Positions 1-64,000 of a stretch of 64,000 nt of DNA are shown one piece after another. A program made the position numbers and the translations under genes. The notes under the pieces are model-generated. The model was not told the origin of the DNA. It saw nothing but the letters and a program-made list of their open reading frames with translations, and did not search any database. The stretch is from NCBI GenBank assembly GCA_964524145.1, contig CAZGCA010000019.1, positions 4,133-68,132 on the forward strand. Direction: 5' to 3'. How positions within the stretch are numbered: position 1 is the stretch's first letter; each line of letters opens with the position of its first letter. Origin of the DNA: an uncultured bacterium. GTDB lineage: Bacteria; Hydrogenedentota; CAZGCA01.

Positions 1-523
1 GGGTATTCCGTCAACGGTAGGTGAAACGCTGGTTTCCGTAACGGTCGTGGCGTTCGCAATGACCAGCCTGGACTCAGCCACGCGGCTCACACGGTTCATC
101 GTGTCTGAGCTGGGAGCCAAGGCGGGAGCGTCTTTCACCAAGAACAGGTTTATCGCCTCGGGGATCGCTGTGGGGTGCGCGCTGGCTCTTGTCCTGATAC
201 CGCTCGGTGAGAAATCGACCGGAATGGTGCTCTGGCCAGTATTCGCCACCACTAACCAGATACTGGCGTGTCTTGCGCTCCTGATCGTGAGCGTTTATCT
301 GCGCCGGCAGGGCAAACCCATCATCTACACGTTGCTGCCGGTTCTTTTCATGCTGATCATCACTTCCTGGGCCATGGGGCTTAACCTTGTGAGTTGGACA
401 GGCAGCGGGGTCTGGATACTCGGGGTGGCCGGTACGATCATCTTCATCGCCCAGTGGTGGTTTATCCTGGAAGGATTGCAGGCTCTCGCCAGGCGAACAG
501 AAACAGAAGCTGCCAACAACTAG
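1..523 (+). CDS. cstA: Carbon starvation protein CstA, C-terminal fragment (5' end lies outside the window)
   Basis: The reading frame is open from position 2 with no upstream stop. Membrane-helix-rich sequence with the CstA-like motif 'LWPVFATTNQILACLALL'. Ends with a short hydrophilic tail. Confidence 0.55.
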   Translation, partial: GIPSTVGETLVSVTVVAFAMTSLDSATRLTRFIVSELGAKAGASFTKNRFIASGIAVGCALALVLIPLGEKSTGMVLWPVFATTNQILACLALLIVSVYLRRQGKPIIYTLLPVLFMLIITSWAMGLNLVSWTGSGVWILGVAGTIIFIAQWWFILEGLQALARRTETEAANN

Positions 524-583
524 CCTGTATACAAAGACTTAGGACACAATGCGTAGTGTTGATGTTCTGGGACGAGTCGGGGT

Positions 584-1096
584 ATGACCGTCTTCCTTAC
601 CATTATCGGCTGGATATGTTTCGCGCTGGCCATCCTTGTGGGACTCGCACTTGACCTGGTGGGGCTCTTCGGCAACTGGGTCATTCTCGGCGCGCTCGTC
701 GTGCTCTGGGTGGTGACGGGGTTCGAACATTTCGGTCCCTGGTCGCTGGCCATCATTGCCGGGCTGGCGGGACTCGGCGAGGTTATCGAAGCGCTGGCTG
801 CAGGTTATGGAGCGAAGAAGTTCGGCGCGCAGAAAGGTGCGATGGTCGCCGCAGTAGTCGGCTGTCTGGTCGGCTCGATTATCGGCACTCCGTTGCTTCC
901 GGTCATCGGCACGCTGGCGGGTGCATGTCTCGGGGCGTTCATAGGGGCCGCAGCGTACCAATACATCGTGATGGAGAAACGCGCCGATGCCGCGCTCTGG
1001 ACGGGACTCGGCGCGACACTGGGCAAGGTCGCCGGCCTGTTCGCCAAGCTGCTCATCGGCTTTGCCATACTTTTGATCGCTGCGCTCACCTACTAA
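584..1096 (+). CDS. DUF456-family small inner-membrane protein
   Basis: ATG at 584, 170 aa, four hydrophobic helices rich in G/A/L (e.g. 'GLAGLGEVIEALAAGYGAKKFG'). Pattern is typical of DUF456/YqgC-like proteins. Confidence 0.55.
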   Translation: MTVFLTIIGWICFALAILVGLALDLVGLFGNWVILGALVVLWVVTGFEHFGPWSLAIIAGLAGLGEVIEALAAGYGAKKFGAQKGAMVAAVVGCLVGSIIGTPLLPVIGTLAGACLGAFIGAAAYQYIVMEKRADAALWTGLGATLGKVAGLFAKLLIGFAILLIAALTY

Positions 1097-1230
1097 CCCG
1101 CATATCTCAACCATACGGCAACGCGAGTTCGTTCGGCGAGCGTGCAACGCCTCAAGCCGGTAGCGGAGCGTCACTCGAGTCCGAGTGGCGAACCGGAACC
1201 GATATCCGTTCCGCCGCTCAGTTGTTCACG

Positions 1231-3771
1231 TCATTTCTTGGGGTCGCGTTTGGCGGGCAGCTTCCAGTCGGGATGGTGTTCCTTGGCCCATTTGTCGCTG
1301 ACCTTGCCGCCAAAAAGGCTTCTCAAGCTGTGAGGATTCACGACTGCCCCGAGATAGATGTGAGCCAGCAACAGGAGAATAATCAACAACCCGGCGAGGT
1401 CGTGAACGGCGTAGAGGAACGCGGTCCTCGGATGATGCGTTCCTTTGTAGAAGTACATCAGGATACCGGTCGCGACAAGGACGAGCCCGAGAAGTATGAC
1501 GATGTATGCGAATATCTTCTGTCCCGCGTTAAACTTGCCGGCAGGAAGCTCCTGGTTGCCGCCGAAGTACCCGCCAAGGCCAAAAAGCCAGCGCACGTCG
1601 CCTTTGGCAGGTATGATGGCACGGAGCCAAAACAGCAGCGCAAGCAACAATGCCCCGCCTCCAACGTAGCCGATGATGCCGTGGAGGTCGCGCGCGCCCT
1701 GCCCGAGGGGGTCGTTTTCACCGAGCAGGAAGAAGAACCCGGTGACCGCGAGATATACCACTGACAGCATCAGTACAAGATGGGTCAGCCGTTCGTGGAG
1801 CCGAAACCGGACGACGTTCGGCACGTATTCCTTCCCGTCGCCGCGGGTGCCGAACAGGCAGAAATGGAGCACGATAACCAGCACAACTCCCAGCACGATC
1901 CATGGCGCAGCAGGTTTTAGCAGCCCCTCTCGCCGCGCCGAGGAGAACACGCTCGAGGCCGAGATCCCCATCATCTTGTGCATCGGGAGAGTGACGGGCT
2001 TTCCGTCCTCGCCGTACGGGTTGATCTTTGCCGCGGCAAAGAAGAACGGCGACTCGCTCGCGTGGCAGTCGTCGCAACCGCCCGCACCTAACGCTTCTCC
2101 GCGCGGTGCAACATTGTGTTCGAGCGCCCATAGAACCGGCCCGGATTGCTTGTGAAAGTAAGACTTCACGGTACCGTCCGTATTGGCTTCAAACACCTTC
2201 AATCCCTTGACAAGAACGGGATTAGGGTCCGCGAACCGTTTGCCGCGAAGCGTCTCTTTAAGGGCGCTTGCTATGGCGGCGATCTCATCACTGGTGTTGA
2301 TCTCCGGTTTCCCGTCACCGTTGTCGTCAAACTCCGCGAAGAGAGCCTGCTCCCTTCTGCGAATTATTTCGGGAGTCACCTTCTTGGGCTTCGAGTCCTC
2401 GACGGCTTTCATGACCATTTGGTCGAAGACGGCCTTGACCTCTTTTGGGAACAGGGGGTGGATGAGGTCGCCTTCCTTGTGTCCCCACCAGACAGGCAAG
2501 AGCATGTTGTAGGGACGTATCTTGCCGTCATCGTCTCTGGTGTACGTCGGCGTCCACTCTGCGACGTCGCCGGCAGCTTTCGCTGTGTCCGGAACCGGGC
2601 TAGTGAACGTTGTGCCCGTGGAATAGTCTATGACGTTCTTGGCAGCGATCTTCTTGTACGGAATGTGGCAAGTCTCGCACGCAATCATGTCGAGATGAAC
2701 CTGCGGCAGCCCGCGATGAACCATCTCGGGTGCGCCGAGGTCTCCCGTAGCGTGGCAATCCTCACATACGCGCATGCTCCCATCAAGGTCGTCGCGAAGC
2801 GTCAGGTTGTTGGTATCGCCTTTTGCGAAGTTGTGGTCAAGGTCGCCGGGATGGCAGTCGATACACCGGATCCCGGATTTTGTGTGCACACCTTCATTGT
2901 AGTGGTCGCCCCAGGTGGTGCCCGTCTTCTCGTAACCCGACTGGTCGTGGCAATGAGTGCAGCTCCGGTCGTCCGGCCGGGTGATGGGCAAATCGATTTT
3001 GCCGTCAACGTTGAACAGTCTGGCGTTGTAGTGGACGCGCGGCACTTCATTGTCCCTGACCGAGCCGGCTATGCCGCCGAGACCCGCTGCCGCCGTTGCC
3101 GCCCAGCGGAAGTTGCCCTTGAGCATCTGCCCGACACGTATGCCGTAGTTGTAGCCCTCACCCAGATGACAGATGAGGCAGTCAGCCTCGATAACGCCGC
3201 TCTCGTCCCAGCGTGCGCCGTAGTAGTCGCCGTCGAGGAGTTGTGCCAGCTCGCTGTCGGTTGTCTGGAGGTCGTCGTACCGGTGGTCGTTGCGGTCACG
3301 CTCGGCCCTGGCGCCCCCGGGATGGCAGATACCGCACTCCATAACCCACTCGTAGACGCCCATATCGGCGTGCGACGGGCTCGGGATATCTTTCGGAGCC
3401 AGTTGCCGGTTGTAGGTAAGATCGAACTTGCCGAACGGTCCGTCCGACAAGGTCCAGGGCTTATCTTTGCCGCCGAAGTCGTCGGTAAGGATGTCGGCGC
3501 CCATCTGAAAATGGTACCCGTCGGTAATGCGGTTGTAGTCGTGGCAGGCACCACACGTTCTGCGCGGGCTGTATGCAGCCGCCGTTTCAGGATCGGCGAC
3601 CGGATCGATGATAAGGCCGTAGTCGTCTCGCAGAAAGAACGGCGGACAGGATGCAGGCCTCAACCGTTCGGCAGCCTCCCCGGAACTCCCGTTCCCGTAT
3701 GCCGTTAGAAGAAATACAATACCAGTGACCGCGACCAACGCGGCGACAACCGTTCTTCCATACAGTCTCAT
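1231..3771 (-). CDS. Octaheme c-type cytochrome fused to a C-terminal diheme cytochrome b (HydC/FdnI-type) membrane domain; CbcL-like quinone-linked electron-transfer protein
   Basis: N-terminal signal peptide. Eight CxxCH motifs (CGACH, CGICH, CLICH, CTHCH, CIDCH, CEDCH, CETCH, CDDCH). C-terminal ~230 aa has four TM helices with conserved His ('HERLTHLV', 'HGIIGY', 'FNAGQK', 'HDLAGLLIILLLLAHIY') resembling the Ni/Fe-hydrogenase and formate-dehydrogenase cytochrome b subunit. Confidence 0.8.
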   Translation of the reverse strand: MRLYGRTVVAALVAVTGIVFLLTAYGNGSSGEAAERLRPASCPPFFLRDDYGLIIDPVADPETAAAYSPRRTCGACHDYNRITDGYHFQMGADILTDDFGGKDKPWTLSDGPFGKFDLTYNRQLAPKDIPSPSHADMGVYEWVMECGICHPGGARAERDRNDHRYDDLQTTDSELAQLLDGDYYGARWDESGVIEADCLICHLGEGYNYGIRVGQMLKGNFRWAATAAAGLGGIAGSVRDNEVPRVHYNARLFNVDGKIDLPITRPDDRSCTHCHDQSGYEKTGTTWGDHYNEGVHTKSGIRCIDCHPGDLDHNFAKGDTNNLTLRDDLDGSMRVCEDCHATGDLGAPEMVHRGLPQVHLDMIACETCHIPYKKIAAKNVIDYSTGTTFTSPVPDTAKAAGDVAEWTPTYTRDDDGKIRPYNMLLPVWWGHKEGDLIHPLFPKEVKAVFDQMVMKAVEDSKPKKVTPEIIRRREQALFAEFDDNGDGKPEINTSDEIAAIASALKETLRGKRFADPNPVLVKGLKVFEANTDGTVKSYFHKQSGPVLWALEHNVAPRGEALGAGGCDDCHASESPFFFAAAKINPYGEDGKPVTLPMHKMMGISASSVFSSARREGLLKPAAPWIVLGVVLVIVLHFCLFGTRGDGKEYVPNVVRFRLHERLTHLVLMLSVVYLAVTGFFFLLGENDPLGQGARDLHGIIGYVGGGALLLALLFWLRAIIPAKGDVRWLFGLGGYFGGNQELPAGKFNAGQKIFAYIVILLGLVLVATGILMYFYKGTHHPRTAFLYAVHDLAGLLIILLLLAHIYLGAVVNPHSLRSLFGGKVSDKWAKEHHPDWKLPAKRDPKK

Positions 3772-3944
3772 CTTCTCTCTCCGTTACGGGTAAAAGTACG
3801 ACGAACTACCACGTTTCGCCGCCGGTCCCTTCCTCCCCTTCGGTCCGACGACGACACAGCCAGCCGGTCGCACGTGAACGTGCCACGTCGACCGCATAAG
3901 GCCGGCGTAAAACCCACCAGCCGATAACTCGTTCTCTTCTTGCG

Positions 3945-5327
3945 TCAGGCGTTGTAGAGGGACTTGTCGATCTCGATGCGGCGCCCTTCTCTTATCGCCT
4001 TGTTCGCTGTCATTGCGCATACAGTTGCATTCAGGCCAATCTGGACGTTGCAGTCCGGCTCGCGGTCCGTGCGTATGCAATCGAAGAAGTTCTCGAACTG
4101 CAACTGCTCGACGCGCTTCTCGATAGGCTCCGGGCTGACGGGTTCGCCCTCATCTTCCTGGGGTACATTGCTGAGGTCGTGCGACTCGCCGGACGTTATG
4201 ACGGTGGCAATCTTGCCTGCGAGCTTCTCTTTCTCGCCACGCGATCCCCAATCGAGCGTCGGAGCCGACCCTTCGCGGAAAAACAGCCCTTTGCCTTCGC
4301 GCAGGATGAATGTGCCGTGGTCGCCCATTATCTCCTCGGAAGCGCCGTCGTGCGCGTTGGCGCAGATCGACGAGTATATCGCCCGGATCTGGTAGGGTTT
4401 GCTCAGCTCGCCGTAGTCCTTTGCGCGTTCGTGTCGGCGGCTGTCAGGGTCAGGCACGTAAAACACGGCATTCTCCGGTTCTATGAGATACTCGTAGACT
4501 ACCTGGACGTTGTCCCAAACCTCGCGCCCGTCCTTCCAGTAGTCCACACCGCCCATACCTGTTACCGCCACGGGCAGAGAGTCGAATATCCAGTTGCAGA
4601 CGTCCATCTGGTGGCTCCCCAACTCGGTCATCAGACCACCGGAATACTCGTGATAGAGGCGCCAGTTTAGATGGCGCTCGAGATCCTTGATGCGGCCGCC
4701 GGGGTCTTTTTCGGGAACCGGTCGTCGCCAATCGTTGTTCCGGTGCCATTGGGCCCGGAAATGGTTTATCCTGCCCAGCACTTTCTCGTCGCGCGCGAGT
4801 TTGACGGCATGCTGGTAGGAGGGGTCGTAGTGACGCTGGTGGCCCACCTGCAACTTCAACTTCTTGCCGACCTCACGCACGGTCTTGGCCATCTGGTGTG
4901 CTTGCTCTATTGAGTAGGCCATGGTCTTCTCGCAGAACACGTGTTTGCCGGCCTGCATGGCGTCAATGCTGACCTGCGCGTGCAGATGCAGCGGCACAGT
5001 GACCACCACCGCATCGAGGTCGTCACGCTCGAGCATCTTGCGGTAGTCCACGTAGGTATCGGCTTTCTGGGCAAACTTCTTGCCGCCGTCGAGGTGGGGC
5101 TGATAGTTGTCACAGAGCGCGATAATCTCGCAGTCGTCGATCCGGAGCAACCCGGTGCGCATCAAGTGGCAGCCGCGTCCCCCGGTACCGACTATCCCCA
5201 CCGTAATCTTGTCGGCGGCCTTCGTCTCCGCAGCAGCCGATCTCGTCTTGGCCAAGCCCGCCGAGACGGCCGTTGCCACGACGCCCGTGTCCCTCAGAAA
5301 CTTCCGCCTGCTTACCTTGTCACCCAT
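3945..5327 (-). CDS. TAT-exported Gfo/Idh/MocA-family NAD(P)-dependent oxidoreductase
   Basis: Twin-arginine signal 'SRRKFLRDTGVVATAVSAGLA'. Rossmann motif 'ITVGIVGTGGRG'. 'CEKTMAYS' motif typical of the Gfo/Idh/MocA family. Confidence 0.8.
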   Translation of the reverse strand: MGDKVSRRKFLRDTGVVATAVSAGLAKTRSAAAETKAADKITVGIVGTGGRGCHLMRTGLLRIDDCEIIALCDNYQPHLDGGKKFAQKADTYVDYRKMLERDDLDAVVVTVPLHLHAQVSIDAMQAGKHVFCEKTMAYSIEQAHQMAKTVREVGKKLKLQVGHQRHYDPSYQHAVKLARDEKVLGRINHFRAQWHRNNDWRRPVPEKDPGGRIKDLERHLNWRLYHEYSGGLMTELGSHQMDVCNWIFDSLPVAVTGMGGVDYWKDGREVWDNVQVVYEYLIEPENAVFYVPDPDSRRHERAKDYGELSKPYQIRAIYSSICANAHDGASEEIMGDHGTFILREGKGLFFREGSAPTLDWGSRGEKEKLAGKIATVITSGESHDLSNVPQEDEGEPVSPEPIEKRVEQLQFENFFDCIRTDREPDCNVQIGLNATVCAMTANKAIREGRRIEIDKSLYNA

Positions 5328-5398
5328 AACTCATCTCTCCTTCTGAATCCATGTTGCTCGGATTGAGTATAGTTGCGTCACCCACATTGTACTAAATA

Positions 5399-5407
5399 AT
5401 TATACCA
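5399..5407 (-). promoter_or_regulatory. Extended -10 promoter element (TGgTATAAT) for the Gfo/Idh/MocA gene
   Basis: Minus-strand 'TGGTATAAT' about 70 nt upstream of ATG 5327. A GGAGAG RBS lies 8 nt before the start. Sits in an AT-richer 150-bp spacer. Confidence 0.35.
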
Positions 5408-5478
5408 CAAATCAACCACTTATTTCGAACGAAAAAACGGGCGGATTTCGGACCGGGTTTACCGGGTTCTCCACGCCG

Positions 5479-7821
5479 TCAGTCAAGGCCAAATCTCACG
5501 GTTCGCGGTTGTTCCCCATCGCCGTTTCGTACCACGAGAACCGCCTTCACTCCCGGATGCTTCTCACAGTACCGTTGTGCACCGTCTTGGCCCATCACGA
5601 AGAAGGCCGTCGAAAGAGCGTCGCTTTCTGTGCCGGTCGGCGCTATGGCAGAGGCGCTGAGCACGTTCTGGACGGGCATACCGGTGCGCGGGTCCATTAT
5701 GTGGCCATACACCTTTCCACCGATCTCGAAGAATTTCTCGAGGTTGCCGGAGGTGGACAAGGCGGCATCCTTGAGCGTGATTGTGTCGAGATGTTCGGAT
5801 TTGTTCATCGGGTCGCGGATCCCGACTTGCCACCCTTCCTCGCCGGGAGGCGTGCCGAGCGCGTAGATGCTGCTCGTGCCGGCGTCCACGAGAGCCGAGT
5901 CGATTCCGTGTTGTTTGAGCACCTCGACGGCCTGGTCCAGCGCGTAGCCTTTGGCGATTCCGCCGAGATCAATCTCGACATCGGGGGAATCGAACCTGAC
6001 GGTGAAGTTGTCGGCGTCGAGCAGGACATGATGTTGGCCCACCTTCTCGAGTACGGCGCCAAGCTCGTCCGTGCCGGGTATGCGTCCCTCGTCGCGGAAA
6101 AACCCCCACGCGCGCATGAGGGGTCCTACGGTGATGTCGAACGCGCCGCCGGTGTCTTTGTTTATCTTTGCAGCAAACTCCAAGAGCCCAAACAGCTCGG
6201 ATTCAGCCTTGACGGGTGCTGTTGCTGCCCGCGTGTTTATCCAGCTCACGTCGCTGCCGGTGTCGTAACGGTTGAGCTGGTCGTTGAGCAGGTCGATACG
6301 TTCGAAGACCTCCGTGGCGGCCTCGTGCAACTTCCATTCGTCGTCACCGTGAAGGATGAGCATGAACTCCGTGCCCATCGCCCTGTGAGTGGCCGTGTGT
6401 AAGGCCGGGGCCGAGACGGTCTCGGTCTGCGCGGGCGCCGCCAACGCGGCCACCTCAACCGCGGGCGGATTGAACCGCTTCTGAAGCTCCTGCCAGTTCT
6501 TCTGGAGGCCGAAGTACGCCGCCACGCTCAGCACAATAACCGACAAGCTCAGCATGACGTTCCAGAGAAGTCGCTTGCCGCCGCGCGGTGTCTCGTCGCC
6601 CATGTAGGACCTCTGGTTGAGCAGCACCATGAAGCAGACGACGGCGACCGGCATGAGCGGCGCAGCTAGGGTCGAAGCAGTGATCGCAGCGTACCACGGG
6701 AACTTGATTGCGACTCCTACGACGCCGACGGCCGGGACGAGCGAGAACCACCACCTGGCACGGCCGCGATGCTCGAACCCGAACATCTCGCACCCGATAA
6801 AGCCGGTCGCGAGCATGTGTGTGATGATGGTCGAGAAACCGATGGCGATCATCCCGAAGCCTATGAGCAGGAGCGACAACCCCTTGCCGAGGCTCGGCGC
6901 CAGCACGGGGACTATTTCGCGAATGTCGCGCACGACGTTTGTCGCGGCTTGCCCGTCCGCAGGCCCGATGGTGTTGGCAACCGCAATCATCATGAAGCTC
7001 GTCGCTATCAGGAACGGCACAAGCATCCCGCTTATCAGGTCGAAATAGGCCAGTTCCTTGTGCTCCTTGCCCCAGTTCTTGTTGAGCAGCGAGTAAGGGT
7101 ACAGGAACACCATGTTGATACCGACCGCCGCCGCCACGCCTCCGACAATGGGTTTGATAGCGCGTGGATCGAGCCCCTGGCCGCCCAGGATGTCCTGTAA
7201 GAACGCGATGCCCGTGAAACCCAGGAACAGCCGTTTCCATTGAATGCCGCTCGATATCGCCACGATAGCGAACGCCACAACGATGGACCACACCATCGTT
7301 TTGACCGCGAGTTCGTAAATCTTGAGGCCCCTGGCACCCGCATGGTAGAGATAGACAATCACGCATGCCGAGCAGAGAACGACCGCGCCGATGCCCGCAC
7401 GACCGGCCACACTGTCCAGCGACACGCCCGCACCTTCCGCCAGCGAAACAACGCCGTTGGCCGTCAGCGAGTACTGCGGAATGTGCCAGAGCACCGTAGC
7501 GATCAAAGCGCTCCCGCCCCAGAGGATTGCAAGGGCCGGATGGAGCCGTTCCCAGAACACCTTGTACGGGCGTTGCTGGGTGTGGCAGGTCTGTTTCGCG
7601 ACGGACGCAAGCACGTAGCACCCGAGGATAATGGCCAGGGGTTGTACCCAGAGCAGCTTGTACCCGAGCAGCGAACCCATCACCACGCACGAGGCGACCG
7701 ATCCGCCGCCCAACGTCATCGCGCTCTGAAGGTAGCCGGGACCTGTCAGCCGCATGTACAGCCGAACGCGTTTGAGCGGCGGCAACTCCCTGGCGCGCAG
7801 GAGTGTCTCTTTTTCGTCCAT
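5479..7821 (-). CDS. Fusion protein: Nramp-superfamily (divergent MntH-like) membrane transporter core fused to a C-terminal ApbE/Ftp FAD:protein FMN transferase domain
   Basis: N-terminal ~440 aa has 11-12 TM helices with the Nramp-like start '...LTGPGYLQSAMTLGGGS' (lacks the canonical DPGN/MPH metal site). C-terminal ~330 aa carries ApbE motifs 'IDLGGIAKGYALD', 'SGNLEKFFEIGGKVYGHIMDPRTGMPV' and 'ESDALSTAFFVMG'. Confidence 0.8.
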   Translation of the reverse strand: MDEKETLLRARELPPLKRVRLYMRLTGPGYLQSAMTLGGGSVASCVVMGSLLGYKLLWVQPLAIILGCYVLASVAKQTCHTQQRPYKVFWERLHPALAILWGGSALIATVLWHIPQYSLTANGVVSLAEGAGVSLDSVAGRAGIGAVVLCSACVIVYLYHAGARGLKIYELAVKTMVWSIVVAFAIVAISSGIQWKRLFLGFTGIAFLQDILGGQGLDPRAIKPIVGGVAAAVGINMVFLYPYSLLNKNWGKEHKELAYFDLISGMLVPFLIATSFMMIAVANTIGPADGQAATNVVRDIREIVPVLAPSLGKGLSLLLIGFGMIAIGFSTIITHMLATGFIGCEMFGFEHRGRARWWFSLVPAVGVVGVAIKFPWYAAITASTLAAPLMPVAVVCFMVLLNQRSYMGDETPRGGKRLLWNVMLSLSVIVLSVAAYFGLQKNWQELQKRFNPPAVEVAALAAPAQTETVSAPALHTATHRAMGTEFMLILHGDDEWKLHEAATEVFERIDLLNDQLNRYDTGSDVSWINTRAATAPVKAESELFGLLEFAAKINKDTGGAFDITVGPLMRAWGFFRDEGRIPGTDELGAVLEKVGQHHVLLDADNFTVRFDSPDVEIDLGGIAKGYALDQAVEVLKQHGIDSALVDAGTSSIYALGTPPGEEGWQVGIRDPMNKSEHLDTITLKDAALSTSGNLEKFFEIGGKVYGHIMDPRTGMPVQNVLSASAIAPTGTESDALSTAFFVMGQDGAQRYCEKHPGVKAVLVVRNGDGEQPRTVRFGLD

Positions 7822-8116
7822 TCCGATGTTATCTCTCCTTCACTACCCTGTTTCCCCACTGCCAGCTTCAGCTATAACGATGCCGTTCGAGTATACCGAC
7901 GTTTCGGGACAGATGCAAGAGGGCCCGCCGGTCAGAATTGTGGGAGAAAAAGGACGGCTGCTGAGTGGCATGCTGTCAGGTCTGTAAGGAGCGAGTGGGG
8001 ACATCCTTGCAGGCGCTACAGGGAATACCGGATGCGGAATGTCGTGACGAAGGCGTCCCCACATCGGCAAATCCGGTATTGCAGTGGAGCTGTGGTGAGC
8101 AATGCGGTTTAGATTG

Positions 8117-8165
8117 AGCGCCAGGCTGTCGGTGCACAAATCGTTGGAACCGACCGCCTGGCGCT
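8117..8165. other. Strong stem-loop: 17-bp stem (16/17 paired) with a 15-nt loop
   Basis: AGCGCCAGGCTGTCGGT ... ACCGACCGCCTGGCGCT. Lies between the lipoprotein gene stop (8254) and the Nramp-ApbE start (7821) on the minus strand. Could be a terminator or a 5'-UTR element. Confidence 0.45.
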
Positions 8166-8253
8166 GATTGTCCAGGGTTATCACCCTCTTGCTGCTCCGA
8201 GCATCTCCCGCACCCGCCGGTGCAAGGCTCGGACAGCCAATCTAGGCAGTGCT

Positions 8254-8676
8254 TTAATACGTAACTGTAATTGTACCCTTGGCCGTGAGAGGTACAAGAC
8301 CTGCTTCCGTTTCGACCTTGAGTTCTTCGCCGTCCCCGTCGTACGCGTTGAACGTCCAATGGAACTCGCCGGGAGGAGCCTCAAAAGGAACCTCGAACTC
8401 GATCGAATAAACGCCGTCGTTGGCCGTCACGTCGCCTTCCGTGCCATCATCGTACAGGTCCAGGGTAATCTCCGGATACTCATCGACAGTAACAGTGACT
8501 GAATCGACGATGTTCTCCGGATCGATCACCTGCACGGAGATGAGAGCCGTATCTCCGGGCGCAACCTCTAAAGGCTTGACCCCTGCCTCAACCATGGCAA
8601 GCTTCTGTCCGGCACAGCCGGCGAACAGAATAGCCAAACATGCCAGAGTGCACCACGTCAGTGATGTCTTCTTCAC
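8254..8676 (-). CDS. Small secreted lipoprotein (Ig-like/beta-sandwich, unknown function)
   Basis: Lipobox 'ILFAGC'. GTG start at 8676, chosen because it is 8 nt from the GGAAGGAGG RBS (the track start at 8685 abuts the RBS). D/E/T-rich beta-strand pattern. Confidence 0.55.
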   Translation of the reverse strand: MKKTSLTWCTLACLAILFAGCAGQKLAMVEAGVKPLEVAPGDTALISVQVIDPENIVDSVTVTVDEYPEITLDLYDDGTEGDVTANDGVYSIEFEVPFEAPPGEFHWTFNAYDGDGEELKVETEAGLVPLTAKGTITVTY

Positions 8677-8756
8677 TCGATTCACCTCCTTCCCTAACGT
8701 TTGTGAAATCGTTGCTACAGCGCACAGTTGCCTCGACTGCTCCCACCACGGTGCTA

Positions 8757-8785
8757 TATATAACAGATAGCCTAATCGCTGTCAA
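8757..8785 (-). promoter_or_regulatory. Sigma70-like promoter (TTGACA-17-TATATA) for the lipoprotein gene
   Basis: Minus-strand TTGACA (8780-8785), 17-nt spacer, TATATA (8757-8762). About 70 nt upstream of the lipoprotein start. Confidence 0.4.
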
Positions 8786-8816
8786 GGGCCGGCAACCGGT
8801 CGGGGGCCAATATCAC

Positions 8817-9704
8817 TCAGTTGCCTTCTTGTTTCGCCTCCGCTTCCAATCGTATCACCTCTTTCAACAGGTCCGGCCGGTCGGTCATGATCCCGTCTAC
8901 GCCCATCCGGACCAACCGCCGCATAGTCTCTTCGTTGTTGATCGTGAAGACGTGGACTTCGAGCCCGAGCCGATGCGCCAGCGCAACGGTTTCCGGGGTG
9001 ACAACCTCGATATCTCTCGCTTTCATCGGCACCTGTATCGCGACGGCCGGCGCCTGGTACGTCTTCTCGTCTTCCGGCGTGAGGAAGACCAGCCGGGACG
9101 CTTCGCTCGGCGTGAATCCTGTGTATGTTTCGGGAGAAAGTTCCCGAAACCGTTTCAGGGCCGATTCGTGCGAGGAGACCACGACGGTCAGTTTCTCGCG
9201 CGAGTATTTGCGTATCAGGTCTGCCAACGGTTTCACGATGAGCGGGTCGGCGTCTTTGATCTCTATGTTGATGGGAGTGTTCGGGAATTCCCGAAACACC
9301 TCATCGACCGTCGGTATAGTGATCGCCTTGCCTCTGTCCGGGAATGTCTTGCCGCGGTCCGGGCTGAACCGGTACGCAGCGTCGAGCTGCTTCAACTCCG
9401 CCAACGTCATCTCTTTCACGTTGCCCGATCCGTTGGTTGTGCGGTCAACTGTTCGGTCGTGCAGCACGACCACATGACCGTCCTTGGTCAGGTACACGTC
9501 TGTCTCAAGGATATCCGTCCCGATTTCAAGCGAACGACGAAACCCGTGGACCGTGTTCTCCGGGACTACGAACCGCCCGCCGCGATGCGCGAAATTGCGC
9601 GGCTTTGGCCCACTGAAGAACGTGGTACTCTCAGCAGAGCAACATAGACAAAACCCGGCCCCCGTGATGGCCGCGCACAGAAAGAAACAACAGCGACACA
9701 GCAT
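8817..9704 (-). CDS. Secreted glycerophosphodiester phosphodiesterase (GDPD family)
   Basis: Motifs 'FAHRGG', 'PENT', 'LETDVYLTKDGHVVVLHD' and 'GVDGIMTDRPD'. Cys-rich signal peptide. Start taken at the internal Met ('MLCRCC...'). Confidence 0.75.
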   Translation of the reverse strand: MLCRCCFFLCAAITGAGFCLCCSAESTTFFSGPKPRNFAHRGGRFVVPENTVHGFRRSLEIGTDILETDVYLTKDGHVVVLHDRTVDRTTNGSGNVKEMTLAELKQLDAAYRFSPDRGKTFPDRGKAITIPTVDEVFREFPNTPINIEIKDADPLIVKPLADLIRKYSREKLTVVVSSHESALKRFRELSPETYTGFTPSEASRLVFLTPEDEKTYQAPAVAIQVPMKARDIEVVTPETVALAHRLGLEVHVFTINNEETMRRLVRMGVDGIMTDRPDLLKEVIRLEAEAKQEGN

Positions 9705-9748
9705 AACTCTCTCCTCATAGACTCTCGCGGACTCTTGCGGAACCCGGG

Positions 9749-12316
9749 TTATTCGACCTTCCTGAGCCACACTTCAGACACCACCGCGGCCGGCGCGCCG
9801 GTACCGGGCACGATCGAGAGTTCGAGCGCACCATCCTTGGTAAGCCGCTTGGGTATGTCGTACTCGAACTGCCGGGCGGTGTATTCAGGCACTTCAACAT
9901 TCTTGGCAACAGTATCCCCGTCGGCGACCACGGTTTGCACGCGCCGCATTTCGCCAGGAAGCTGAAGCATCTCTCTCGGGATGCGCGGCTGCACAAACGT
10001 CATGCGAACCTTGTACGAAGCGTCCGGATCGAGATCTTCATAGAGGAACGCCACCCCTTTCGGGTCGGCCAGGGCGTAAGCGATCGTGTTCTGCGACGGC
10101 CGGTTGGTCGGGTCCATCATTTGGGAAGCATCGTAGGACTCTCCCCTGATAAGGTGCGGCTGTTGGCCCTTTCGGCCCGCATTATCATAGAACCCGCCCT
10201 CACCGGGATCCTCGTAGCTGGCAATCATGCCGACTATCTCGCGCTTCTCGTCTTCAGACTTCGCGGCGGCTGCCTTGTCAAGCTGCGTCTTGTACCAGTC
10301 GAGGCCAACCAACCCTTTGTCAAGGTTGAAGAACCCGACGTTGCGGACCCCAAATAGCTTCTCGCTTTCCGTACCAAGCCGACCCGCCTCGTCCCTAAGC
10401 GCCTTCATGTCGTGAGTCTCGGCCGGTTCCTCGAACACGGCCAGCGATGTCTTTATTGCACCGTCGAGGTCGCCCGATCCGAGCCCCCGGCCGAGCGCAC
10501 GCAGTATCCGCGTCTCGCGATCAAGCTGTCGGCGCAACTTCAACTGAACGTACTTGTCAAGGGCCGCCTTCTGCATGTGCAAACGCCACCGGTAGTTGTC
10601 CTTCTTCAGGTGTGACGGGATATTCCACCCGGCCTCTTTCACCAGCACATAGTACCAGTCGATACCGTCGTTGGCTTCGAGAGGCGTTTCCAGGCTTTCC
10701 TCGAGCTGGAAGATTGCTTCGGTCATCAGGAATGCCGCGTCCAACCCGAAGTGGTACCGTGTATACTCGTCCGTCACCTCTTCGACGCTTTGGTTGGGAT
10801 TCCACAGCAACCGGTTCCACATGTACTGGTGGAACTCGTCATGATACCCTTCCGAGTAGATGATATCGCCCTCCGAAAACGGCATTATCGCCTGGAATAC
10901 CCGATAGTAGGCCATCGGTCTTGTATGGAACGTGCGCCGTCCGTAGACGGCAACGAGGTTCGGCTCAGGGTTCTCGACCATATACTGCGAGCTTATCCAA
11001 TGGGTGATATCCGAGTAGTGGACGATACGCTGGTATTTCGGTATCTGGTTCAGCGTCTCAGCAAGATACCTGTTGATCGGCCCTGAACCGGGATATTCGA
11101 AGAGATCCTCCCGCAGCTCGCTGCGAAAATAGCTTGACATGGCGTTGCTGCCGGGGCCGTAAGACATCGAGTACAACCACGTTCTCGGTTTCTCGTTGAG
11201 ATAGTCGAAGATAGCCTGGTCACCCGCGTTCGTGACATCCTGGTTCGCAATCTGGACGAGGCTGTCCGGATGGTACTTCAACCAGATGTTGGCGATCTCC
11301 TCGCACAACAGGACAAACGTCTTCCCCCAGGGCGAGCATCGCTCGCACCGGCACCCGCCGGGATCGCCGGCAAAAAAGCGCAGGACGTCATAGTCGCCCC
11401 GGTTCTTGAAGTCTTCCTCCCATTGTTTGAGCAGCGCAGCGCGGGCTTCGGGGATCGAAGGACACACGTAGCCGCGTTCTCTCGGGCTAAGCCACTCTTC
11501 GGGCGCGTCACGCATCTGGTTCGGTCGACAGCCCGTCTCGCACATCATGTCGAACGATTTGACGAAATCGAACTGGCTGCCTCCTGCATAGAAGAAGTTC
11601 GCGCCGGCAAGCGCAAAATCCAGCACGTACTCCTGCCATTGCTCTGCCGTCCAGGCGCGCGCGCCGGTTACCTGCATCATTGTGCCGCCCTGGTTCGCCG
11701 AGAACCCGCGAAACCGGTACGCGGGCGCTGTACTTACATCGATATTGCCAACCACCACAGCGTCCGGCAAGTGCTCCAGGTTACGCAGAATCTCGCCGAC
11801 AGCATAGAGCATCGCCCGTTTGTCCGCGCCCATTGCCAGTATCGACGGCACCCCGTTCACCGTGGCCGTCTTCACCGCAAACCCTTCTGCAAACGGTTTC
11901 TTTCTCCCCGGCAGCTTCGCGCCATACTGTTTGCACAGCGTCTCGATCGAGCCGCCTTTGCCCGCACGGCACAGATAAATGTGCAGGCCGGTCGCGTCTT
12001 GTGACGCCTTGCCTTTCGAGACCTCAACAGAGACCTCCGACCGCTTGAGGATGCGCCGTTCGAGCACACCCGCCACGCGGGTCTCGATATCCTCGGCGTT
12101 TTCGTCGAGCACGATCGCTATGTTCGACGCCACCGTCGCCGTCAATGCGGGTGTTGCACCGAGGGCCAACGCCACAACGAGTAAAGGCGCAATCCTCGAC
12201 CACGACTGGACAGCCCGACGCACACAGCCTTCATGCTCACGTGATTCAAACCGGTTTCCCATCGCCTTCTTCCTCCTACTTGCTTGACTGTCTCCAATCC
12301 ACGCTTCATTCCTCAT
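9749..12316 (-). CDS. Large secreted hypothetical protein (possible glycoside-hydrolase-like enzyme)
   Basis: 855-aa ORF with coding-like composition and a signal peptide 'IAPLLVVALALGATPALTA'. The true start is probably the Met near 12262. No family motif confidently recognised. Confidence 0.55.
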   Translation of the reverse strand: MRNEAWIGDSQASRRKKAMGNRFESREHEGCVRRAVQSWSRIAPLLVVALALGATPALTATVASNIAIVLDENAEDIETRVAGVLERRILKRSEVSVEVSKGKASQDATGLHIYLCRAGKGGSIETLCKQYGAKLPGRKKPFAEGFAVKTATVNGVPSILAMGADKRAMLYAVGEILRNLEHLPDAVVVGNIDVSTAPAYRFRGFSANQGGTMMQVTGARAWTAEQWQEYVLDFALAGANFFYAGGSQFDFVKSFDMMCETGCRPNQMRDAPEEWLSPRERGYVCPSIPEARAALLKQWEEDFKNRGDYDVLRFFAGDPGGCRCERCSPWGKTFVLLCEEIANIWLKYHPDSLVQIANQDVTNAGDQAIFDYLNEKPRTWLYSMSYGPGSNAMSSYFRSELREDLFEYPGSGPINRYLAETLNQIPKYQRIVHYSDITHWISSQYMVENPEPNLVAVYGRRTFHTRPMAYYRVFQAIMPFSEGDIIYSEGYHDEFHQYMWNRLLWNPNQSVEEVTDEYTRYHFGLDAAFLMTEAIFQLEESLETPLEANDGIDWYYVLVKEAGWNIPSHLKKDNYRWRLHMQKAALDKYVQLKLRRQLDRETRILRALGRGLGSGDLDGAIKTSLAVFEEPAETHDMKALRDEAGRLGTESEKLFGVRNVGFFNLDKGLVGLDWYKTQLDKAAAAKSEDEKREIVGMIASYEDPGEGGFYDNAGRKGQQPHLIRGESYDASQMMDPTNRPSQNTIAYALADPKGVAFLYEDLDPDASYKVRMTFVQPRIPREMLQLPGEMRRVQTVVADGDTVAKNVEVPEYTARQFEYDIPKRLTKDGALELSIVPGTGAPAAVVSEVWLRKVE

Positions 12317-12441
12317 TGTCTTTTACCCGTTCAAAGTCTCAGACTTTCTTCTTCCCCACCGTTTGTGAGCCGACGCGAAGATCGCTGAGTTATTGCGTCC
12401 CGCCCTATACCCATATGTTGTCAGAAAGGTTGACTCTGCTC

Positions 12442-13574
12442 CTACGTGATCTCGGCTATCGCCGACTCGGGGGTATACACCCAACCCCGCTCTGTGTGGA
12501 GCCCCACCTTGCCGCCGGCCCGTATGATCGACGTGCCGCGCATCACACCCCCTCGCTTTAGCCGCACAACGAACATCTCCTTCTCGTCACCAACGGGCGG
12601 CAGCCATTTCTCGTCGCGCTTGGGAGCGGACGCGAGCAACATGACGCGTTCGCGCCCGGCGTCGAAATCACGCTGGTACCGCATCACACGCTCAACGTAC
12701 TTGCGGGTCTCCTTGAACGGGGGCACCCCGCGATACTTCTTAACGTTCTCCGGACCGGCATTGTACGCAGCCAACGCGAGCCGCATGTCGCCCGGGAACA
12801 GCTCTCGCATCTTTGCCAGATACTGGGTGCCGCCGGCAATATTCTCGTCGGGATCAAATATGTTCCGGACTCCCATCTCTGAGGCAGTACCCGGCATGAG
12901 TTGCATGTAGCCTCGCGCACCGCAGCTCGATACGGCGTACTGGTTGAAATTGGACTCGGCCTTGATGACTGCCGTTACCAGCGATGGCGGCAACCCGTTG
13001 GCTTGCGCATGGAATGTGATGAGCTCGTCAAGTTCTTCCGGCGTAGTCGGAACTATTGAATCCCTTGAACGAGGTCCCGGCGATCGTCGCGCTACGCCCT
13101 GCCTCGCCAGAAGCCGTTGCCTGCTTTGCCAGTACGTCTTTATGGGATCGAATCGCAGGTCATGCGGCACAAGGCCGGCTTCGAGATACTCCTCGGGCCT
13201 GTTTGTATATATCCATTTGCCGGTCTTGTCCTTGAATACGACAATCTTCGACGAAGGAAGGCTGATCGATTTCCCGCTACTCTGGGGGGGCTTGGCGATC
13301 TCTTCCGGGATGCCGCCACCAAACCCGGTGTCTTGTTTCTTATCCCGGACATGTCTCTTGATATTGTGTTTCTTGATATATGCCGTCGGGCCGGTGGGAT
13401 TCTTTATGAGTATCGAATCCCCGGTTTCGCGGAGCACCTGGACATCACGCAGAATCACTCCGTCTTTCATGTGCAGCGTGTCCGCGACACTTGTGCGGCT
13501 CACACAGAACGCGATTGCCGACGCCATACACAACGCCAACACCGCCACGTTGAATCGCTTTATGTCAGCCAAAC
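12442..13574 (-). CDS. Lytic transglycosylase (SLT domain) with N-terminal signal peptide
   Basis: SLT motifs 'AVIKAESNFNQYAVSSCGARGYMQLMPGTA', 'AGGTQYL' and 'AAYNAGP'. The track ORF extends to 13851; the probable start is the TTG at 13574, which gives the signal peptide 'ADIKRFNVAVLALCMASAIAFCVS'. Confidence 0.7.
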
Positions 13575-13742
13575 CCACCAATCCCCGATCGATCCGAGAA
13601 ATCGAGATGTTATAATACAAGTCCTTCCGGCGTTTGTCAACGCTTCGGCAACCGAACGATTGTCTTCGTTCCTTGATTTGACCGCACCGGATATGATAGG
13701 CTTGATACTGGAACCAGAAACTGTTTGAGTAGAAACCGGCGT

Positions 13743-14750
13743 ATGGCGCACCATCGAACGCATATCCCCACTCTTGAAGAGATTTACAGGCCGATAGCCA
13801 GCGATCTGTTAGCCATCGATACGGAAATCGCTGCCCGTGCGAGCGTCGCATTCTCGCTGCTGGATGATCCCTCCTACAGCGACAATACTACGGCAGGCAA
13901 GCATATCCGGCCGGCGCTTGTGCTGTTGTGCGCCGATATGTGCGGGGTTCCGGACAGAACTCGTTTGATCAGGATGGCGGCAAGCTGTGAACTGGTGCAC
14001 GTGGCTGCGCTCATCCACGACGATGTCATCGACGAGGCCGCGACGAGAAGAGGGTTCGAGTCTGTCAACGCTCGCTGGGACAACAGGGCCGCTGTGCTTA
14101 CAGGCGACCGGGTCGTTGCCGAAGCGATTCTTATGCTTCACGAGTACGGTAACGCTGAGATCGTGCGGGCGATTCTTCTGGCGATCTGCAATATGGTCGA
14201 CGGCGAGATGAAGGACGTGACAGCCAAAGGGTTGCATCAGCGCACCGAGGACGAGTATTACGAGATAATCGACAACAAAACCGCCAGTTTGATGAGCACT
14301 GCGTGCTCGTTACCGGCGATATACGTCGGAACCGATACTGCGGTGATCGAGAACCTGGAGCGTTTCGGTGCGGGTTTCGGCATGGCGTTCCAGATTATCG
14401 ACGACCTGCTCGATCTCGACGGTGACGAACGTTCTCTTGGCAAAGCGCCCTTCCGGGACATAGCAAACGGCAAGATTACGCTGCCGCTTATACACCTCTA
14501 CAGCGCGATTCCCGCAGGCTCGGACGATGCTGCCAAACTGATAGCTTTGGTGGAAGGCGATCCGAAAACCGAACCCTCGTCGAACTGGCTTCGTTCGGCG
14601 CTCGAAACCTACGGTTCCCGAGACTACTGCACGGAAAAGGCGGGGGCATACATCGATGAAGCCAAAGCCTGCCTGACAACATTCGAGGATTCGCCGGCAA
14701 AGCAGTCACTGCTCGGGCTGTGCGATTTCGTTCTCAAGCGCGACCTGTGA
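13743..14750 (+). CDS. Polyprenyl (isoprenyl) diphosphate synthase
   Basis: Two Asp-rich motifs 'LIHDDVIDEAATRRG' and 'FQIIDDLLD'. First ATG at 13743. Confidence 0.8.
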   Translation: MAHHRTHIPTLEEIYRPIASDLLAIDTEIAARASVAFSLLDDPSYSDNTTAGKHIRPALVLLCADMCGVPDRTRLIRMAASCELVHVAALIHDDVIDEAATRRGFESVNARWDNRAAVLTGDRVVAEAILMLHEYGNAEIVRAILLAICNMVDGEMKDVTAKGLHQRTEDEYYEIIDNKTASLMSTACSLPAIYVGTDTAVIENLERFGAGFGMAFQIIDDLLDLDGDERSLGKAPFRDIANGKITLPLIHLYSAIPAGSDDAAKLIALVEGDPKTEPSSNWLRSALETYGSRDYCTEKAGAYIDEAKACLTTFEDSPAKQSLLGLCDFVLKRDL

Positions 14751-14757
14751 GCCGTTG

Positions 14758-15732
14758 TCAAGGCGGCTGTTCACCAGGGAACTCTTGTTCGTAAAGGGTG
14801 CCCTTCATCTCATCGATGTAGTGTTGGGCGGCGAACGCCGCCGTCGCGCCCTCCCCGCAGGCCGTTACGATCTGCCTGAGCGATTTCTTGCGAACGTCTC
14901 CGCAGGCGTAGACGCCGGGCACCGACGTCGCCATGTCCTGATCGGTGATTATGTACCCTTTCTCGTCAGTCTCGAGGCAGCCACGGACGAACTCCACGTT
15001 CGGAACGAACCCGACGAAGATGAAGACGCCGTCGCACGAGAGACGTTCTGTCTCTCCACTTTTGAGGTTCCTTACCGCAACGCCGGTGACTGTCTCCTCG
15101 CCGACTATCTCCTCGGCAACCGTATCCCATCTGAACTCGACCTGTGGTTGTAGCGCAACGAGCCGATCCTGGAGCGTCTTGGTTGCGCGAAGCCTGTCCC
15201 GTCTGTGGATGAGCGTGAGCTTCTTCACAAATCGTGTGAGAAAGATGCTCTCCTTGACGGCCGTGTCGCCGCCGCCTACCACAACGACTTCCTTGTCCCG
15301 GTAGAACGCGCCGTCACACGTCGCGCAGCACGATATCCCCTTCCCCCAGAACCGGTCTTCGCCGGGTATGCCGATTTTGCGGTATGAAGCGCCGGTCGCA
15401 ACGATGACAGCGGTCGCCAAAACCGATTGCTCCCCGATCCCGATCAGCTTGTTCTCACCGTCCGGCGCGTCCTCGAGACTGGTCGCACCGGCTGTGACTA
15501 TCTCCGCTCCGAACTCTTCGACCTGTCTTTCCATTCGTCGGGCCAACTCGAACCCGTTGACAGGCTCTGCGATTCCGGGAAAGTTCTCTATGGAGTCCGT
15601 CGCGACGACCTGGCCACCGGGAAACTGTTTCTCAAGTATCCCGACGCTCAGGCCCGCCCGCGCACCGTAGATTCCCGCAGTCAGCCCCGCGGGTCCCCCC
15701 CCGATAATTGCTAATTCATAAAAGTCGCGCAC
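14758..15732 (-). CDS. trxB: Thioredoxin-disulfide reductase
   Basis: 'AIIGGGPAG' FAD motif, redox-active 'CATCDG', second Rossmann motif 'VVVVGGGDTA'. 324 aa. Confidence 0.9.
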   Translation of the reverse strand: MRDFYELAIIGGGPAGLTAGIYGARAGLSVGILEKQFPGGQVVATDSIENFPGIAEPVNGFELARRMERQVEEFGAEIVTAGATSLEDAPDGENKLIGIGEQSVLATAVIVATGASYRKIGIPGEDRFWGKGISCCATCDGAFYRDKEVVVVGGGDTAVKESIFLTRFVKKLTLIHRRDRLRATKTLQDRLVALQPQVEFRWDTVAEEIVGEETVTGVAVRNLKSGETERLSCDGVFIFVGFVPNVEFVRGCLETDEKGYIITDQDMATSVPGVYACGDVRKKSLRQIVTACGEGATAAFAAQHYIDEMKGTLYEQEFPGEQPP

Positions 15733-15835
15733 GAGTCATCTCCTTGGGCTGCCGTGCCCCGAAAAACAAGGGATCATTCAGCCCTTTCATCAAACTCCGC
15801 ATCTCCGGCACAGTACCTCCGCCGATTCCCTCTGT

Positions 15836-16516
15836 TCAGCCTTCTGCGGCAGCATCCGACAACGAGGCCGGTCTTGTTACCAGCAACGGAAAAACAATAT
15901 CGCTGACGCAGCACGGCAGCACTACCGCGATCACCATGAACACCAGTACCATCCCGCCGAGATGTATCCAGTCGTGCAACCCGAACGACACCAGGTACAG
16001 GATCGAGGCCATGCTGCTGGTCAGCACGTGCGCCGAATGCGAGTAGAGAGTGCCTTTCCGACTCGTCGGCGAAAGTATGAAGCCAACAAAGAGTCCAACC
16101 AACAGGAACGGTACTACCAGAGCTGGATTCTCGATCAGACAGATGTGCAATTCCCCCATTTTCGCATCCAACAACACACCGCTCAGATGAGGGAGGAAGA
16201 TGTCGCTGATTCCGCATATGCCAAGCGCACCGACTGTACCGACGACAAGTGCTTTGAACCAGCGTCGTTCGTGGCGCCAGAACATCGCCGTCGTGGCCGC
16301 TGCACTGAAGAGAACGTGAAGCGGGTGAAAGACGTGGAACAGCATTTGTCCGCCCAACTCGAACCGCTCGGCGTTGCCACCCACAACAGTAACAGCGTAT
16401 GTCATGAACCCAACGGTCGCCATCCCCGCCGCCACACTGAAAACCGTGAACGGGATATGTTCAAACAGCTCTTCGCGAAGCTCGTCCAACCGCTTGCCCA
16501 TCAGTCGCTTCTCCAA
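15836..16516 (-). CDS. Hypothetical polytopic membrane protein with conserved His pairs
   Basis: Five or six predicted TM helices. Motifs 'HVFHPLH' and 'HDWIHLGG'. Function not recognised. Confidence 0.45.
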   Translation of the reverse strand: MEKRLMGKRLDELREELFEHIPFTVFSVAAGMATVGFMTYAVTVVGGNAERFELGGQMLFHVFHPLHVLFSAAATTAMFWRHERRWFKALVVGTVGALGICGISDIFLPHLSGVLLDAKMGELHICLIENPALVVPFLLVGLFVGFILSPTSRKGTLYSHSAHVLTSSMASILYLVSFGLHDWIHLGGMVLVFMVIAVVLPCCVSDIVFPLLVTRPASLSDAAAEG

Positions 16517-16776
16517 TCATGATCGCCCCGAAAGCTATACGATGCCCGATCAAACCGTGCATCACCAGAACCGTTCCCATCCCTGCTTCTCACCTTGCCA
16601 AAATCGCTTCCGTCGATCCTCGAGGCCGCCACCTATGAACCCTTGCGGCCATCGTCCGAATCTTCGGCCACTCCGAACACCACTATTATGTATTATGCCT
16701 GATAGCTGAAGCAATCGGAAGGGCCATTCGGTATTGACACCTGCCCGCAGCCGGGATATAATACCTACAAACCGGT

Positions 16777-16852
16777 GGGGACGTAGCTCAGTTGGGAGAG
16801 CGATGCGTTCGCAACGCATAGGTCGGCGGTTCGAATCCGCTCGTCTCCACCA
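16777..16852 (+). tRNA. tRNA-Ala (anticodon CGC)
   Basis: Cloverleaf readable by eye: acceptor GGGGACG/CGTCTCC with the G3:U70 alanine identity pair, D-arm GCTCAGTTGGGAGAGC, anticodon loop TTCGCAA, T-loop GGTTCGAATCC, and an encoded CCA. Confidence 0.85.
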
Positions 16853-16882
16853 AGTTTTCTGCAAGTTTATTTATCTCACCCT

Positions 16883-16916
16883 CTTAGTGAAACCTCTGGC
16901 TTAGTGAAACCTCTGG
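16883..16916. repeat. Perfect tandem duplication of the 17-mer CTTAGTGAAACCTCTGG, 30 nt downstream of tRNA-Ala
   Basis: Copies at 16883-16899 and 16900-16916. AT-rich flank 'agttttctgcaagtttatttatc'. Confidence 0.5.
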
Positions 16917-16970
16917 AAGTCATCTTAGCTCAAGGTATCAGAAAAAGGGCGTACGCACGTGGGTGGCTGG

Positions 16971-18464
16971 CTACTTCCGTAGTACGGCGGGTTTGATGGT
17001 CCACGCTTGCAGCTTGGCGAGACGCATCATCCGGGGGGCCTCGAAACCTTCGGGGAAGATAACCCACTGCCACAGGCCCGGGTTCTCGTCCGTGACGTGC
17101 TTCTGCGCTTCGAAGTTTCCTTTCACAAAACGCACGTTCTCCGGCGGCGTCTTGCCTGCCAAAAGGGCTGCGACGGGGCCCGCAATGGTGGCGGCGAAAT
17201 CCTCGGGACGCAACGGGCTGCCTGCGACCCAGACTGTCGTCGGCATCTGTTGCAGGTCCAGGATACGGTACACCAAGTCGCGCGCGGTTTCCTGGACGGC
17301 TTCCCATCGGAACGTTCCTTTCACGACACACACCTCGGGCGTGCCGGCGGGACCGGACCCGAACGCGAGGTCGACATAGTCCGGGACGTAACCCGGTTCC
17401 GATTCGGCGGCGACGTACGCCAACGCGAAGAGCGCTTCCGCAGCCGAGACAGTGCGTGCCCCTAGGTCGACGTAGGAGATGCGTCTTTGCATCGAGCCGG
17501 CGATCGTGACGAGATCCTTGCGTTCCAGAGGGTACGCGTAGGCGCGGTCGGGGTACAGCGCCGGGATCTCGCGTGCCGTGACCACCCGCACTTCCGGCTG
17601 CTTAACGATGTGGTCGAGCAACGATTCGAGCGCCTTGAATGCCTGTTCCTGTTCCGCAGGCGATTTCAAAGGCGGCTTCTTCCATTCCGAACGCGGTGGG
17701 TTGGCACCTTTGCTGAAGTTTACGGCGTCCCAGAACGCCTGGTGAACGAACTCGCAGGGGTGGTAACACATGCTGATGATGCCGCCGCCTTTCATGGCGG
17801 CGATACCGTAGGCCGCATCGAACTTCGCGATGGCTTTCTTAACGTCCTCATCGGTCCAACCGCTCTGGCGGGCTGCCAAAGGCCCCATGTTAAGCACGTT
17901 GAGGATTCCGCAGTACCAGAACGGACCGTTGTTCAGACCGACATGGCCGCATTCATCCAGATAGAGCGGGATGCCCATCTCGCGCAGCGCAGCGTAGCTC
18001 TGGGGGGTCCAGGACCCGCCGGGCTGGCCGTAACACGACGCGTTGACGCCAAACACGCGCTGGAACGTTGCCAGCCCGACCCCCTCGCGCCGCAAAAACT
18101 CTTCCGCTCCCTCGTGCCAGTCGAGATGGCGGCAATACTCCGCCGGTGTGGGGTGAATGCTGTGGTTGGTCGAGTGGTACCCGATATCGTGACGCGACAA
18201 GGCCAGGATAACGTCGTCCCGGCCGCGCTCTTCCAGCACACGCACCTTCTCGCCCACCATCTTGAACGTGGCCTTGATGTTGCGGTCCGAGAAGATCTTC
18301 GCGATACGTTTGGCGGCATCGTCGGCCTCGGGCAAGATGAAATCTTCGGTATCGAACCAGAACGAGATGTAGATCATGGCAGTCTTCTCCGCAAAGGCCA
18401 CGTTCACACTACCAAACGAACCGAGCGCCGACAAAACAATAAGGCAAACGGAACAAAAGCGCAT
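16971..18464 (-). CDS. Secreted hypothetical protein, possibly a CE4/polysaccharide-deacetylase-like enzyme
   Basis: Signal peptide 'MRFCSVCLIVLSALGSFGSVNVAFA' after the AGGAGG RBS (start 18464). 'FWFDTEDF' and 'YHSTNHSIHP' resemble the Asp and His-His metal motifs of the deacetylase fold. Function is low confidence. Confidence 0.55.
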   Translation of the reverse strand: MRFCSVCLIVLSALGSFGSVNVAFAEKTAMIYISFWFDTEDFILPEADDAAKRIAKIFSDRNIKATFKMVGEKVRVLEERGRDDVILALSRHDIGYHSTNHSIHPTPAEYCRHLDWHEGAEEFLRREGVGLATFQRVFGVNASCYGQPGGSWTPQSYAALREMGIPLYLDECGHVGLNNGPFWYCGILNVLNMGPLAARQSGWTDEDVKKAIAKFDAAYGIAAMKGGGIISMCYHPCEFVHQAFWDAVNFSKGANPPRSEWKKPPLKSPAEQEQAFKALESLLDHIVKQPEVRVVTAREIPALYPDRAYAYPLERKDLVTIAGSMQRRISYVDLGARTVSAAEALFALAYVAAESEPGYVPDYVDLAFGSGPAGTPEVCVVKGTFRWEAVQETARDLVYRILDLQQMPTTVWVAGSPLRPEDFAATIAGPVAALLAGKTPPENVRFVKGNFEAQKHVTDENPGLWQWVIFPEGFEAPRMMRLAKLQAWTIKPAVLRK

Positions 18465-18694
18465 AACGCCTCCTTGAGTCACCTTCCTATAAAGACAACG
18501 AAACGGTGCCGCACCCACGGAACCCAGTATACCCGCACACCCGGTCGATTGCAAGCCGCGTGCGCGCTGTGTTGCATTAGGACCGGGACGCACAGGAACA
18601 AGGCGGCAGTTGCATTTCACGTCTCGTATGGAGATAATGTGGGTCGCTGAGTGTTGCGACGTATTTTTAGTTTTGCAGAGAAGAGGAGAGAAGA

Positions 18695-20734
18695 ATGCGC
18701 ATCATCAAATCAACCGTAGTCCTGCTGGTTCTAACACAAGTACTGTTCGCCGGATGCAAGACTGCTTCGTTCGAGGAGGCGGCACCGGCATCTAACATAA
18801 AGCTGCCCGCCCTGTTCACTGACAACATGGTTCTGCAGCGCGAGATGAAGATGCCGGTCTGGGGATGGGCGGACCCGGGCGGAAAGGTTGCCGTGTCCAT
18901 TGACACACTGGAGGCAGAGGCCATAGCAGGAGACGACGGCAGATGGATGGCAAGGCTCGGTCCTCTGCCGGCAGGCGGCCCTTACAACCTGACCGTCGCG
19001 GGCGAGGAGACCGTAAAACTCACAAACGTGATGGTCGGCGAAGTGTGGGTTTGTTCCGGACAGTCGAACATGCAGTGGCCGGCCCGTCTCGGCAGACGCA
19101 GCGCGGCCGACGCGGAACAGGAAATTGCCGCAGCCAAACACCCGAACATCCGCCTGTTCAGCGTTCCTATGGTAACGAGTTTCGTGCCGCGGGATGACTG
19201 CAAGAGCAAGGGGTGGGCGGTGTGCAACCCGGAGACGGTGCCGGAGTTCTCGGCAGTAGGATACTTCTTCGGCAGGTATCTTCACAAACAGCTCGATGTT
19301 CCCGTGGGCTTGATCCAGAGCGCGTGGGGCGGGACGGTCGCCGAGGCGTGGACGAGCGAGTCGGCCCTGAAAACGCTGCCCGATTTCAAACCCAAGCTCG
19401 CAAGGATGGCAGCGATACTCCCACGGCTTGACGAGATGGAGAGGGAGTACCGGAGGAAAGTGGCGGATTGGGAAGCGGCTCTCGACGGGCACGACGCCGG
19501 ATACTGGAACAACGAGCCCGTTTGGGCCGAGCCCGGATTCGATGCTTCGGGCTGGGAGTCTATGGACCTGCCGCAGGTCTGGGAGAACGCTGGGCTCGAG
19601 CGGTTCGACGGGTTTGTATGGTTCCGGAAAGAGGTCGAGATACCTGCGGCCGACGCGGGAAAACCCATGACCCTTCGCCTGGGACCCATAAACGATATGG
19701 ACCGGACGTGGTTCAACGGGACCAAGGTCGGAAGCCTTGAAATCCCGAACAGATGGAATACGCCTCGGGTGTATGATGTTTCAGGGGATCTCGTGAAACC
19801 CGGCCGGAACGTCATTACCGTCCGCGTATACGATACGGGCGGCAACGGCGGCGTCTGCGGAAATGCCGAGCAACTGAAGCTGGTGGTTGCCGGAGCGGAA
19901 GAAAGCGCGATTCCGTTGGCGGGTCCGTGGCTGTATAAGCCGGGGCTCGACATGAGAACCGTTCCCGGAAAGCCGCGACCACCCGCCATACGCATGAACA
20001 ACCCGAACGTTCCGACCGTACTGCACAACGCCATGATCAGTCCGCTCATCCCCTACGGCATTCGCGGGGCAATATGGTACCAGGGAGAGTCGAACGCCGG
20101 CCGCGCCTACCAGTACCGGACGCTCTTCCCCACCATGATTCAGGACTGGCGCGCGAACTGGGAGCAGGGCGATTTCCCGTTCCTGTTCGTTCAGTTGGCG
20201 AACTTTCAACAAGTCAAACCTGAACCAGGCGACGACGAGTGGGCCGAACTCCGGGAAGCCCAGTCGATGGCTCTCTCGCTGCCGAACACCGGTATGGCCG
20301 TGACTATCGATATCGGCGAAGCGAACGATATTCATCCAAGAAACAAGCAGGACGTCGGCAAACGTCTCGGCCTCGCGGCGCGCGCCATAGTGTTCGACGA
20401 GAAGATAGTGTATTCCGGCCCCATTTATGAGTCGATGCGCGTCGAGGGCAACGCCATCCGGCTGCGGTTCAACCATGTGGGCGGCGGACTCGTGGCGAAA
20501 GGCGAGCAACTAAAGGGCTTCGCGATCGCCGGGGACGACAGAAAGTTCGTCTGGGCCGACGCGAGGATCGAAGACGACACCGTCGTCGTCGAGAGCGACG
20601 AGGTCCGGAACCCCGTAGCCGTCAGGTACGCCTGGGCTATCAACCCCGTCTGCAACCTTTACAACAAGGACGGTCTGCCCGCATCGCCGTTCCGCACAGA
20701 CGACTGGCCGGGCATCACCAGAGGCAAGAAATAG
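18695..20734 (+). CDS. Sialate O-acetylesterase-family (SASA/DUF303, SGNH-like) lipoprotein
   Basis: Lipobox 'LFAGC'. 'GEVWVCSGQSNM' (SGNH Ser motif), 'GLIQSAWGGT' and a second SASA half 'GAIWYQGESN'. Confidence 0.8.
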   Translation: MRIIKSTVVLLVLTQVLFAGCKTASFEEAAPASNIKLPALFTDNMVLQREMKMPVWGWADPGGKVAVSIDTLEAEAIAGDDGRWMARLGPLPAGGPYNLTVAGEETVKLTNVMVGEVWVCSGQSNMQWPARLGRRSAADAEQEIAAAKHPNIRLFSVPMVTSFVPRDDCKSKGWAVCNPETVPEFSAVGYFFGRYLHKQLDVPVGLIQSAWGGTVAEAWTSESALKTLPDFKPKLARMAAILPRLDEMEREYRRKVADWEAALDGHDAGYWNNEPVWAEPGFDASGWESMDLPQVWENAGLERFDGFVWFRKEVEIPAADAGKPMTLRLGPINDMDRTWFNGTKVGSLEIPNRWNTPRVYDVSGDLVKPGRNVITVRVYDTGGNGGVCGNAEQLKLVVAGAEESAIPLAGPWLYKPGLDMRTVPGKPRPPAIRMNNPNVPTVLHNAMISPLIPYGIRGAIWYQGESNAGRAYQYRTLFPTMIQDWRANWEQGDFPFLFVQLANFQQVKPEPGDDEWAELREAQSMALSLPNTGMAVTIDIGEANDIHPRNKQDVGKRLGLAARAIVFDEKIVYSGPIYESMRVEGNAIRLRFNHVGGGLVAKGEQLKGFAIAGDDRKFVWADARIEDDTVVVESDEVRNPVAVRYAWAINPVCNLYNKDGLPASPFRTDDWPGITRGKK

Positions 20735-20960
20735 GCGCCAATCCGCCTGCTGACGCTGACGGGCGAGAGTGACGCGCCGGGCTCGGGCGGAGACTCTTCA
20801 GAAAGCGGCTTCTCGGCGTTCTGCAAATAATTGTAGTTGCATTGCTTACAGTCCGGGCCGAGAAACTATCAGACGCTGGCGGCGCTTGGTGTCTTCCGCA
20901 CGTGACCCCGCACGGCGGCGTGAGATACTCGTAATGATGGCGTCAAACCAGCACTTGAGC

Positions 20961-20989
20961 TTGACAAAGACCGGATGACAGGATATTAT
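20961..20989 (+). promoter_or_regulatory. Near-consensus sigma70 promoter TTGACA-17-TATTAT upstream of the FHA-GAF-HD-GYP gene
   Basis: TTGACA at 20961-20966, 17-nt spacer, TATTAT at 20984-20989. About 65 nt before ATG 21055, which has an AAGGAGAG RBS. Confidence 0.45.
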
Positions 20990-21054
20990 CAGTAGCGAGG
21001 AGCGGGTTATCTTGCGAGCCGACACAGTCGGCAGTTGGCCGAAGGAGAGTTGAG

Positions 21055-22731
21055 ATGGTCGAGTGCCACCTAAAGATTCTTGACGGACTGTTCCAGGGCC
21101 ACGAGTATCTGATCTCAGAGCGGGCAACGATTGGTCGCGGCTCGGACAATCACATCCAGCTCGCGGACGAGCTCGTGTCCAGACACCATGCAGAGATTCT
21201 GCCGGAAGGAGACGGTTTCGTACTCCGCGATACAGAGAGCGCGAACGGCACGTTTGTCAACGGCCAACGCATTCAGGAAGCCACACTTTCGCCCGGCGAT
21301 ACGGTGAAAATCGGCGAAACAACGCTCAAGTTTCAGGCCAAGACACCGTCTGAGCCGGCTACGGATGCCGACACCTCCTTCGTATCGATGGTTGGCGAGG
21401 AGTTGGTGTCTGAGACAGAGATGGTCGAGACGGAAGTACCCGTGTCGGAGTTTACGATACCGGTGCTGGACATCGAGCGGAAGCGTCTCGATATACTGTT
21501 GCAGATCTGCCAGGAGATCCCGGCCGAACGGAACTTTGACAAGCTTTTGGACACGATCCTGGGGAACGCCTTTGAGATCGTTCCGGCTCACCGCGGTGCG
21601 GTCCTGCTGAAGGACGAGGTGTCGGGCGAGCTTACGCCTTCCTGCACGCGTATCCGCGACAAAGAGAAGGCAGGCGAGATGGTGATCAGTTCGACCGTCG
21701 TCAACAGGATAGTCCGGGAAAAGGTTGGGATGATCATCGCCGATGCCGCGAGGGACAAGCAGATTCAGGACGCCTCCAGCATCAGGCTCGAGAGAATCCG
21801 CTCAGCGATGTGTGTTCCGATCATGTATCACGGCGAGGTGCTGGGGGCGATCTACGTCGATTCGACAGGCACCATCGAGCCGTTCCGGGAACGAGATCTC
21901 CAACTGCTGATCGCCATGGCGGGGCCTGCGGCCACAGCCATCAGCAACGCCCGGTATTTGAAGACGGTCGAAGAATACGCCCGGCGGCTCGAGCGGTCGC
22001 GCGACGAGACGCTGGCGGTCGTTGCGAACACGATAGAAGGGCGAGACCACTACACCGTCGGTCATACCTGGAGGGTGACAAAGTTCGCGATGGCCTTGGC
22101 GAGACATATGGGCTGGGACGAAGGGACGCTGAAGGAGGTTGAGGTAGGCGGTGTGCTGCACGATATCGGCAAGATAGCCGTCGACGACGCCATCCTGCGC
22201 AAACCGGCGCCGCTCGATGACGAAGAGTTTGCCCAGATGAAGATACATTGCAGCAAGGGCGCAAGCATGTTGAAAGACTGCCGCGAGCTCGAGAGCGCCA
22301 TCCCTTACGTTCTGTATCACCACGAGCGATACGACGGTCGGGGGTACCCGTTCGGGCTCGCCGGCGAGGAGATTCCCCGCGAGGGGCGGCTCCTGGCTAT
22401 TGCCGATTGCTTCGATGCGATGACAAGCAACAGGCCGTACCGGAAGGCGCTCCCCTCCGAGACGGCTATTGCCGAGATTGAAGAACGCCGGGGCGAACAG
22501 TTCGACCCCGGGTATGCCGAGGCCTTCGTCGAGATCTACAAGGCAGGAAAGATCAGTTCCATCATGCAGGATTATGCCAAAGGAGAGATGTCGACATGCT
22601 GCCCCTTCTGCAGCACGTTCATACGGATTGTCGAGCAAGACCTCGAAACCAAGATCGTCGTCTGCACTGTCTGCCACCATCAGGCAAAGTTGGAGAAGGT
22701 CGGCACGGAGTGGATGAGCGAGTTGGTGTAG
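21055..22731 (+). CDS. FHA-GAF-HD-GYP c-di-GMP phosphodiesterase with C-terminal Cys4 zinc ribbon
   Basis: FHA: 'ATIGRGSDNHIQLADELVSRHHAEI...ANGTFVNGQRI'. HD: 'LHDIGKIAV'. GYP: 'HHERYDGRGYPFGL'. C-terminal 'CCPFCST...CTVCHH'. Confidence 0.85.
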   Translation: MVECHLKILDGLFQGHEYLISERATIGRGSDNHIQLADELVSRHHAEILPEGDGFVLRDTESANGTFVNGQRIQEATLSPGDTVKIGETTLKFQAKTPSEPATDADTSFVSMVGEELVSETEMVETEVPVSEFTIPVLDIERKRLDILLQICQEIPAERNFDKLLDTILGNAFEIVPAHRGAVLLKDEVSGELTPSCTRIRDKEKAGEMVISSTVVNRIVREKVGMIIADAARDKQIQDASSIRLERIRSAMCVPIMYHGEVLGAIYVDSTGTIEPFRERDLQLLIAMAGPAATAISNARYLKTVEEYARRLERSRDETLAVVANTIEGRDHYTVGHTWRVTKFAMALARHMGWDEGTLKEVEVGGVLHDIGKIAVDDAILRKPAPLDDEEFAQMKIHCSKGASMLKDCRELESAIPYVLYHHERYDGRGYPFGLAGEEIPREGRLLAIADCFDAMTSNRPYRKALPSETAIAEIEERRGEQFDPGYAEAFVEIYKAGKISSIMQDYAKGEMSTCCPFCSTFIRIVEQDLETKIVVCTVCHHQAKLEKVGTEWMSELV

Positions 22732-22887
22732 GGCGGTTTCAGCAACAAGACACGGAGGAGTGAACGTAAGGTCACGGTACAGTCAATACGCGTAACGGTG
22801 CGCCGAACTCCTGAAAAGTGCGGGAACTGGTTTGTAGAACGGAGCTTTCGGCGCCATCAACCTGGCAGCATGGGGGCTGAGCGATAG

Positions 22888-22909
22888 TCGCAACCACGAA
22901 GGGTTGCGA
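22888..22909 (+). other. Small hairpin (8-bp stem, 6-nt loop) immediately 5' of the RBS of the giant gene
   Basis: TCGCAACC-acgaag-GGTTGCGA, followed by the GGGGAGG RBS and ATG 22923. Confidence 0.35.
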
Positions 22910-22922
22910 TGGGGAGGCTTTT

Positions 22923-25900
22923 ATGGCCGAAAGACAGAGATTGTTGGTTGTAATCGCCATCGTGCTGGTCGTTGCAGCGTCCGGGGTCGTGTTGCGCGTG
23001 GGGCGGCACGCAGGTGTCGAGCCGCGCCGAGCGCCTGCTGTGGTAACGGCTGGCAGGCTGGACGAGGATGCGCTGCAACAGACGTCGTGGTGGGCCGAGG
23101 CACAGGAGAACGTTCGGGAATCCGAGTACGCGGTCACGCGGCAGGAGAGGTCTGTCGTCGAAGGCAAGCCGGGCGGGCTTCATGCCGCGAACCGCGCGCA
23201 GAATCTTCGGGCCTACTTTCGGAGGGACGGCGTTGAAGTGGTCCCGCGAACGGGCGATTCCGCCGCGTGGGAATGGAGATGGAAGCTCTCAAGCTACGGA
23301 CGAAGCGACAACACTATCCCCGTTGGCGAGGTGGAGCCCACGCATGAGAGGGATCGGGTCGAGTACGACCGTCCGGGTATCACGGAATGGTACAAGAACA
23401 CGGAAGAAGGGATCGAACAGGGTTTCACCATCCCCGAACGCCTTCAAGGAGATGGCCGCCTTGTTATCGAAGGTATCGTCGGGGCAAGTCTGCATGCTGT
23501 ATCGCCCGATTCGGGCGACCGCGTCCGGTTTCTTGACGGGAACAACGTCGAAGTCCTTCGCTACAGCAGCTTGAAAGCCTTCGACGCGATCGGCAGAGAG
23601 CTGCCCGCCGTGATGCAGCTTGCCAGGAACACCGTTCAGCTCGTGGTCGATGACACCAATGCAATCTATCCGGTCACCGTTGACCCTATCATGACGAGCC
23701 CGCAGTGGATTGCGGGGAGCAACCAGTGGGACGCCAATTCCGGGTGGTCTGTTTCGGGTGCAGGTGATGTGAACGGCGACGGATACAGCGACATAATCGT
23801 CGGGGCGTATCAGTACGACAACGGCCAGGCAGACGAGGGGGCTGCATTCGTGTTTCTGGGCTCCGAGTCCGGAATCGTAGGAGGTCCCCCGGCCGACGCG
23901 GAGGCCGTGCTCGAGTCGAACCAGGCGAATGCGTATTTCGGCTATAGTGTGTCGTGCGCCGGTGACGTCAACGGTGACGGCTATTCCGATGTGATAGTAG
24001 GGGCTGCCGGCCAGGCATACGACATATATGATTTCTCGCCATCAATGACCTACAGTTATGGCGCGTACGACAATGGCGAGGCGAACGAAGGCGGGGCGTT
24101 TGTGTTTCTGGGCTCCCCGTCTGGGATCGTAGGGAGTTCCCCAGGCGATGCCGCCGCCGTGTTGGAATCGAACCAGCCGTACGCGTTTTTCGGCTGGAGC
24201 GTATCGGGCGCAGGTGACGTAAACGGTGACGGGTACGCCGACGTGATCGTCGGGGCGCACCGATACGACCAGGGCCAGACAGATGAAGGCGGGGCGTTCG
24301 TGTTTCTGGGGTCCGCGTCCGGCATAGTGGGGAGTTCTCCGGCCGATGCCGCAGCCGTGTTGGAATCGAACCAGGCGTATGCCTATCTCGGCTGGAGCGT
24401 ATCGTACGCAGGTGACGTAAACGGCGACGGGTACGCAGACGTAATCGTCGGGGCGTATCAGTACGATCACGCCCAGACGGACGAGGGTTCGGCCTTTGTG
24501 TTCCTCGGTTCGGTGTCCGGAATCGTCGGGACCAACCCCGGCAATGCAGCGACGGCGTTGGAGTCCGACAATGAGGCGGCGCAATTCGGATACAGCGTAT
24601 CGGGGGCGGGGGACGTGAACGGTGATGGATACGCTGATGTCATTGTAGGGTCGCCTTACGACGAATACAATCCCGTTGATCCCTATGAGGTGTTGATCGG
24701 ACGCGCGTTCGTGTATCTCGGCAACTCCTCGGGATTGGAAACGGGCCCCGTGTGGACGGCCCAGGGTGTCGACAAAGAGTGCTTTGCATGGGCCGTTTCC
24801 ACAGCCGGAGACATCAACGGAGACGGGTGTGCCGACGTTATCGTCGGCGCCCCTGTCCGGAACGCGTTCCACGGTCCGGAAGACCCCGTACCTGCGGGCC
24901 GTGTGCTGGCATATCTCGGGAACTCGAGCGGTGTCTCTGCTGATCCGGTTTGGAGCGTTGAGAGCGATACGGAAGAAGCCATGCTGGGTTATAGCGTATC
25001 GAGCGCGGGCGACGTCAACGGTGACGGGTACTCCGACATCATCGTCGGCGCCCCTCTCCACAGCATTACGAAATCGAATGAGGGCGGGGCGCTTGTGTTT
25101 CATGGTGGGTGTGAACCTCCTGCCGCGAGACCGGTATGGAGGATTGAGGATTTCGTGGCGTCCGACAACTACGGGGCAGCCGTTGCAGCATTGGGAGACA
25201 TAAACGGAGACGGCTATGACGATGTAACCGTCGGCGACCCCGCCTTCCCCAATTCCGACCCCTCCTCTGAAGGGGCCGGGCGAGTGTATGTGTACCTGGG
25301 AAACAACACAGGGTTGGAGAGCGGGCCGGTATGGAGTGCGCCGGGAGGCTCGTCGGGTTCTGCCGTCGGCGGGGCCGTTTCCGGTGCCGGCGACGTTGAC
25401 GGCGACGGCCACCCCGAACTCATCATTGGAGACCCCGGCTTTGACAATCGTGGCCGTGTCCTTGTCTACGGCTGGAACGGATCGGACCTCTCACCAGTGT
25501 GGAGCGCCGAAGGCGTTGAAGCTGAAGCAGAGTTCGGCGCGTCCGTCGCAGGAGTTGGAGATGTGGACGGGGACGGGTACGCAGATGTGCTGGTCGGCGC
25601 GCCGCTATACGACGACGGGTTGTCCGACCAAGGCCGTGTCTTTGCCTACTTTGGGAGCCCGACGGGCCTCAGCACCTCGGCCAAATGGGTTGCGAGTCCG
25701 GCCCAGGCGGGCGCACGGTTCGGTACCTCGGTTGCGGGAGCGGGCGACGTCAATGGTGACGGCTATGCGGATGTCATCATCGGGGCACCATTTTGTGACG
25801 GTGCATACCCCAATGTCGGGCGTGCGTGCGTGTACCTCGGGAGCGCAGCCGGCCTGCCGGACTCCCCGGCGTGGACTGTTGACGGAGAACAGGAGGACGC

Positions 25901-28900
25901 CCAGTTCGGTTCCCGGGTCACGGGTGTAGGCGACGTCAATGGCGACGGGTACGACGACGTGCTCGTGGCAGCGCCGCTCTATGACGGCATCTTCTTTGAC
26001 GGTGGCCGCATATTCCTGTATCTCGGTAACGCGTCGGGCATCTCAAGCACACCTGTGTCGGAACAAGACGGGGCCCAAGAGGATTCCCAGCTTGGCGCAT
26101 CCGTTGCCGGGGTGGGAGACGTGAGCGGAGACGCTCTGGCAGATGTGCTTGTCGGGGAACCCGGATATGAACTCCCGCCTGAGTACGAGGGGGGTCCAAT
26201 GCAGGTTAACGGGCGGACGGTTCTGTTTGAGGGTTCCCCAGAGGGGCTCTCGTCGGCACCAACCTGGACGTGCGAGGCTGGCGCGTATTACGACATGGGA
26301 CATGCGGTGTCGGGAGCCGGCGACATGAACGGGGATGGAGCTCTCGATATGCTGGTTGGGGTTTCCGGTGACAGCCCTCATCTGTTGAATGGGTACGTGA
26401 GGTATTTTATCGGAAACGGGGGCGACGGGCCTGAGCCTAAACCGGGAATAACGCAACAAAGCGGCGACCCGGTTGGCGCACCGGGCATAGTCGTCGACGA
26501 TGGGGGGATTCGGCTTGTCATGGCAGGAAAGGTGCCACTCGGGCGCGCGGCAGTAAGACTGGAATGGGAGATCGAGCCGTACGGTACAACCTTTGACGGG
26601 TTGGAAATACGGACGAGCGACCCATGGCACGATAGCGGCCTCTTAGGGTATCCGTTTGACAGGCTTATCACCGGATTGGGAGACGCTCACGGTTTCCGCG
26701 TTCGGATGCGCTTGCTTTACGCTCCGCTTGAAGTGCTGCAACCTGGAATCACTCCGCCGCCCAATCCTTCACACAGTCCGTGGTTCTATCCTTGCTGGGC
26801 GACAGTGGGCCCTTCCGATTTTCGGGCCTCCGGCTATCGGCCTCCGACGGACCCCGGCACGGTCGTCGTCACGCAGACTGCTCTGAGCACGGTGGACGAC
26901 ATCCAGTGCACAGTGGACGCATCAAGTACCTCACCAGCCGTGCCGCCGCAACCCGTTCAGTACGAGTTTCTCTGGTCGAACGGAGAGACCAGCGTCGTGC
27001 ATGTGTCCTCATCCTTGACAGACACACTCGACGCCTCTGAAACGAGGAAACATGAGACTTGGACCTGCACGGTGCGGGCATGGGACGGAGTCCAATACTC
27101 GCACGGTGCTTCGTCGGACACGGCTCCTCAAATCGACAACACGGCGCCGTCGCAGGCGACTCTTGACTGGGTGCGCGGTTCCGGTGCGGAACCCTACGAA
27201 TACGGGCCGCTCGATACAGTCCAAATCCAGATAACGGACTACTACGACGCCGACAACGACCTGCTGGTACCGGAGTTCACATGGGAGTACTACAGGGGCG
27301 GCACGTGGAACTCACCGGACTCGACAAACGTGTCGAGCACCACACTGTCGAGCTGGATAGAATCCGGTATTCCGCAGGAAGGCGATGTGTGGAAGTGTAC
27401 GGTGCGGATGTATGATGGTGAAGCCTGGAGCGGCTCGTCGAGTCTCGAGGCAACGATATTGGAGACGGGTGTTGACGAGTTGCTGATGACTATAGCGGTA
27501 ACGCCGCAGAGCGTCACGCTTGGCGAGGGGGTGACGATCACAGGCGGCGTGAGCCCGTCAGCGGACGTAGCGATATCGTTCAAGAGCAAGGAACTAGGTT
27601 CGAGTGGCTTTTCGCGGTCTTTTCCCCAAGGCGTGACCGCGTCCTCGGGCGCATTTAGCAAATTCTTCCTGCCGGACGCGGCGTCGGAAGGCCGATCCGA
27701 CTGGGAGGTGAGAGCGGAATTCAACGGAGACGCCTACTACCGCCCCGCAACGAGCAACGAAGCGTCTTTCGCCGTGGCCAAGGCCGAACCGGAGCTCGAG
27801 CTGGACTTGTCGCATGCCACGGCCTTGGTCAATCTAGGCAACGCAGAGAGTTTCGCTGCGACGGCGACCCTGTCGGTGGACGGCTTTCCCACGGAGCTCA
27901 AACCGTTGTTGTCGGGCAAGACAATCCGGCTGTCGGTGTCGGACCCGGATGGCCAGACGCCGTATGACCCCATCGAGAAGACGACAGACTCCGATGGCGA
28001 GGTGGTGTTAACCGCCCAGGACTTCAGGGACGCATGGGATCCCTCCGATACGGACGGCATCTTCATGGAGTCGGGGGTGTGGAAGTTCAAGGCGGAGTTT
28101 GCGGGCGACGACAACTTCACGCTTGCCTCGACGCCGGACTATGACGAAACCGACGCGCGTCTTATCGTCAAGGAAGGCGCGGGCTACGCGATACTCGTGC
28201 TGGGCCGTCTCGACCAGACCGCAGAAGGTCATGACGCGCACGCCAAGACCACCGACTACATCTACCGCACGCTGGTGGATCGGGCGTTCGACCCGAGCGA
28301 CATCTACTACATGCGCGAGTACCTGGGCGACGAAAAGGAGTCGTCGGATATCGAGGTTGACGACGAGTCGCCGACCAAGGCGGACGTGCAGTATGCAATA
28401 GAGACATGGGCCTACGACGCGATATTCGATTCGCCGGCGACGTTCTACATCATCTTTGCCGACCACGGCAGCGTGGACAAGTTCCACCTGTGGTCTTCGG
28501 AGAACACCGAAGACGATGACCAGTACCTCACGCCCAATGAGCTTGACGGCTATGTTGATCTGCTCGAAACGCAACTTGGAACCGACCCGGAGATAGTGTT
28601 CATCTACGGTGCATGCCACTCGGGGAGTTGCATTCCGACCCTCTCCGCATCGAACCGGGTGCTTATCACGAGCTGCGCTGAGGACGAGATCTCGTACCGT
28701 GGGGTGGACAGCGATCCGACGGACGGTTCGGACGTGCGGGACGGCGAGTTTTTCCTGATGGAGCTGTTCCGTAACGCGGGCGCGGGCAGGTCGTTCGAGG
28801 AGTCGTTCGAGCTTGCCTCGGCCAAGACGGTCGAGTACACGGCGTCGAAGAGCAACGGGGCGTTGGCCGATGAGCCGCAGCACCCGCTGCTCGACGACGA

Positions 28901-31643
28901 TGGAAACGGTGTGGGCACGCCGGGCGCGTCGCTGGGCGCGGTGGGCGCGGACGGCAGCCGTGCATCGAGCATGATCCTGGGGTTGGGCTCGAACGCGGGC
29001 AACACGGTGAGCTGGTTCACGGTGAGCGCGCCGGTATCGATAGATCCCGGCGAAGACATTCCCAGCCCATTGTTCGCGGAGACGACGGGCCGCGCGCTGA
29101 CCGCAGAGGACACGGCGTGGATAGAGGTGAAGACACCGACGTACGACAGTGGCGAGCTGGCCGACTCGGAGTATTCGGAGTTCCAGAAGCAGGCGGAGAT
29201 GGCGGGCCCGATCGCTCCGGGCAGCTCGGAGTCTGTCGGTGAGGAGAAAGTGCGGTTCGAGTGGGCCCAGACCGATCTGGACCCGTACCTGAGCTTCGAC
29301 ACCTCAGGCACGTACAAGGTGTACTACTTCCTGAGAGACGGGACAACAGGCCAGGTGAGTTCGTACCTGGTGACGAACATCTACGTCTCGCTGGCGGACA
29401 ACCAGCCGCCGCAGGCGGTGACGCTGGCGTACCCGGGCGAAGGGGCAGTGTTGAAGAGCACGATATTCTTTGTCTGGGGAGAGAGCAGCGACCCGGAGGG
29501 CGACGCGATAACGTACCGGCTCGAGGTGGCTGAGGACAGCGGGTTCACGACCGGTCTGATAGTCAAGGACGGTATTGCCGGCACGGTGACGCAACTCACC
29601 GCTGCGGACGGCATCGAGGATCTCACGGGCTACTACTGGCGCGTGATCCCGGTGGACACGTACGGAGCGAGCCCGGCGACCAATACGGTTCGCGCGTTCA
29701 GTGTAAACAAGGCCAATCCGGACCTGCAAGGCCTGATAACGGGTACGGTGAAGGATTCGGCGACGGGCGATGCCATTGCAGGTGCGAGCATCACGCTGAC
29801 GCCGGGCTCCCATCCCCTCACGACCTCGACGACGCAGGGAGTGTACTATTTCGCGAACCTCTCGCCGGGACTGTACACGGTAGACGCCTCGGCTTCGGGC
29901 TATTACGATGAGAGTGACGCTGCGAACGTGCCGACGGGCGGTCATGCCGAGGTGAATTTCGAGCTGGCCCTCGAGAGCAACCCGCCAGCGTGTGCTACGA
30001 TACCCGACGTGAGCTTCGATGAAGACGGCACCGACACGAGCATTGATCTCGACGACTATGTGTCCGATGCGGACAACACGGATGCGGAGCTGAGTTGGAC
30101 GTACTCGGGCGCGACGAACGTGACGGTATCGATCCGCTCGACGACCCATATAGTGACGCTCGGTGCCGCGGCGAACTGGTACGGCACCGAGACGATAACG
30201 TTCACCTGTACCGATACCGGCGGATTGTCGGACAGCACCGACGTGGTCGTAACAGTAGACTCCGTCAACGACGATCCGTGGATAGATCCTGCACTACCGA
30301 ATCTGGCTGTGGAGGCGGATGTGGGTCTGCCATACGATCTGACGCAGCACGAACACGATATCGAGGACAGCGACACCGGGCTCATCTGGTCAATCAACGG
30401 TGTCAGCACATCGTTGTTCGATGCCACAATCGATGAGGCCACCGACGAGCTGACCGTCACGCCTGTACCCGGCGCGGAGGGCAGCGATTCCGTGCAGCTT
30501 GTGGTGCAGGATAGCGAGGGTGCCGCGGCGTCGCAGTGGCTCACGGTAACGGTGGCGCAGGACACGGACGACGACGGTATGCCCGACACCTGGGAACGTG
30601 AGCACGGACTGGACACGGGGAGCAACGACGCGTCACAAGACGCCGACGGCGACGGGCTGACCAACCTCGAGGAATACGGTGCCGGCACCGATCCGCAGGA
30701 GGCTGACAGCGACGACGACGGGTACACCGACAAGGAGGAAGTCGATCATGGCACCGATCCCAACGACGAGACGGATACGCCCGCACCCCGGCTGGCGAAC
30801 GTCACGATCGAGCCGCAGGATCCGCACGTGTACACGAGCATACCGGTAACGTTCACGGTCACGGGCGAGATGGACGATGGGGCCACGGCCGATTTGAGCG
30901 CCGCGACGGTGACCTGGGCTGTGGTGTCGGGCGTTGGTGATATCGACCCGGATACAGGCATCTTCGAGAGCGATACGGAGGGCGCAGCAGAAATCTCGGT
31001 TACGGTAGAGTTGGATGGCGTGACGCGGAGCGACACGGTATCGTTCGAGGTCGAGAGCAAATCCGTCCTGACAGTCGGGTCGGATGACATTCAAGGGGAC
31101 GAGCCCGTCTCCATTGCAGTGACGCTGACCTCTGGTGCCATCGATGTTGCCGAGATAGAGTTTACGCTGGTGATAGACTCGCAGGTGGTCGAGGTTGTGA
31201 GCATTGTCGCAGGCGCGCAGGCGGACACTGGCGGCAAGACCGTAGAAGTCTCGCAGGTGGACGCCAACCATCACGATGTCGCTGTTGGTGGAAACAGTGC
31301 AGTGCTGGCCGACGGCGAGATCGTGGTGATCATGCTGGGAGCGGCCGCGAGCGGCGAAATCGGTCACTGCTCTTCGATCGAGCTGCAGGACACGGCGTGC
31401 TACGATCCCGCTGGCGGCGCAGTCCCTGCCGTTGGCATTGGCGGTCGGTGCTGCCTGACGGTGGCATACCTCGCGTGCGACGTCGACGGCAACGGATTCG
31501 TCAACGCTCTGGACGTCCAACTCGTCATCAACGCCGCGCTGGGCGAAGACGTCTCTTGGGACTGCGATGTCGACGGTAACGGGTTCGTCAACGCCCTGGA
31601 CGTCCAACTCGTCATCAACGCCGCGCTGGGGATCGATACGTAG
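22923..31643 (+). CDS. Giant (2906 aa) secreted multi-domain surface protein: 14 FG-GAP repeats, Ig-like domains, clan-CD caspase-fold peptidase domain, CarboxypepD_reg-like/FN3/cadherin-like domains, TSP3-like Ca-binding repeats, cohesin-like domain, C-terminal dockerin
   Basis: Signal/anchor 'LLVVIAIVLVVAASGVVL'. 14 copies of 'FGYSVSGAGDVNGDGYADVIVGA' (FG-GAP). Legumain-like dyad 'IIFADHGS' and 'VFIYGACHSGSC'. 'VNDDP' Ig-like module. 'DTDDDGMPD...DADGDGLTN...DSDDDGYTD'. C-terminal duplicated 'CDVDGNGFVNALDVQLVINAALG' (dockerin type-I-like). Confidence 0.85.
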   Translation: MAERQRLLVVIAIVLVVAASGVVLRVGRHAGVEPRRAPAVVTAGRLDEDALQQTSWWAEAQENVRESEYAVTRQERSVVEGKPGGLHAANRAQNLRAYFRRDGVEVVPRTGDSAAWEWRWKLSSYGRSDNTIPVGEVEPTHERDRVEYDRPGITEWYKNTEEGIEQGFTIPERLQGDGRLVIEGIVGASLHAVSPDSGDRVRFLDGNNVEVLRYSSLKAFDAIGRELPAVMQLARNTVQLVVDDTNAIYPVTVDPIMTSPQWIAGSNQWDANSGWSVSGAGDVNGDGYSDIIVGAYQYDNGQADEGAAFVFLGSESGIVGGPPADAEAVLESNQANAYFGYSVSCAGDVNGDGYSDVIVGAAGQAYDIYDFSPSMTYSYGAYDNGEANEGGAFVFLGSPSGIVGSSPGDAAAVLESNQPYAFFGWSVSGAGDVNGDGYADVIVGAHRYDQGQTDEGGAFVFLGSASGIVGSSPADAAAVLESNQAYAYLGWSVSYAGDVNGDGYADVIVGAYQYDHAQTDEGSAFVFLGSVSGIVGTNPGNAATALESDNEAAQFGYSVSGAGDVNGDGYADVIVGSPYDEYNPVDPYEVLIGRAFVYLGNSSGLETGPVWTAQGVDKECFAWAVSTAGDINGDGCADVIVGAPVRNAFHGPEDPVPAGRVLAYLGNSSGVSADPVWSVESDTEEAMLGYSVSSAGDVNGDGYSDIIVGAPLHSITKSNEGGALVFHGGCEPPAARPVWRIEDFVASDNYGAAVAALGDINGDGYDDVTVGDPAFPNSDPSSEGAGRVYVYLGNNTGLESGPVWSAPGGSSGSAVGGAVSGAGDVDGDGHPELIIGDPGFDNRGRVLVYGWNGSDLSPVWSAEGVEAEAEFGASVAGVGDVDGDGYADVLVGAPLYDDGLSDQGRVFAYFGSPTGLSTSAKWVASPAQAGARFGTSVAGAGDVNGDGYADVIIGAPFCDGAYPNVGRACVYLGSAAGLPDSPAWTVDGEQEDAQFGSRVTGVGDVNGDGYDDVLVAAPLYDGIFFDGGRIFLYLGNASGISSTPVSEQDGAQEDSQLGASVAGVGDVSGDALADVLVGEPGYELPPEYEGGPMQVNGRTVLFEGSPEGLSSAPTWTCEAGAYYDMGHAVSGAGDMNGDGALDMLVGVSGDSPHLLNGYVRYFIGNGGDGPEPKPGITQQSGDPVGAPGIVVDDGGIRLVMAGKVPLGRAAVRLEWEIEPYGTTFDGLEIRTSDPWHDSGLLGYPFDRLITGLGDAHGFRVRMRLLYAPLEVLQPGITPPPNPSHSPWFYPCWATVGPSDFRASGYRPPTDPGTVVVTQTALSTVDDIQCTVDASSTSPAVPPQPVQYEFLWSNGETSVVHVSSSLTDTLDASETRKHETWTCTVRAWDGVQYSHGASSDTAPQIDNTAPSQATLDWVRGSGAEPYEYGPLDTVQIQITDYYDADNDLLVPEFTWEYYRGGTWNSPDSTNVSSTTLSSWIESGIPQEGDVWKCTVRMYDGEAWSGSSSLEATILETGVDELLMTIAVTPQSVTLGEGVTITGGVSPSADVAISFKSKELGSSGFSRSFPQGVTASSGAFSKFFLPDAASEGRSDWEVRAEFNGDAYYRPATSNEASFAVAKAEPELELDLSHATALVNLGNAESFAATATLSVDGFPTELKPLLSGKTIRLSVSDPDGQTPYDPIEKTTDSDGEVVLTAQDFRDAWDPSDTDGIFMESGVWKFKAEFAGDDNFTLASTPDYDETDARLIVKEGAGYAILVLGRLDQTAEGHDAHAKTTDYIYRTLVDRAFDPSDIYYMREYLGDEKESSDIEVDDESPTKADVQYAIETWAYDAIFDSPATFYIIFADHGSVDKFHLWSSENTEDDDQYLTPNELDGYVDLLETQLGTDPEIVFIYGACHSGSCIPTLSASNRVLITSCAEDEISYRGVDSDPTDGSDVRDGEFFLMELFRNAGAGRSFEESFELASAKTVEYTASKSNGALADEPQHPLLDDDGNGVGTPGASLGAVGADGSRASSMILGLGSNAGNTVSWFTVSAPVSIDPGEDIPSPLFAETTGRALTAEDTAWIEVKTPTYDSGELADSEYSEFQKQAEMAGPIAPGSSESVGEEKVRFEWAQTDLDPYLSFDTSGTYKVYYFLRDGTTGQVSSYLVTNIYVSLADNQPPQAVTLAYPGEGAVLKSTIFFVWGESSDPEGDAITYRLEVAEDSGFTTGLIVKDGIAGTVTQLTAADGIEDLTGYYWRVIPVDTYGASPATNTVRAFSVNKANPDLQGLITGTVKDSATGDAIAGASITLTPGSHPLTTSTTQGVYYFANLSPGLYTVDASASGYYDESDAANVPTGGHAEVNFELALESNPPACATIPDVSFDEDGTDTSIDLDDYVSDADNTDAELSWTYSGATNVTVSIRSTTHIVTLGAAANWYGTETITFTCTDTGGLSDSTDVVVTVDSVNDDPWIDPALPNLAVEADVGLPYDLTQHEHDIEDSDTGLIWSINGVSTSLFDATIDEATDELTVTPVPGAEGSDSVQLVVQDSEGAAASQWLTVTVAQDTDDDGMPDTWEREHGLDTGSNDASQDADGDGLTNLEEYGAGTDPQEADSDDDGYTDKEEVDHGTDPNDETDTPAPRLANVTIEPQDPHVYTSIPVTFTVTGEMDDGATADLSAATVTWAVVSGVGDIDPDTGIFESDTEGAAEISVTVELDGVTRSDTVSFEVESKSVLTVGSDDIQGDEPVSIAVTLTSGAIDVAEIEFTLVIDSQVVEVVSIVAGAQADTGGKTVEVSQVDANHHDVAVGGNSAVLADGEIVVIMLGAAASGEIGHCSSIELQDTACYDPAGGAVPAVGIGGRCCLTVAYLACDVDGNGFVNALDVQLVINAALGEDVSWDCDVDGNGFVNALDVQLVINAALGIDT

Positions 31644-31898
31644 TGTGATACCGGATCCGGATACGGGCCCGGTGAGTTGTTCTTTCTGTTCCGGGGTTTC
31701 TTGGTAGCCGCCTTGACCGGCTTGTTTGCCATCCCTCTGCGCGCTCACCCGGAGTCGTGTGAGTTTCCTGAGTTTTCCCGCTGTTGTGTGTTGTGGTATC
31801 CTATAGCGTCTAATAACGGGTACAGTTTCCGGTCATCGCTGTTCAGGTGAGCAAGTAAAGGAAACGCGCACGCGCCGCGCAGGAGGATGTCCGCGAAA

Positions 31899-32858
31899 AT
31901 GCGGGTTCTTGTCACCGGAGGCGAAAGCTTCCTGGGCGAACACGTTGTCAAGCGCCTTCGAGAGGAACACGATCTCGCGACGTGTCCCCGCGGCATGACG
32001 GGCGAGCCGGACAAGCTGGCCGCAGCGGCAGAGGGCCGGGACGTTATCGTCCATCTGGACATATTGTTGCGCGCATGGGTGCCGGACCCGGAACAGTATC
32101 GCCGGGTCAACATCGAGGGGTTGAGAAACGTTGTCGACAGCGCGAGACGAGCCGGCGTGGGACGGGTGGTGTACGTCTCAACGTTTCTGGCATTAGGGCC
32201 GACATCCTGGAAGCCGGCGGCGGAGTTGCCCGAGACCAGGGAGACGTTTCTGGGCGAGTGCGATGCGTCGCTCTGGGAAGCGCTACGGTTGATCGACGAG
32301 ACTGAGGACCCTTGTGTTGTCACGCTCATCCCGACGATGGTCTACGGACCCGGCAAGTTGGGCGTGGAGAACCATCTGGGCAGGCTCATGTGGCGGGCGA
32401 TGCGCGGCAGGGTTCGGACGATTATCGGCACCGGGTATCAAATGTGGAACTTCGTGTATGTCGAGGACGTTGCAGAGGCGTGCGCGGCAGCGCTAAGGAA
32501 AGGGAGTTGTGGCGCGAAGTACGTGATAGGCGGCGAGAATGTCCGACTGAGCGAGTTCTTTAATCTGCTCGGGAAGCTCGCCATGAGTCTGCCGCCGGAA
32601 CGGACGGTTCCGGTACGGGCAACGCTTAAGGTGGCCCGGTTTCACATGTTTCTGGCGAAGCTGTTCAGGTTCGAGCCGCTGATTGTGCCGGCTTTGCTGA
32701 AGGTGTATGATCATAATTGGGCGTTCGATTCGACGAGGGCCGAGAAGGAACTTGGCGTCAAGGGAAGGCCCCTGCTGGATGGTCTGGTTCCGACCGTGAG
32801 ATACTACGAGCAAACAAAGCGTGCCAACCGCATCGGGAAGAAGAGACGACAAGGGTGA
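31899..32858 (+). CDS. NAD-dependent epimerase/dehydratase (extended SDR) family protein
   Basis: 'MRVLVTGGESFLG' Rossmann motif. Second ATG chosen because it sits 12 nt after the AGGAGG RBS. Confidence 0.7.
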   Translation: MRVLVTGGESFLGEHVVKRLREEHDLATCPRGMTGEPDKLAAAAEGRDVIVHLDILLRAWVPDPEQYRRVNIEGLRNVVDSARRAGVGRVVYVSTFLALGPTSWKPAAELPETRETFLGECDASLWEALRLIDETEDPCVVTLIPTMVYGPGKLGVENHLGRLMWRAMRGRVRTIIGTGYQMWNFVYVEDVAEACAAALRKGSCGAKYVIGGENVRLSEFFNLLGKLAMSLPPERTVPVRATLKVARFHMFLAKLFRFEPLIVPALLKVYDHNWAFDSTRAEKELGVKGRPLLDGLVPTVRYYEQTKRANRIGKKRRQG

Positions 32859-32909
32859 ACCGTTCGGCAAGCGATTCGCCGGACATCGAGAAGACGTGAG
32901 GTTGAAAAC

Positions 32910-33797
32910 ATGTTAACCGACAACATTCTGGATCTTATCGGCAACACACCGCTTGTCCAGCTCAAAGGCGAGCGAGTGTTTGCCAAGGCGGAGTTTCTCA
33001 ACCCGGGGGGCAGCATCAAGGACCGTGTTGCGCTGGGGATGCTCGAGGGTGCGGCCCGGGACGGCAAGCTCTCGGCGGACTCGATCATCACCGAGCCGAC
33101 CTCCGGCAACACGGGCATCGGCGTGGCACTCGTCGGGCTGCTCAAAGGGTACCGTGTGCGGATCGTCATGCCCGAAGGAATGAGCGAGGAACGCAAGAAA
33201 CTGATCCGCGCTCTCGGCGCGGAGCTTGTTCTCACGCCCGACCGAGACGGTATCGCGGGTGCGGTGCGCAGAGTTGAAGAGATGGCCGCAGCCGATCCGC
33301 ACATCTACGTGCCCCAGCAGTTCGAGAACCCGGACAACCCGCGGGTCCATTACGAGGAGACGGCACACGAACTCTGGCGGCAGATGTCCGGCGAGATAGC
33401 GTGCTTTGTGGCGGGCGTCGGCAGCGGCGGGACGCTGCAGGGTGTCGGGAAGTTTCTTAAGGAACGCAGGACGGACGTGCGTATCGTTGCCGTCGAACCC
33501 AAGAACGTGTCGGCACTGCTCGGCCACGAACCCGGCCTCCACCAGATACAGGGGATAGGCGACGGATTCGTCCCTTCTGTGCTCGACGTCTCGCTGATAG
33601 ACGAGGTTATCGAAGTCACGGACGAGGACGCCATCGAGACCACCCGACAGCTCGGCCGCGAGTGCGGGCTGCTGGTCGGCATCTCGTCCGGCGCAAACGT
33701 CTGGGCGGCTCGACAGTTGGCGGACCGAATCGACGGGAATGTTGCGACGGTGTTGCCCGACCGCGCCGAACGATACTTCAGTACAGCGTTGCTCTGA
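32910..33797 (+). CDS. cysK: Cysteine synthase (O-acetylserine sulfhydrylase)
   Basis: 'GNTPLV', PLP-lysine 'PGGSIKDR', 'TSGNTGIG' and 'GIGDGFVP'. 295 aa. Confidence 0.9.
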   Translation: MLTDNILDLIGNTPLVQLKGERVFAKAEFLNPGGSIKDRVALGMLEGAARDGKLSADSIITEPTSGNTGIGVALVGLLKGYRVRIVMPEGMSEERKKLIRALGAELVLTPDRDGIAGAVRRVEEMAAADPHIYVPQQFENPDNPRVHYEETAHELWRQMSGEIACFVAGVGSGGTLQGVGKFLKERRTDVRIVAVEPKNVSALLGHEPGLHQIQGIGDGFVPSVLDVSLIDEVIEVTDEDAIETTRQLGRECGLLVGISSGANVWAARQLADRIDGNVATVLPDRAERYFSTALL

Positions 33798-34089
33798 CGC
33801 CCGTCAGCCGTGACACACATCTCCTGGCCGCTGCGCGAGTGTGATTTCTCCGTGGCGCTCGTCACTGTGGGCCATTATTCACCCGGCACCCGGTGAGATG
33901 TGGGGGCTGCGGTCTCGATGTCGGGGGTGAGGGCATGAACCGCGGCTGCTTGAAGGTACCGACATGGTACAGCGTGTCCTCCGGCAGTGGAATATTCGCG
34001 CCTGTTCTGGACGTTTTGATTACGACCACCACGGCTCGACGAATGATAATCGATTGCCGCAGAAAATGCGGAGTAAGAATTGCAGGAAC

Positions 34090-34118
34090 TTGACAAATCT
34101 GCGCCTGCCTGCTATGAT
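34090..34118 (+). promoter_or_regulatory. Near-consensus sigma70 promoter TTGACA-17-TATGAT driving the second giant gene
   Basis: TTGACA at 34090-34095, 17-nt spacer, TATGAT at 34113-34118. Implies a 5'-UTR of about 170 nt before ATG 34293. Confidence 0.5.
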
Positions 34119-34292
34119 CTTATATAAGAGGGAAGTTCGACCATTGTAAGTGTTGAACGTGGGAGCCATCTAATGAGGCCATCGGCATCCCCGCCGTTGA
34201 CTGCGGCAGGGACGGACAGCCGCCATGACCCTACGCTTCAAGAACCCTTGGCGAAGAGTGCGTCGTGACGGCTATAGAGGGAGGATTCTACC

Positions 34293-37200
34293 ATGAACAG
34301 ACACCCCATTCTGGCTGCTGTTGTCATCGCGCTGTGCCCTGCAGCATTTGCGGACACCTGGTACGTTGACGCCGAGAACAGCTTCCCGATTCAAAGCGGC
34401 AGAAGCTGGACCACGGCGTTTACGGCCATCCAGGCCGGTATCGATGCCGCGTCGGACGGCGATGACGTCATCGTCGCCGAGGGCACGTACGTCGAAAACG
34501 TCAACTTCAACGGGAAGAATATCGTCCTGCAATCGACCGACCCGGCGAACCCCGACGTGGTCGCCAACACTGTCATCGATGGCGAACGGTATAGTTCGGT
34601 GGTGACCTTCTCCGGGGAAGAAGCAGAGGAGTGCGTCCTTTCCGGGTTCACCATCACCTGCGCCGACAGCTATTGGGATTACCGCCGCGGTATCAGCGGA
34701 AACGGGACGCTGGCCACCATCGAAAACAACACGATCTCACACAACTTAGCGATGTCTCTTCACTATTTCTTCGGGGAAGAGACTATGGACAACTACGGCG
34801 GTGGAGTCTGCGATTGCGACGGCATCATCCAGAAAAACACCATCACCCGCAACGCAGCGGGCCATTCTGGTGGCGGGCTCGCTTATTGTGACGGCATCAT
34901 CCGGAACAACACGATCAGCGACAATACCGCGTACGGAGGCGATTGGTTTTACGGGATTGTCGACGGCGGTGGAGGCGCACTCTATTCGTGCAACGGCACG
35001 GTCGAAAACAACATAATCTCGGGCAACTCAGTCGACGGCACTTTTTCGTATGGCGGTTTCGGTGGCGGGCTCTTCGAGTGCGACGGTACCGTACAGAACA
35101 ACGCTATCTGCGATAACTCGGCCTACTATGGTGGTGGGCTCTACAGTTGTGACGGTACCGTCCTGAACAACACCGTCACAAACAACACCGCTCACGGGTA
35201 CGGCGGCGGACTGTATCTCTCCTACGGACTGATAAGCAACTGCATCGTGTGGGCGAACGCTGCACCAGACGGGGCACAGCTTGACAATTGCAGCATGCCG
35301 CGGTATAGCTGCATACAGGATTGGACCGAAGGCGGCACGGGCAACATAGCAGATGACCCCAGATTCATCGATCTATCTGCCGGCGACTACCATTTGCAGC
35401 CCGATTCTCCCTGTATTGATACCGGCAACATTGACGATCTTTATGTTGCTGCCGCCGCCGGTTGCGTCAACGACATTGATGGAGAATGCCGGCTGGCCGG
35501 TGGTTCTGTGGATATAGGCAGTGACGAGCACAATAGTCCCGCAGACACTGACGGCGACCTGCTACCCGACAGCGATGAGATCGCCCTGGGCCTCAGTCCA
35601 TACGACGCGGATACAGACTCCGACGGCTTGATGGATGGATTGGAGCTCTTGCGGAGAACTGATCCATCCTCATACGATACCCCCGCCGGCATGGTGGTTC
35701 TCGCAGGCATCTCCTCGATCCAGGCTGCGCTTTCCCTAGCGTTTCCCTCCGAAACCATTATCGTCTATCCGGGTACCTATTATGAGAACCTCCGTTTCCC
35801 GGGGAAAGACGTCGTCTTGCGTTCGACCGCACCCACCAGCCCCGGCATCGTCGGCTCAACCATCATCGATGCCGGTCGGAACGGTCCTGCCGTCATGTTC
35901 CATGGCACGGAATCGTCCGATTGCGTCTTATCGGGATTCACCATCACAAACGGCACCGCGTCCGAAGGCGGCGGTATCCGCGGGTACGGAACCCTGGCCA
36001 CCATCGAGCACTGTACCATCTCGGGTAACTACTCGGAAGACAATGGCGGTGGCTTGTATGACTGCCGCGGCACCATTCGGAACAACATCATTTCGGACAA
36101 CTCGGCTCGTTATAACGGCGGCGGCCTCTCCCGTTGCGACGGAGCAATCGAGAACAACACCATCTCGGGCAACACCGCCGATTACGAATTCGGCGATGGC
36201 GGCGGGTTGCATAACTGCAGCGGCACTATCCGGAACAACACCATCTCAGAGAACGTGGCCGGAGTGGACGGTGATGGCGGGGGGCTGTTCAGATGCGATG
36301 CATTGATCCTGGGCAACACCATCACTGACAACTGGGCAGAATATGGTGGCGGACTCGCAGACTGCAACGGCACCATACAGAACAATACAATCGCGGGCAA
36401 CTCCGCGGGACGAAACGGCGGAGGGCTAAGCGGATGCGATGATGCCATCCTGAACAACACCATTACAGACAACTCGGCCGCTAATGGCGGCGGGCTCAGC
36501 CGGTGCAATGGCGCAATCCTCAACAATACTATTGCCGGCAACTTTGCCGTGTACGATGGCGGCGGATTGGACGCTTGCAGCGGTGCAATCCTGAACAACA
36601 CGATCGCGGACAACTCTGCCCGTACCGGTGATGGCCTCCATCGCTGCGACGGGTTTATCGCGAACTGTATCATCTGGGGAGACTCCCCCGACAGCGGCCC
36701 GCTTTTCAGTTCCAACATGCCTCTCCATAGCTGTATTCAGAACTGGACTGATGGCGGTGCGGGCAACATCTCCGACGACCCAAGGTTCGTGGACGCGCCC
36801 GGTGGAAACTACCATTTGAGCTCGGACTCGCCCTGCATTGATGCGGGCAGCCTTGGCCATGCTTATCTGCCTGAGTCATGGGTTGGCGACATCGACGGAG
36901 AGTGCCGGTTGGCAGGCAGCTCTATAGATATGGGCAGTGATGAGCAAAACAGCTCTGTGGACAATGATAGCGATTTGCTTCCTGACATCGATGAGACCGC
37001 CTCAGGAAGCGACCCCTACAACCCCGATACGGACGGGGATGGCGTACCTGATGGGTTGGAGGTCTTCCGAGGAACCGACCCGACCGTTTATACGACGGCT
37101 TCGGGCATTTCCGTTCCCGCAGACCTCCCTTCGATACAGACGGCGATCATGGTGGCGTTTCCTGGAGAGCTCATAACCGTCTCCCCGGGAACCTATTACG

Positions 37201-39176
37201 AGAACCTTCGCTTCATGGGGAAAGACGTCATCCTGCGCTCGACCGACGCCTTAGATCCCGCTGTAGTCGACTCGACAATCATCGACGGCAGCGAAGCAGA
37301 TTCGGTGGTAACGTTCGGCGGCGCCGAATCACCTGATTGCGTTCTCTCAGGGTTCACCATCACGAACGGCCGCGGCTACTACGGCGGAGTCAATGGAAAT
37401 GGGACTCTGGCTACGATCGAGAACAACACCGTGTCGGCCAATTCCGCTTTTAGGATCTACAGCGGATGGGTTTATCTCGGCGGGAGGGGTGCCGGCCTCT
37501 ACGATTGCGACGGTACCGTGAGGAACAACACTGTCTCGGCTAACTCCTGTTCCGGAAACAATACTGCCGGTGGCGGGTTGTACGGGTGCGACGGCATCAT
37601 CGAGGCCAATACCATATCGGGTAACTCAGCCTTTGAAGGCGGTGGTTTGTACGATTGCGACGGCGTCATCGATGACAATACGCTGTCAGGTAACTCGGGC
37701 GGCAACGGTGGTGGCCTGTGCGAATGTGACGGCGTCATCCAGAGTAACACGATCTCCGATAACTCGGTTCGTGGCCGTGGTGGCGGGCTGTACAACTGCC
37801 AGGCCACTGTCCAGCAGAACATCATCTTAGGCAACTCCGCGGAGAACCACGGTGGCGGAGTTGACGGGTGCGACGGGACCATCCGGAACAACACGATCTC
37901 GGACAACTCCGCGGGATATGCAGGCGGCGGCCTGTGGGGCTGCCACGGCGTTGTCGAGAATAACACTATCTCGGGCAACTCCGCGAGCGACAGTGGCGGT
38001 GGGCTTTGGGCCTGCAACGGCACCATCCGGAACAACACGATCTATGGCAACCACGCCGACAGCGCGGGCGGCGGGCTGGCGTGGTGTGACGAAGCTGTTA
38101 TCAAGAACTGCGCTATCTGGCAGAATGCTGCGCCTGAAGGGGCTCAGTTGTACGAGTGCGTCGATCCTTCTTACAGTTGCATCCAGGACTGGACAGGTGG
38201 CGGGGAAGGAAACATCTCCGACGATCCATTGCTTGTAAACCCGGACAACGGCGATTTCCACCTTGATCCGGACTCTCCCTGCATCGACGGAGGCGGCCTT
38301 GTGGACGGTTTGACCGACGACTTTGAGGGCGACCCGAGGCCGATTGATGCCGTCGGTGACCCTCGCGGCGACGGTTCTGACTTCGACATTGGCGCTGATG
38401 AGTTCTCTGATGACATCGATTCGGACGGCGACGGGATAGTCGATGCCGACGAAGGGCCGGGCGATGCGGATGGTGATGGAGTTGCCAACTATCTCGACGC
38501 GGATTCGGACGGCGACACCGTTCCCGATGAGATGGAACGCGCGGACGATTCGGACGGCGACGGGCTTGCCAATTATCTCGACACGGACTCGGATGGAGAT
38601 GGCATGCCCGATGAGGACGAAGGCGCTGACGACCTCGACGGCGACGGAACGCCAAACTTCCTGGATCTCGACAGCGACGAGAACGGTATCGCGGATTCTG
38701 ACGAAGGCGCGGGCGATCCGGATCGGGATGGCATTCCCGACTACCGGGACCTCGACAATGACGGAGACGGCATCTCGGACAACGATGAAGGGACGGATGA
38801 CCCGGATGCTGACGGAGTCCCTAACTACCTTGACACGGACAGCGATGGCGACGGCATTCCAGACCTCGAAGAAGGCACCGGCGACCCCGACAACGACGGC
38901 ACGCCGAGCTATCTCGACACCGATTCGGACGGAGACGGCGCTTTGGACGTGGAAGAAGCCGCGTTCGGCACCGACCCATACGACGCGGCGGATTCGCCGT
39001 TTCCGTTTGGCGACGTCAACAGATCGCGCCGTGCGGACGCCATCGATGTCCAACTCGTGATCAATGCGATACTTGCCCTGCCGGTGGATTACGATTGCGA
39101 TATCAATGGGGATGGCGCGGTCAATGTCGCCGACCTGCAGCTTGCCATCAACGCGGCGCTGTGGATCGAATCCTAG
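34293..39176 (+). CDS. Giant (1627 aa) secreted protein: three tandem ~430-aa right-handed parallel beta-helix modules, TSP3-like Ca-binding repeats, C-terminal dockerin-like module
   Basis: Signal 'MNRHPILAAVVIALCPAAFA'. Three modules each start 'GTYYENLRF(P/M)GKDV(V/I)LRST...CVLSGFTITNG', followed by repeated 'NNTISGNSA..GGGL..C.G.I.NNTI' beta-helix rungs and a conserved 'C(I/V)QDWTxGGxGNIxDDPxF...DYHL..DSPCID.G' cap. Long run of 'DSDGDG.PD'. Ends 'CDINGDGAVNVADLQLAINAALW'. Confidence 0.85.
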   Translation: MNRHPILAAVVIALCPAAFADTWYVDAENSFPIQSGRSWTTAFTAIQAGIDAASDGDDVIVAEGTYVENVNFNGKNIVLQSTDPANPDVVANTVIDGERYSSVVTFSGEEAEECVLSGFTITCADSYWDYRRGISGNGTLATIENNTISHNLAMSLHYFFGEETMDNYGGGVCDCDGIIQKNTITRNAAGHSGGGLAYCDGIIRNNTISDNTAYGGDWFYGIVDGGGGALYSCNGTVENNIISGNSVDGTFSYGGFGGGLFECDGTVQNNAICDNSAYYGGGLYSCDGTVLNNTVTNNTAHGYGGGLYLSYGLISNCIVWANAAPDGAQLDNCSMPRYSCIQDWTEGGTGNIADDPRFIDLSAGDYHLQPDSPCIDTGNIDDLYVAAAAGCVNDIDGECRLAGGSVDIGSDEHNSPADTDGDLLPDSDEIALGLSPYDADTDSDGLMDGLELLRRTDPSSYDTPAGMVVLAGISSIQAALSLAFPSETIIVYPGTYYENLRFPGKDVVLRSTAPTSPGIVGSTIIDAGRNGPAVMFHGTESSDCVLSGFTITNGTASEGGGIRGYGTLATIEHCTISGNYSEDNGGGLYDCRGTIRNNIISDNSARYNGGGLSRCDGAIENNTISGNTADYEFGDGGGLHNCSGTIRNNTISENVAGVDGDGGGLFRCDALILGNTITDNWAEYGGGLADCNGTIQNNTIAGNSAGRNGGGLSGCDDAILNNTITDNSAANGGGLSRCNGAILNNTIAGNFAVYDGGGLDACSGAILNNTIADNSARTGDGLHRCDGFIANCIIWGDSPDSGPLFSSNMPLHSCIQNWTDGGAGNISDDPRFVDAPGGNYHLSSDSPCIDAGSLGHAYLPESWVGDIDGECRLAGSSIDMGSDEQNSSVDNDSDLLPDIDETASGSDPYNPDTDGDGVPDGLEVFRGTDPTVYTTASGISVPADLPSIQTAIMVAFPGELITVSPGTYYENLRFMGKDVILRSTDALDPAVVDSTIIDGSEADSVVTFGGAESPDCVLSGFTITNGRGYYGGVNGNGTLATIENNTVSANSAFRIYSGWVYLGGRGAGLYDCDGTVRNNTVSANSCSGNNTAGGGLYGCDGIIEANTISGNSAFEGGGLYDCDGVIDDNTLSGNSGGNGGGLCECDGVIQSNTISDNSVRGRGGGLYNCQATVQQNIILGNSAENHGGGVDGCDGTIRNNTISDNSAGYAGGGLWGCHGVVENNTISGNSASDSGGGLWACNGTIRNNTIYGNHADSAGGGLAWCDEAVIKNCAIWQNAAPEGAQLYECVDPSYSCIQDWTGGGEGNISDDPLLVNPDNGDFHLDPDSPCIDGGGLVDGLTDDFEGDPRPIDAVGDPRGDGSDFDIGADEFSDDIDSDGDGIVDADEGPGDADGDGVANYLDADSDGDTVPDEMERADDSDGDGLANYLDTDSDGDGMPDEDEGADDLDGDGTPNFLDLDSDENGIADSDEGAGDPDRDGIPDYRDLDNDGDGISDNDEGTDDPDADGVPNYLDTDSDGDGIPDLEEGTGDPDNDGTPSYLDTDSDGDGALDVEEAAFGTDPYDAADSPFPFGDVNRSRRADAIDVQLVINAILALPVDYDCDINGDGAVNVADLQLAINAALWIES

Positions 39177-39394
39177 GACGAGGTCCGAGAGCACGTCTTG
39201 CTAGTCGCCGGTAGCTCCCCTCCGATGCCTTGTTGTTTTCCGAGAGTCCTGGGACGTGAAACCGACCCCAATGCGAGAACAGAAGACAACAGGGAGAGGC
39301 AGCGACTTGCTGCGCCGTCCCTGCAAGGGTGCCCCTTGTGACCGCTCAAAGCTGGAAGGCCGGTCGGCGTAGGTCGGCGGGGCAAACGCAGGAT

Positions 39395-39423
39395 CCACCC
39401 GTACGGGAAAGCCCGACGGGTGG
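39395..39423 (+). terminator. Candidate intrinsic terminator or structured element downstream of the giant gene
   Basis: CCACCCGT-A-CGGG-AAAG-CCCG-ACGGGTGG: a 12-bp interrupted stem with an AAAG loop. Followed by TTTGTG, which is a weak U-tract. Confidence 0.35.
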
Positions 39424-39431
39424 TTTGTGCA

Positions 39432-39485
39432 GCGCAGCTTGGGCATCCCGCCCAAGGCTTCTTAGGCGAGAACCCCAAGCTGCGC
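39432..39485. other. Perfect 12-bp inverted repeat (GCGCAGCTTGGG / CCCAAGCTGCGC) around a 30-nt spacer
   Basis: Read directly from sequence. Lies between the candidate terminator and the nadX-rplU promoter. The spacer itself contains GCC-caa-GGC. Confidence 0.45.
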
Positions 39486-39526
39486 AATACAGGGACTACG
39501 GAACCGGCTCCATCCCGAATCGCATG

Positions 39527-39556
39527 TTGACAGGTTGATCGGGGTTGTGATAGTAT
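39527..39556 (+). promoter_or_regulatory. Sigma70-like promoter (TTGACA-18-TAGTAT) for the nadX-rplU-rpmA-obg-proB operon
   Basis: Perfect -35 at 39527-39532. The -10-like hexamer is TAGTAT (4 of 6 match TATAAT). About 120 nt upstream of nadX ATG 39677. Confidence 0.35.
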
Positions 39557-39676
39557 TCTCTCTAAAGAAACGTCGAGGGTGAGGTGTGTGCTCCGAACGG
39601 TGGGCCTTCAGGTTTCGAGGGCCCACAGTTTTTGGGCAAAACGGCGCGATTGACCAAGATACGCGAGCAACAACTG

Positions 39677-40495
39677 ATGAGAATAGGTATTGTCGGGTGC
39701 GGCAACATAGGCAGCGAGCTGTGTGGCGCTGTCCTTGATGGAAGGGTGCGCGGCCGTATAGTTGCGCTATCCGACACTGATAACGATGCGGCCGTGCAGC
39801 TCAAGGAGCGGCTCGGTGGCGAGCCGTCGATCGGCTCGATACGTGACGTGTGCGAACAGGTGGATTTTGTTGTCGAGTCCGCCTCAGGCGTTGCAGCACC
39901 CGAGGTCGCTCAGGCAGCGGTTGATAATGGCATCAACGCGCTCATAATGAGTTGCGGCGGGTTGTTGTCGCACCAGGATCTGTTCGACCAAGCGCGTGCG
40001 AAAGGGGTCGAGATAATCGTGCCCTCGGGCGCGCTCGTTGGGCTTGACGGTGTGCGCGCGGTTCGCGACAGCTGTCTTGAAGAGGTGATGTTGACGACTC
40101 GCAAGCCGCCGCGCGGCATCGCCGGGGCACCGTACCTCGAGAAGAAAGGTATTGACGTGACGATGATCAGGAAGCCGACGGTTATCTTCGAGGGGCCGGC
40201 GTCGGCTGCCGTCGAAGGGTTTCCGAAAAACGTCAACGTCGCGGCGGCGTTAAGCTTCGCATGTCTCGGGCCGGAACGAACCAAGGTGCGTATCGTGGTT
40301 GACCCGGCGGCGAGCGTGAATGTGCACGAAGTGGTTGCGAAAGGCGATTTTGGCACCATAATGACCCGGTCGGAGTGTTTGCCGTCGCCGCGCAACGCGA
40401 AGACGAGTTATCTGGCAATACTGAGCGCGATATCCGAGTTAAAGCGGGCTGCGGAAGCCTTTGCGAAGGCCTCGGCGGAATCGTCAGCCCGCTGA
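39677..40495 (+). CDS. nadX: L-aspartate dehydrogenase
   Basis: 'MRIGIVGCGNIGSEL' start typical of NadX. ~270 aa. The stop is 17 nt before rplU. Confidence 0.7.
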   Translation: MRIGIVGCGNIGSELCGAVLDGRVRGRIVALSDTDNDAAVQLKERLGGEPSIGSIRDVCEQVDFVVESASGVAAPEVAQAAVDNGINALIMSCGGLLSHQDLFDQARAKGVEIIVPSGALVGLDGVRAVRDSCLEEVMLTTRKPPRGIAGAPYLEKKGIDVTMIRKPTVIFEGPASAAVEGFPKNVNVAAALSFACLGPERTKVRIVVDPAASVNVHEVVAKGDFGTIMTRSECLPSPRNAKTSYLAILSAISELKRAAEAFAKASAESSAR

Positions 40496-40512
40496 TCGTG
40501 AGGAGAGAGCAG

Positions 40513-40824
40513 ATGTATGCTGTAGTCAGGACGGGTGGAAGGGATTGGAAAGTGATGACCGGCGATTCGGTCCGTGTTCCGAAACTTGACGCGAAGGTGG
40601 GCGACACGGTCGATCTCACCGAGGTGAAGATGTGCGTCAAGGAAGGCAACGTTATGGTAGCGCCTGAAGAGCTCGAGAAGGCCAAGGTCGTTGCCGAAGT
40701 GGTCGGTCATGTCCGGGGCAAGAAAGTCATAGTGTTTAAGAAGAAGCGCCGCAAAGGATACACGAGAAAACACGGCCAGCGGCAAGAGTACACAGACCTG
40801 TTGATCCGGGAGATCGAGTGCTAG
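40513..40824 (+). CDS. rplU: 50S ribosomal protein L21
   Basis: 'MYAVVRTGGRDWKV...' after the AGGAGAGAG RBS. 103 aa. Confidence 0.9.
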   Translation: MYAVVRTGGRDWKVMTGDSVRVPKLDAKVGDTVDLTEVKMCVKEGNVMVAPEELEKAKVVAEVVGHVRGKKVIVFKKKRRKGYTRKHGQRQEYTDLLIREIEC

Positions 40825-40854
40825 CTCGATCAGCCCGATTGGAGGTGTTGAAAG

Positions 40855-41112
40855 ATGGCTCACAAGAAAGCAGGCGGCAGTTCAAGAAACGGTAGAGACA
40901 GCCAGGCGCAACGGCTGGGGCTGAAGCTGTCCGGCGGCCAGCGTGTGTCGGCCGGCAACATCATTGTTCGTCAGCGCGGGACGGTATTCCTTCCGGGGCA
41001 GAACGTCGGCATGGGCAAAGACCACACGCTTTTCGCGCTCGCGGACGGGGTCGTGAAATTCGAACGCCAGGGTCGGCGCAAACAAAGGGTTTGCGTCGCA
41101 TCCGAGACATAG
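40855..41112 (+). CDS. rpmA: 50S ribosomal protein L27
   Basis: '[24 protein letters not shown]...'. 85 aa. Confidence 0.95.
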
Positions 41113-41176
41113 AACTCCGCATTCTGCCCCCGGCGTGACGGGTTCGCTATTCCCACGAAATGGTGGTGTCTCCGGC

Positions 41177-42454
41177 GTGTTTATCGATAGAGCCAAGACG
41201 CGCGTTCGCAGCGGGGCCGGCGGCAACGGCTGCGTCAGCTTCAGACGAGAGAAATACGTTCCACGCGGCGGTCCCGACGGCGGCGACGGAGGGGACGGCG
41301 GCGACGTTGTGGTGCGGGCCGACGAGAGGGTCGCCACGCTCCTCGACTTCAAGTACCGCCAACATCAGCGGGCCGGAAACGGCCGCCACGGCCAAGGCAA
41401 GCTGAAGACAGGCGAACGAGGACGCGATAAGCTTGTGCGGGTGCCCGCCGGCACGGTCGTCAAGGACTTCGAAACGCAGGAGGTGCTGGTCGACCTATCC
41501 GCTCCAGGTATGGAGGTCGTGGTTGCGCCCGGCGGCCAAGGGGGACACGGCAACGCTAAGTTTACGACATCGGTCCAACGTGCGCCGCGGTTCGCCGAAA
41601 AGGGCGAACCGGGGATAGAGCGCATATTACTGCTCGAGCTGAAACTGATCGCCGACATCGGTCTGGTCGGGTTGCCGAACGCAGGCAAATCAACGTTGCT
41701 TTCCGCGACGACGGCCGCCCACCCGAAGGTGGCCGACTACCCGTTCACGACCTTGTCGCCACACCTGGGCGTTGTCCGGCTGGACTTTGACCAGGAGTTC
41801 GTCATTGCGGACATACCGGGCCTGATTGAGGGCGCCAGTACCGGAGCAGGGCTCGGGCACGATTTTTTGCGCCACGTCGAGCGAACCACCGGGCTGGTCA
41901 TCGTAGTTGACTCGAGCGATGCCGATCCGGTAGCAGCATACGAGACGCTTCTGAACGAGCTCGAGAAACATAGCCCGGCCCTGTTGGAAAAGAGCCGTCT
42001 TGTCGCCGCGAACAAGAACGACCTGCCGGGCGCCGAAGCCGGCATCAGGATCCTCAAGGACCGCTGCTCGGAGCAGGTGTTTCCGATATCGGCACTCAAG
42101 CGGGAAGGATTGATGCCGCTGTTGGGGGCCGCGTTCGAGATATGCCGGCAGGCAAAAGGGCCGGCGACGGAACAGGTCGAGAGGGTGGAACCCAAGAGGT
42201 ACGGGTACCGACCGCCGTTCTCGATCGAGCGCGAGAACAAAGCGTATCGCGTGTCGGGCAAGACTCCCGAACGGTTGTCCAAGATGACGGATTTTGATGT
42301 CCCTGAGGCAGTACAACATTTCGAGAAGAGGCTGAGAAAGATGGGCGTCTATAGGGCGTTGAAACGCGCTGGCGCGAAGGACGGCGACACTGTTAGTATA
42401 GGAGACCAGGAGTTTGAGTACCGAAGCGAACCGAGTAGACACGCTCGTCGTTAA
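41177..42454 (+). CDS. obg: GTPase Obg/CgtA
   Basis: Gly-rich Obg fold 'GGPDGGDGGDGGDVV', G1 'GLPNAGKSTLL', and a C-terminal OCT domain. The in-frame GTG at 41177 gives the canonical 'MFIDRAKTRV' start; the track ORF begins upstream at 41135. Confidence 0.9.
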   Translation: MFIDRAKTRVRSGAGGNGCVSFRREKYVPRGGPDGGDGGDGGDVVVRADERVATLLDFKYRQHQRAGNGRHGQGKLKTGERGRDKLVRVPAGTVVKDFETQEVLVDLSAPGMEVVVAPGGQGGHGNAKFTTSVQRAPRFAEKGEPGIERILLLELKLIADIGLVGLPNAGKSTLLSATTAAHPKVADYPFTTLSPHLGVVRLDFDQEFVIADIPGLIEGASTGAGLGHDFLRHVERTTGLVIVVDSSDADPVAAYETLLNELEKHSPALLEKSRLVAANKNDLPGAEAGIRILKDRCSEQVFPISALKREGLMPLLGAAFEICRQAKGPATEQVERVEPKRYGYRPPFSIERENKAYRVSGKTPERLSKMTDFDVPEAVQHFEKRLRKMGVYRALKRAGAKDGDTVSIGDQEFEYRSEPSRHARR

Positions 42455-43538
42455 GGTCGGCACAGCGTTGCTGACACCCAGCGGCGACAGGTTTGATGAA
42501 CACGTCGCCGAGTCGATCGTCGATCAGCTTGCGCGGCTTGTCAAGAGCGGCGTGCGGACGATCCTGGTATCGTCCGGCGCTATAGGCGGCGGCATGAGCG
42601 TGCTCGGCATCTCACAACGGCCGGACTCGCTGCCGATGAAGCAGGCAACGGCCGCAATCGGCCAGAGCCGTCTGATGCGCCTGTACGACGAGCTGTTTGA
42701 CCGTCACGGCCTGCACGTTGCGCAGATACTGGTCACCGCGTCAGACCTCGCCGACCGCCACCGGTACCTCAATCTGCGGAACACGTTGCAGTCACTGTTG
42801 CAATTGGGCAACGTCGTGCCGGTAATAAACGAAAACGATTCGATTGCCGTCGAGGAAATCCAATTTGGCGACAACGACACGCTCGCTGCCATGATAGCCA
42901 GCAAGATGGCCGCAGACATGCTGGTGCTGCTGACCGATGTTGACGGTCTCTACACGTCTGCGCCAAAGGGCAATAAGCGGGCATCGAAACTTGTGGTTGT
43001 GCTGCCACGTATAACCCCCGCTATCGAGAAGATGGCCGCGGAGACACAGAGCGAACGGTCGGTCGGTGGTATGACAGCCAAGCTCGAAGCGGCCAAGATA
43101 GCGACACGCTCAGGTGTCCGTGTCGTCATAGCCAACGGCAGACGAGAGAACGTAATTGAGGATGTGCTTGCCAAGCAAGCTATTGCGACGTTCATCAGTC
43201 CGCGGCCGAAATCGGTCTCGAGCCGCAAACGGTGGATAGCCTTCGGCATGAAAAGCCGGGGCAAAATAGTCATCGACGCGGGCGCCGTTGCCGCGCTCAA
43301 GACTCATGGAAAGAGCCTTCTGCCTTCGGGCATACTATCGGTCGAGGGCACGTTCAAGTTGGGCGATCCTGTCACTGTGGTCTCAGAACAGGGAGAGGAC
43401 GTCGCGCAGGGGCTCGCAAATTATTCGGCCGACGACGTGAAGAGAATCATGGGGATGCGCACCTCCGAGATCGAGTCTGTCCTCGGCCGCAAGGATTATG
43501 ACGAGGTGATTCATCGGGACAACCTGGTTACATTCTAA
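42414..43538 (+). CDS. proB: Glutamate 5-kinase with C-terminal PUA domain
   Basis: 'LVVKVGTALLT' and 'VPVINENDSIAVEE'. Apparent TTG start that overlaps the obg 3' end by 41 nt. Confidence 0.9.
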   Translation: MSTEANRVDTLVVKVGTALLTPSGDRFDEHVAESIVDQLARLVKSGVRTILVSSGAIGGGMSVLGISQRPDSLPMKQATAAIGQSRLMRLYDELFDRHGLHVAQILVTASDLADRHRYLNLRNTLQSLLQLGNVVPVINENDSIAVEEIQFGDNDTLAAMIASKMAADMLVLLTDVDGLYTSAPKGNKRASKLVVVLPRITPAIEKMAAETQSERSVGGMTAKLEAAKIATRSGVRVVIANGRRENVIEDVLAKQAIATFISPRPKSVSSRKRWIAFGMKSRGKIVIDAGAVAALKTHGKSLLPSGILSVEGTFKLGDPVTVVSEQGEDVAQGLANYSADDVKRIMGMRTSEIESVLGRKDYDEVIHRDNLVTF

Positions 43539-43632
43539 AAGTCAAAACTGACAACTGACAATCTATTCTCGTGGAAGTACGCGCTCGGATCGTTGCGCGT
43601 TAGACCCGAATCATGAAGGGGAGCAGAACAAG

Positions 43633-44655
43633 GTGAAGCGTTGGACACTCATCGGTGTGGTCGTTCTCGCGCTGGTCGTGTGGATCTGGTTCATGCTTCG
43701 TCCATCGCGGTCCGGACTGTTGTCCCAACCGGTAGTTGGCGAGGCAGCTTCTGCTCGTTCCGGTGTGCTGCGGCGAGACCCGCCACCTGAACGTCTATCT
43801 GCGGGACCTGCGGGAGCAACGGCGCAGAACAACTGTTCCATCTCGGGCAGAGTGTTGGACATGAGCGTATCCTACGCTCGCCCGACTCTCCTGCGGCGTT
43901 TGGGCTTGGGCAGGCTGAAATCTGAGCGTAACGAGCCCCTGACGGGTGTAAGAATACTTCAAAGACAGGGGAGGGAAGGACCGGTAGTTCGGAAAACCTT
44001 TACCGACGGGGACGGCCGGTATACATTCCAGGGACTCTCTGCAGGCGACTATACTATCGAGGCCGAGCCGCCGGCAGACGCCCTGAACTTCACATATCGG
44101 CCGCATACTGTCAGACTGCAACCGGGCGAGCACAAGGAAGATGTTGACTTCCACTTCAGGCTTGACAGCGTGGTAATGGCGGGACAAGTCACCGATACTC
44201 GCGGATATCCTATCGAAGGGGTTACAGTCGTTGCCGATCCCGTGATAGGGGAGTCTTATGCCGATGCGCGCAAGCCGGTCAGTGTGTTGACCGACGAGGA
44301 CGGCCGCTACCGGATCGAAGGGATTGTACCTACGCGCATGACAAGAGTGGCCTCGTACATCACGAAGGGCAGGAAACCGAAGCTGGCAACGTACGCCTTA
44401 CGTGCACGTGCTCACGGGTACACCGCAGTCGAAGTGATCGTTCCCTCGATTACCGATAGCCTTCTCAGGGAGGCTCAATCGCTTGGCTACGTTGACCCTC
44501 GTAGCTCTGCTGTGGCACCGTTACCAACAAGCTACGGGAACGTTATCAATATCGACTTTGTTCTTGAGAGAGAGGCGGCGGTTGTGGACAGGAACACGGA
44601 CGAACACGGACGGACACAAACGAAGGATGAACCATGGCGGCTGATGAGTCCTTGA
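43633..44655 (+). CDS. Secreted protein with two carboxypeptidase-regulatory-like (CarboxypepD_reg) beta-sandwich domains
   Basis: GTG start after GAAGGGGAG. N-terminal TM/signal sequence. 'DGDGRYTFQGLSAGDYTIEAEPP' and 'DEDGRYRIEGIVPT'. The 3' end contains CACGGAC repeats. Confidence 0.6.
   Translation: MKRWTLIGVVVLALVVWIWFMLRPSRSGLLSQPVVGEAASARSGVLRRDPPPERLSAGPAGATAQNNCSISGRVLDMSVSYARPTLLRRLGLGRLKSERNEPLTGVRILQRQGREGPVVRKTFTDGDGRYTFQGLSAGDYTIEAEPPADALNFTYRPHTVRLQPGEHKEDVDFHFRLDSVVMAGQVTDTRGYPIEGVTVVADPVIGESYADARKPVSVLTDEDGRYRIEGIVPTRMTRVASYITKGRKPKLATYALRARAHGYTAVEVIVPSITDSLLREAQSLGYVDPRSSAVAPLPTSYGNVINIDFVLEREAAVVDRNTDEHGRTQTKDEPWRLMSP
44590..44611. repeat. 22-bp direct repeat copy 1 (AGGAACACGGACGAACACGGAC)
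   Basis: Identical 22-mer recurs at 45038-45059. Built from GAACACGGAC decamers. Confidence 0.6.
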
Positions 44656-45296
44656 TCCCGCAGCACGGCGGTTACCGAAAGCTCAAGAGCTTTCAACTGG
44701 CTCAGTTGGTCTATGACGTAACGGTACGGTTCTGCGACCGCTACGTCACCCGCCGCAGCCGGACACACGACCAGATGGTCCAGGCAGCACGTAGCGGGGT
44801 GCAGAACATTGCCGAGGGAAGCCAGGCGTCCGGCACCTCGAAGAAGATGGAACTTAAGCTGACTAACGTTGCCCGGGCCAGTCTCGAGGAGTTGCGGCTC
44901 GACTACGAGGACTTCCTTCGCCAACGAGGTCTGCCACAGTGGCCGCCGGACCACCCGGCGCTGAAAAGCTTCAAAGCGCGACGCTGTTCGACACTGGACG
45001 AGGTACGCGCATGGGTTGAGGACGAGAAATCCAGGTTAGGAACACGGACGAACACGGACATACACGGACAAACCACACCCAGTAATGACCCGTCCGTGTC
45101 GGTCGGTGTCCGTCCGTGGCAGTCCGTGACATCCGCAGGTCTTGTCGCCGATGCGGTCTTGTCTCTCCTGAACGTCTGCTGCCACCTGCTCGACCGCCAG
45201 TTGGTCGCGCAGGCAGGGGCCTTCGAGCAGGAGGGCGGCTTCACGGAACGGCTCTACCGCCACAGACGACAACGGAGAAACCACACAGGAAGGTGA
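44634..45296 (+). CDS. Four-helix-bundle protein (TIGR02436 / 23S rRNA intervening-sequence protein / Avd-like family) with an in-frame repeat-encoded insertion
   Basis: Family-typical 'FQLAQLVYDVTVRF...VQNIAEGSQASGTSKKMELKLTNVARASLEEL'. Residues ~140-175 ('GTRTNTDIHGQTTPSNDPSVSVGVRP') are encoded by the CACGGAC/GTCCGTG repeat hairpin. Confidence 0.65.
   Translation: MAADESLIPQHGGYRKLKSFQLAQLVYDVTVRFCDRYVTRRSRTHDQMVQAARSGVQNIAEGSQASGTSKKMELKLTNVARASLEELRLDYEDFLRQRGLPQWPPDHPALKSFKARRCSTLDEVRAWVEDEKSRLGTRTNTDIHGQTTPSNDPSVSVGVRPWQSVTSAGLVADAVLSLLNVCCHLLDRQLVAQAGAFEQEGGFTERLYRHRRQRRNHTGR
45038..45130. repeat. 22-bp direct repeat copy 2 plus imperfect ~27-bp inverted-repeat hairpin (CACGGAC units vs GTCCGTG units), inside the four-helix-bundle CDS
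   Basis: Left arm CACGGACGAACACGGACATACACGGAC. Right arm GTCCGTGTCGGTCGGTGTCCGTCCGTG. About 23 of 27 positions are complementary. Confidence 0.6.
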
Positions 45297-45328
45297 CAAC
45301 TGACTATTCCGAAGAAAGAGGATGCGAC

Positions 45329-46585
45329 ATGACCCTGAAACAGCAAGTTGAATCCATAGGCAAGGCAGCACGGCGCGCTGCGGACCAGGTCGCCCGTGCG
45401 TCGTCGACGGAGAAGAATCGCGCGCTCGAGCTGATCGCGACCGGCCTGTTGAAGAGCCGGACGCGGTTACGAACGGCGAACGAGAAGGACCTGCGCGCCG
45501 GCAGGAAATCGGGTCTTTCGGGATCCATGCTGGACCGGTTGAAGCTGACCGCGCAACGCATCGAGGCGATGGCCGGCGGTGCCCGTGAGGTTGCGGAACT
45601 CCCCGATCCCGTGGGAGAGGTTCTCGAACAGTGGACTCGTCCAAACGGGCTCGAGATAACGAAGGTACGAGTGCCGTTGGGCGTTGTGGGGATCATTTAC
45701 GAGTCGCGGCCAAACGTGACCGTTGACGCTGCTGTGCTGTGCCTGAAATCTGGCAATGCGAGCATACTGCGCGGAGGCTCGGAAGCCCTACACTCGAACC
45801 TGGCGATTGCGGAGGTGCTCGCCGACGCGCTCACTGCCGCACGCCTGCCGAAACACGCGATACAGGTCATCCCCACGACCGAACGTGAGGCGGTCCAGCA
45901 TCTGCTGAAGCTTGACAAATACGTGGACGTTATCATACCGCGAGGCGGCAAGGGGTTGATCGAGACCGTGATGCGGGAATCCGCGATCCCTGTCGTGAAG
46001 CATTATGAAGGTATCTGCCACACGTATGTGGACGCTGCCGCCGATCTCGCAATGGCTAGAGCGATCTGTTTCAACGCGAAGGTGCAGCGGCCGGGGGTGT
46101 GCAACGCAATGGAGACACTGCTCGTGCATAAGGACGTAGCGGAAGCGTTTCTACCGGGGATGTGCCGCAAACTGGCACACGCGGGCGTCGAGATACGCGG
46201 TTGCGAACGGACCAGGGCGTTGTACAAGAAAGCGAGACCGGCGACCGAAGAGGACTGGCGGACGGAGTATCTCGATCTTATACTCTCCGTACGGGTCGTG
46301 CCCTCGATAAACGCGGCCATTAGTCATGTTGCCCAATATGGCTCGCACCATTCCGACGCGATAGTGACGGACAACTACCATGCTGCACGCAAGTTTCTGC
46401 ACGAGGTCGACAGCGCCGCCGTATACGTCAACGCTTCAACCCGGTTCACCGACGGCTACGAATTCGGGCTCGGCGCCGAAATAGGTATCAGCACGAACCG
46501 GCTCCATTGTCGCGGCCCAATGGGTCTGCGCGAGCTGACCTGCACCAAGTACCAAGTGTGCGGCAGCGGCCAGGTAAGGACGTAG
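45329..46585 (+). CDS. proA: Gamma-glutamyl phosphate reductase
   Basis: 'MTLKQQVESIGKAARRA', 'GIIYESRPNVTVDAAVLCLKSGNA', 'IIPRGGKGLI'. ATG at 45329; the track ORF starts upstream. Confidence 0.9.
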   Translation: MTLKQQVESIGKAARRAADQVARASSTEKNRALELIATGLLKSRTRLRTANEKDLRAGRKSGLSGSMLDRLKLTAQRIEAMAGGAREVAELPDPVGEVLEQWTRPNGLEITKVRVPLGVVGIIYESRPNVTVDAAVLCLKSGNASILRGGSEALHSNLAIAEVLADALTAARLPKHAIQVIPTTEREAVQHLLKLDKYVDVIIPRGGKGLIETVMRESAIPVVKHYEGICHTYVDAAADLAMARAICFNAKVQRPGVCNAMETLLVHKDVAEAFLPGMCRKLAHAGVEIRGCERTRALYKKARPATEEDWRTEYLDLILSVRVVPSINAAISHVAQYGSHHSDAIVTDNYHAARKFLHEVDSAAVYVNASTRFTDGYEFGLGAEIGISTNRLHCRGPMGLRELTCTKYQVCGSGQVRT

Positions 46586-46593
46586 GTGGCGTC

Positions 46594-47208
46594 GTGACGA
46601 CCCAGCTTGGTGTGTTCGGTGGCACGTTCGACCCGATCCACAATGGGCATGTTTCAGTGGCTGCCGAGGCAGCGCAAGAGCTTTCGCTGGACAGGGTGCT
46701 GTTCATCCCTGCAGCACGTCCGCCGCACAAGGAAGACGACGTGCACGCGGACCCGCTCGACAGGTACAATATGGTCGAACTGGCGGTGGAGCCGTACGAA
46801 CGTTTTGAGGCTTCCCGAATCGAACTTGACCGCGACGGCAAATCCTTCACCGAGGACACCCTCGTCGCGTTGCGGGGCATCTATCCCGAAGCGGAGTTCT
46901 TCCTGCTGCTGGGGCTGGACGCGTTCTCCGAGATACCCGCCTGGAAAAACCCCCACCGGATTGTCCAGATGGCGCAGGTTGTCGTCCTGAACCGTCCGGG
47001 TTTCTCGAGGGAGCAGTTGCAGGACGCGCTGTCTGAGAAGGTGCGATGGCTTGATGTAACGCCCGTCGATATCTCGGCCACCGAGATACGCAGAAAAGTC
47101 CGGGAAGGCGAGCCGATAACCGACATGGTGCCGGTTCCGGTCAGTGAGTACATCAGGGCACACGGGCTTTACCGGATTCCTGCAGCGGGCTCTCCACCCG
47201 AAAGATGA
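46594..47208 (+). CDS. nadD: Nicotinate-nucleotide adenylyltransferase
   Basis: 'GVFGGTFDPIHNGH' (H/TxGH motif). GTG at 46594 gives the typical short N-terminus. The stop overlaps the yqeK start (ATGA). Confidence 0.85.
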   Translation: MTTQLGVFGGTFDPIHNGHVSVAAEAAQELSLDRVLFIPAARPPHKEDDVHADPLDRYNMVELAVEPYERFEASRIELDRDGKSFTEDTLVALRGIYPEAEFFLLLGLDAFSEIPAWKNPHRIVQMAQVVVLNRPGFSREQLQDALSEKVRWLDVTPVDISATEIRRKVREGEPITDMVPVPVSEYIRAHGLYRIPAAGSPPER

Positions 47209-47822
47209 ACAATCTAAACACCCAGCGTGGAACTGAATCCCTCAAGCCGGCTGTGCGCGCACGACTGGGCGACGATCTGTACTTGCATTCGGTCGGCACG
47301 GCAAAGACAGCCGGGACCTTGGCAGAGCTCTACGGCCACTCACGGCAGCTTGCAGAGCTTGCCGGGCTGTTGCATGATATAGCCCGATCGCTCGGGCGGC
47401 CAGCGATGATCGAGATAATCACGCGGAACGGGATACGGTTGGAAGGGCTTGAGACGGAGGAGGAGTCGCTGCTGCACGCGCCGGCGGGCGCCGCCATCGC
47501 GCGAGAGGATTTCGGCGTGACTGACCGTTCTGTTCTCGAAGCGATCCGCTACCATACAACCGGCGTCGTTGGGATGAGCGGGCTGGCCAAATGTGTTTTT
47601 GCAGCCGACTTTGTCGAGGAAGGACGCGAGCACAAAGCAGCGGAACGGGTGCGCAATCAGCTCACCAGTGGGCTTGACCGGCTCGTGATTGCTGTTCTCG
47701 GAGAAAAGATTGCCTACGTGCAGAGTGAGGGCAAGCGGGTTGATCCTCGCGCACTCGATTTGTTCGCACTACTGCAAAACGATGTCGGGGGAGACGATGA
47801 TGCGTCGCACCACCGCCCGTGA
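47205..47822 (+). CDS. yqeK: HD-domain protein YqeK (bis(5'-nucleosyl)-tetraphosphatase-like)
   Basis: 'LYLHSVGTAKTAGTLAELYG...LLHDIAR' HD motif. Conserved nadD-yqeK gene pair. Confidence 0.75.
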   Translation: MNNLNTQRGTESLKPAVRARLGDDLYLHSVGTAKTAGTLAELYGHSRQLAELAGLLHDIARSLGRPAMIEIITRNGIRLEGLETEEESLLHAPAGAAIAREDFGVTDRSVLEAIRYHTTGVVGMSGLAKCVFAADFVEEGREHKAAERVRNQLTSGLDRLVIAVLGEKIAYVQSEGKRVDPRALDLFALLQNDVGGDDDASHHRP

Positions 47823-48549
47823 AACGCTCGACGCGATCGCGCCTTACTACGACGGCCTGATGCAACGCATAGACTACAGGCGGTGGGAGGAAGAGGTGCT
47901 CAGGCTCGAGGAAGTTGTTCCGGGCGCGTTGGACAACGTACTCGAGATTGGATGCGGGACAGGCAGGCTCGCAAAACAGCTCAGGCGGCACGGCGTACGA
48001 ATCATCGGGTGCGACTGGTCCGAACGCATGGTGGCAGAGGCCGTCAAGAAAGCCGGGAAGGCGCGCAACCGGCCGCGGTTTGTCGTGGCCGACATGCGTG
48101 CTTTGCCGTTCCACCCGCAGAAGGCACGTTTCACGACCGTGGTCGCGCTATTTGACACGGTGAATTTCCTGAGGACACGGAAGGATCTCGACAGACTGAT
48201 GTCCGGTGTGAACGATCTCCTTTGCGACGGCGGGATCTTCCTCTTCGATGTTGTCACCGAGCGCAACATACTCAACCATTTCGCAGACAGCTCCTGGCAA
48301 GAGATCAGTGGTGGAGTCAAATCCTCATGGCGCGGACGCTACACGAGAGACCGCAAGGAATGCACTGTTGAAATATCGATCGACGGGGGACCATCGGTGC
48401 GATTCGTCGAACATCTATTCACCACGGAGGAGCTCGCCCTGGCAACGCGTCGTGCGGGTTTCTCAACGACGCGAACGGTCGAATCGTACTCGTGGCGGGA
48501 GGTCTCTGACACGACTGAGCGCATATCCGTTATCGCCATCAAGGGGTAG
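47797..48549 (+). CDS. Class I SAM-dependent methyltransferase
   Basis: 'VLEIGCGTGRL' motif I, 'FVVADMRALPF'. ATG-ATG start overlaps the yqeK end by 26 nt. Confidence 0.7.
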   Translation: MMRRTTARETLDAIAPYYDGLMQRIDYRRWEEEVLRLEEVVPGALDNVLEIGCGTGRLAKQLRRHGVRIIGCDWSERMVAEAVKKAGKARNRPRFVVADMRALPFHPQKARFTTVVALFDTVNFLRTRKDLDRLMSGVNDLLCDGGIFLFDVVTERNILNHFADSSWQEISGGVKSSWRGRYTRDRKECTVEISIDGGPSVRFVEHLFTTEELALATRRAGFSTTRTVESYSWREVSDTTERISVIAIKG

Positions 48550-48735
48550 CGCAACACATGGGCCGTTGTGCGCGATACCCGCTGTTCCATCAAAGGCTTG
48601 CTCCCGACGGGAACTATGGTTCCCAGAGATTGTTCTTCCTTTCCAAGAGGTTTTGCGATATAATGGCTAGCGGAACAGACGGAGTAATGCTGACAGCGCG
48701 CGTTATTGCAGATATCGAGATAACGGGGAGACAAC

Positions 48736-48948
48736 ATGACAAAGAAAGACCGTGAACGCAGAAACTTCGAACGGCGCAAAGCCAAAGACCGGCGCAAGGT
48801 CGAACGGAGGCGACGACGGGAAGACGCTGAGTTGCGGGGCGTCGACCGCCGCCGAAACGACCGGCGCCAGAAGATCAGACGCACAACCGATAGACGAGAG
48901 GTCCTTTGGTCCTACTCCGAACTTGACGAAGAGGAGACGGATCTGTAA
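48736..48948 (+). CDS. Candidate small (70 aa) highly basic Arg/Lys-rich protein with acidic C-terminal tail
   Basis: ATG preceded by a GGGGAGA RBS (6 nt) and a TATAAT -10 about 75 nt upstream. Codon-like composition. Sits between convergent genes. No family recognised. Confidence 0.35.
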   Translation: MTKKDRERRNFERRKAKDRRKVERRRRREDAELRGVDRRRNDRRQKIRRTTDRREVLWSYSELDEEETDL

Positions 48949-49016
48949 CGTTCCGAACTGGTATCCGGCTCCCACACCAGCGCCAACCCCGGTCCCAAGA
49001 GGTGCAGAGTCAGCTC

Positions 49017-50945
49017 CTATTCGCCGCCGGTCATCCGGAAATACTCCTCAGCCGTGGTCACACCTTTGAGCACCTTGTCTCTGGCCTTCATTGCCATCGG
49101 CACTAAACGTGCGGCTTTGGCAATCTTGCCGACAGCCTCGCCCTCGGTGATCATCTTCCTGATGGCGGGCGTCACCTCGAGTATCTCGAAGACACCGGTT
49201 CGACCAACATACCCCGAATGGAAACAGGCCGGACACCCTTCACCACGGTAGAGGTACTTTTTCGTGTCGGTTATCTTGAGCGCCTTGCGCACCGACGCGC
49301 TCGGCTTGTATTTCTTCTTGCAGTCGGGACAGATAACCCTGATGAGCCGTTGCGCGACCACCGCCGCAACAGAGCTCGAAATAAGGAACGGCATGATCCC
49401 CATATTGTAGAGGGTGCTTACCGCCTCGGGTGCATCGTTCGTGTGCAACGTGCTGAAAACCAAGTGGCCGGTCATGGCCGCACGTATGGCTATGTGCGCG
49501 GTTTCGACGTCGCGTATCTCGCCCACGAGTATTGTGTCCACATCCTGTCGGAGCGCGGCCCTCAGCGTCTTCGCGAACGTGAGGTCGATGCCCGTGTTGA
49601 TCTCCACCTGGTTGATTCCCGAAAGCTGGTACTCGACCGGGTCTTCGAGCGTGATTATGCTCTCGTTGACCACGTCCCGCTGGTTGAGCGCGGCGTAAAG
49701 AGTCGTTGTCTTGCCGCACCCCGTCGGGCCGGTGACCAGTATCATCCCGTGAGGCCGCCGGAACAACTTCTCCATCGTCTTCATGTCTTTGTCGGCGAGG
49801 CCGAGCTCTTTCAACCCCTTAAAGACGCTTGCCGGGTCGAGCAGACGCAATGTTATCCTCTCGCCGAGGCACGTCGGCATCGTCGCTACCCGCAGGTCGC
49901 ACTCTCTATCCTGGAACATTATCATGAAGTGCGCGTCCTGAGGACGTCGCGTCTCCGTGATATCCATATCCGCCAGTATCTTCAACCTGGACACGACCGC
50001 CGGTTCGATCTTTGGCGGGATCGTCATCACGTCGTGCAAAGTGCCGTCGATCCGGTACCTGACCCTCATCTCCGGCTTGTGCGGATCAAGGTGGATGTCC
50101 GTCGCGCGAGCGTTCACCGCTCCCTCAATTATCGTCGCCACCATCTTGACCACCGGCACATTCTCGGCCATCCTCGCAACCTCGGCAAACCGTGCCTTGT
50201 CCTCCGGCGCTTGGTCGGCCGGCGGGTGGGGTCTGGCCTTCGGTTCCGGCGCAACGACCGCGGTCGATTTTGCGACAACATCAGCCATCGATTTCGACTC
50301 CAATCCCTTGTAGCACTTGTCAATAGCCTTGAGCAGGTCTTCCTCTTCCGCAACGACCGCTTCGACCTCCATCCCTGTTATCAGGCGGACGTTATCGAGG
50401 GTGTGCGCGGTTCGCGGGTCGTTTACCGCGACCGTCAGCTTACCTTCTTCCTGCTTGATAGCTAGCACCTTGTTGACCCGTGCAACGTTCTCGGGCAATC
50501 GCGCAACGGCCTCCATGTCGAACGGGTATTTGGCCAGCTCAACGTGCTCAATACCGTATTGCTTGCCGAGAGCTACCGCCATAACGTGCGGCGTAACCAG
50601 ACCGCGCTCGAGCAATATCCTTCCCAACAACCTGCCCGTACGTTTCTGTTCCGCCAATCCCTTGTTGAGCTGGTCGCGTGTTATCGCGCCGATCTTCAGG
50701 AGGGCCTGACCAAGCGGATCTTCCGTACGCTTCCTCTTCGGTCCACCCAGGCTGATTTCGTAGTGAAGGACGTCGTCTATGGCCTTGATCGGCACACGCT
50801 GGGTGTTTATCAGGTGGCGCATCCACGAGATGCCGCTCTTGTCCGACTGTGCGATGGCTTCATCGAGTTCCTCTCGTGTGATCACCTCGTCCTTGACAAG
50901 CCGCTCTCCAATCCGTGCCTCATCCCTGCTGCCAGAACCCGCCAT
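49017..50945 (-). CDS. Type II secretion / type IV pilus assembly ATPase (GspE/PilB family) with N-terminal T2SSE_N domains
   Basis: Walker A 'GPTGCGKTT', 'ILVGEIRD', His box 'GHLVFSTLHTN', C-terminal Cys4 'CPDC...CPAC'. 642 aa. Confidence 0.9.
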   Translation of the reverse strand: MAGSGSRDEARIGERLVKDEVITREELDEAIAQSDKSGISWMRHLINTQRVPIKAIDDVLHYEISLGGPKRKRTEDPLGQALLKIGAITRDQLNKGLAEQKRTGRLLGRILLERGLVTPHVMAVALGKQYGIEHVELAKYPFDMEAVARLPENVARVNKVLAIKQEEGKLTVAVNDPRTAHTLDNVRLITGMEVEAVVAEEEDLLKAIDKCYKGLESKSMADVVAKSTAVVAPEPKARPHPPADQAPEDKARFAEVARMAENVPVVKMVATIIEGAVNARATDIHLDPHKPEMRVRYRIDGTLHDVMTIPPKIEPAVVSRLKILADMDITETRRPQDAHFMIMFQDRECDLRVATMPTCLGERITLRLLDPASVFKGLKELGLADKDMKTMEKLFRRPHGMILVTGPTGCGKTTTLYAALNQRDVVNESIITLEDPVEYQLSGINQVEINTGIDLTFAKTLRAALRQDVDTILVGEIRDVETAHIAIRAAMTGHLVFSTLHTNDAPEAVSTLYNMGIMPFLISSSVAAVVAQRLIRVICPDCKKKYKPSASVRKALKITDTKKYLYRGEGCPACFHSGYVGRTGVFEILEVTPAIRKMITEGEAVGKIAKAARLVPMAMKARDKVLKGVTTAEEYFRMTGGE

Positions 50946-50986
50946 CTCAACCTTCTCCTTTCTTAGTGTGATTCCGTTGCACCATC

Positions 50987-51988
50987 TTAACTCTTCACCC
51001 TGATGTTGCGCAATGCCTCCAGTAGGTTCCGAAACTCCTCCGGGGGCTCGGCTTCAAACCGCATGAAACGCGGCGTCCCGGGATGAACAAACCCCAGCCT
51101 CGCCGCGTGCAGTGCTTGTCCGGGAAGCTTCTGCAAGGCATCGTTCACGGTCTCGTCTCGCGTCTCAAGATCTCTGGTATTCCTCCCGTACGTCGGGTCG
51201 CCCAGTACGGGATGGCCGGCAAACGTGAGATGAACTCGTATCTGGTGTGTTCTGCCCGTCTCGATCCTCACACGCAGCAGCGTAGCGCACCCGAAACTCT
51301 CGAGAACCGTGAACCTCGTTAGGGCATCCCTGTTTGCTACCCCGCCGATGACCATCTTCTTTCTGTCGGTAGCTCCGCGTCCGATAGGGGCATCTATGAC
51401 GCCCTCGTTCTCGGCGAACTTCCCCCGCACCACAGCGAGGTAGTACCGTTCAACAGATCGTTCCTTGACCTGCTTTGAAAGCTCTCTGAATGCGCGCTCG
51501 TTCTTGGCGACAACTATCAAACCGGTCGTGTCCTTGTCAAGTCTATGGACGATGCCTGGTCGTTGGACACCGCCAATCGGCTGCAAATCGTTGCAGTGGT
51601 GCAGGAGTGCGTTCACCAATGTCCCCGACGGTGTACCAGGCGCGGGATGGACTACCATACCGGCATGCTTGTTGACGACGATCAAATCGCCATCCTCGTA
51701 GACGATGTCGATATCTAGTGCTTCAGGCAGTGGTTGTGCGGGTTCCGGCTCAGGTATCTCGACGCTCACGACGGTCCCGGGAGCCAGAATCTTGCTCGGC
51801 TTGACGGCGGCACCATTGACCGTGACGTCTTTGTTCAGGATCAGTCTGCGAGCCTGCGCACGGGTCAATTCAGGCATCTTCATCGCCAGAAACTTGTCCG
51901 CGCGGACCAGCGTATCGTGGTCTTCGACAACCAGCTCCCGTTTGCTGCCATCACCTTGTTCTCGGATGTTGTTACCGAGAGTCCTCAT
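50987..51988 (-). CDS. RluA-family 23S rRNA pseudouridine synthase (RluD-like) with S4 domain
   Basis: 'IVHRLDKDTTGLIVVAKN' catalytic Asp motif. N-terminal S4-like 'RADKFLA...RAQARRLI'. Confidence 0.85.
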   Translation of the reverse strand: MRTLGNNIREQGDGSKRELVVEDHDTLVRADKFLAMKMPELTRAQARRLILNKDVTVNGAAVKPSKILAPGTVVSVEIPEPEPAQPLPEALDIDIVYEDGDLIVVNKHAGMVVHPAPGTPSGTLVNALLHHCNDLQPIGGVQRPGIVHRLDKDTTGLIVVAKNERAFRELSKQVKERSVERYYLAVVRGKFAENEGVIDAPIGRGATDRKKMVIGGVANRDALTRFTVLESFGCATLLRVRIETGRTHQIRVHLTFAGHPVLGDPTYGRNTRDLETRDETVNDALQKLPGQALHAARLGFVHPGTPRFMRFEAEPPEEFRNLLEALRNIRVKS

Positions 51989-52027
51989 CCCCGAGCCTCC
52001 ATCTCGGCAAAAGAATCAGTCCGCGGA

Positions 52028-53581
52028 CTATCGTAAAGAGTCTGCGACGCCCGCGAATCTGGCTTTAAGCGCAGGGTATAGGGCGCAGTATTCTTTGTAG
52101 TACCGTGCGTAGAGAGACCGTGTCTTCTTGCGGGGGGACATCCTGCTGACAACCTTGATGCTGGCGTCGCAGGCTTCCTCGACGGTCCGGAAAACCTTTG
52201 CGCCCACTCCCGCGAGAAGAGCCGCGCCGTATGCCGGTCCTTCGTCAACGTTGATAGTCACGAGCGGCAGGTCGTTTACATCAGCCTGGATCTGGCGCCA
52301 CAGCTTGCTTCTTGCGCCACCTCCCGAAGCCCGAACCTCGTCCATCGGAACGCCCATAGACTTAATTATCTCGAACGAGTCTTTCAGCCCGAATGCAACC
52401 CCTTCAAGGACGCTCCGCGCAAAATGCGCCTTGGTATGTCGCAAATGGATGCCGAAAAAGACGCCTTTTGCGTTGGCATCGGCGTGCGGGGTGCGTTCGC
52501 CCGTAAGATACGGCAGGAATACTAATCCCTCACACCCGGCAGGCGCCGAAGCCGCCTCCTCTATTATGAGTTCATACGGATCGCGTCCCTCAAGAGATGC
52601 GACCTCCTTCTCCGCCCCACAAAACGTGTCGCGGTACCAGCGCAACGAACCCCCTGCCGACAGCATTACGCCCATGACGTGCCACTTGCCCGGGACCGCA
52701 TGACAGAACGTATGCACTCGTCCTTTCGGGTCGAGCAGCACCTTGTCCGAGAAGGCAAAGACCACGCCGGACGTACCGACCGTAGAGGATACGATGCCCC
52801 GCCTGACTATACCCGTGCCGACCGCGCCCGCAGCCTGGTCGCCTCCGCCGCCGACAACAGGCGTGCCGGCCACAAGCCCCGTCTGCTCGGCAGCCTTCTT
52901 CGAGATTGTCCCTGTGACAACGGTTGACTCCTCGCAACTCGGCAGAAACTCCAGCGGTATATCGAGCTTCGAAAGGATCTCCTTGCTCCAGCCGCGCTTT
53001 CTTACGTCGAGCAAGAGCGTGCCGGACGCGTCTGAGACCTCGGTGGCATATTCGCCCGTCAACAAGAACCGGATATAGTCCTTTGGAAGCAGTACCTTCT
53101 GAACCTTGTCATAGTTCCTCGGCTCGTGCTCGCGTAGCCAGAGTATCTTGGGAGCCGTAAAGCCGGTCAGCGCAGGGTTGCATGCCAGCTCGATGAGTTT
53201 CCGCTTTCCGACTTTTCTCGTGATCGCATCACATTGGGGTTGGGTGCGCTGGTCGCACCATAGAATCGCGGGTCGTATCACGCGGTTGTCCCGGTCCAGA
53301 AAGACCGAGCCGTGCATCTGTCCCGTAAGTCCGACACCCGCGACCTCGGCAGCCTTCACCTTGCGAGATGCAACCACCCTACGCAACGTCAGCTTTGTGG
53401 CCTCCCACCAGTCAGCAGGTTCTTGCTCCGCCCAACTCGGTTTCGGGCTGTAGAGAGGGTACTCCTCCGTAGCACTGGCCACAAGTGTGCCACGGGCATC
53501 GATGACGACCGCACGCGCACCGGTCGTTCCAACATCGATGCCTATCAAATACCTACCTTGTGATCTCCGATGTCCCACCAT
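52028..53581 (-). CDS. FGGY-family carbohydrate kinase (xylulokinase-like)
   Basis: 'YLIGIDVGTTGARAVVID' and 'GGGARS' motifs. 517 aa. Confidence 0.8.
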   Translation of the reverse strand: MVGHRRSQGRYLIGIDVGTTGARAVVIDARGTLVASATEEYPLYSPKPSWAEQEPADWWEATKLTLRRVVASRKVKAAEVAGVGLTGQMHGSVFLDRDNRVIRPAILWCDQRTQPQCDAITRKVGKRKLIELACNPALTGFTAPKILWLREHEPRNYDKVQKVLLPKDYIRFLLTGEYATEVSDASGTLLLDVRKRGWSKEILSKLDIPLEFLPSCEESTVVTGTISKKAAEQTGLVAGTPVVGGGGDQAAGAVGTGIVRRGIVSSTVGTSGVVFAFSDKVLLDPKGRVHTFCHAVPGKWHVMGVMLSAGGSLRWYRDTFCGAEKEVASLEGRDPYELIIEEAASAPAGCEGLVFLPYLTGERTPHADANAKGVFFGIHLRHTKAHFARSVLEGVAFGLKDSFEIIKSMGVPMDEVRASGGGARSKLWRQIQADVNDLPLVTINVDEGPAYGAALLAGVGAKVFRTVEEACDASIKVVSRMSPRKKTRSLYARYYKEYCALYPALKARFAGVADSLR

Positions 53582-53705
53582 CTGGATCCCTCATAAAGTT
53601 CCGCTCCTGCCTTGACGAACGGTGTACACTCCCTCACGAGGAACTGATAAGGATAAAAACGGAGCCACCAAGGGCTCCGTTCTTCAACAAGGAGTAACAA
53701 CTGGA

Positions 53706-53885
53706 CTACTGGCTGTTGCTTCTGGCGATTGCTTTCTGAACCTTTCGCCGCCTCCTGTCGCTCGGCTTCTCATAATGCTTGGTCTCGCGGAGTTTCTGCA
53801 TTATGCCTTCCTTGTTGCACTTCTTCTTGAAGCGGCGGAGCGCCTTCTCAAAAGGCTCATTCTCTTTGATACGAACTTTTGCCAC
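53706..53885 (-). CDS. rpsU: 30S ribosomal protein S21 (59 aa; below the ORF-track length cutoff)
   Basis: Translating the minus strand from GTG 53885 gives 'VAKVRIKENEPFEKALRRFKKKCNKEGIMQKLRETKHYEKPSDRRRRKVQKAIARSNSQ*'. GGGAGG RBS about 10 nt upstream. Confidence 0.8.
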   Translation of the reverse strand: MAKVRIKENEPFEKALRRFKKKCNKEGIMQKLRETKHYEKPSDRRRRKVQKAIARSNSQ

Positions 53886-54641
53886 GCATTCCTAACCTCC
53901 CTCCTGCGATCATCCCTCCAAGGAGGGTCTGACGTTATCGTTGCACCTTCGAAGAAACGGCGTTCACCGGCACACCACATGCTCATATACTACTGGCAAC
54001 AACCGTTTGTCCAACTGTACTTTGAGCAATATAACAGAAACAGCGCACTTTGTCAAGAACGAGAGGTGCCTGGCTCTTTGTCAAGAGTCCTTGTCTGAAC
54101 CTTGTCACGTATTCAAAACCAGCCTGGCAGTTGAGACGTTTCGCGGAGTCTGCTTATCTCGAGCTGCGCAGTCCTTAGCCCTTTGGCAAGACCGTCGATA
54201 GAAGCAGCACCGAAGAATTCTCCTGAACTCTGAACGGCCGTGTCGAATCGGAGCTGGGCTCTTCAATCTAGTTATTGTGCTGGGAGCACCGCGTCAGGAT
54301 AGTTCTCGCCGGTGTGGGGTTTCGTAGACAATGGTGTCCTGTTGCTTAAACGTTCGTAACACGATTGTTCCAAGTGGTTTAGCGCGTAACGCGTCGGCTG
54401 GATACCGTCTTGGAATGGCCAAGCACAACATCCAGTGCAACCGATGAATTCCGTCTAATAAGGCTAACCGGTTGTGAGGCAGGGGATTAGAGAACAAAGA
54501 GAAGCTGGCACGGAACCTGCTTAACCATCGTTGGTGCATGTTATTGCATGGTGAATTGACCAAGTAGGACTATGACGGCTATGGAGGACTGCTTGCGGCT
54601 GTGTTCGATTGCGTAAGAGTCATGACGGGAGAGGGGGCAAA

Positions 54642-55022
54642 ATGACCGCCCTGGAAAAGCCCGAAAGCTCAGTTGGGACGGAGAGGCGAACGTCTCCCCG
54701 GGTAGAGGTTACACTGCCGGTAGTGTTGCGCGGAGTGGACACGTTGGGCCGGCAGTTTGTTGAACAGACAGCAACGATGAACATCAGCGCCGGCGGAGCG
54801 TACTTCTGCACGAAAAGACCGTTGGCCCAGGGGCAGGCAGTGGATGTTTCAATGGACGCATCGTCTGCAACGTACGAGTCAGGTAAGCCTTCACTGCCAA
54901 TCTGGGTGGAGGCCAAATGTGAAGCGATTCGTGTGCAAGAGGTTGCGAACCGACTAGCACGATTGCCAAGGCTGTTTGGCATAGCGGTACAATTCACGGA
55001 CATTCCTGAACTAGCGCTGTAG
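54642..55022 (+). CDS. PilZ-domain c-di-GMP-binding protein
   Basis: 'RRTSPRVEV' (RxxxR) and 'NISAGGAYF' (D/NxSxGG) motifs. ATG 54642 after GGGAGAGGGGG. Confidence 0.65.
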   Translation: MTALEKPESSVGTERRTSPRVEVTLPVVLRGVDTLGRQFVEQTATMNISAGGAYFCTKRPLAQGQAVDVSMDASSATYESGKPSLPIWVEAKCEAIRVQEVANRLARLPRLFGIAVQFTDIPELAL

Positions 55023-55055
55023 GACTGTCGCCTGGTCCGCGTCCGGGTCCGGCTC

Positions 55056-55901
55056 CTAGACCTGCCGACCTGCCGAGACACGGACCACGGTATGTCGTTG
55101 CGCCCCAAGCGTCGTTGCAGCGTCTCCCTGATTGATCGAAACCTCCAACGCTCCTGAACTTCCCCACAAAGCAAGCAGTGTTCCGGGAGGTTCATCCTCG
55201 TAACAGGTATGGATCCCGTTTATCGACCGGCCTTCGATCTCGACCGATAGATCGGCGTCGACAGTAGATCGCCCGAGTTGTCCGAGATGTTCCCGAGCGA
55301 TATTAGTGACGAGATTGCCGAACCTGTCGATGCGTACGATCTCGCCCTGCACCATACTGGCAGAAACACATTCCGGTTCTGAAGGCGTCAGTGTTTCGAA
55401 GCGGGTGACCTCTGGTCCGAACCGCTCGATGGGCACACCAAGCAGCGCGTGTGCGGCGACCGGCGCAAATATGTCCCTGCCGTGGAACGTGTCGCTCGCC
55501 GGATTGCGCAAGAAGTCCTCGTTCTCTATCGATCGTGCCTCGATTACCCCATCATCATTTGCAGCAAGACTGAGCAGGCCGTTGTCAGGTCCGACAAACG
55601 TATAGTGCCGTGACTTGATGCAAATGCCGCCCCGCGTGCCGCCGACACCAGGGTCCACAACAGCAAGATGGACCGTGCCCGGAGGATAGAGATGGGCGCA
55701 ATCGCGCAGGAAGACTGCTCCCTCAAAGACGTCGTGTGACGGTATCTCGTGGGTCAAGTCCACCAGGTTCGCATCGTGGCAGATGCTGAGAATAACGCCT
55801 TTCATCGCGGCGACATAGCTATCGCGAAGCCCGAAATCAGTGGTCAGAGTGATGATGCGGCCGGGTCTGGGTTGGGATTCTGGGTTTGCGCAGTTCGTCA
55901 T
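55056..55901 (-). CDS. SAM hydroxide adenosyltransferase / fluorinase-like (DUF62) family protein
   Basis: 'IITLTTDFGLRDSYVAAMKGV', 'VVDPGVGG', 'GPDNGLL'. Confidence 0.75.
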   Translation of the reverse strand: MTNCANPESQPRPGRIITLTTDFGLRDSYVAAMKGVILSICHDANLVDLTHEIPSHDVFEGAVFLRDCAHLYPPGTVHLAVVDPGVGGTRGGICIKSRHYTFVGPDNGLLSLAANDDGVIEARSIENEDFLRNPASDTFHGRDIFAPVAAHALLGVPIERFGPEVTRFETLTPSEPECVSASMVQGEIVRIDRFGNLVTNIAREHLGQLGRSTVDADLSVEIEGRSINGIHTCYEDEPPGTLLALWGSSGALEVSINQGDAATTLGAQRHTVVRVSAGRQV

Positions 55902-56030
55902 GACAGCCTGACAGACAGGAACAAAGCATTGTGTCGGCGCCCTCGCATGTCTCCCCTTGCCGACAGGTAATCGGACACGTGTCCCCGCAAATCAACGCTG
56001 CCGCGGTCTTCTCCGATCATCGGAGCATTC

Positions 56031-56288
56031 CTATGGTCTACGCAGACGTATGCCGCTGTCACCTGCCACCACAATGTGCCCTTTGAGGGAGTCCAATGGA
56101 TGCTGAGTGAGAACCGCCTGCAAGAGAGCCCGGATGGCGTCCCGTCCCTCCCGCTGTGTTGCCTGCAAAACGACTTCGTCCGACTGACCGGACAAACCTT
56201 GCTGCGGCACTGTAACGCTATCATGTCCGTGTTTGTCAAGGGCCGTTACCAAACTCGCAGGTACGTTCTCGTCGAGCTTGACCTTCAT
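56031..56288 (-). CDS. DUF5615-family (PIN-like) putative toxin
   Basis: 'MKVKLDENVPASLVTALDKHGHD'. The ATG overlaps the upstream DUF433 stop (ATGA). 86 aa. Confidence 0.6.
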   Translation of the reverse strand: MKVKLDENVPASLVTALDKHGHDSVTVPQQGLSGQSDEVVLQATQREGRDAIRALLQAVLTQHPLDSLKGHIVVAGDSGIRLRRP

Positions 56289-56536
56289 GGTCGTGCGAAG
56301 CTCCGCAACGGAATCAGGTCTTCTTCCCGTGCGAGTTCTGCAGCGTAAGCCAGAGCGGCCTGGATGTCCTCTGTCTTTAGTGTTGGGTAGTCCGCCAGAA
56401 CTTCCTCTGGCGTAGCCCCTTCCGCCAGACTGTCCAAGACGATGGACAGCATCACCCGAGTGCCTTTGAAACACGGTTTTCCATGACAGATGTTAGGATC
56501 TGCGCTGATGCGCTCAAGCAACTGGTCTCGTGTCAT
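56285..56536 (-). CDS. DUF433-family putative antitoxin
   Basis: 'ICHGKPCFKGTRV' hallmark. 83 aa from ATG 56536. Confidence 0.65.
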   Translation of the reverse strand: MTRDQLLERISADPNICHGKPCFKGTRVMLSIVLDSLAEGATPEEVLADYPTLKTEDIQAALAYAAELAREEDLIPLRSFARP

Positions 56537-56577
56537 ATCTCTATCTCCAGCACCTTCCTCTCGTCGCTCCGTCCATG

Positions 56578-58422
56578 TCACATCCACGCACGCTTACTGT
56601 AAATATACCATTCTAGAAGCAATACCGCAAGTGCGACGGCTGCAAGGTATCGCCAGAACTCGCGGTTGCTCGATACAAGTTCCGGAGCGCCCGCCACCTC
56701 GCGTCTGCCGAGTGTGAGATGGTCACGCGGCGCGATGTTGGACTCGGCCGCGGAAAGCAGGTTTACTGCGAAGTGCGCGTCGGGCTTCGCCTCCTTGCTC
56801 AGCGTGTATATCCCCACGTGTTTGGTGTTAGAGAAGAAGACGGTCTCGGTAGGGTCAACGACAACGTCATGCTCGTTACCGTCGGGATCGATGATGACGG
56901 CGTTCTCGACGTCTTTGTCGGGCAGGATGGGTACCGCATCACCCGTCTCCAGCTTCAGCGTCTTGCCTGCGGCGGATTCGGGCCGCAACCATGCGATGAC
57001 GTTCGAGAAAAAGATCGGAAACGAAGCGCGCAACGGCCAGTCTGAATTGCCGATATCGAATCCGACGTAGGCTAGTCTTATCGGACCTCTCTCGATGGCC
57101 GCGATAAGCGCCGTCTCGCGAGATTCAGCGACAACCTCGGCGTAAGACGGCAGCGACGCGATCCGTGCCTTGACGACGTTAAGGTTCGAAAGGTTTGCGA
57201 ACCGCATCAGCGGGTGTTGCCTGTCCCAATCGATGATTGCCGGTTGGTCAATCTCCTCGCCGGCTTCACAACCTTCAACCGGCGGGACTGCGTTGATGAA
57301 GAGATGATTCCCGGCGGACAGGTCCGGCGGCGAGAATCCGTCGAAAACCGTGACGGCATACTCGTCCGTCGGCACGTAGTTCTCGGGCGCAACCTGCGAA
57401 AGGATAACCATCGGGTCGATGTTGAGCACTTTCTCCAGAAAGTAGTTCCCTTCGCTGACCAGCAACACGTCGATCTCTTCGGTTTGCTCGAGAACGTGCC
57501 ATGCCTGGTCGTCCAACGCGAGATGGTCCGTGACGTCAAGTTTCGCGGACAACACGCCACGCGTTGCCGGCAACCCTTCGAACACCTTCACAAGCGGTTC
57601 GCCGGGCTCGATCTGGACCTCCGCGGCGTCAAGCAGCTCCTCACCGAGGTAGAGATCGAGAAAGCCGTCTGCCTTCTGCGTTCCGAAGTTCTCGACCTTG
57701 GTAAACACCTGGAACTCGCCCGGTTCAAGCGGCGATTCCCGCACGTCGAACGCCGTGATGGAAAGGTTGCGCGGTGCCCCCCCTATGGGAACAAACCTGA
57801 CGTCTCGAAGCGAGAGGCCGAGTTCCTCGATGGGCGGGAAAGCGCCGTCACTGAAAACCAACGCTTCGGCCTGGCGGTGCGATTCGGACAACGAGTGCGC
57901 AATAATTAACGCGTCGCGCAGGTCCGTTCCGGTATGTTCGATCTCTATTTCGCGGATCGCTTTGCGCAGCGCTTCCTTGTTTGAGATAAAGCTCTCACGA
58001 AGCTGAGCCTTGTTCGAGAACGACAGGACCATTGCCGTATCGCCGGCGTTCATGTTGTTGACCACCGTCAATGCGGCACGTTTCGCCTCGCCAAGCCGGT
58101 TGGGGTCCACGTCGGTTGCGGCCATGCTGGCGGAGTTGTCTATCACAAGTATCAAAACCTGCCCTTCGAGACGGCGACCCTGCACAAACGGCCGCATCAG
58201 GGCCAGCACCAGCAGCACGAGAACGATCAACTGCAAGAGCAGCAGCAGGTTGCGCCGCAACTTCTGGAACGGCGCGTTGGCACGCAAGTCCTCGATGGTT
58301 CGCCGCCACAAAAACGTGCTCGAGACGAGTATCTCTTTTCGTTTGAGCTTGAGCAGGTACAGCAGTACCACGACCGGAATGGTTATTCCGAACACTGCGG
58401 CTATCGGTGCCAGGAAACTCAT
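56578..58422 (-). CDS. BatA-like membrane-anchored von Willebrand factor A (VWA) domain protein
   Basis: 'MSFLAPIAAVFGITIPVVVLLYLLKLKRKE' BatA-type N-terminus. VWA 'LVIDNSASM' MIDAS. The ATG overlaps the DUF58 stop. Confidence 0.75.
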   Translation of the reverse strand: MSFLAPIAAVFGITIPVVVLLYLLKLKRKEILVSSTFLWRRTIEDLRANAPFQKLRRNLLLLLQLIVLVLLVLALMRPFVQGRRLEGQVLILVIDNSASMAATDVDPNRLGEAKRAALTVVNNMNAGDTAMVLSFSNKAQLRESFISNKEALRKAIREIEIEHTGTDLRDALIIAHSLSESHRQAEALVFSDGAFPPIEELGLSLRDVRFVPIGGAPRNLSITAFDVRESPLEPGEFQVFTKVENFGTQKADGFLDLYLGEELLDAAEVQIEPGEPLVKVFEGLPATRGVLSAKLDVTDHLALDDQAWHVLEQTEEIDVLLVSEGNYFLEKVLNIDPMVILSQVAPENYVPTDEYAVTVFDGFSPPDLSAGNHLFINAVPPVEGCEAGEEIDQPAIIDWDRQHPLMRFANLSNLNVVKARIASLPSYAEVVAESRETALIAAIERGPIRLAYVGFDIGNSDWPLRASFPIFFSNVIAWLRPESAAGKTLKLETGDAVPILPDKDVENAVIIDPDGNEHDVVVDPTETVFFSNTKHVGIYTLSKEAKPDAHFAVNLLSAAESNIAPRDHLTLGRREVAGAPELVSSNREFWRYLAAVALAVLLLEWYIYSKRAWM

Positions 58423-59292
58423 TTCAGCAGCCCGCCTTTTCGCAAGTATTCGAGCACGAGGCTGTCGAACGGCACATCGGTCGTTGCGCTCAGGTAGGTC
58501 GCGCCGCGGCTGGTGCAAAACTTCTTGATGCCGCCGCAGAACGCGCGCAGGCTTTCTCGATACGCTTTCAAGAGCGACTCGTTAACGGTGATCTCGACCG
58601 TGTCGTCCACCTCGGAATCCACCAACTTGAGATGTCCAATATGGGGCGGATCGATCTCCTCTTTGGCCAGGACCTGAACGGCGTAGAGGTCGAACCTGCG
58701 ATGCATGAAGCTCTTAAGGGCGTCGTCGCACCCACCCCGGTCAAAGAAGTCCGAGATCAACACGGCAACGCCTTTCCGTCGATTCGTCAGCACAAAATCC
58801 CTGCACGAATCGGTAAGCGAGGTCTCGCCGCCGCACTCGGCCGACTGGAGAAAGTCAAACATGCGCCAGACCTGGCTCTTGCCTCGTGTCAAGGGGAAGA
58901 CGGACCTTATCCGGGTCGAGAACGATGCCACGCTGACCCTGTCCATGTTGACCAGGCCGATGTAGCCTATGGCCGCGGCAACCTTGCGCGCGTAATCTAT
59001 CTTCTTCGGATCGCCGAAATCCATCGAGCCGCTCGTGTCCACCAGGATGTATATGTGCAGGTCTTCCTCTTCCATGAACAGTTTCAGGAACAACCTGTCC
59101 AGACGCCCGAAGACATTCCAGTCGACAAACCGCGGATCGTCTCCGTAGACGTAGTCGCGGTAATCGGCGAACTCGACGCTCAAGCCGCGCTTCTTGCTGC
59201 GCCGTTCGCCCTTTATCTTGCCGGTGAATATCCTGCGCGACGTGACGGTCAGCCCGTCAAGCTTGCGCAGAAACTCCGGTTCCAGCAGCAGG

Positions 59293-59300
<8 letters not shown>
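58419..59300 (-). CDS. DUF58 protein (MoxR-associated, VWA-like)
   Basis: 'GLSVEFADYRDYVYGDDPRFVDWNVFGRLDRLFLKLF...ILVDTSGSM'. Confidence 0.8.
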
Positions 59301-60300
<1,000 letters not shown>

Positions 60301-60355
60301 TTCGTTTCTCCTCAACTCTGTCGGCTACGTGATACGAACGAAGAGGTTCCTTCGT

Positions 60356-63238
60356 TCACCTTCCATTCCGGTCTTCACGTTTGGATTTCCCCTTCAATGC
60401 GCGCTTCTTTGCAGCCAGAAGCTGCTTGGTGTATAGAACAGGCTCGTCCTCTGGCACCGGCTCTTTGACGCCGTTACGTTCTTCGGCCGGAGTCACATCG
60501 CCAGTCAGCACTTCAGCAGCCTCTCCCGGCGCAACTCCAGGATGCCCTTGGACCGTGCGTCCAGCGGTCCGAGCAACACCCGGCACCGTACCGACTTCCG
60601 GCACGGGTTCCGGCGGCCGCACGAACCTGCGCAGGATGGCCATACGACCGGCGACCGCTGCGGCGGCAGCCCTTATTCGGGTCGCCTCAATGACTATCCG
60701 ACGTATGAATATGTCCAGCGGAAACAGCAATACCGCCAATGCCAGCAGCCACGGCGACATCCGTCTCGGTGCGGCAAGCGTGGTGCCTGTGTGGAGAAAG
60801 ACGTCGCGAGGGCTATCGAGCACCCGGCCCTTTGTGATGGACGCAATCTCATCGAGCAGCTTCTCGTTGGTCTTGAACCGCCTGTACTCTTCGGAATACG
60901 ACACCGCGGCGCCGGTTGTTGACGTGCCGCCCGCACCGTCTTCGGACTCGTAATCCAGGTTGACCAGATACGTGCCAACATCTTTTGCGCGAAACCGTGC
61001 CTCGTATCGCCCCGCCGCGGTCTGCTCGAACTCCAACGGGTCGGCATCGAGCGCGGGCGTCAGCACCCGGCCTCCAAGGCTGAGGAAATTGACGAACGTG
61101 CCGTCGTCCGAGACGGCATCGACCGTGACCACCCCTTGCCCGTCGCGTATATCGGTAGCCACCTGGAAATCCGTCTCGCTTACTGACCTCATCGTCCAGC
61201 GGACAACCTGGGCCCAGAACTTCGTGAATCCTTCCCAGTTTACCCAATCGGCAGCCCATCGCCGTTTCGCGTCGGATGTGAAGGCAACGCTCTTTCCGAG
61301 CCCGTACCGCCAGTGTGCGAGCACCGGATCGTCCTTGTTCGAAACGAGCGGCATCTCGGCACGGTCCTTGGCCGAGGTACAAACGTACCCTTTCAGTTCA
61401 GGGAGTTCCGTCTCCTCGAAGCCGGATAACATCTCCGAGAAATGGGTCTGTTTTGGGACGAACGGCTCCTCGAATATGAGCGATTTCCTGACGACCGACG
61501 CCTCCTTGATGAAGATACGAGGCAGCTCGTTTGGACTCTCGACTTTGTAGGACCTGCCGTTGCCTTGAGCTGCCACAGCCTGCATGGTCTGCGTGTCGCG
61601 CGGCGAGTGAGGCTTGATGCAGACCGTGCTGATAGTGATCTTTGCAGCGGCCAGCTTTTGTACAAGAGCCGGGGTTGGCTGCGCCGGATCTCCGTCGGAG
61701 ATGATCACAATATGCTTGAGTCCGGCGTTACATTCGGACAGCCCTTTGTAGGCCATGTTGAGTGTTGTGTCGAAGCTCGGCATGTCACCCGGTCGCATCG
61801 TGTTGATCAAGTTGTACATTTGCACCTTGTTGCCGACCTCTTGGATCGGGAACAGCCATCTTTCGCCCGTGTCGTAGAGCAACACCCCGGCCTTGTCCTT
61901 GCTCGACAGAACCTCTATTGCTGCAATGGCGATGTCCCGGGCCCATGCGTTGGCCTGGGGCATCTCGCAGGTGTGCATGATCAGCACCAGCGCGCCGCTG
62001 GGAACGATCTTCTTCTGGCTGATGTCCATCTCGACGGGCAGCGCCCGCTCGACCGGTGTTCCCAGATAGCCGCCGGCACCGAACCCCTCACTCCCGCCAA
62101 GCATTATCAGGCCGCCCCCGAGCTCTTTGACGTTGGCTTCTATCAGCTCCATCTGGCGCACGGAGAAGTCGCTTGCGGCGACCTCGGAGAGTATCACGGT
62201 GTCGTAGCGCTGCAAGTCCGTTATGGTCGTCGGCAGACCGGTCAGGTTGCGCAGTTCAACGGTTATTCTCTCCGTCTCGAGCGCTCGGACGAGGTCCGCT
62301 CCTTCGTCGGACTCCCCCTCGACATAGAGCACTTTGGGTTCACCGCGTACGGCGACGAACCCGTGCCCCCTGTTGTTCTCCCTGTTGGTGTCGTACCGGC
62401 AGTCGACGGTAGCCTCGTACGTGTGAAACCCTGCCTGCACGAGCGAGCGAGGTACGACAAAGATGTTCTTGCCGCGCGAAAGGCTGACGTCCTGTTCGGC
62501 AACCAGCCTGCCGCTCTCGAACAGCCGCAACACACCCGGCGCGTCCTGAAACGCCCGGACGACGATTCGCACCTCGAAGGGTTCCTCCTTATCGACCCTT
62601 TCCGGGACAACCAGTTCCTCGATCATTACTTCGCGGTCGTACTCGAACGTCACCGGCAACACGTCTATCACGGTTCCGTTGCCACGTGCGAGCCGTGCTT
62701 GCTCGAGCGCCGACCCCTGTGTTTCGTTCCCGTCAGAGATGAGTACCATCCGTTTCTGGGTTCGCTCGGGGAACGCTGCTGCGGCCAACCTGAGTGCATC
62801 GCCGATGTTGGTGTTGTCGTTCTTTGTATCGGAGAGGATTGTCTCGAGTTGGAAGTCCCGGTTGGGCGCCAGTTCGATGCTGACGTTCTCTGCGAAGACA
62901 AGAAGGCCGGCGAGGTCGTTGGCTTGCATCTCGTCCGCGGCGCGTTCGATGAAGTTGAGCGCGTATTTTTGCTGCTCGCGCGGTATACTGTCCGACCGGT
63001 CGAGAACGAAGAAGACCGTCAGGTCGTCCCGTTCTCTGACCATCTCGAGCCCCGCAAGCGCCAACACAACGCAGACAACAATCACGAGCCGCAGCAGCAT
63101 GGATATGCCGCGTTGGACGCCGCCGAGCGACCGGACGCGTCTCCCGCGGTATACGACGAACGGGAGGCAGAACAGGAAGAGCAGAAGGGCTGCCGGGAAC
63201 GTAAACCCGAACGGGAGCGAGAACGGCAGACCTTGCAC
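60356..63238 (-). CDS. Large membrane protein: N-terminal double-TM region, VWA domains and a class-I glutamine-amidotransferase-like (ThuA/DJ-1 fold) domain; heads the MoxR/DUF58/BatA operon
   Basis: 'VFFVLDRSDSI' and 'VLISDGNETQG' (VWA). 'KVLYVEGESDEG...DTVILSEV...GGGLIMLGG' (GATase1-like). Second VWA 'HIVIISDGDP'. Confidence 0.75.
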   Translation of the reverse strand: MQGLPFSLPFGFTFPAALLLFLFCLPFVVYRGRRVRSLGGVQRGISMLLRLVIVVCVVLALAGLEMVRERDDLTVFFVLDRSDSIPREQQKYALNFIERAADEMQANDLAGLLVFAENVSIELAPNRDFQLETILSDTKNDNTNIGDALRLAAAAFPERTQKRMVLISDGNETQGSALEQARLARGNGTVIDVLPVTFEYDREVMIEELVVPERVDKEEPFEVRIVVRAFQDAPGVLRLFESGRLVAEQDVSLSRGKNIFVVPRSLVQAGFHTYEATVDCRYDTNRENNRGHGFVAVRGEPKVLYVEGESDEGADLVRALETERITVELRNLTGLPTTITDLQRYDTVILSEVAASDFSVRQMELIEANVKELGGGLIMLGGSEGFGAGGYLGTPVERALPVEMDISQKKIVPSGALVLIMHTCEMPQANAWARDIAIAAIEVLSSKDKAGVLLYDTGERWLFPIQEVGNKVQMYNLINTMRPGDMPSFDTTLNMAYKGLSECNAGLKHIVIISDGDPAQPTPALVQKLAAAKITISTVCIKPHSPRDTQTMQAVAAQGNGRSYKVESPNELPRIFIKEASVVRKSLIFEEPFVPKQTHFSEMLSGFEETELPELKGYVCTSAKDRAEMPLVSNKDDPVLAHWRYGLGKSVAFTSDAKRRWAADWVNWEGFTKFWAQVVRWTMRSVSETDFQVATDIRDGQGVVTVDAVSDDGTFVNFLSLGGRVLTPALDADPLEFEQTAAGRYEARFRAKDVGTYLVNLDYESEDGAGGTSTTGAAVSYSEEYRRFKTNEKLLDEIASITKGRVLDSPRDVFLHTGTTLAAPRRMSPWLLALAVLLFPLDIFIRRIVIEATRIRAAAAAVAGRMAILRRFVRPPEPVPEVGTVPGVARTAGRTVQGHPGVAPGEAAEVLTGDVTPAEERNGVKEPVPEDEPVLYTKQLLAAKKRALKGKSKREDRNGR

Positions 63239-63250
63239 GTTGTTCCTTTC

Positions 63251-64000
63251 CTACCTTGCGATCAGAACCTGTACTCGGTGGTTTTCGGTGTCGGCCACGA
63301 AAATCGTGCCCGACCGGCTGACGGCTATGCCCCATGGGGAACCAAACCGGCCGCTATCCAAACCGGCCTCGCCCCAGGTGGCGATGTGGGTCCCGTCACC
63401 CGCGAACTTCTGCACGCGACAGTTTCCATATTCGCAGACGTAGACGGTGTCGTCCGGCCCGATCGCGATATCATACGGGTACTTGAATTGGCCGGGAGCG
63501 TTGCCCGGCGTGCCCCATTGCAGCACAAACGTACCGTCCTTTTTGAACTTCTGGATACGGTGGTTGACCGAGTCGGCAACGTATAGGTATCCCGCGGAAT
63601 CCATCGCGAGCGCCATCGGCCGCTTGAACTGGCCCGGTTCTGAACCGAACGAACCCCACGACGTGATGAAGCTGTGGTCCTTGTCGAACTTCTGGATACG
63701 GTTCGCCTCACCATACTCCGCGACGTAGAAGTTGCCGTCCGAGTCAACAACGATGTCCGTCGGGTAGATGAACTCGCCGGACCCGCCCCCGTACGTGCCC
63801 CATTCCGAGAGGAGCGTGCCGTCGGGTGCCATCACGAGCACTCGCGAGTAATGTGTGTCTGGAATGAGCAGGCTGCCGTTCAGATCGAACCCGATCCCTG
63901 TTGGCGTGCCCTTCTCGGACTCCGGCAGCTCCCAACTCCCGACGAACGTCCCGTCCGGGTCGAACTTCTGGACTCGGCCGGACCTGTCGATGATGTAGAG
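63251..64000 (-). CDS. NHL-repeat beta-propeller protein (N-terminal part lies beyond the window end)
   Basis: Repeated 'P.GIAVD.DGNIYVAD..NHRIQKF' units. The reading frame is open through position 64000. Confidence 0.7.
   Translation of the reverse strand, partial: LYIIDRSGRVQKFDPDGTFVGSWELPESEKGTPTGIGFDLNGSLLIPDTHYSRVLVMAPDGTLLSEWGTYGGGSGEFIYPTDIVVDSDGNFYVAEYGEANRIQKFDKDHSFITSWGSFGSEPGQFKRPMALAMDSAGYLYVADSVNHRIQKFKKDGTFVLQWGTPGNAPGQFKYPYDIAIGPDDTVYVCEYGNCRVQKFAGDGTHIATWGEAGLDSGRFGSPWGIAVSRSGTIFVADTENHRVQVLIAR

What the first reader, a model, noticed from the sequence alone, without database searches (positions are those of the whole stretch)
34293..39176. Second giant protein built from three tandem ~430-aa parallel beta-helix modules plus a long thrombospondin-type-3-like Asp repeat array
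Each module restarts with 'GTYYENLRF(P/M)GKDV(V/I)LRST' and ends with a conserved 'CIQ(D/N)WT.GG.GNI.DDP.F...DYHL..DSPCID.G' cap. This indicates internal triplication of a ~1.3-kb unit. The C-terminal array of about 12 'D.DGDG.P(D/N)' repeats should bind many Ca2+ ions. The long antisense ORFs here are by-products. The triplicated DNA may also be a recombination or assembly hazard.
Basis: seen in the sequence. Interest (0 to 1): 0.55.

Follow-up and report, generated by a model that had tools for sequence, protein, structure and literature searches.

The report
Secreted triple beta-helix, calcium-repeat, dockerin protein
This gene encodes a large, very acidic secreted protein made of three old, diverged beta-helix modules, a calcium-binding aspartate array and a C-terminal dockerin; it is an ordinary member of a very large uncharacterised family of bacterial surface proteins, and its repeats are no hazard for assembly or recombination.

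Summary
ORF 34293-39176 (+) encodes 1627 aa with three homologous modules of 430-472 aa, which are 51-56% identical in protein and about 72% in DNA. About 13 DxDxDG-type loops follow.

- a Sec signal peptide
- a choice-of-anchor Q cap closing each helix (NCBIfam NF041518)
- bacterial TSP3 linkers between the modules
- a C-terminal dockerin, 54% identical to the dockerin of the neighbouring 2906-aa FG-GAP protein, which also carries a cohesin confirmed by fold

The triplication is ancient. Each module is closest to modules at the same position in other proteins, and all 120 best homologues have 2-6 modules. A profile of the module matches about 119,000 protein clusters at E<=1e-10.

The "assembly or recombination hazard" idea is rejected. 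The longest exact DNA word shared between modules is 19 nt. The same 1627-aa protein was also assembled in at least three other metagenome assemblies, with 0-2 synonymous differences.

The fold search gives only generic right-handed beta-helix matches. The central coils carry no conserved catalytic-type residues. The most likely function is a non-catalytic, Ca2+-stiffened binding or adhesion protein held on the cell surface by its dockerin. It is a new member of a known kind, and interest is low.

The parts
34090..34118 (+). Promoter-like site TTGACA-17 nt-TATGAT (11 of 12 matches, with TG before the -10), about 175 nt upstream of the start codon
   Evidence: This is a consensus match only; the scan found no more such sites than in shuffled sequence.
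34280..34284 (+). Shine-Dalgarno GGAGG, 8 nt before the ATG
   Evidence: read directly from the sequence
34293..39176 (+). Coding sequence of 1627 aa. The mature protein is about 165 kDa and very acidic (D+E 270, K+R 51).
   Evidence: more than 1000 homologues
34293..34352 (+). Sec signal peptide MNRHPILAAVVIALCPAAFA, with probable cleavage AFA|D
   Evidence: sequence pattern: basic n-region, hydrophobic core, AxA site. Inferred; no predictor was run.
34353..35642 (+). Module 1 (aa 21-450): N-cap with GTYVEN, about 6 GGGL..C.G.I.NN.I..N.A coils, C-cap, TSP3 linker
35643..37058 (+). Module 2 (aa 451-922): N-cap with GTYYEN, about 10 coils, C-cap, TSP3 linker
   Evidence: AlphaFold model with pLDDT 85.3 and pTM 0.82
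37059..38402 (+). Module 3 (aa 923-1370): N-cap, about 9 coils, and the terminal-type C-cap (FEGDPRP...GDGSDFDIGADE)
35310..35534 (+). C-cap of module 1 (CIQDWT...DYHL..DSPCID...DIDGECR...DIGSDE), choice-of-anchor Q type
   Evidence: NF041518 matched two stretches, but only the one at aa 1311-1371 was printed. This cap is assigned by alignment to cap 3.
36732..36950 (+). C-cap of module 2, choice-of-anchor Q type
   Evidence: assigned by alignment to cap 3
38178..38402 (+). C-cap of module 3, choice-of-anchor Q domain (best NF041518 stretch, aa 1311-1371)
   Evidence: 35.2 bits, cut-off 25
35538..35642 (+). Linker 1 between modules, with two bacterial TSP3-type DxDxD loops (DTDGDLLPDSDE...DTDSDGLMDGLE)
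36954..37058 (+). Linker 2 between modules, TSP3_bac (best Pfam stretch at aa 912-931)
   Evidence: 25.1 bits, cut-off 25
38412..38957 (+). Asp array with 13 DxDxDG-type loops (aa 1374-1555), built from a 28-aa / 84-nt double unit repeated about 6.5 times; 33% Asp
   Evidence: (D5)
39009..39173 (+). C-terminal dockerin-like module. The first loop is degenerate (DVNRSRRADAID) and the second is canonical (DINGDGAVNVAD).
   Evidence: Dockerin_1 scores 24.7 bits (cut-off 22.9) when the tail is scanned alone and 22.0 bits in the whole protein. It is 54% identical to the neighbour's dockerin, E 2e-14. Weak PDB hits are all dockerins.
31068..31403 (+). Cohesin domain near the C-terminus of the neighbouring 2906-aa FG-GAP protein; a candidate docking partner
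   Evidence: Pfam Cohesin 24.8 bits, cut-off 24.1. AlphaFold pLDDT 89.6. Foldseek match to cohesins, E 1.7e-11, target-normalised TM 0.80.
31479..31622 (+). Dockerin of the neighbouring giant protein, of the same type as the target's

Best explanation
The gene encodes an exported, modular, non-enzymatic surface or extracellular protein.

Architecture:
- A Sec signal peptide directs export.
- Three right-handed parallel beta-helix rods follow. Each has an N-cap, 6-10 idealised 23-24-aa coils (GGGLxxCDGxIxNNTIxxNSA, one Cys per coil) and a choice-of-anchor Q C-cap.
- Short TSP3-type Asp loops join the rods.
- A stalk of about 180 aa with 13 DxDxDG loops comes next.
- A dockerin ends the protein.

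Proposed mechanism:
- Ca2+ fills the Asp loops and the dockerin EF-hand-like loops, which stiffens the linkers and the stalk.
- The dockerin plugs into a cohesin on another surface protein. The nearest candidate is the cohesin of the 2906-aa FG-GAP protein encoded 2.6 kb upstream.
- The three variable-surfaced rods are thereby displayed away from the cell. There they bind an extracellular ligand multivalently, most likely a polysaccharide or another cell or particle surface.

Shown: the architecture, the fold class, family membership, the cohesin fold of the neighbour, the reproducibility of the copy number, and the age of the triplication.

Inferred: export, Ca2+ binding, the cohesin-dockerin pairing, and a binding rather than catalytic role.
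For: Architecture.

Fold: the AlphaFold model of module 2 has pLDDT 85.3 and shows regular short-strand coils from residue 17 to 392. Foldseek returns only generic right-handed beta-helix proteins at 10-19% identity and TM 0.3-0.48. They include the non-enzymatic adhesin PfbA and phage tailspikes.

No catalytic signature: the invariant or nearly invariant charged and aromatic columns of a 20-module alignment lie only in the N-cap (Y46, E48, D76, E90) and the C-cap (W345, Q353, W368, R422, D429, E434). Apart from an Asp after the coil Cys in 14 of this protein's 25 coils, the conserved coil positions are G, L, C, I, N, T, S and A, which are structural, and the exposed positions vary. No lyase or hydrolase Pfam family matches.

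Surface display: relatives carry the same body with different C-terminal ends: a dockerin, a "...FYRIE" domain, a "FDxLNFDP...VESL" domain, or none. This is the pattern that gives choice-of-anchor domains their name, as surface-exposed proteins with alternative anchors (preprint 10.1101/2023.03.06.531300).

Dockerin and cohesin. The same dockerin type ends many unrelated secreted proteins with RHS, CarboxypepD_reg, FG-GAP, Ig or PKD bodies.

Independent gene: it has its own promoter-like site and is flanked by housekeeping genes.
Against: - No biochemical data exist for any family member.
- The best fold matches are enzymes: the AlgE4 epimerase A-module and PL6 lyases. An active site confined to one coil could be blurred in an alignment of modules with different coil numbers.
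- The first dockerin loop is degenerate, and the Pfam score sits at the threshold (22.0 or 24.7 bits against 22.9).
- The cohesin partner is guessed from proximity only. The closest protein with the same architecture, P0030, has no cohesin gene in its 17-kb locus.
- The C-terminal array fails the TSP3_bac cut-off.
- The organism's envelope type and the route across any outer membrane are unknown.
Confidence: 0.6

Rival explanations
1. It is a multi-catalytic polysaccharide-active enzyme, such as a lyase, C-5 epimerase or glycosidase. Each beta-helix module would be a catalytic domain, and the dockerin would recruit the enzyme into a cellulosome-like complex.
For: - The top Foldseek hits are the AlgE4 and AlgE6 mannuronan epimerase A-modules, PL6 alginate lyases and chondroitinase B. 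These enzymes depend on Ca2+.
- Dockerins classically sit on enzymes.
- The window also encodes a SASA carbohydrate esterase and a polysaccharide-deacetylase-like protein.
Against: - The fold matches are weak (E about 3e-4, TM 0.3-0.48, 13-19% identity) and equally include adhesins and tailspikes.
- No CAZy-type Pfam family matches; only the generic Beta_helix model does.
- PDB sequence and profile searches find nothing beyond the cap motif.
- The central coils of 20 aligned modules have no conserved acidic, basic or aromatic cluster.
- The coils are unusually idealised.
Confidence: 0.2
2. It is a structural envelope, matrix or coat protein. It would form an S-layer-like or capsule-like, highly acidic, Ca2+-crosslinked hydrated layer, with no specific ligand. 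It would polymerise with other proteins that carry a dockerin or a cohesin.
For: - The charge is extremely acidic (D+E 270, K+R 51) and there are many Ca2+-type loops.
- There are many paralogues per genome in related metagenome-assembled genomes.
- Small signal-peptide-cohesin-dockerin proteins exist that could act as connectors.
- A dockerin-bearing halomucin-like coat protein has been proposed in Cloacimonadota (PMC8542988).
Against: There is no evidence on abundance or lattice formation. The variable exposed coil positions and the many diverged paralogues fit diversified binding better than a uniform lattice.
Confidence: 0.15
3. The three-module structure is an assembly artefact, a collapsed or expanded repeat, or an unstable recombining locus.
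For: Repeated 1.3-1.4-kb units exist.
Against: - Modules are only about 72% identical in DNA, and the longest shared exact word is 14-19 nt. That is shorter than typical assembler k-mers and than what efficient homologous recombination is generally held to need (background knowledge).
- An identical 1627-aa product lies on four contigs from at least three other assemblies (two JGI, one ENA), with 0-2 synonymous differences and matching flanks.
Confidence: 0.02

Closest known systems
Choice-of-anchor Q / right-handed parallel beta-helix repeat proteins of uncultured bacteria (NCBIfam NF041518, Pfam PF13229), for example P0001, P0007 and P0030 and loci in Candidatus Sumerlaeota genomes
   Same: - The same module: N-cap GTYxEN, GGGL..C coils and the CIQxW...DSPCID cap.
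- The same tandem arrangement of 2-6 modules, with TSP3 linkers.
- P0030 also has the Asp array and the same dockerin.
   Different: No close orthologue exists; the best identity is 48-51%. Most relatives end in other C-terminal domains rather than a dockerin. None has been characterised.
Mannuronan C-5 epimerase AlgE4 A-module (2pyg), PL6 alginate lyases and chondroitinase B
   Same: Right-handed parallel beta-helix fold, and an association with Ca2+.
   Different: Identity is 13-19% and TM 0.3-0.48. There is no family-level sequence match and no conserved catalytic residues. The Ca2+-type repeats are DxDxDG loops, not the RTX-type R-modules of the AlgE enzymes (the latter from background knowledge).
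Beta-helical adhesins: the chlamydial Pmp passenger domains (GGA[ILV]/FxxN coils, PMC11166332) and pneumococcal PfbA (4mr0)
   Same: Long secreted beta-helices built from short Gly-rich coils (here GGGL plus IxxN). The presumed role is adhesion. PfbA appears in the fold hits.
   Different: There is no autotransporter beta-barrel and no LPXTG motif, and no match to a Pmp model in the NCBIfam scan. Anchoring would be through a dockerin.
Type I cohesin-dockerin pairs, including non-cellulosomal ones (Archaeoglobus fulgidus cohesin 2xdh; Peer et al. 2009, as cited in PMC8542988)
   Same: - A dockerin-like tail of about 55-70 aa whose two halves each pair a DxNxDG-type loop (the first degenerate) with a helix-forming stretch.
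- The neighbour's cohesin model matches 2xdh and clostridial type I cohesins at target-normalised TM of about 0.8.
   Different: The cargo is not a recognisable enzyme, and there is no scaffoldin with tandem cohesins in the window. The first Ca2+ loop is degenerate. Binding is untested.
Thrombospondin type 3 repeats and bacterial TSP3 repeats (PF02412, PF18884)
   Same: Consecutive DxDxDG Asp loops that are expected to wrap Ca2+. The linkers between modules reach the PF18884 cut-off.
   Different: The C-terminal array scores below the PF18884 cut-off and has no PF02412 hit. It lacks the Cys pairs of eukaryotic TSP3 (0 Cys in the array; the comparison rests on background knowledge).
[quoted passage not shown]
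   Same: They offer a functional analogy: concatenated domains of the choice-of-anchor class that bind cellulose or chitin. The authors suggest that concatenation raises avidity.
   Different: The domain family is different (choice-of-anchor A, not Q), and the proteins are eukaryotic. This is an analogy only.

Membership tests
Pfam PF13229 Beta_helix (right-handed parallel beta-helix, PbH1 repeats) | Score above the gathering threshold (25.9 bits) and a beta-helix fold | tested here: met
   100.1 bits in 5 stretches. AlphaFold beta-helix with pLDDT 85. Foldseek hits are all right-handed beta-helices.
NCBIfam NF041518 choice-of-anchor Q domain | Score above the curated cut-off (25 bits), with the domain at the C-terminal end of the beta-helix | tested here: met
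   35.2 bits in 2 stretches, the best at aa 1311-1371. The motif recurs at aa 340, 814 and 1296.
NCBIfam NF041518 choice-of-anchor Q domain | Relatives carry alternative C-terminal anchor or sorting domains | tested here: met
   The C-termini of the 120 homologues fall into dockerin, "FYRIE", "FDxLNFDP..VESL", TM-like and bare types. These tail types were classified by eye and by regular expression, and most have no Pfam match.
Pfam PF00404 Dockerin_1 | Score above the gathering threshold (22.9 bits) | tested here: inconclusive
   22.0 bits in the whole protein and 24.7 bits when the tail is scanned alone. The tail is 54% identical to the neighbour's dockerin, which scores 35.5 bits.
Pfam PF00404 Dockerin_1 | Two duplicated segments, each with a 12-residue Ca2+ loop (D1, N/D3, D/N5, D12) followed by a helix | tested here: inconclusive
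   The second loop, DINGDGAVNVAD, is canonical. The first, DVNRSRRADAID, keeps positions 1, 3 and 12 but has S at position 5 and R at position 6.
Pfam PF00404 Dockerin_1 | Ca2+-dependent binding to a cohesin | not testable with these tools
   A cohesin is present 2.6 kb upstream, but no tool for predicting complexes was available.
Pfam PF18884 bacterial TSP3 repeat | Score above the gathering threshold (25 bits) | tested here: inconclusive
   The whole protein scores 25.1 bits, owing to the linker between modules at aa 912-931. The C-terminal array alone scores 19.7 bits.
Pfam PF02412 eukaryotic thrombospondin type 3 repeat | A match to the HMM, and Cys-containing repeats | tested here: not met
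   No hit at E<=1. The array has no Cys.
NosD family (TIGR04247) | Score above the cut-off (300 bits) | tested here: not met
   47.9 bits; only generic PbH1 similarity.
Polysaccharide lyases and epimerases with a beta-helix fold (PL1, PL3, PL6, PL9; AlgE) | A family-level sequence match and a conserved catalytic or Ca2+-site constellation in the groove | tested here: not met
   No such Pfam family at E<=0.1. No PDB sequence hit. No conserved charged residues in the central coils. Structural similarity is at fold level only.
Autotransporter or Pmp-type beta-helix adhesins | A C-terminal beta-barrel translocator, or a match to a Pmp repeat model | tested here: not met
   No autotransporter or Pmp family in the Pfam or NCBIfam scans. 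The C-terminus is a dockerin.

The most novel reading that the evidence does not exclude
In this uncultured lineage, which is related to Hydrogenedentota or Sumerlaeota, dockerins and cohesins would build a non-cellulosomal surface assembly of giant non-enzymatic proteins, not an enzyme complex. The triple beta-helix protein would dock onto the cohesin of the adjacent FG-GAP, legumain-like giant. That giant could in turn chain head-to-tail through its own dockerin, giving a Ca2+-dependent adhesive or predatory surface apparatus.
Probability: 0.2. Interest if true: 0.5.

Novelty: new member of a known kind. Interest (0 to 1): 0.22.

Why it matters
Mostly it does not. This is one more member of a very large, annotated but uncharacterised class of bacterial surface proteins.

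Three points have modest value:
- Repeated protein modules need not endanger an assembly. The useful test is the longest exact DNA word shared between the repeats, together with recovery of the same gene in independent assemblies.
- The multi-module layout is ancestral and specific to module position across the family.
- Two giant secreted proteins lie 2.6 kb apart. Both end in the same type of dockerin, and one also carries a genuine cohesin. That gives a concrete, testable pair for studying non-cellulosomal cohesin-dockerin systems in candidate phyla.

Tried and rejected
- An exact 46-nt search of GTDB representative genomes found nothing, so the source genome is not among them.
- PDB sequence searches with the whole protein and with the module profile gave no informative relative. 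The only hit was the cap motif in 9rx2, an entry called "Parallel beta-helix repeat protein".
- An exact look-up of the Obg protein failed. Obg homologues gave only about 50-53% identity to named Hydrogenedentes proteins. By contrast, the beta-helix family is concentrated in Sumerlaeota genomes. The phylum therefore stays unresolved.
- The cluster look-up returned no names or organisms.
- A paper search for the sample identifiers found nothing.
- The Sumerlaeota genomics paper does not mention dockerins or adhesins.
- Pfam found nothing in the alternative C-terminal domains of homologues.
- I considered and rejected NosD membership, eukaryotic TSP3, autotransporter or Pmp membership, recent triplication, and assembly artefact. 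The reasons are in the membership test and the rival explanations.
- A lipoprotein signal (IALC) was considered. Leu at position -1 makes it unlikely, so I prefer signal peptidase I cleavage at AFA|D. This is an inference.
Full report
**Observation**

The window contains an ORF at 34293..39176 on the + strand, 1627 aa with an ATG start. GGAGG lies 8 nt upstream of the start. A strong sigma-70-like site, TTGACA-17-TATGAT, lies at 34090-34118.

GTY[YV]EN lies at aa 64, 494 and 966, and CIQ[DN]WT lies at aa 340, 814 and 1296. The exact string GTYYENLRF... occurs only in modules 2 and 3.

Direct-repeat analysis finds families spaced 1284-1446 nt apart, and 16-21 copies of a 64-68-nt unit spaced about 69-72 nt apart. 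The shorter unit corresponds to the individual beta-helix coils.

I cut the protein into aa 21-450, 451-922 and 923-1370. These modules are 51-56% identical in protein and about 72% in DNA over aligned columns. They score 249-357 bits against each other. The period is 1.29-1.45 kb.

**Anatomy**

- **Signal peptide.** The N-terminus MNRHPILAAVVIALCPAAFA|DTW has the form of a Sec signal peptide. This is read from the sequence and is an inference.
- **Modules.** Each module has three parts:
  - an N-cap (..IQ.AI....GD.I.V..GTY.EN..F.GK...L.S)
  - a run of idealised 23-24-aa coils
  - a C-cap
- **Coils.** The coil consensus is GGGL-x-x-C-D-G-x-I-x-N-N-T-I-x-x-N-S-A. There are about 6, 10 and 9 coils in modules 1, 2 and 3. 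Of 25 coils, 23 have the Cys.
- **Beta-helix.** Pfam Beta_helix scores 100 bits.
- **C-cap.** The cap (S-C-I-Q-D-W-T-G-G-x-G-N-I-x-D-D-P-x-F...D-Y-H-L...D-S-P-C-I-D) is the choice-of-anchor Q domain, NF041518, at 35.2 bits against a cut-off of 25.
- **Linkers.** Modules 1-2 and 2-3 are joined by linkers of about 35 aa, each with two bacterial TSP3-type loops (PF18884, 25.1 bits, at the cut-off).
- **Asp array.** After module 3 come 13 DxDxDG-type loops (aa 1374-1555). They alternate between "DSDGDGxPDxDE" and "DxDxDGxPNYLD" in a 28-aa / 84-nt double unit. A 190-aa stretch (aa 1371-1560) holds 61 Asp.
- **Dockerin.** The last 55 residues or so are a dockerin. Scanned alone, the tail scores 24.7 bits against a cut-off of 22.9. 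Its weak PDB hits are all cellulosomal dockerins.
- **Charge.** The mature protein is about 165 kDa and very acidic (D+E 270, K+R 51).

Overlapping antisense and alternative-frame ORFs have no Pfam match.

**Structure**

I aligned module 2 with its two sibling modules and 17 modules cut from homologues (alignment A1). AlphaFold gave a confident model (pLDDT 85.3, pTM 0.82). It shows the regular short-strand pattern of a parallel beta-helix from residue 17 to 392. The loop at residues 401-437 has low confidence.

Foldseek against the PDB returned only generic right-handed beta-helix proteins. They were the AlgE4 and AlgE6 A-modules, PL6 lyases, chondroitinase B, phage tailspikes, Pel9A and the adhesin PfbA. 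E was 3e-4 or weaker, TM 0.3-0.48 and identity 10-19%. The fold class is therefore established, but no enzyme family is.

In A1, the invariant or nearly invariant charged and aromatic residues lie only in the caps. The conserved coil positions are structural (G, L, C, I, N, A), and the exposed positions vary. I read this as evidence against a conserved active site and in favour of diversified binding surfaces. This is an inference.

**Family**

The protein has more than 1000 homologues at E<=1e-10 among 8000 scored candidates. None is closer than 48-51% identity. The few that carry names are called "choice-of-anchor Q domain-containing protein" or "right-handed parallel beta-helix repeat-containing protein".

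An HMM built from the three modules shows that every one of the 120 best hits has 2-6 modules. The counts are 55 with three, 35 with four, 12 with five and 8 with six. The median spacing is 406 aa. This ranking favours multi-module proteins, because the query itself has three modules.

A profile of A1, searched exhaustively against 1.84 billion representative proteins, matches the following numbers of clusters:

| E-value threshold | Clusters matched |
|---|---|
| 1e-3 | 203,433 |
| 1e-10 | 118,748 |
| 1e-30 | 38,205 |

The matches include proteins of up to 7749 aa with 20-30 matched stretches.

In GTDB genomes the family is concentrated in Candidatus Sumerlaeota (BRC1) metagenome-assembled genomes. 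A single genome can carry many paralogues: at least 7, 9 and 11 loci in three genomes. Weaker relatives occur in Planctomycetota and Cloacimonadota.

**Age of the triplication**

Each module's best BLAST matches are modules at the same position in other proteins. Module 1 matches first modules, and module 3 matches last modules. The sibling modules rank only 24th to 140th. The tandem layout therefore predates the divergence of this protein from many relatives. It is not a recent internal triplication.

**Assembly and recombination hazard**

The longest exact DNA word shared by any two modules is 14-19 nt.

The exact 1627-aa product is also on record on four contigs from at least three other assemblies. 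These are JGI 3300028837 (a 73.7-kb contig), ENA ERZ25073496 and JGI 3300008517. Over the 4884-nt gene they differ from the window at 0, 1 or 2 positions. Both variable positions are synonymous and lie in the Asp array (38600 and 38861). The 900-nt flanks match, with at most two mismatches.

The copy number of three is reproducible, and the hazard idea is rejected.

**Anchoring**

Homologues share the body but end differently:
- Most end in a domain of about 70 aa finishing "...KFYRIE".
- Another group ends "...FDxLNFDP...VESL".
- Several end in dockerins (P0013, P0015, P0030, P0037, P0055, P0098, P0118).
- Some stop just after the cap.

Pfam does not recognise the first two tail types. This pattern of a shared body with alternative ends is what gives choice-of-anchor domains their name, as surface-exposed proteins with alternative anchors (preprint 10.1101/2023.03.06.531300).

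The target's dockerin is 54% identical (E 2e-14) to that of the 2906-aa protein at 22923..31643. That neighbour has 12 FG-GAP repeats, a CarboxypepD_reg domain, a legumain-like Peptidase_C13 match, TSP3 repeats, a cohesin and a dockerin.

The neighbour's cohesin is genuine. The AlphaFold model has pLDDT 89.6 and shows a beta-sandwich followed by two dockerin helices. Foldseek matches the non-cellulosomal Archaeoglobus cohesin 2xdh and type I clostridial cohesins at E about 1e-11 and target-normalised TM of about 0.8.

The same dockerin type (helix D-V-Q-L-V-I-N-A-A-L-G) ends many unrelated proteins. Their bodies include RHS, FG-GAP, CarboxypepD_reg, Ig and PKD domains, and several come from Candidatus Hydrogenedentes genomes. 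Small proteins with a hydrophobic, signal-peptide-like N-terminus, a cohesin and a dockerin also exist.

I therefore propose that the dockerin tethers the beta-helix protein to a cohesin-bearing surface protein. The neighbour is the nearest candidate. This is an inference from co-location and domain logic. P0030 has the closest architecture and comes from the same JGI sample, and its 17-kb locus contains no cohesin gene.

**Context and organism**

The gene lies between housekeeping genes. Upstream are an epimerase and a PLP-dependent, cysteine-synthase-like enzyme. Downstream are aspartate dehydrogenase, L21, L27, Obg and ProB. It appears to be its own transcription unit.

Obg has one 96% relative. 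Identity then drops to 60% for unnamed proteins and to about 50-53% for named Candidatus Hydrogenedentes proteins. The organism is an uncultured bacterium near Hydrogenedentota or Sumerlaeota, and the phylum is unresolved.

**Verdict**

The added mechanistic worry about recombination or assembly is wrong, and "triplication" should be read as an ancestral multi-module architecture.

The most likely function has confidence of about 0.6. It is a secreted, Ca2+-stiffened, multivalent binding or adhesion protein, displayed through a dockerin.

The main rival is a multi-catalytic polysaccharide enzyme, at about 0.2. The fold-level similarity to AlgE and PL6 enzymes keeps this rival open.

This is a new member of a known, very large and uncharacterised kind. 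Interest is low (0.22). The only lead with some novelty is a possible non-cellulosomal cohesin-dockerin assembly of giant surface proteins.

Noticed in passing
window 22923-31643 (+): A neighbouring 2906-aa secreted giant. It has 12 FG-GAP repeats, a CarboxypepD_reg domain, a legumain-like Peptidase_C13 match, a Big_9 domain, TSP3 repeats, then a fold-confirmed cohesin directly followed by its own dockerin. This arrangement could allow self-chaining or an intramolecular clasp.
   Followed up: partly
homologues P0004, P0007, P0005 and others (C-terminal ~70 aa), and P0001, P0006 (C-terminal ~150 aa): Two recurrent C-terminal domains of family members have no Pfam match. One ends '...W.S.PG..Y.VWSC.DL..G.W.EE....S.G..T.W.D......KFYRIE'. 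The other ends '...YDLYFYPP..LVG....FD.LNFDP.DA..G.L.L..V.VESL'. They may be unrecognised sorting or anchor domains.
   Followed up: partly
proteins P0243, P0244, P0248, P0250, P0275 (217-226 aa, from metagenomes): Small proteins consisting only of a signal-peptide-like N-terminus, one cohesin and one dockerin of the same type as in the window. They could act as connectors or polymerise.
   Followed up: no
window 39527-39640 (+): A promoter-like site (39527-39556) is followed by a 10-bp GC-rich hairpin and a T-run (39600-39626), just upstream of or overlapping the start of the aspartate-dehydrogenase, L21, L27 and Obg gene string. Gene callers disagree on the start: 303 aa from 39584 or 287 aa from 39632. 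This may be a leader or attenuator. Rfam has no match.
   Followed up: no
locus L084 (JGI 3300028837, contig Ga0309839_1002003), gene 10001-16300: P0030 (2099 aa) comes from the same sample as one of the contigs that carry the target. It has the same layout (three modules, a longer Asp array, the same double dockerin) at 45% identity, and may be a paralogue from the same population (untested). It lies next to a GGDEF/HDOD gene.
   Followed up: partly
window 1231-3771 (-): An 845-aa ORF that combines multihaem cytochrome c matches (Cytochrome_C7, MtrC/MtrF-like) with a C-terminal cytochrome b561 / Ni_hydr_CYTB membrane domain. This is an unusual fusion and suggests extracytoplasmic electron transfer.
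   Followed up: no
window 5479-7821 (-): A 779-aa fusion of an Nramp metal transporter (aa 41-409) with an ApbE flavin-transferase domain (aa 481-760).
   Followed up: no
window 56578-63238 (-): BatA/VWA-type proteins of 645 aa and 959 aa, the larger also carrying a GATase1-like domain. This is an aerotolerance (Bat)-like cluster.
   Followed up: no
window 38600 and 38861: The only nucleotide differences between the window and the other assemblies of this gene are two synonymous sites. Both lie inside the Asp-repeat array.
   Followed up: yes
window 43633-44655 (+) and 49017-50945 (-): A 340-aa protein with two CarboxypepD_reg domains, and a T2SSE/PilB-type secretion ATPase with an MshEN domain. 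Whether either is linked to export of the giant proteins is unknown.
   Followed up: no

Follow-up and report, generated by a model that had tools for sequence, protein, structure and literature searches.

Predicted type-I-like dockerins end two giant proteins of an uncultured bacterium and belong to a large non-cellulosomal cohesin-dockerin family

Two very large proteins encoded in the window (the whole 64 kb stretch of DNA analyzed here) end in the same kind of module. Profile scores and structure models identify both C-termini as true type-I-like dockerins, paired EF-hand calcium loops each with a helix, which most likely serve to bind cohesin modules in a calcium-dependent manner. The reading that we favor, with a probability of roughly 0.6, is a cohesin-dockerin tethering system for exported surface proteins in which protein 1 would be both tagged and receptor. 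The two genes represent one case within a large cohesin-dockerin family of non-cellulosomal type and not a special pairing.

Dockerin modules at the C-termini of both proteins

The gene of protein 1 (22923..31643, plus strand; ORF list, translation and Pfam scan) encodes 2906 aa. The translation begins with a hydrophobic segment that could be either a signal peptide or a signal anchor. Behind this leader, the Pfam scan placed many FG-GAP repeats, a Peptidase_C13-like region, CarboxypepD_reg and Big_9, followed by a TSP3 repeat, an Ig-like domain, a cohesin and, finally, a dockerin. The dockerin (31476..31640, plus strand; Pfam Dockerin_1) consists of two 23-aa segments and then IDT, and the protein ends in …INAALGIDT*. 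The segment, CDVDGNGFVNALDVQLVINAALG, occurs twice with identical amino acids (31476-31544 and 31563-31631) and comprises a calcium loop plus helix in both copies. The DNA of the two halves is identical at 64 of 69 positions, all five differences being synonymous, and the internal symmetry of this dockerin is the highest among 83 family members. Dockerin_1 scored 34.3 bits in the whole protein (cutoff 22.9) and 42.8 bits (E 6e-11) on the isolated tail, whose helices occupy residues 150-160 and 179-189 of the AF2 model.

Protein 2 (34293..39176, plus strand, 1627 aa; translation and Pfam scan) starts with a cleavable-looking signal peptide (…AAFA/DTW, from the translation) and continues with three right-handed beta-helix blocks, Asp-rich TSP3-type calcium repeats and a C-terminal dockerin. 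An identical copy was found on contigs of three samples. Upstream of the gene lies a sigma-70-like promoter candidate (34090..34118, plus strand), which is a consensus match only: TTGACA, a 17-nt spacer and TATGAT with a TG extension, 11 of 12 positions matching in the consensus scan. The dockerin (39012..39173, plus strand; stop codon 39174-39176) is made up of two segments followed by IES, giving the end …INAALWIES*; it is missing from the precomputed annotation. Segment 1, DVNRSRRADAIDVQLVINAILA (39012-39077), has an atypical loop, DVNRSRRADAID, in which the ligand positions are D, N, S, D and D and Arg occupies positions 4, 6 and 7. Arg at position 6 of the calcium loop was observed in 2 of 95 family members, and this first loop of protein 2 may be impaired. 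Segment 2, DINGDGAVNVADLQLAINAALW (39099-39164), is canonical. With regard to internal symmetry, the protein 2 dockerin ranked 82 of 83.

The whole-protein score of the protein 2 dockerin (22.0 bits) was slightly below the Dockerin_1 cutoff of 22.9, whereas the isolated 58-aa tail scored 33.3 bits (E 5.5e-8). Dockerin tails like this one are under-called because they fall just below the Pfam cutoff for whole proteins. The AF2 model of the tail had a pLDDT of 88 (96-98 in the core) with helices at 26-36 and 55-65, and all 33 Foldseek matches in the PDB were dockerins (TMt up to 0.76, rmsd 1.4-2.2 Å).

In type I dockerins, two segments of ∼22 residues follow each other in tandem, each consisting of a 12-residue EF-hand-like loop, whose Asp/Asn ligands occupy positions 1, 3, 5, 9 and 12, and a helix. 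Both tails contain the tandem segments, and the canonical form is found in both segments of protein 1 and in segment 2 of protein 2. The Dockerin_1 (PF00404) threshold is exceeded by protein 1, and by protein 2 only as an isolated tail, and the models have the dockerin fold of two antiparallel helices flanked by loops (AF2, Foldseek).

A preliminary description of this DNA had proposed that both giants share a dockerin-type C-terminus, and the duplicated tails that it quoted are present in the sequence exactly as given. Its proposal was borne out by Pfam, by the AF2/Foldseek fold and by the alignment of the C-termini that it had suggested (54% identity over 54 aa, E 3e-17, BLASTP). When all six frames of the 64 kb window were searched for the calcium-loop pattern, three matches were obtained, all within the two tails. 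Considering the pairwise and Pfam scores and this uniqueness, the similarity of the tails is far beyond chance. Chance or low-complexity similarity was ruled out by the pairwise E value of 3e-17 and the significant Dockerin_1 matches (E 6e-11 and 5.5e-8). HMM scans of all stop-to-stop ORFs in the 64 kb window revealed no further dockerin or cohesin, including no cohesin-only or anchored cohesin gene.

The cohesin of protein 1

The cohesin module of protein 1 (31059..31475, plus strand; residues 2713-2851; profile, AF2 and Foldseek) is followed almost directly by the dockerin, after a gap of 1-4 residues. As an isolated domain it scored 28.5 bits against Pfam Cohesin (PF00963; cutoff 24.1), compared with 20.9 bits, below the cutoff, when scanned within the whole protein. 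All eight aligned homologs matched Pfam Cohesin (best E 5.5e-11), and the profile built from these eight matched only cohesins in the PDB. The AF2 model reached a pLDDT of 89.8, with blocks spanning residues 1-130 at 86-97. Its top Foldseek match was 2xdh, a non-cellulosomal cohesin of Archaeoglobus (E 3e-11, TMt 0.81), which was followed by type I cohesins (TMt 0.75-0.83), and all 50 matches listed were cohesins. The model has the nine-stranded beta-sandwich of the cohesin fold. Thus, the cohesin-like domain noticed earlier in protein 1 is real and, as judged from profiles and model, a genuine cohesin.

Distribution of the dockerin family and its cohesins

The consensus of the dockerin family, D[VI][ND]G[DSN]G.V[ND]A[VL]D[VI]QLVINAALG, is present twice per module and contains D[VI]QLVINAALG as the helix of this subtype. 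In a collection with a single genome per species (185,579 species), the motif was matched only 316 times, mostly in MAGs labeled Hydrogenedentota; one Hydrogenedentota MAG supplied at least 25 loci among the best 80 hits, or 25 of the best 78 loci, on many unrelated adhesin-like proteins. Metagenomes contributed 436 confirmed family matches. The recruited loci had approximately one further dockerin gene per 66 kb of flank, and two or more were present in 11 of 78 loci. The passenger domains of the family include FG-GAP, beta-helix, PASTA/Glug, Ig-like, fn3, RHS and TSP3, and no glycoside hydrolases were seen among them. The family is found mainly in Hydrogenedentota-like bacteria, where in each genome it sits at the very C-terminal end of dozens of large, secreted proteins of adhesin-like type. 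A literature search for dockerins of Hydrogenedentes returned incidental mentions only.

Anchored cohesins and cohesin-dockerin adaptors exist in related genomes. One operon encodes two cohesins with a C-terminal transmembrane helix and an Arg-rich tail, together with a small adaptor composed of signal peptide, cohesin and dockerin. The fused cohesin-dockerin cassette of protein 1 also ends four other giants (L018, L046, L048 and L077), often with a cohesin-only gene following them. The cohesin subfamily comprises 4,681 cluster representatives, among them anchored cohesins of the single type and scaffoldin-like proteins with several cohesins; such multi-cohesin proteins exist elsewhere, whereas no multi-cohesin scaffoldin with a substrate-binding module is encoded within the 64 kb window. 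It should be noted that the Obg protein of the window is 51-53% identical to Hydrogenedentota sequences and that Firmicutes score similarly. The organism is thus only loosely placed by Obg, and the operon evidence from other MAGs transfers by analogy.

Comparison with known systems

Cellulosomal type I dockerins (PF00404; C. thermocellum Xyn10B, 1ohz/2ccl; C. acetobutylicum Doc0917, 6kgc-6kgf) have in common with the window tails the duplicated 22-residue segment, the 12-residue EF-hand-like loop followed by a helix, and the C-terminal position. Their fold superposes with the protein 2 tail (TMt 0.70-0.76, rmsd 1.4-2.2 Å), and the identical halves of protein 1 mirror the symmetry behind the dual binding mode of 2vn5/2vn6. 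However, they sit on carbohydrate-active enzymes in Firmicute hosts, whereas here the passengers are adhesin-like and the lineage is uncultured and presumably diderm. Further differences are the DVQLVINAALG helix, which is nearly invariant here over paralogs and even over phyla, and the strong asymmetry of the protein 2 halves. The Pfam scan found no glycoside hydrolase, lyase or esterase family in protein 1 or protein 2, the latter matching only the generic Beta_helix family. Dockerins on carbohydrate-active enzymes, as expected for a cellulosome- or amylosome-type polysaccharide-degrading complex, were thus seen neither in the two proteins nor among the family passengers.

In the amylosome of Ruminococcus bromii, the cohesin of Amy4 recognizes dockerins of other proteins as well as its own, which leads to multimers and mini-complexes (Ze et al., 2015, PMC4611034). 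Amy4 and protein 1 both carry a cohesin and a C-terminal dockerin on one polypeptide. Amy4 is, however, a GH13 amylase of a Gram-positive gut bacterium, whereas protein 1 is twice as long, has no glycoside hydrolase and has a gap of 1-4 residues between its cohesin and dockerin, whose binding is predicted. Adaptor scaffoldins such as ScaB of Acetivibrio cellulolyticus (PMC4959524) also unite cohesin(s) and a dockerin on one protein and bridge cargo to an anchoring cohesin. Their cohesins and dockerins differ in specificity type, whereas fused and passenger dockerins here carry the same conserved helix and distinct specificities are not evident.

Outside cellulose degradation, cohesin-dockerin pairs have been verified in archaea (as cited in PMC9012536), non-cellulosomal modules also occur in other bacteria and archaea (Peer et al., 2009, as cited in PMC9012536), and ANME archaea have dockerin/cohesin proteins (PMC9012536). 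The modules of Archaeoglobus fulgidus and ANME resemble those of the window in standing outside any cellulose-degrading context, and the A. fulgidus cohesin 2xdh is the best structural match to that of protein 1. Proteins of A. fulgidus also combine cohesin and dockerin on one polypeptide. On the other hand, the archaeal modules belong to another domain of life and have other passengers, and the family described here is far more expanded per genome and is placed on giant proteins. Dockerin-type giants of Omnitrophota, with dockerin/EF-hand and TSP3 repeats, have been proposed to function in attachment (West-Roberts et al., 2023, bioRxiv 10.1101/2023.11.21.568195). Like the window proteins, they are very large and predicted to be extracellular and combine dockerin/EF-hand modules with bacterial TSP3 calcium repeats. 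They differ in their size of 30,000 aa or more and in their many internal dockerin repeats, and their C-terminal parts contain transmembrane and SecA-like regions, whereas the window proteins have 1.6-2.9 thousand aa, a single terminal dockerin and a canonical cohesin as partner domain.

Relationship between the two proteins and alternative explanations

The preliminary description had inferred a specific shared partner, plausibly the protein 1 cohesin, from the short distance between the two genes (2,649 bp). A dedicated partnership, in which the protein 2 dockerin would be the ligand of the protein 1 cohesin in a defined two-component complex, appears unlikely. It is true that a genuine cohesin is encoded 7.6 kb from a genuine dockerin, with both on one strand, that side-by-side cohesin-dockerin partners are frequent in Acidobacteriota-like loci, and that the helix conserved throughout the family makes cross-binding plausible. 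Proximity, however, carries little weight because the dockerin family is large and dense, and the genes form separate transcription units, two metabolic genes being located between them and protein 2 having a promoter-like site of its own. The dockerins of the two proteins are also a dissimilar pair: typical family members of other genomes are 61% identical to the protein 1 dockerin, compared with 55% for that of protein 2, and 85% of the other-genome members are closer to it than protein 2 is. In addition, the closest homolog of protein 1 (L089, 66% identity) runs straight into its dockerin without a cohesin, which argues against the protein 1 cohesin as the implied partner. Genes like those of protein 1 and protein 2 were on no common contig among the retrieved loci, where the contigs of the closest relatives were mostly short (1.8-7.5 kb), so that this absence counts for little. 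The protein 2 dockerin may bind the protein 1 cohesin, and a pairing of protein 1 with protein 2 is only weakly supported; the inference from proximity was not supported.

We consider it just as improbable that the tail is a calcium module without a cohesin partner, either a folding or stabilizing cap or an EF-hand pair that binds a ligand (for example, polysaccharide or prey surfaces), which would extend the preceding TSP3 calcium repeats. Such repeats do stand immediately before the dockerin in protein 2 and many family members, and a partner has not been demonstrated for many non-cellulosomal dockerins (a general statement in PMC9012536). The recruited loci contained about 199 dockerin ORFs and about 60 cohesin ORFs, although recruitment favored cohesins; an excess of dockerins is nevertheless normal in cohesin-dockerin systems. 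The helix that contacts the cohesin in known complexes is, moreover, the most conserved part, its residues Q14 and D12 being invariant in 95 of 95 family members, a conservation inflated by recruitment of the census loci via the motif itself. Finally, one cohesin subfamily co-occurs with these dockerins in the same genomes and operons and is repeatedly fused to them.

That the tail is an export or sorting signal read by a secretion or sorting machine (T9SS CTD, T1SS, PEP-CTERM or MYXO-CTERM style) and not by a cohesin is very improbable: the module is limited to one lineage, is carried by many unrelated cargo proteins and lies at the C-terminus (≤10 residues from the stop codon in 174 of 197 cases, median 1 residue), but it is internal or near the N-terminus in about 20 family members, both window proteins have Sec-type hydrophobic leaders, which speaks against T1SS, the tails contain no transmembrane helix, basic cluster or NCBIfam sorting-domain match, the fold is a helical EF-hand pair and not the T9SS CTD beta-sandwich, and transmembrane-plus-basic sorting-type tails sit on cohesins, not dockerins, in these lineages. 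Sortase, exosortase, MYXO-CTERM and T9SS CTD readings were all rejected on tail composition, fold and NCBIfam. The idea of a lineage-specific C-terminal anchoring tag, raised earlier as an alternative, thus survives in spirit; as a sortase-type or secretion-type signal it fails, and cohesin binding would take its place.

Tethering by dockerin tags

In the tethering system that we favor, the dockerin tails would bind cohesins with calcium, and exported proteins would thereby be tethered to cohesin-bearing partners in the envelope or to each other. Because a real cohesin is fused directly to its dockerin, protein 1 would be tagged cargo and receptor or adaptor in one. Its cohesin could capture other dockerin proteins, protein 2 being one among many candidates; alternatively, protein 1 may chain head to tail with its own copies. 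Amy4 of R. bromii provides the experimental precedent for this behavior. Calcium binding, cohesin-dockerin binding, the choice of dockerin by each cohesin and a location at the cell surface are what we infer from these modules. Surface display is not secure, because in a cell that is presumably diderm, a helix in the inner membrane would anchor the complex on the periplasmic side.

A broader and more tentative version, which we regard as doubtful, is a lineage-wide display system in which giants would be captured by envelope-fixed cohesins and cohesin-dockerin giants chained into a protein mesh outside the cell. Each genome would encode dozens of giant adhesin-like proteins that share one nearly invariant dockerin helix, and a cohesin subfamily dedicated to them would capture these giants. 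Its small members may be fixed in the envelope by transmembrane-plus-basic tails, of which some are MYXO-CTERM/GC_trans_RRR-like. Giants with the rigid linker-less cassette, including protein 1, would form the mesh head to tail. If true, cellulosome parts would here make up a surface matrix of protein alone, in an uncultured, presumably diderm phylum and without relation to polysaccharide degradation.

If tethering itself holds, the dockerin tail would be an address label for dozens of very large surface proteins and would offer a handle to predict the surface proteome of an uncultured phylum from sequence alone. The cassette of fused cohesin and dockerin on giants, together with the small anchored cohesins, would also add to the known uses of cellulosome parts the building of protein networks at the surface of cells or between them, in non-cellulolytic bacteria that are probably diderm.

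Dockerin and cohesin modules of the two giant proteins

Two giant secreted proteins, protein 1 (22923-31643, + strand, 2906 aa) and protein 2 (34293-39176, + strand, 1627 aa), both end in a dockerin. Direct reading of the sequence revealed a cleavable-looking signal peptide at the N-terminus of protein 2 and a hydrophobic segment at that of protein 1. Genes for an epimerase and a PLP-dependent enzyme separate the giants, and a strong promoter-like site (34090-34118, + strand, sequence match only) precedes protein 2; judged from this layout, the two genes are not one operon. The other genes of the window (59% G+C), including L21/L27, Obg, ProB, MshE/T2SSE ATPase, BatA/VWA proteins and metabolic enzymes, represent ordinary chromosome. 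An 846-aa protein (1231-3771, - strand) showed multihaem cytochrome c matches (Cytochrome_C7, MtrC/MtrF-like) and a C-terminal cytochrome b561 (Ni_hydr_CYTB). The contig originates from JGI metagenome 3300028837, and two further samples contain an identical copy of protein 2. Obg showed merely 51-53% identity to named Hydrogenedentota sequences, with similar scores for Firmicutes; thus, the host is a divergent uncultured lineage, whose probable affinity to Hydrogenedentota is based mainly on the dockerin subtype and on protein 1 homologues (42% identity) in Hydrogenedentota MAGs. A borderline Peptidase_C13 (legumain-like) match in protein 1 (residues 1842-1969, 28446-28829; 23.4 bits, cutoff 22.8) sits within residues ~1547-2348, the region best conserved in its homologues at recruited loci L089, L061, L031 and L070.

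The tail sequences quoted in the preliminary description were present in the translations exactly as given there. The dockerin of protein 1 (31476-31640) contains the 23-residue segment CDVDGNGFVNALDVQLVINAALG twice (31476-31544 and 31563-31631), whereas protein 2 (39012-39173) ends with DVNRSRRADAIDVQLVINAILA, a 7-residue linker, DINGDGAVNVADLQLAINAALW and IES. The halves of protein 1 are identical in amino acids, yet their DNA matches at 64 of 69 positions, all five differences being synonymous, which implies probable constraint or concerted evolution and not a very recent duplication. Just one other of the 83 family members (at L025) had identical halves. When the two C-termini were aligned (BLASTP, 54% identity, E 3e-17), their similarity was far above chance. 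Pfam Dockerin_1 matched protein 1 at 34.3 bits in a whole-protein scan (cutoff 22.9) and protein 2 at 22.0 bits, slightly under the cutoff; for the isolated tails, both scores were above it (42.8 bits, E 6e-11, and 33.3 bits, E 5.5e-8, respectively). The precomputed annotation of the protein 2 gene listed Beta_helix alone and lacked the dockerin, and tails of this kind are probably annotated too rarely. The AF2 model of the protein 2 tail (pLDDT 88, core 96-98) matched dockerins in 33 out of 33 PDB hits (TMt up to 0.76). Profile and fold thus both identify the tails as dockerins. A regular expression search in all six frames of the window found no further calcium-loop motifs outside the two termini, and the family HMMs detected no further dockerin or cohesin in it.

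The suspected cohesin-like domain of protein 1 (residues 2713-2851, 31059-31475) also proved to be a genuine cohesin by profile and fold. Alone, it matched Pfam Cohesin at 28.5 bits (cutoff 24.1). All eight aligned homologues also matched Cohesin, and a profile built from these sequences matched cohesins exclusively among solved structures. The AF2 model of the cohesin-dockerin tail had a pLDDT of 89.8; the structure closest to the cohesin was 2xdh (E 3e-11, TMt 0.81), from Archaeoglobus fulgidus and non-cellulosomal, and type I cohesins came next. Only 1-4 residues separate cohesin from dockerin in protein 1 and in all related cohesin-dockerin fusions.

Distribution of the dockerin family

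When the tail of protein 1 was used as the query, many proteins were retrieved that had the dockerin alone in common, organism-named matches being mostly from Candidatus Hydrogenedentes. Their passenger domains were varied and unrelated (RHS, CarboxypepD_reg, TSP3, FG-GAP, rhodanese, Ig-like and LRR). We scanned 185,579 species, each represented by one genome, for D[VI]Q[LR]VINAA or DVQL[VI][IV]NxAL and obtained just 316 matches, 271 of which were confirmed; a metagenome scan added 436 confirmed matches. Among the best 78 loci, 56 were from MAGs labelled Hydrogenedentota/Hydrogenedentes and 15 from MAGs labelled 'uncultured Nitrospiraceae', the remainder belonging to Acidobacteriota and one FCB-group MAG; one MAG alone contributed 25. 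It should be noted that the 'uncultured Nitrospiraceae' MAGs (L004, L006, L013, L035 and others; CAZFOG01, CAZBQH01, CAZLBS01) carry the same dockerin family as the Hydrogenedentota MAGs, and that the operon of CAZFOG01 (L004) is nearly identical to that of UBA2224 (L005). This label looks doubtful.

Alignment-built HMMs were run on 157 recruited loci (1.9 Mb). The module ended within 10 residues of the stop codon in 174 of 197 complete dockerin ORFs, and 60 ORFs had at least 1000 aa. Both halves followed the consensus D[VI][ND]G[DSN]G.V[ND]A[VL]D[VI]QLVINAALG with D12 and Q14 invariant (95/95), conservation of one half being partly built in by recruitment through the same motif. A Pfam scan of five large Hydrogenedentota passenger proteins detected no glycoside hydrolase, the domains found being PASTA/Glug, Ig-like, fn3, CarboxypepD_reg and FG-GAP. 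Our literature search found no published account of the Hydrogenedentota dockerin expansion.

Candidate cohesin partners in related genomes

Hydrogenedentes UBA2224 contains a conserved cohesin/dockerin operon (L005, 5471-10552), also found at L004, L086 and L088 and in similar form at L007. It encodes two small proteins with signal peptide and dockerin, one protein in which TSP3 repeats follow an N-terminal dockerin, two cohesins each with a terminal hydrophobic helix and Arg-rich tail, and one signal peptide-cohesin-dockerin protein of 225-239 aa. At Acidobacteriota-like loci, a fused cohesin-dockerin cassette forms the C-terminus of proteins of 600-3500 aa. The next gene repeatedly encodes a cohesin alone (L018, L026, L044, L119, L126, L132, L133, L136, L149 and L158) and is typically of 410-418 aa, with shorter or larger versions in L018, L026 and L126; this pair occurs twice in L119, and L140 has four cassette proteins in tandem.

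A cohesin-alignment profile detected 4,681 relatives among 1.84 billion cluster representatives, 1,574 of them at E≤1e-10. The best 147 of the 4,681 included 67 small proteins with a single cohesin (a transmembrane-plus-basic tail being present in at least 25), 30 cohesin-dockerin fusions, and scaffoldin-like proteins containing several cohesins, in the largest cases eight or more. Many small cohesins of this subfamily (P0143-P0264, for example, P0253, P0196 and P0216) end with an EGEGEG linker, a Gly-Cys motif, a transmembrane helix and a basic tail, and P0253 exceeded the NCBIfam GC_trans_RRR (MYXO-CTERM) cutoff (17.3 vs 15.85 bits), which suggests that their surface anchor may depend on a sorting enzyme. 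In nine proteins (P0167, P0169, P0186, P0224, P0231, P0236, P0239, P0246 and P0267), the cohesin is followed by two EF-hand-like segments (SAD.N.D..I.LSELLR.IQFFN..YHC....EDGY). These look like a divergent dockerin type, and were matched by neither the dockerin HMM built here nor NCBIfam.

Possible roles of the dockerin tails

The best-supported explanation is that the tails are predicted cohesin-binding tags, which would hold large adhesin-like proteins, once exported, on envelope proteins that carry cohesins or bind them to one another. Since protein 1 holds both modules, it could act as cargo and receptor simultaneously. With hardly any linker between the two modules, its dockerin seems unable to reach back to its own cohesin face. 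Contacts between molecules would then be favoured, with copies of protein 1 chaining together or capturing other proteins that bear dockerins. The outcome might be a dockerin-tag system for display, or a mesh, across the whole lineage, to which we assign a probability of roughly one in four. A partner-less calcium cap would suit the neighbouring TSP3 repeats and the surplus of dockerins over cohesins, but leaves unexplained both the conserved cohesin-contact helix and the fact that one cohesin subfamily repeatedly co-occurs with the module and is fused to it.

That proteins 1 and 2 form a dedicated pair is conceivable but finds no specific support. The preliminary description, which had read the neighbouring tails as pointing to a shared partner, was right about the dockerins and the cohesin, but probably not about a special pairing, as the family is dense and the two dockerins are only 55% identical. 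A second dockerin gene occurred within ~10 kb at 11 of the 78 recruited loci, and about one extra dockerin gene was found per 66 kb. The protein 1 dockerin averages 61% identity to family members of other genomes, 85% of which are closer to it than that of protein 2. Thus, the pairing is probably not special. Internal symmetry also differs, with 22/22 identical positions between the halves in protein 1 (rank 1 of 83) and 9/22 in protein 2 (rank 82). Among cellulosomal dockerins, those with symmetric halves tend to bind in a dual mode and those with asymmetric halves in a single one; by analogy, we infer that these modes may apply to proteins 1 and 2, respectively. In the closest protein 1 homologue (L089, 66% identity over residues 1547-2348), the core runs directly into the dockerin without a cohesin, whereas another protein of the same sample (L082, Ga0114922) has the tail made up of TSP3, Ig-like, cohesin and dockerin parts, at 58% identity. 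The cohesin would therefore be a shuffled accessory, which is evidence of putative C-terminal module shuffling among protein 1 relatives. A protein 2 homologue (L104, 43% identity) has a fully canonical dockerin, and thus the Arg-rich first loop is peculiar to protein 2.

A secretion or sorting signal is contradicted by the Sec-type leaders of both proteins, the helical fold of the tails, their lack of a transmembrane-plus-basic segment and the N-terminal or internal position of the module in ~20 family members.

The defining feature of the cellulosome is missing here: no carbohydrate-active enzymes bear the dockerins. The system belongs among the non-cellulosomal cohesin-dockerin modules, which have been known since 1999-2009. 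An experimental precedent for the proposed behaviour of protein 1 is Ruminococcus bromii Amy4, in which the cohesin recognises the C-terminal dockerin of the same protein as well as those of Amy9 and Amy10, so that multimers form (PMC4611034). Further precedents are non-cellulosomal cohesin-dockerin pairs of archaea and the ANME genomes, which are rich in dockerins and cohesins (PMC9012536). In Omnitrophota, giant proteins with dockerin plus TSP3 have been proposed to function in attachment (bioRxiv 10.1101/2023.11.21.568195). The more interesting lead is the wider pattern: dozens of giants in each genome that share an almost invariant dockerin helix, together with cassettes that join cohesin and dockerin without a linker, and small anchored cohesins whose tails are of the sorting type.
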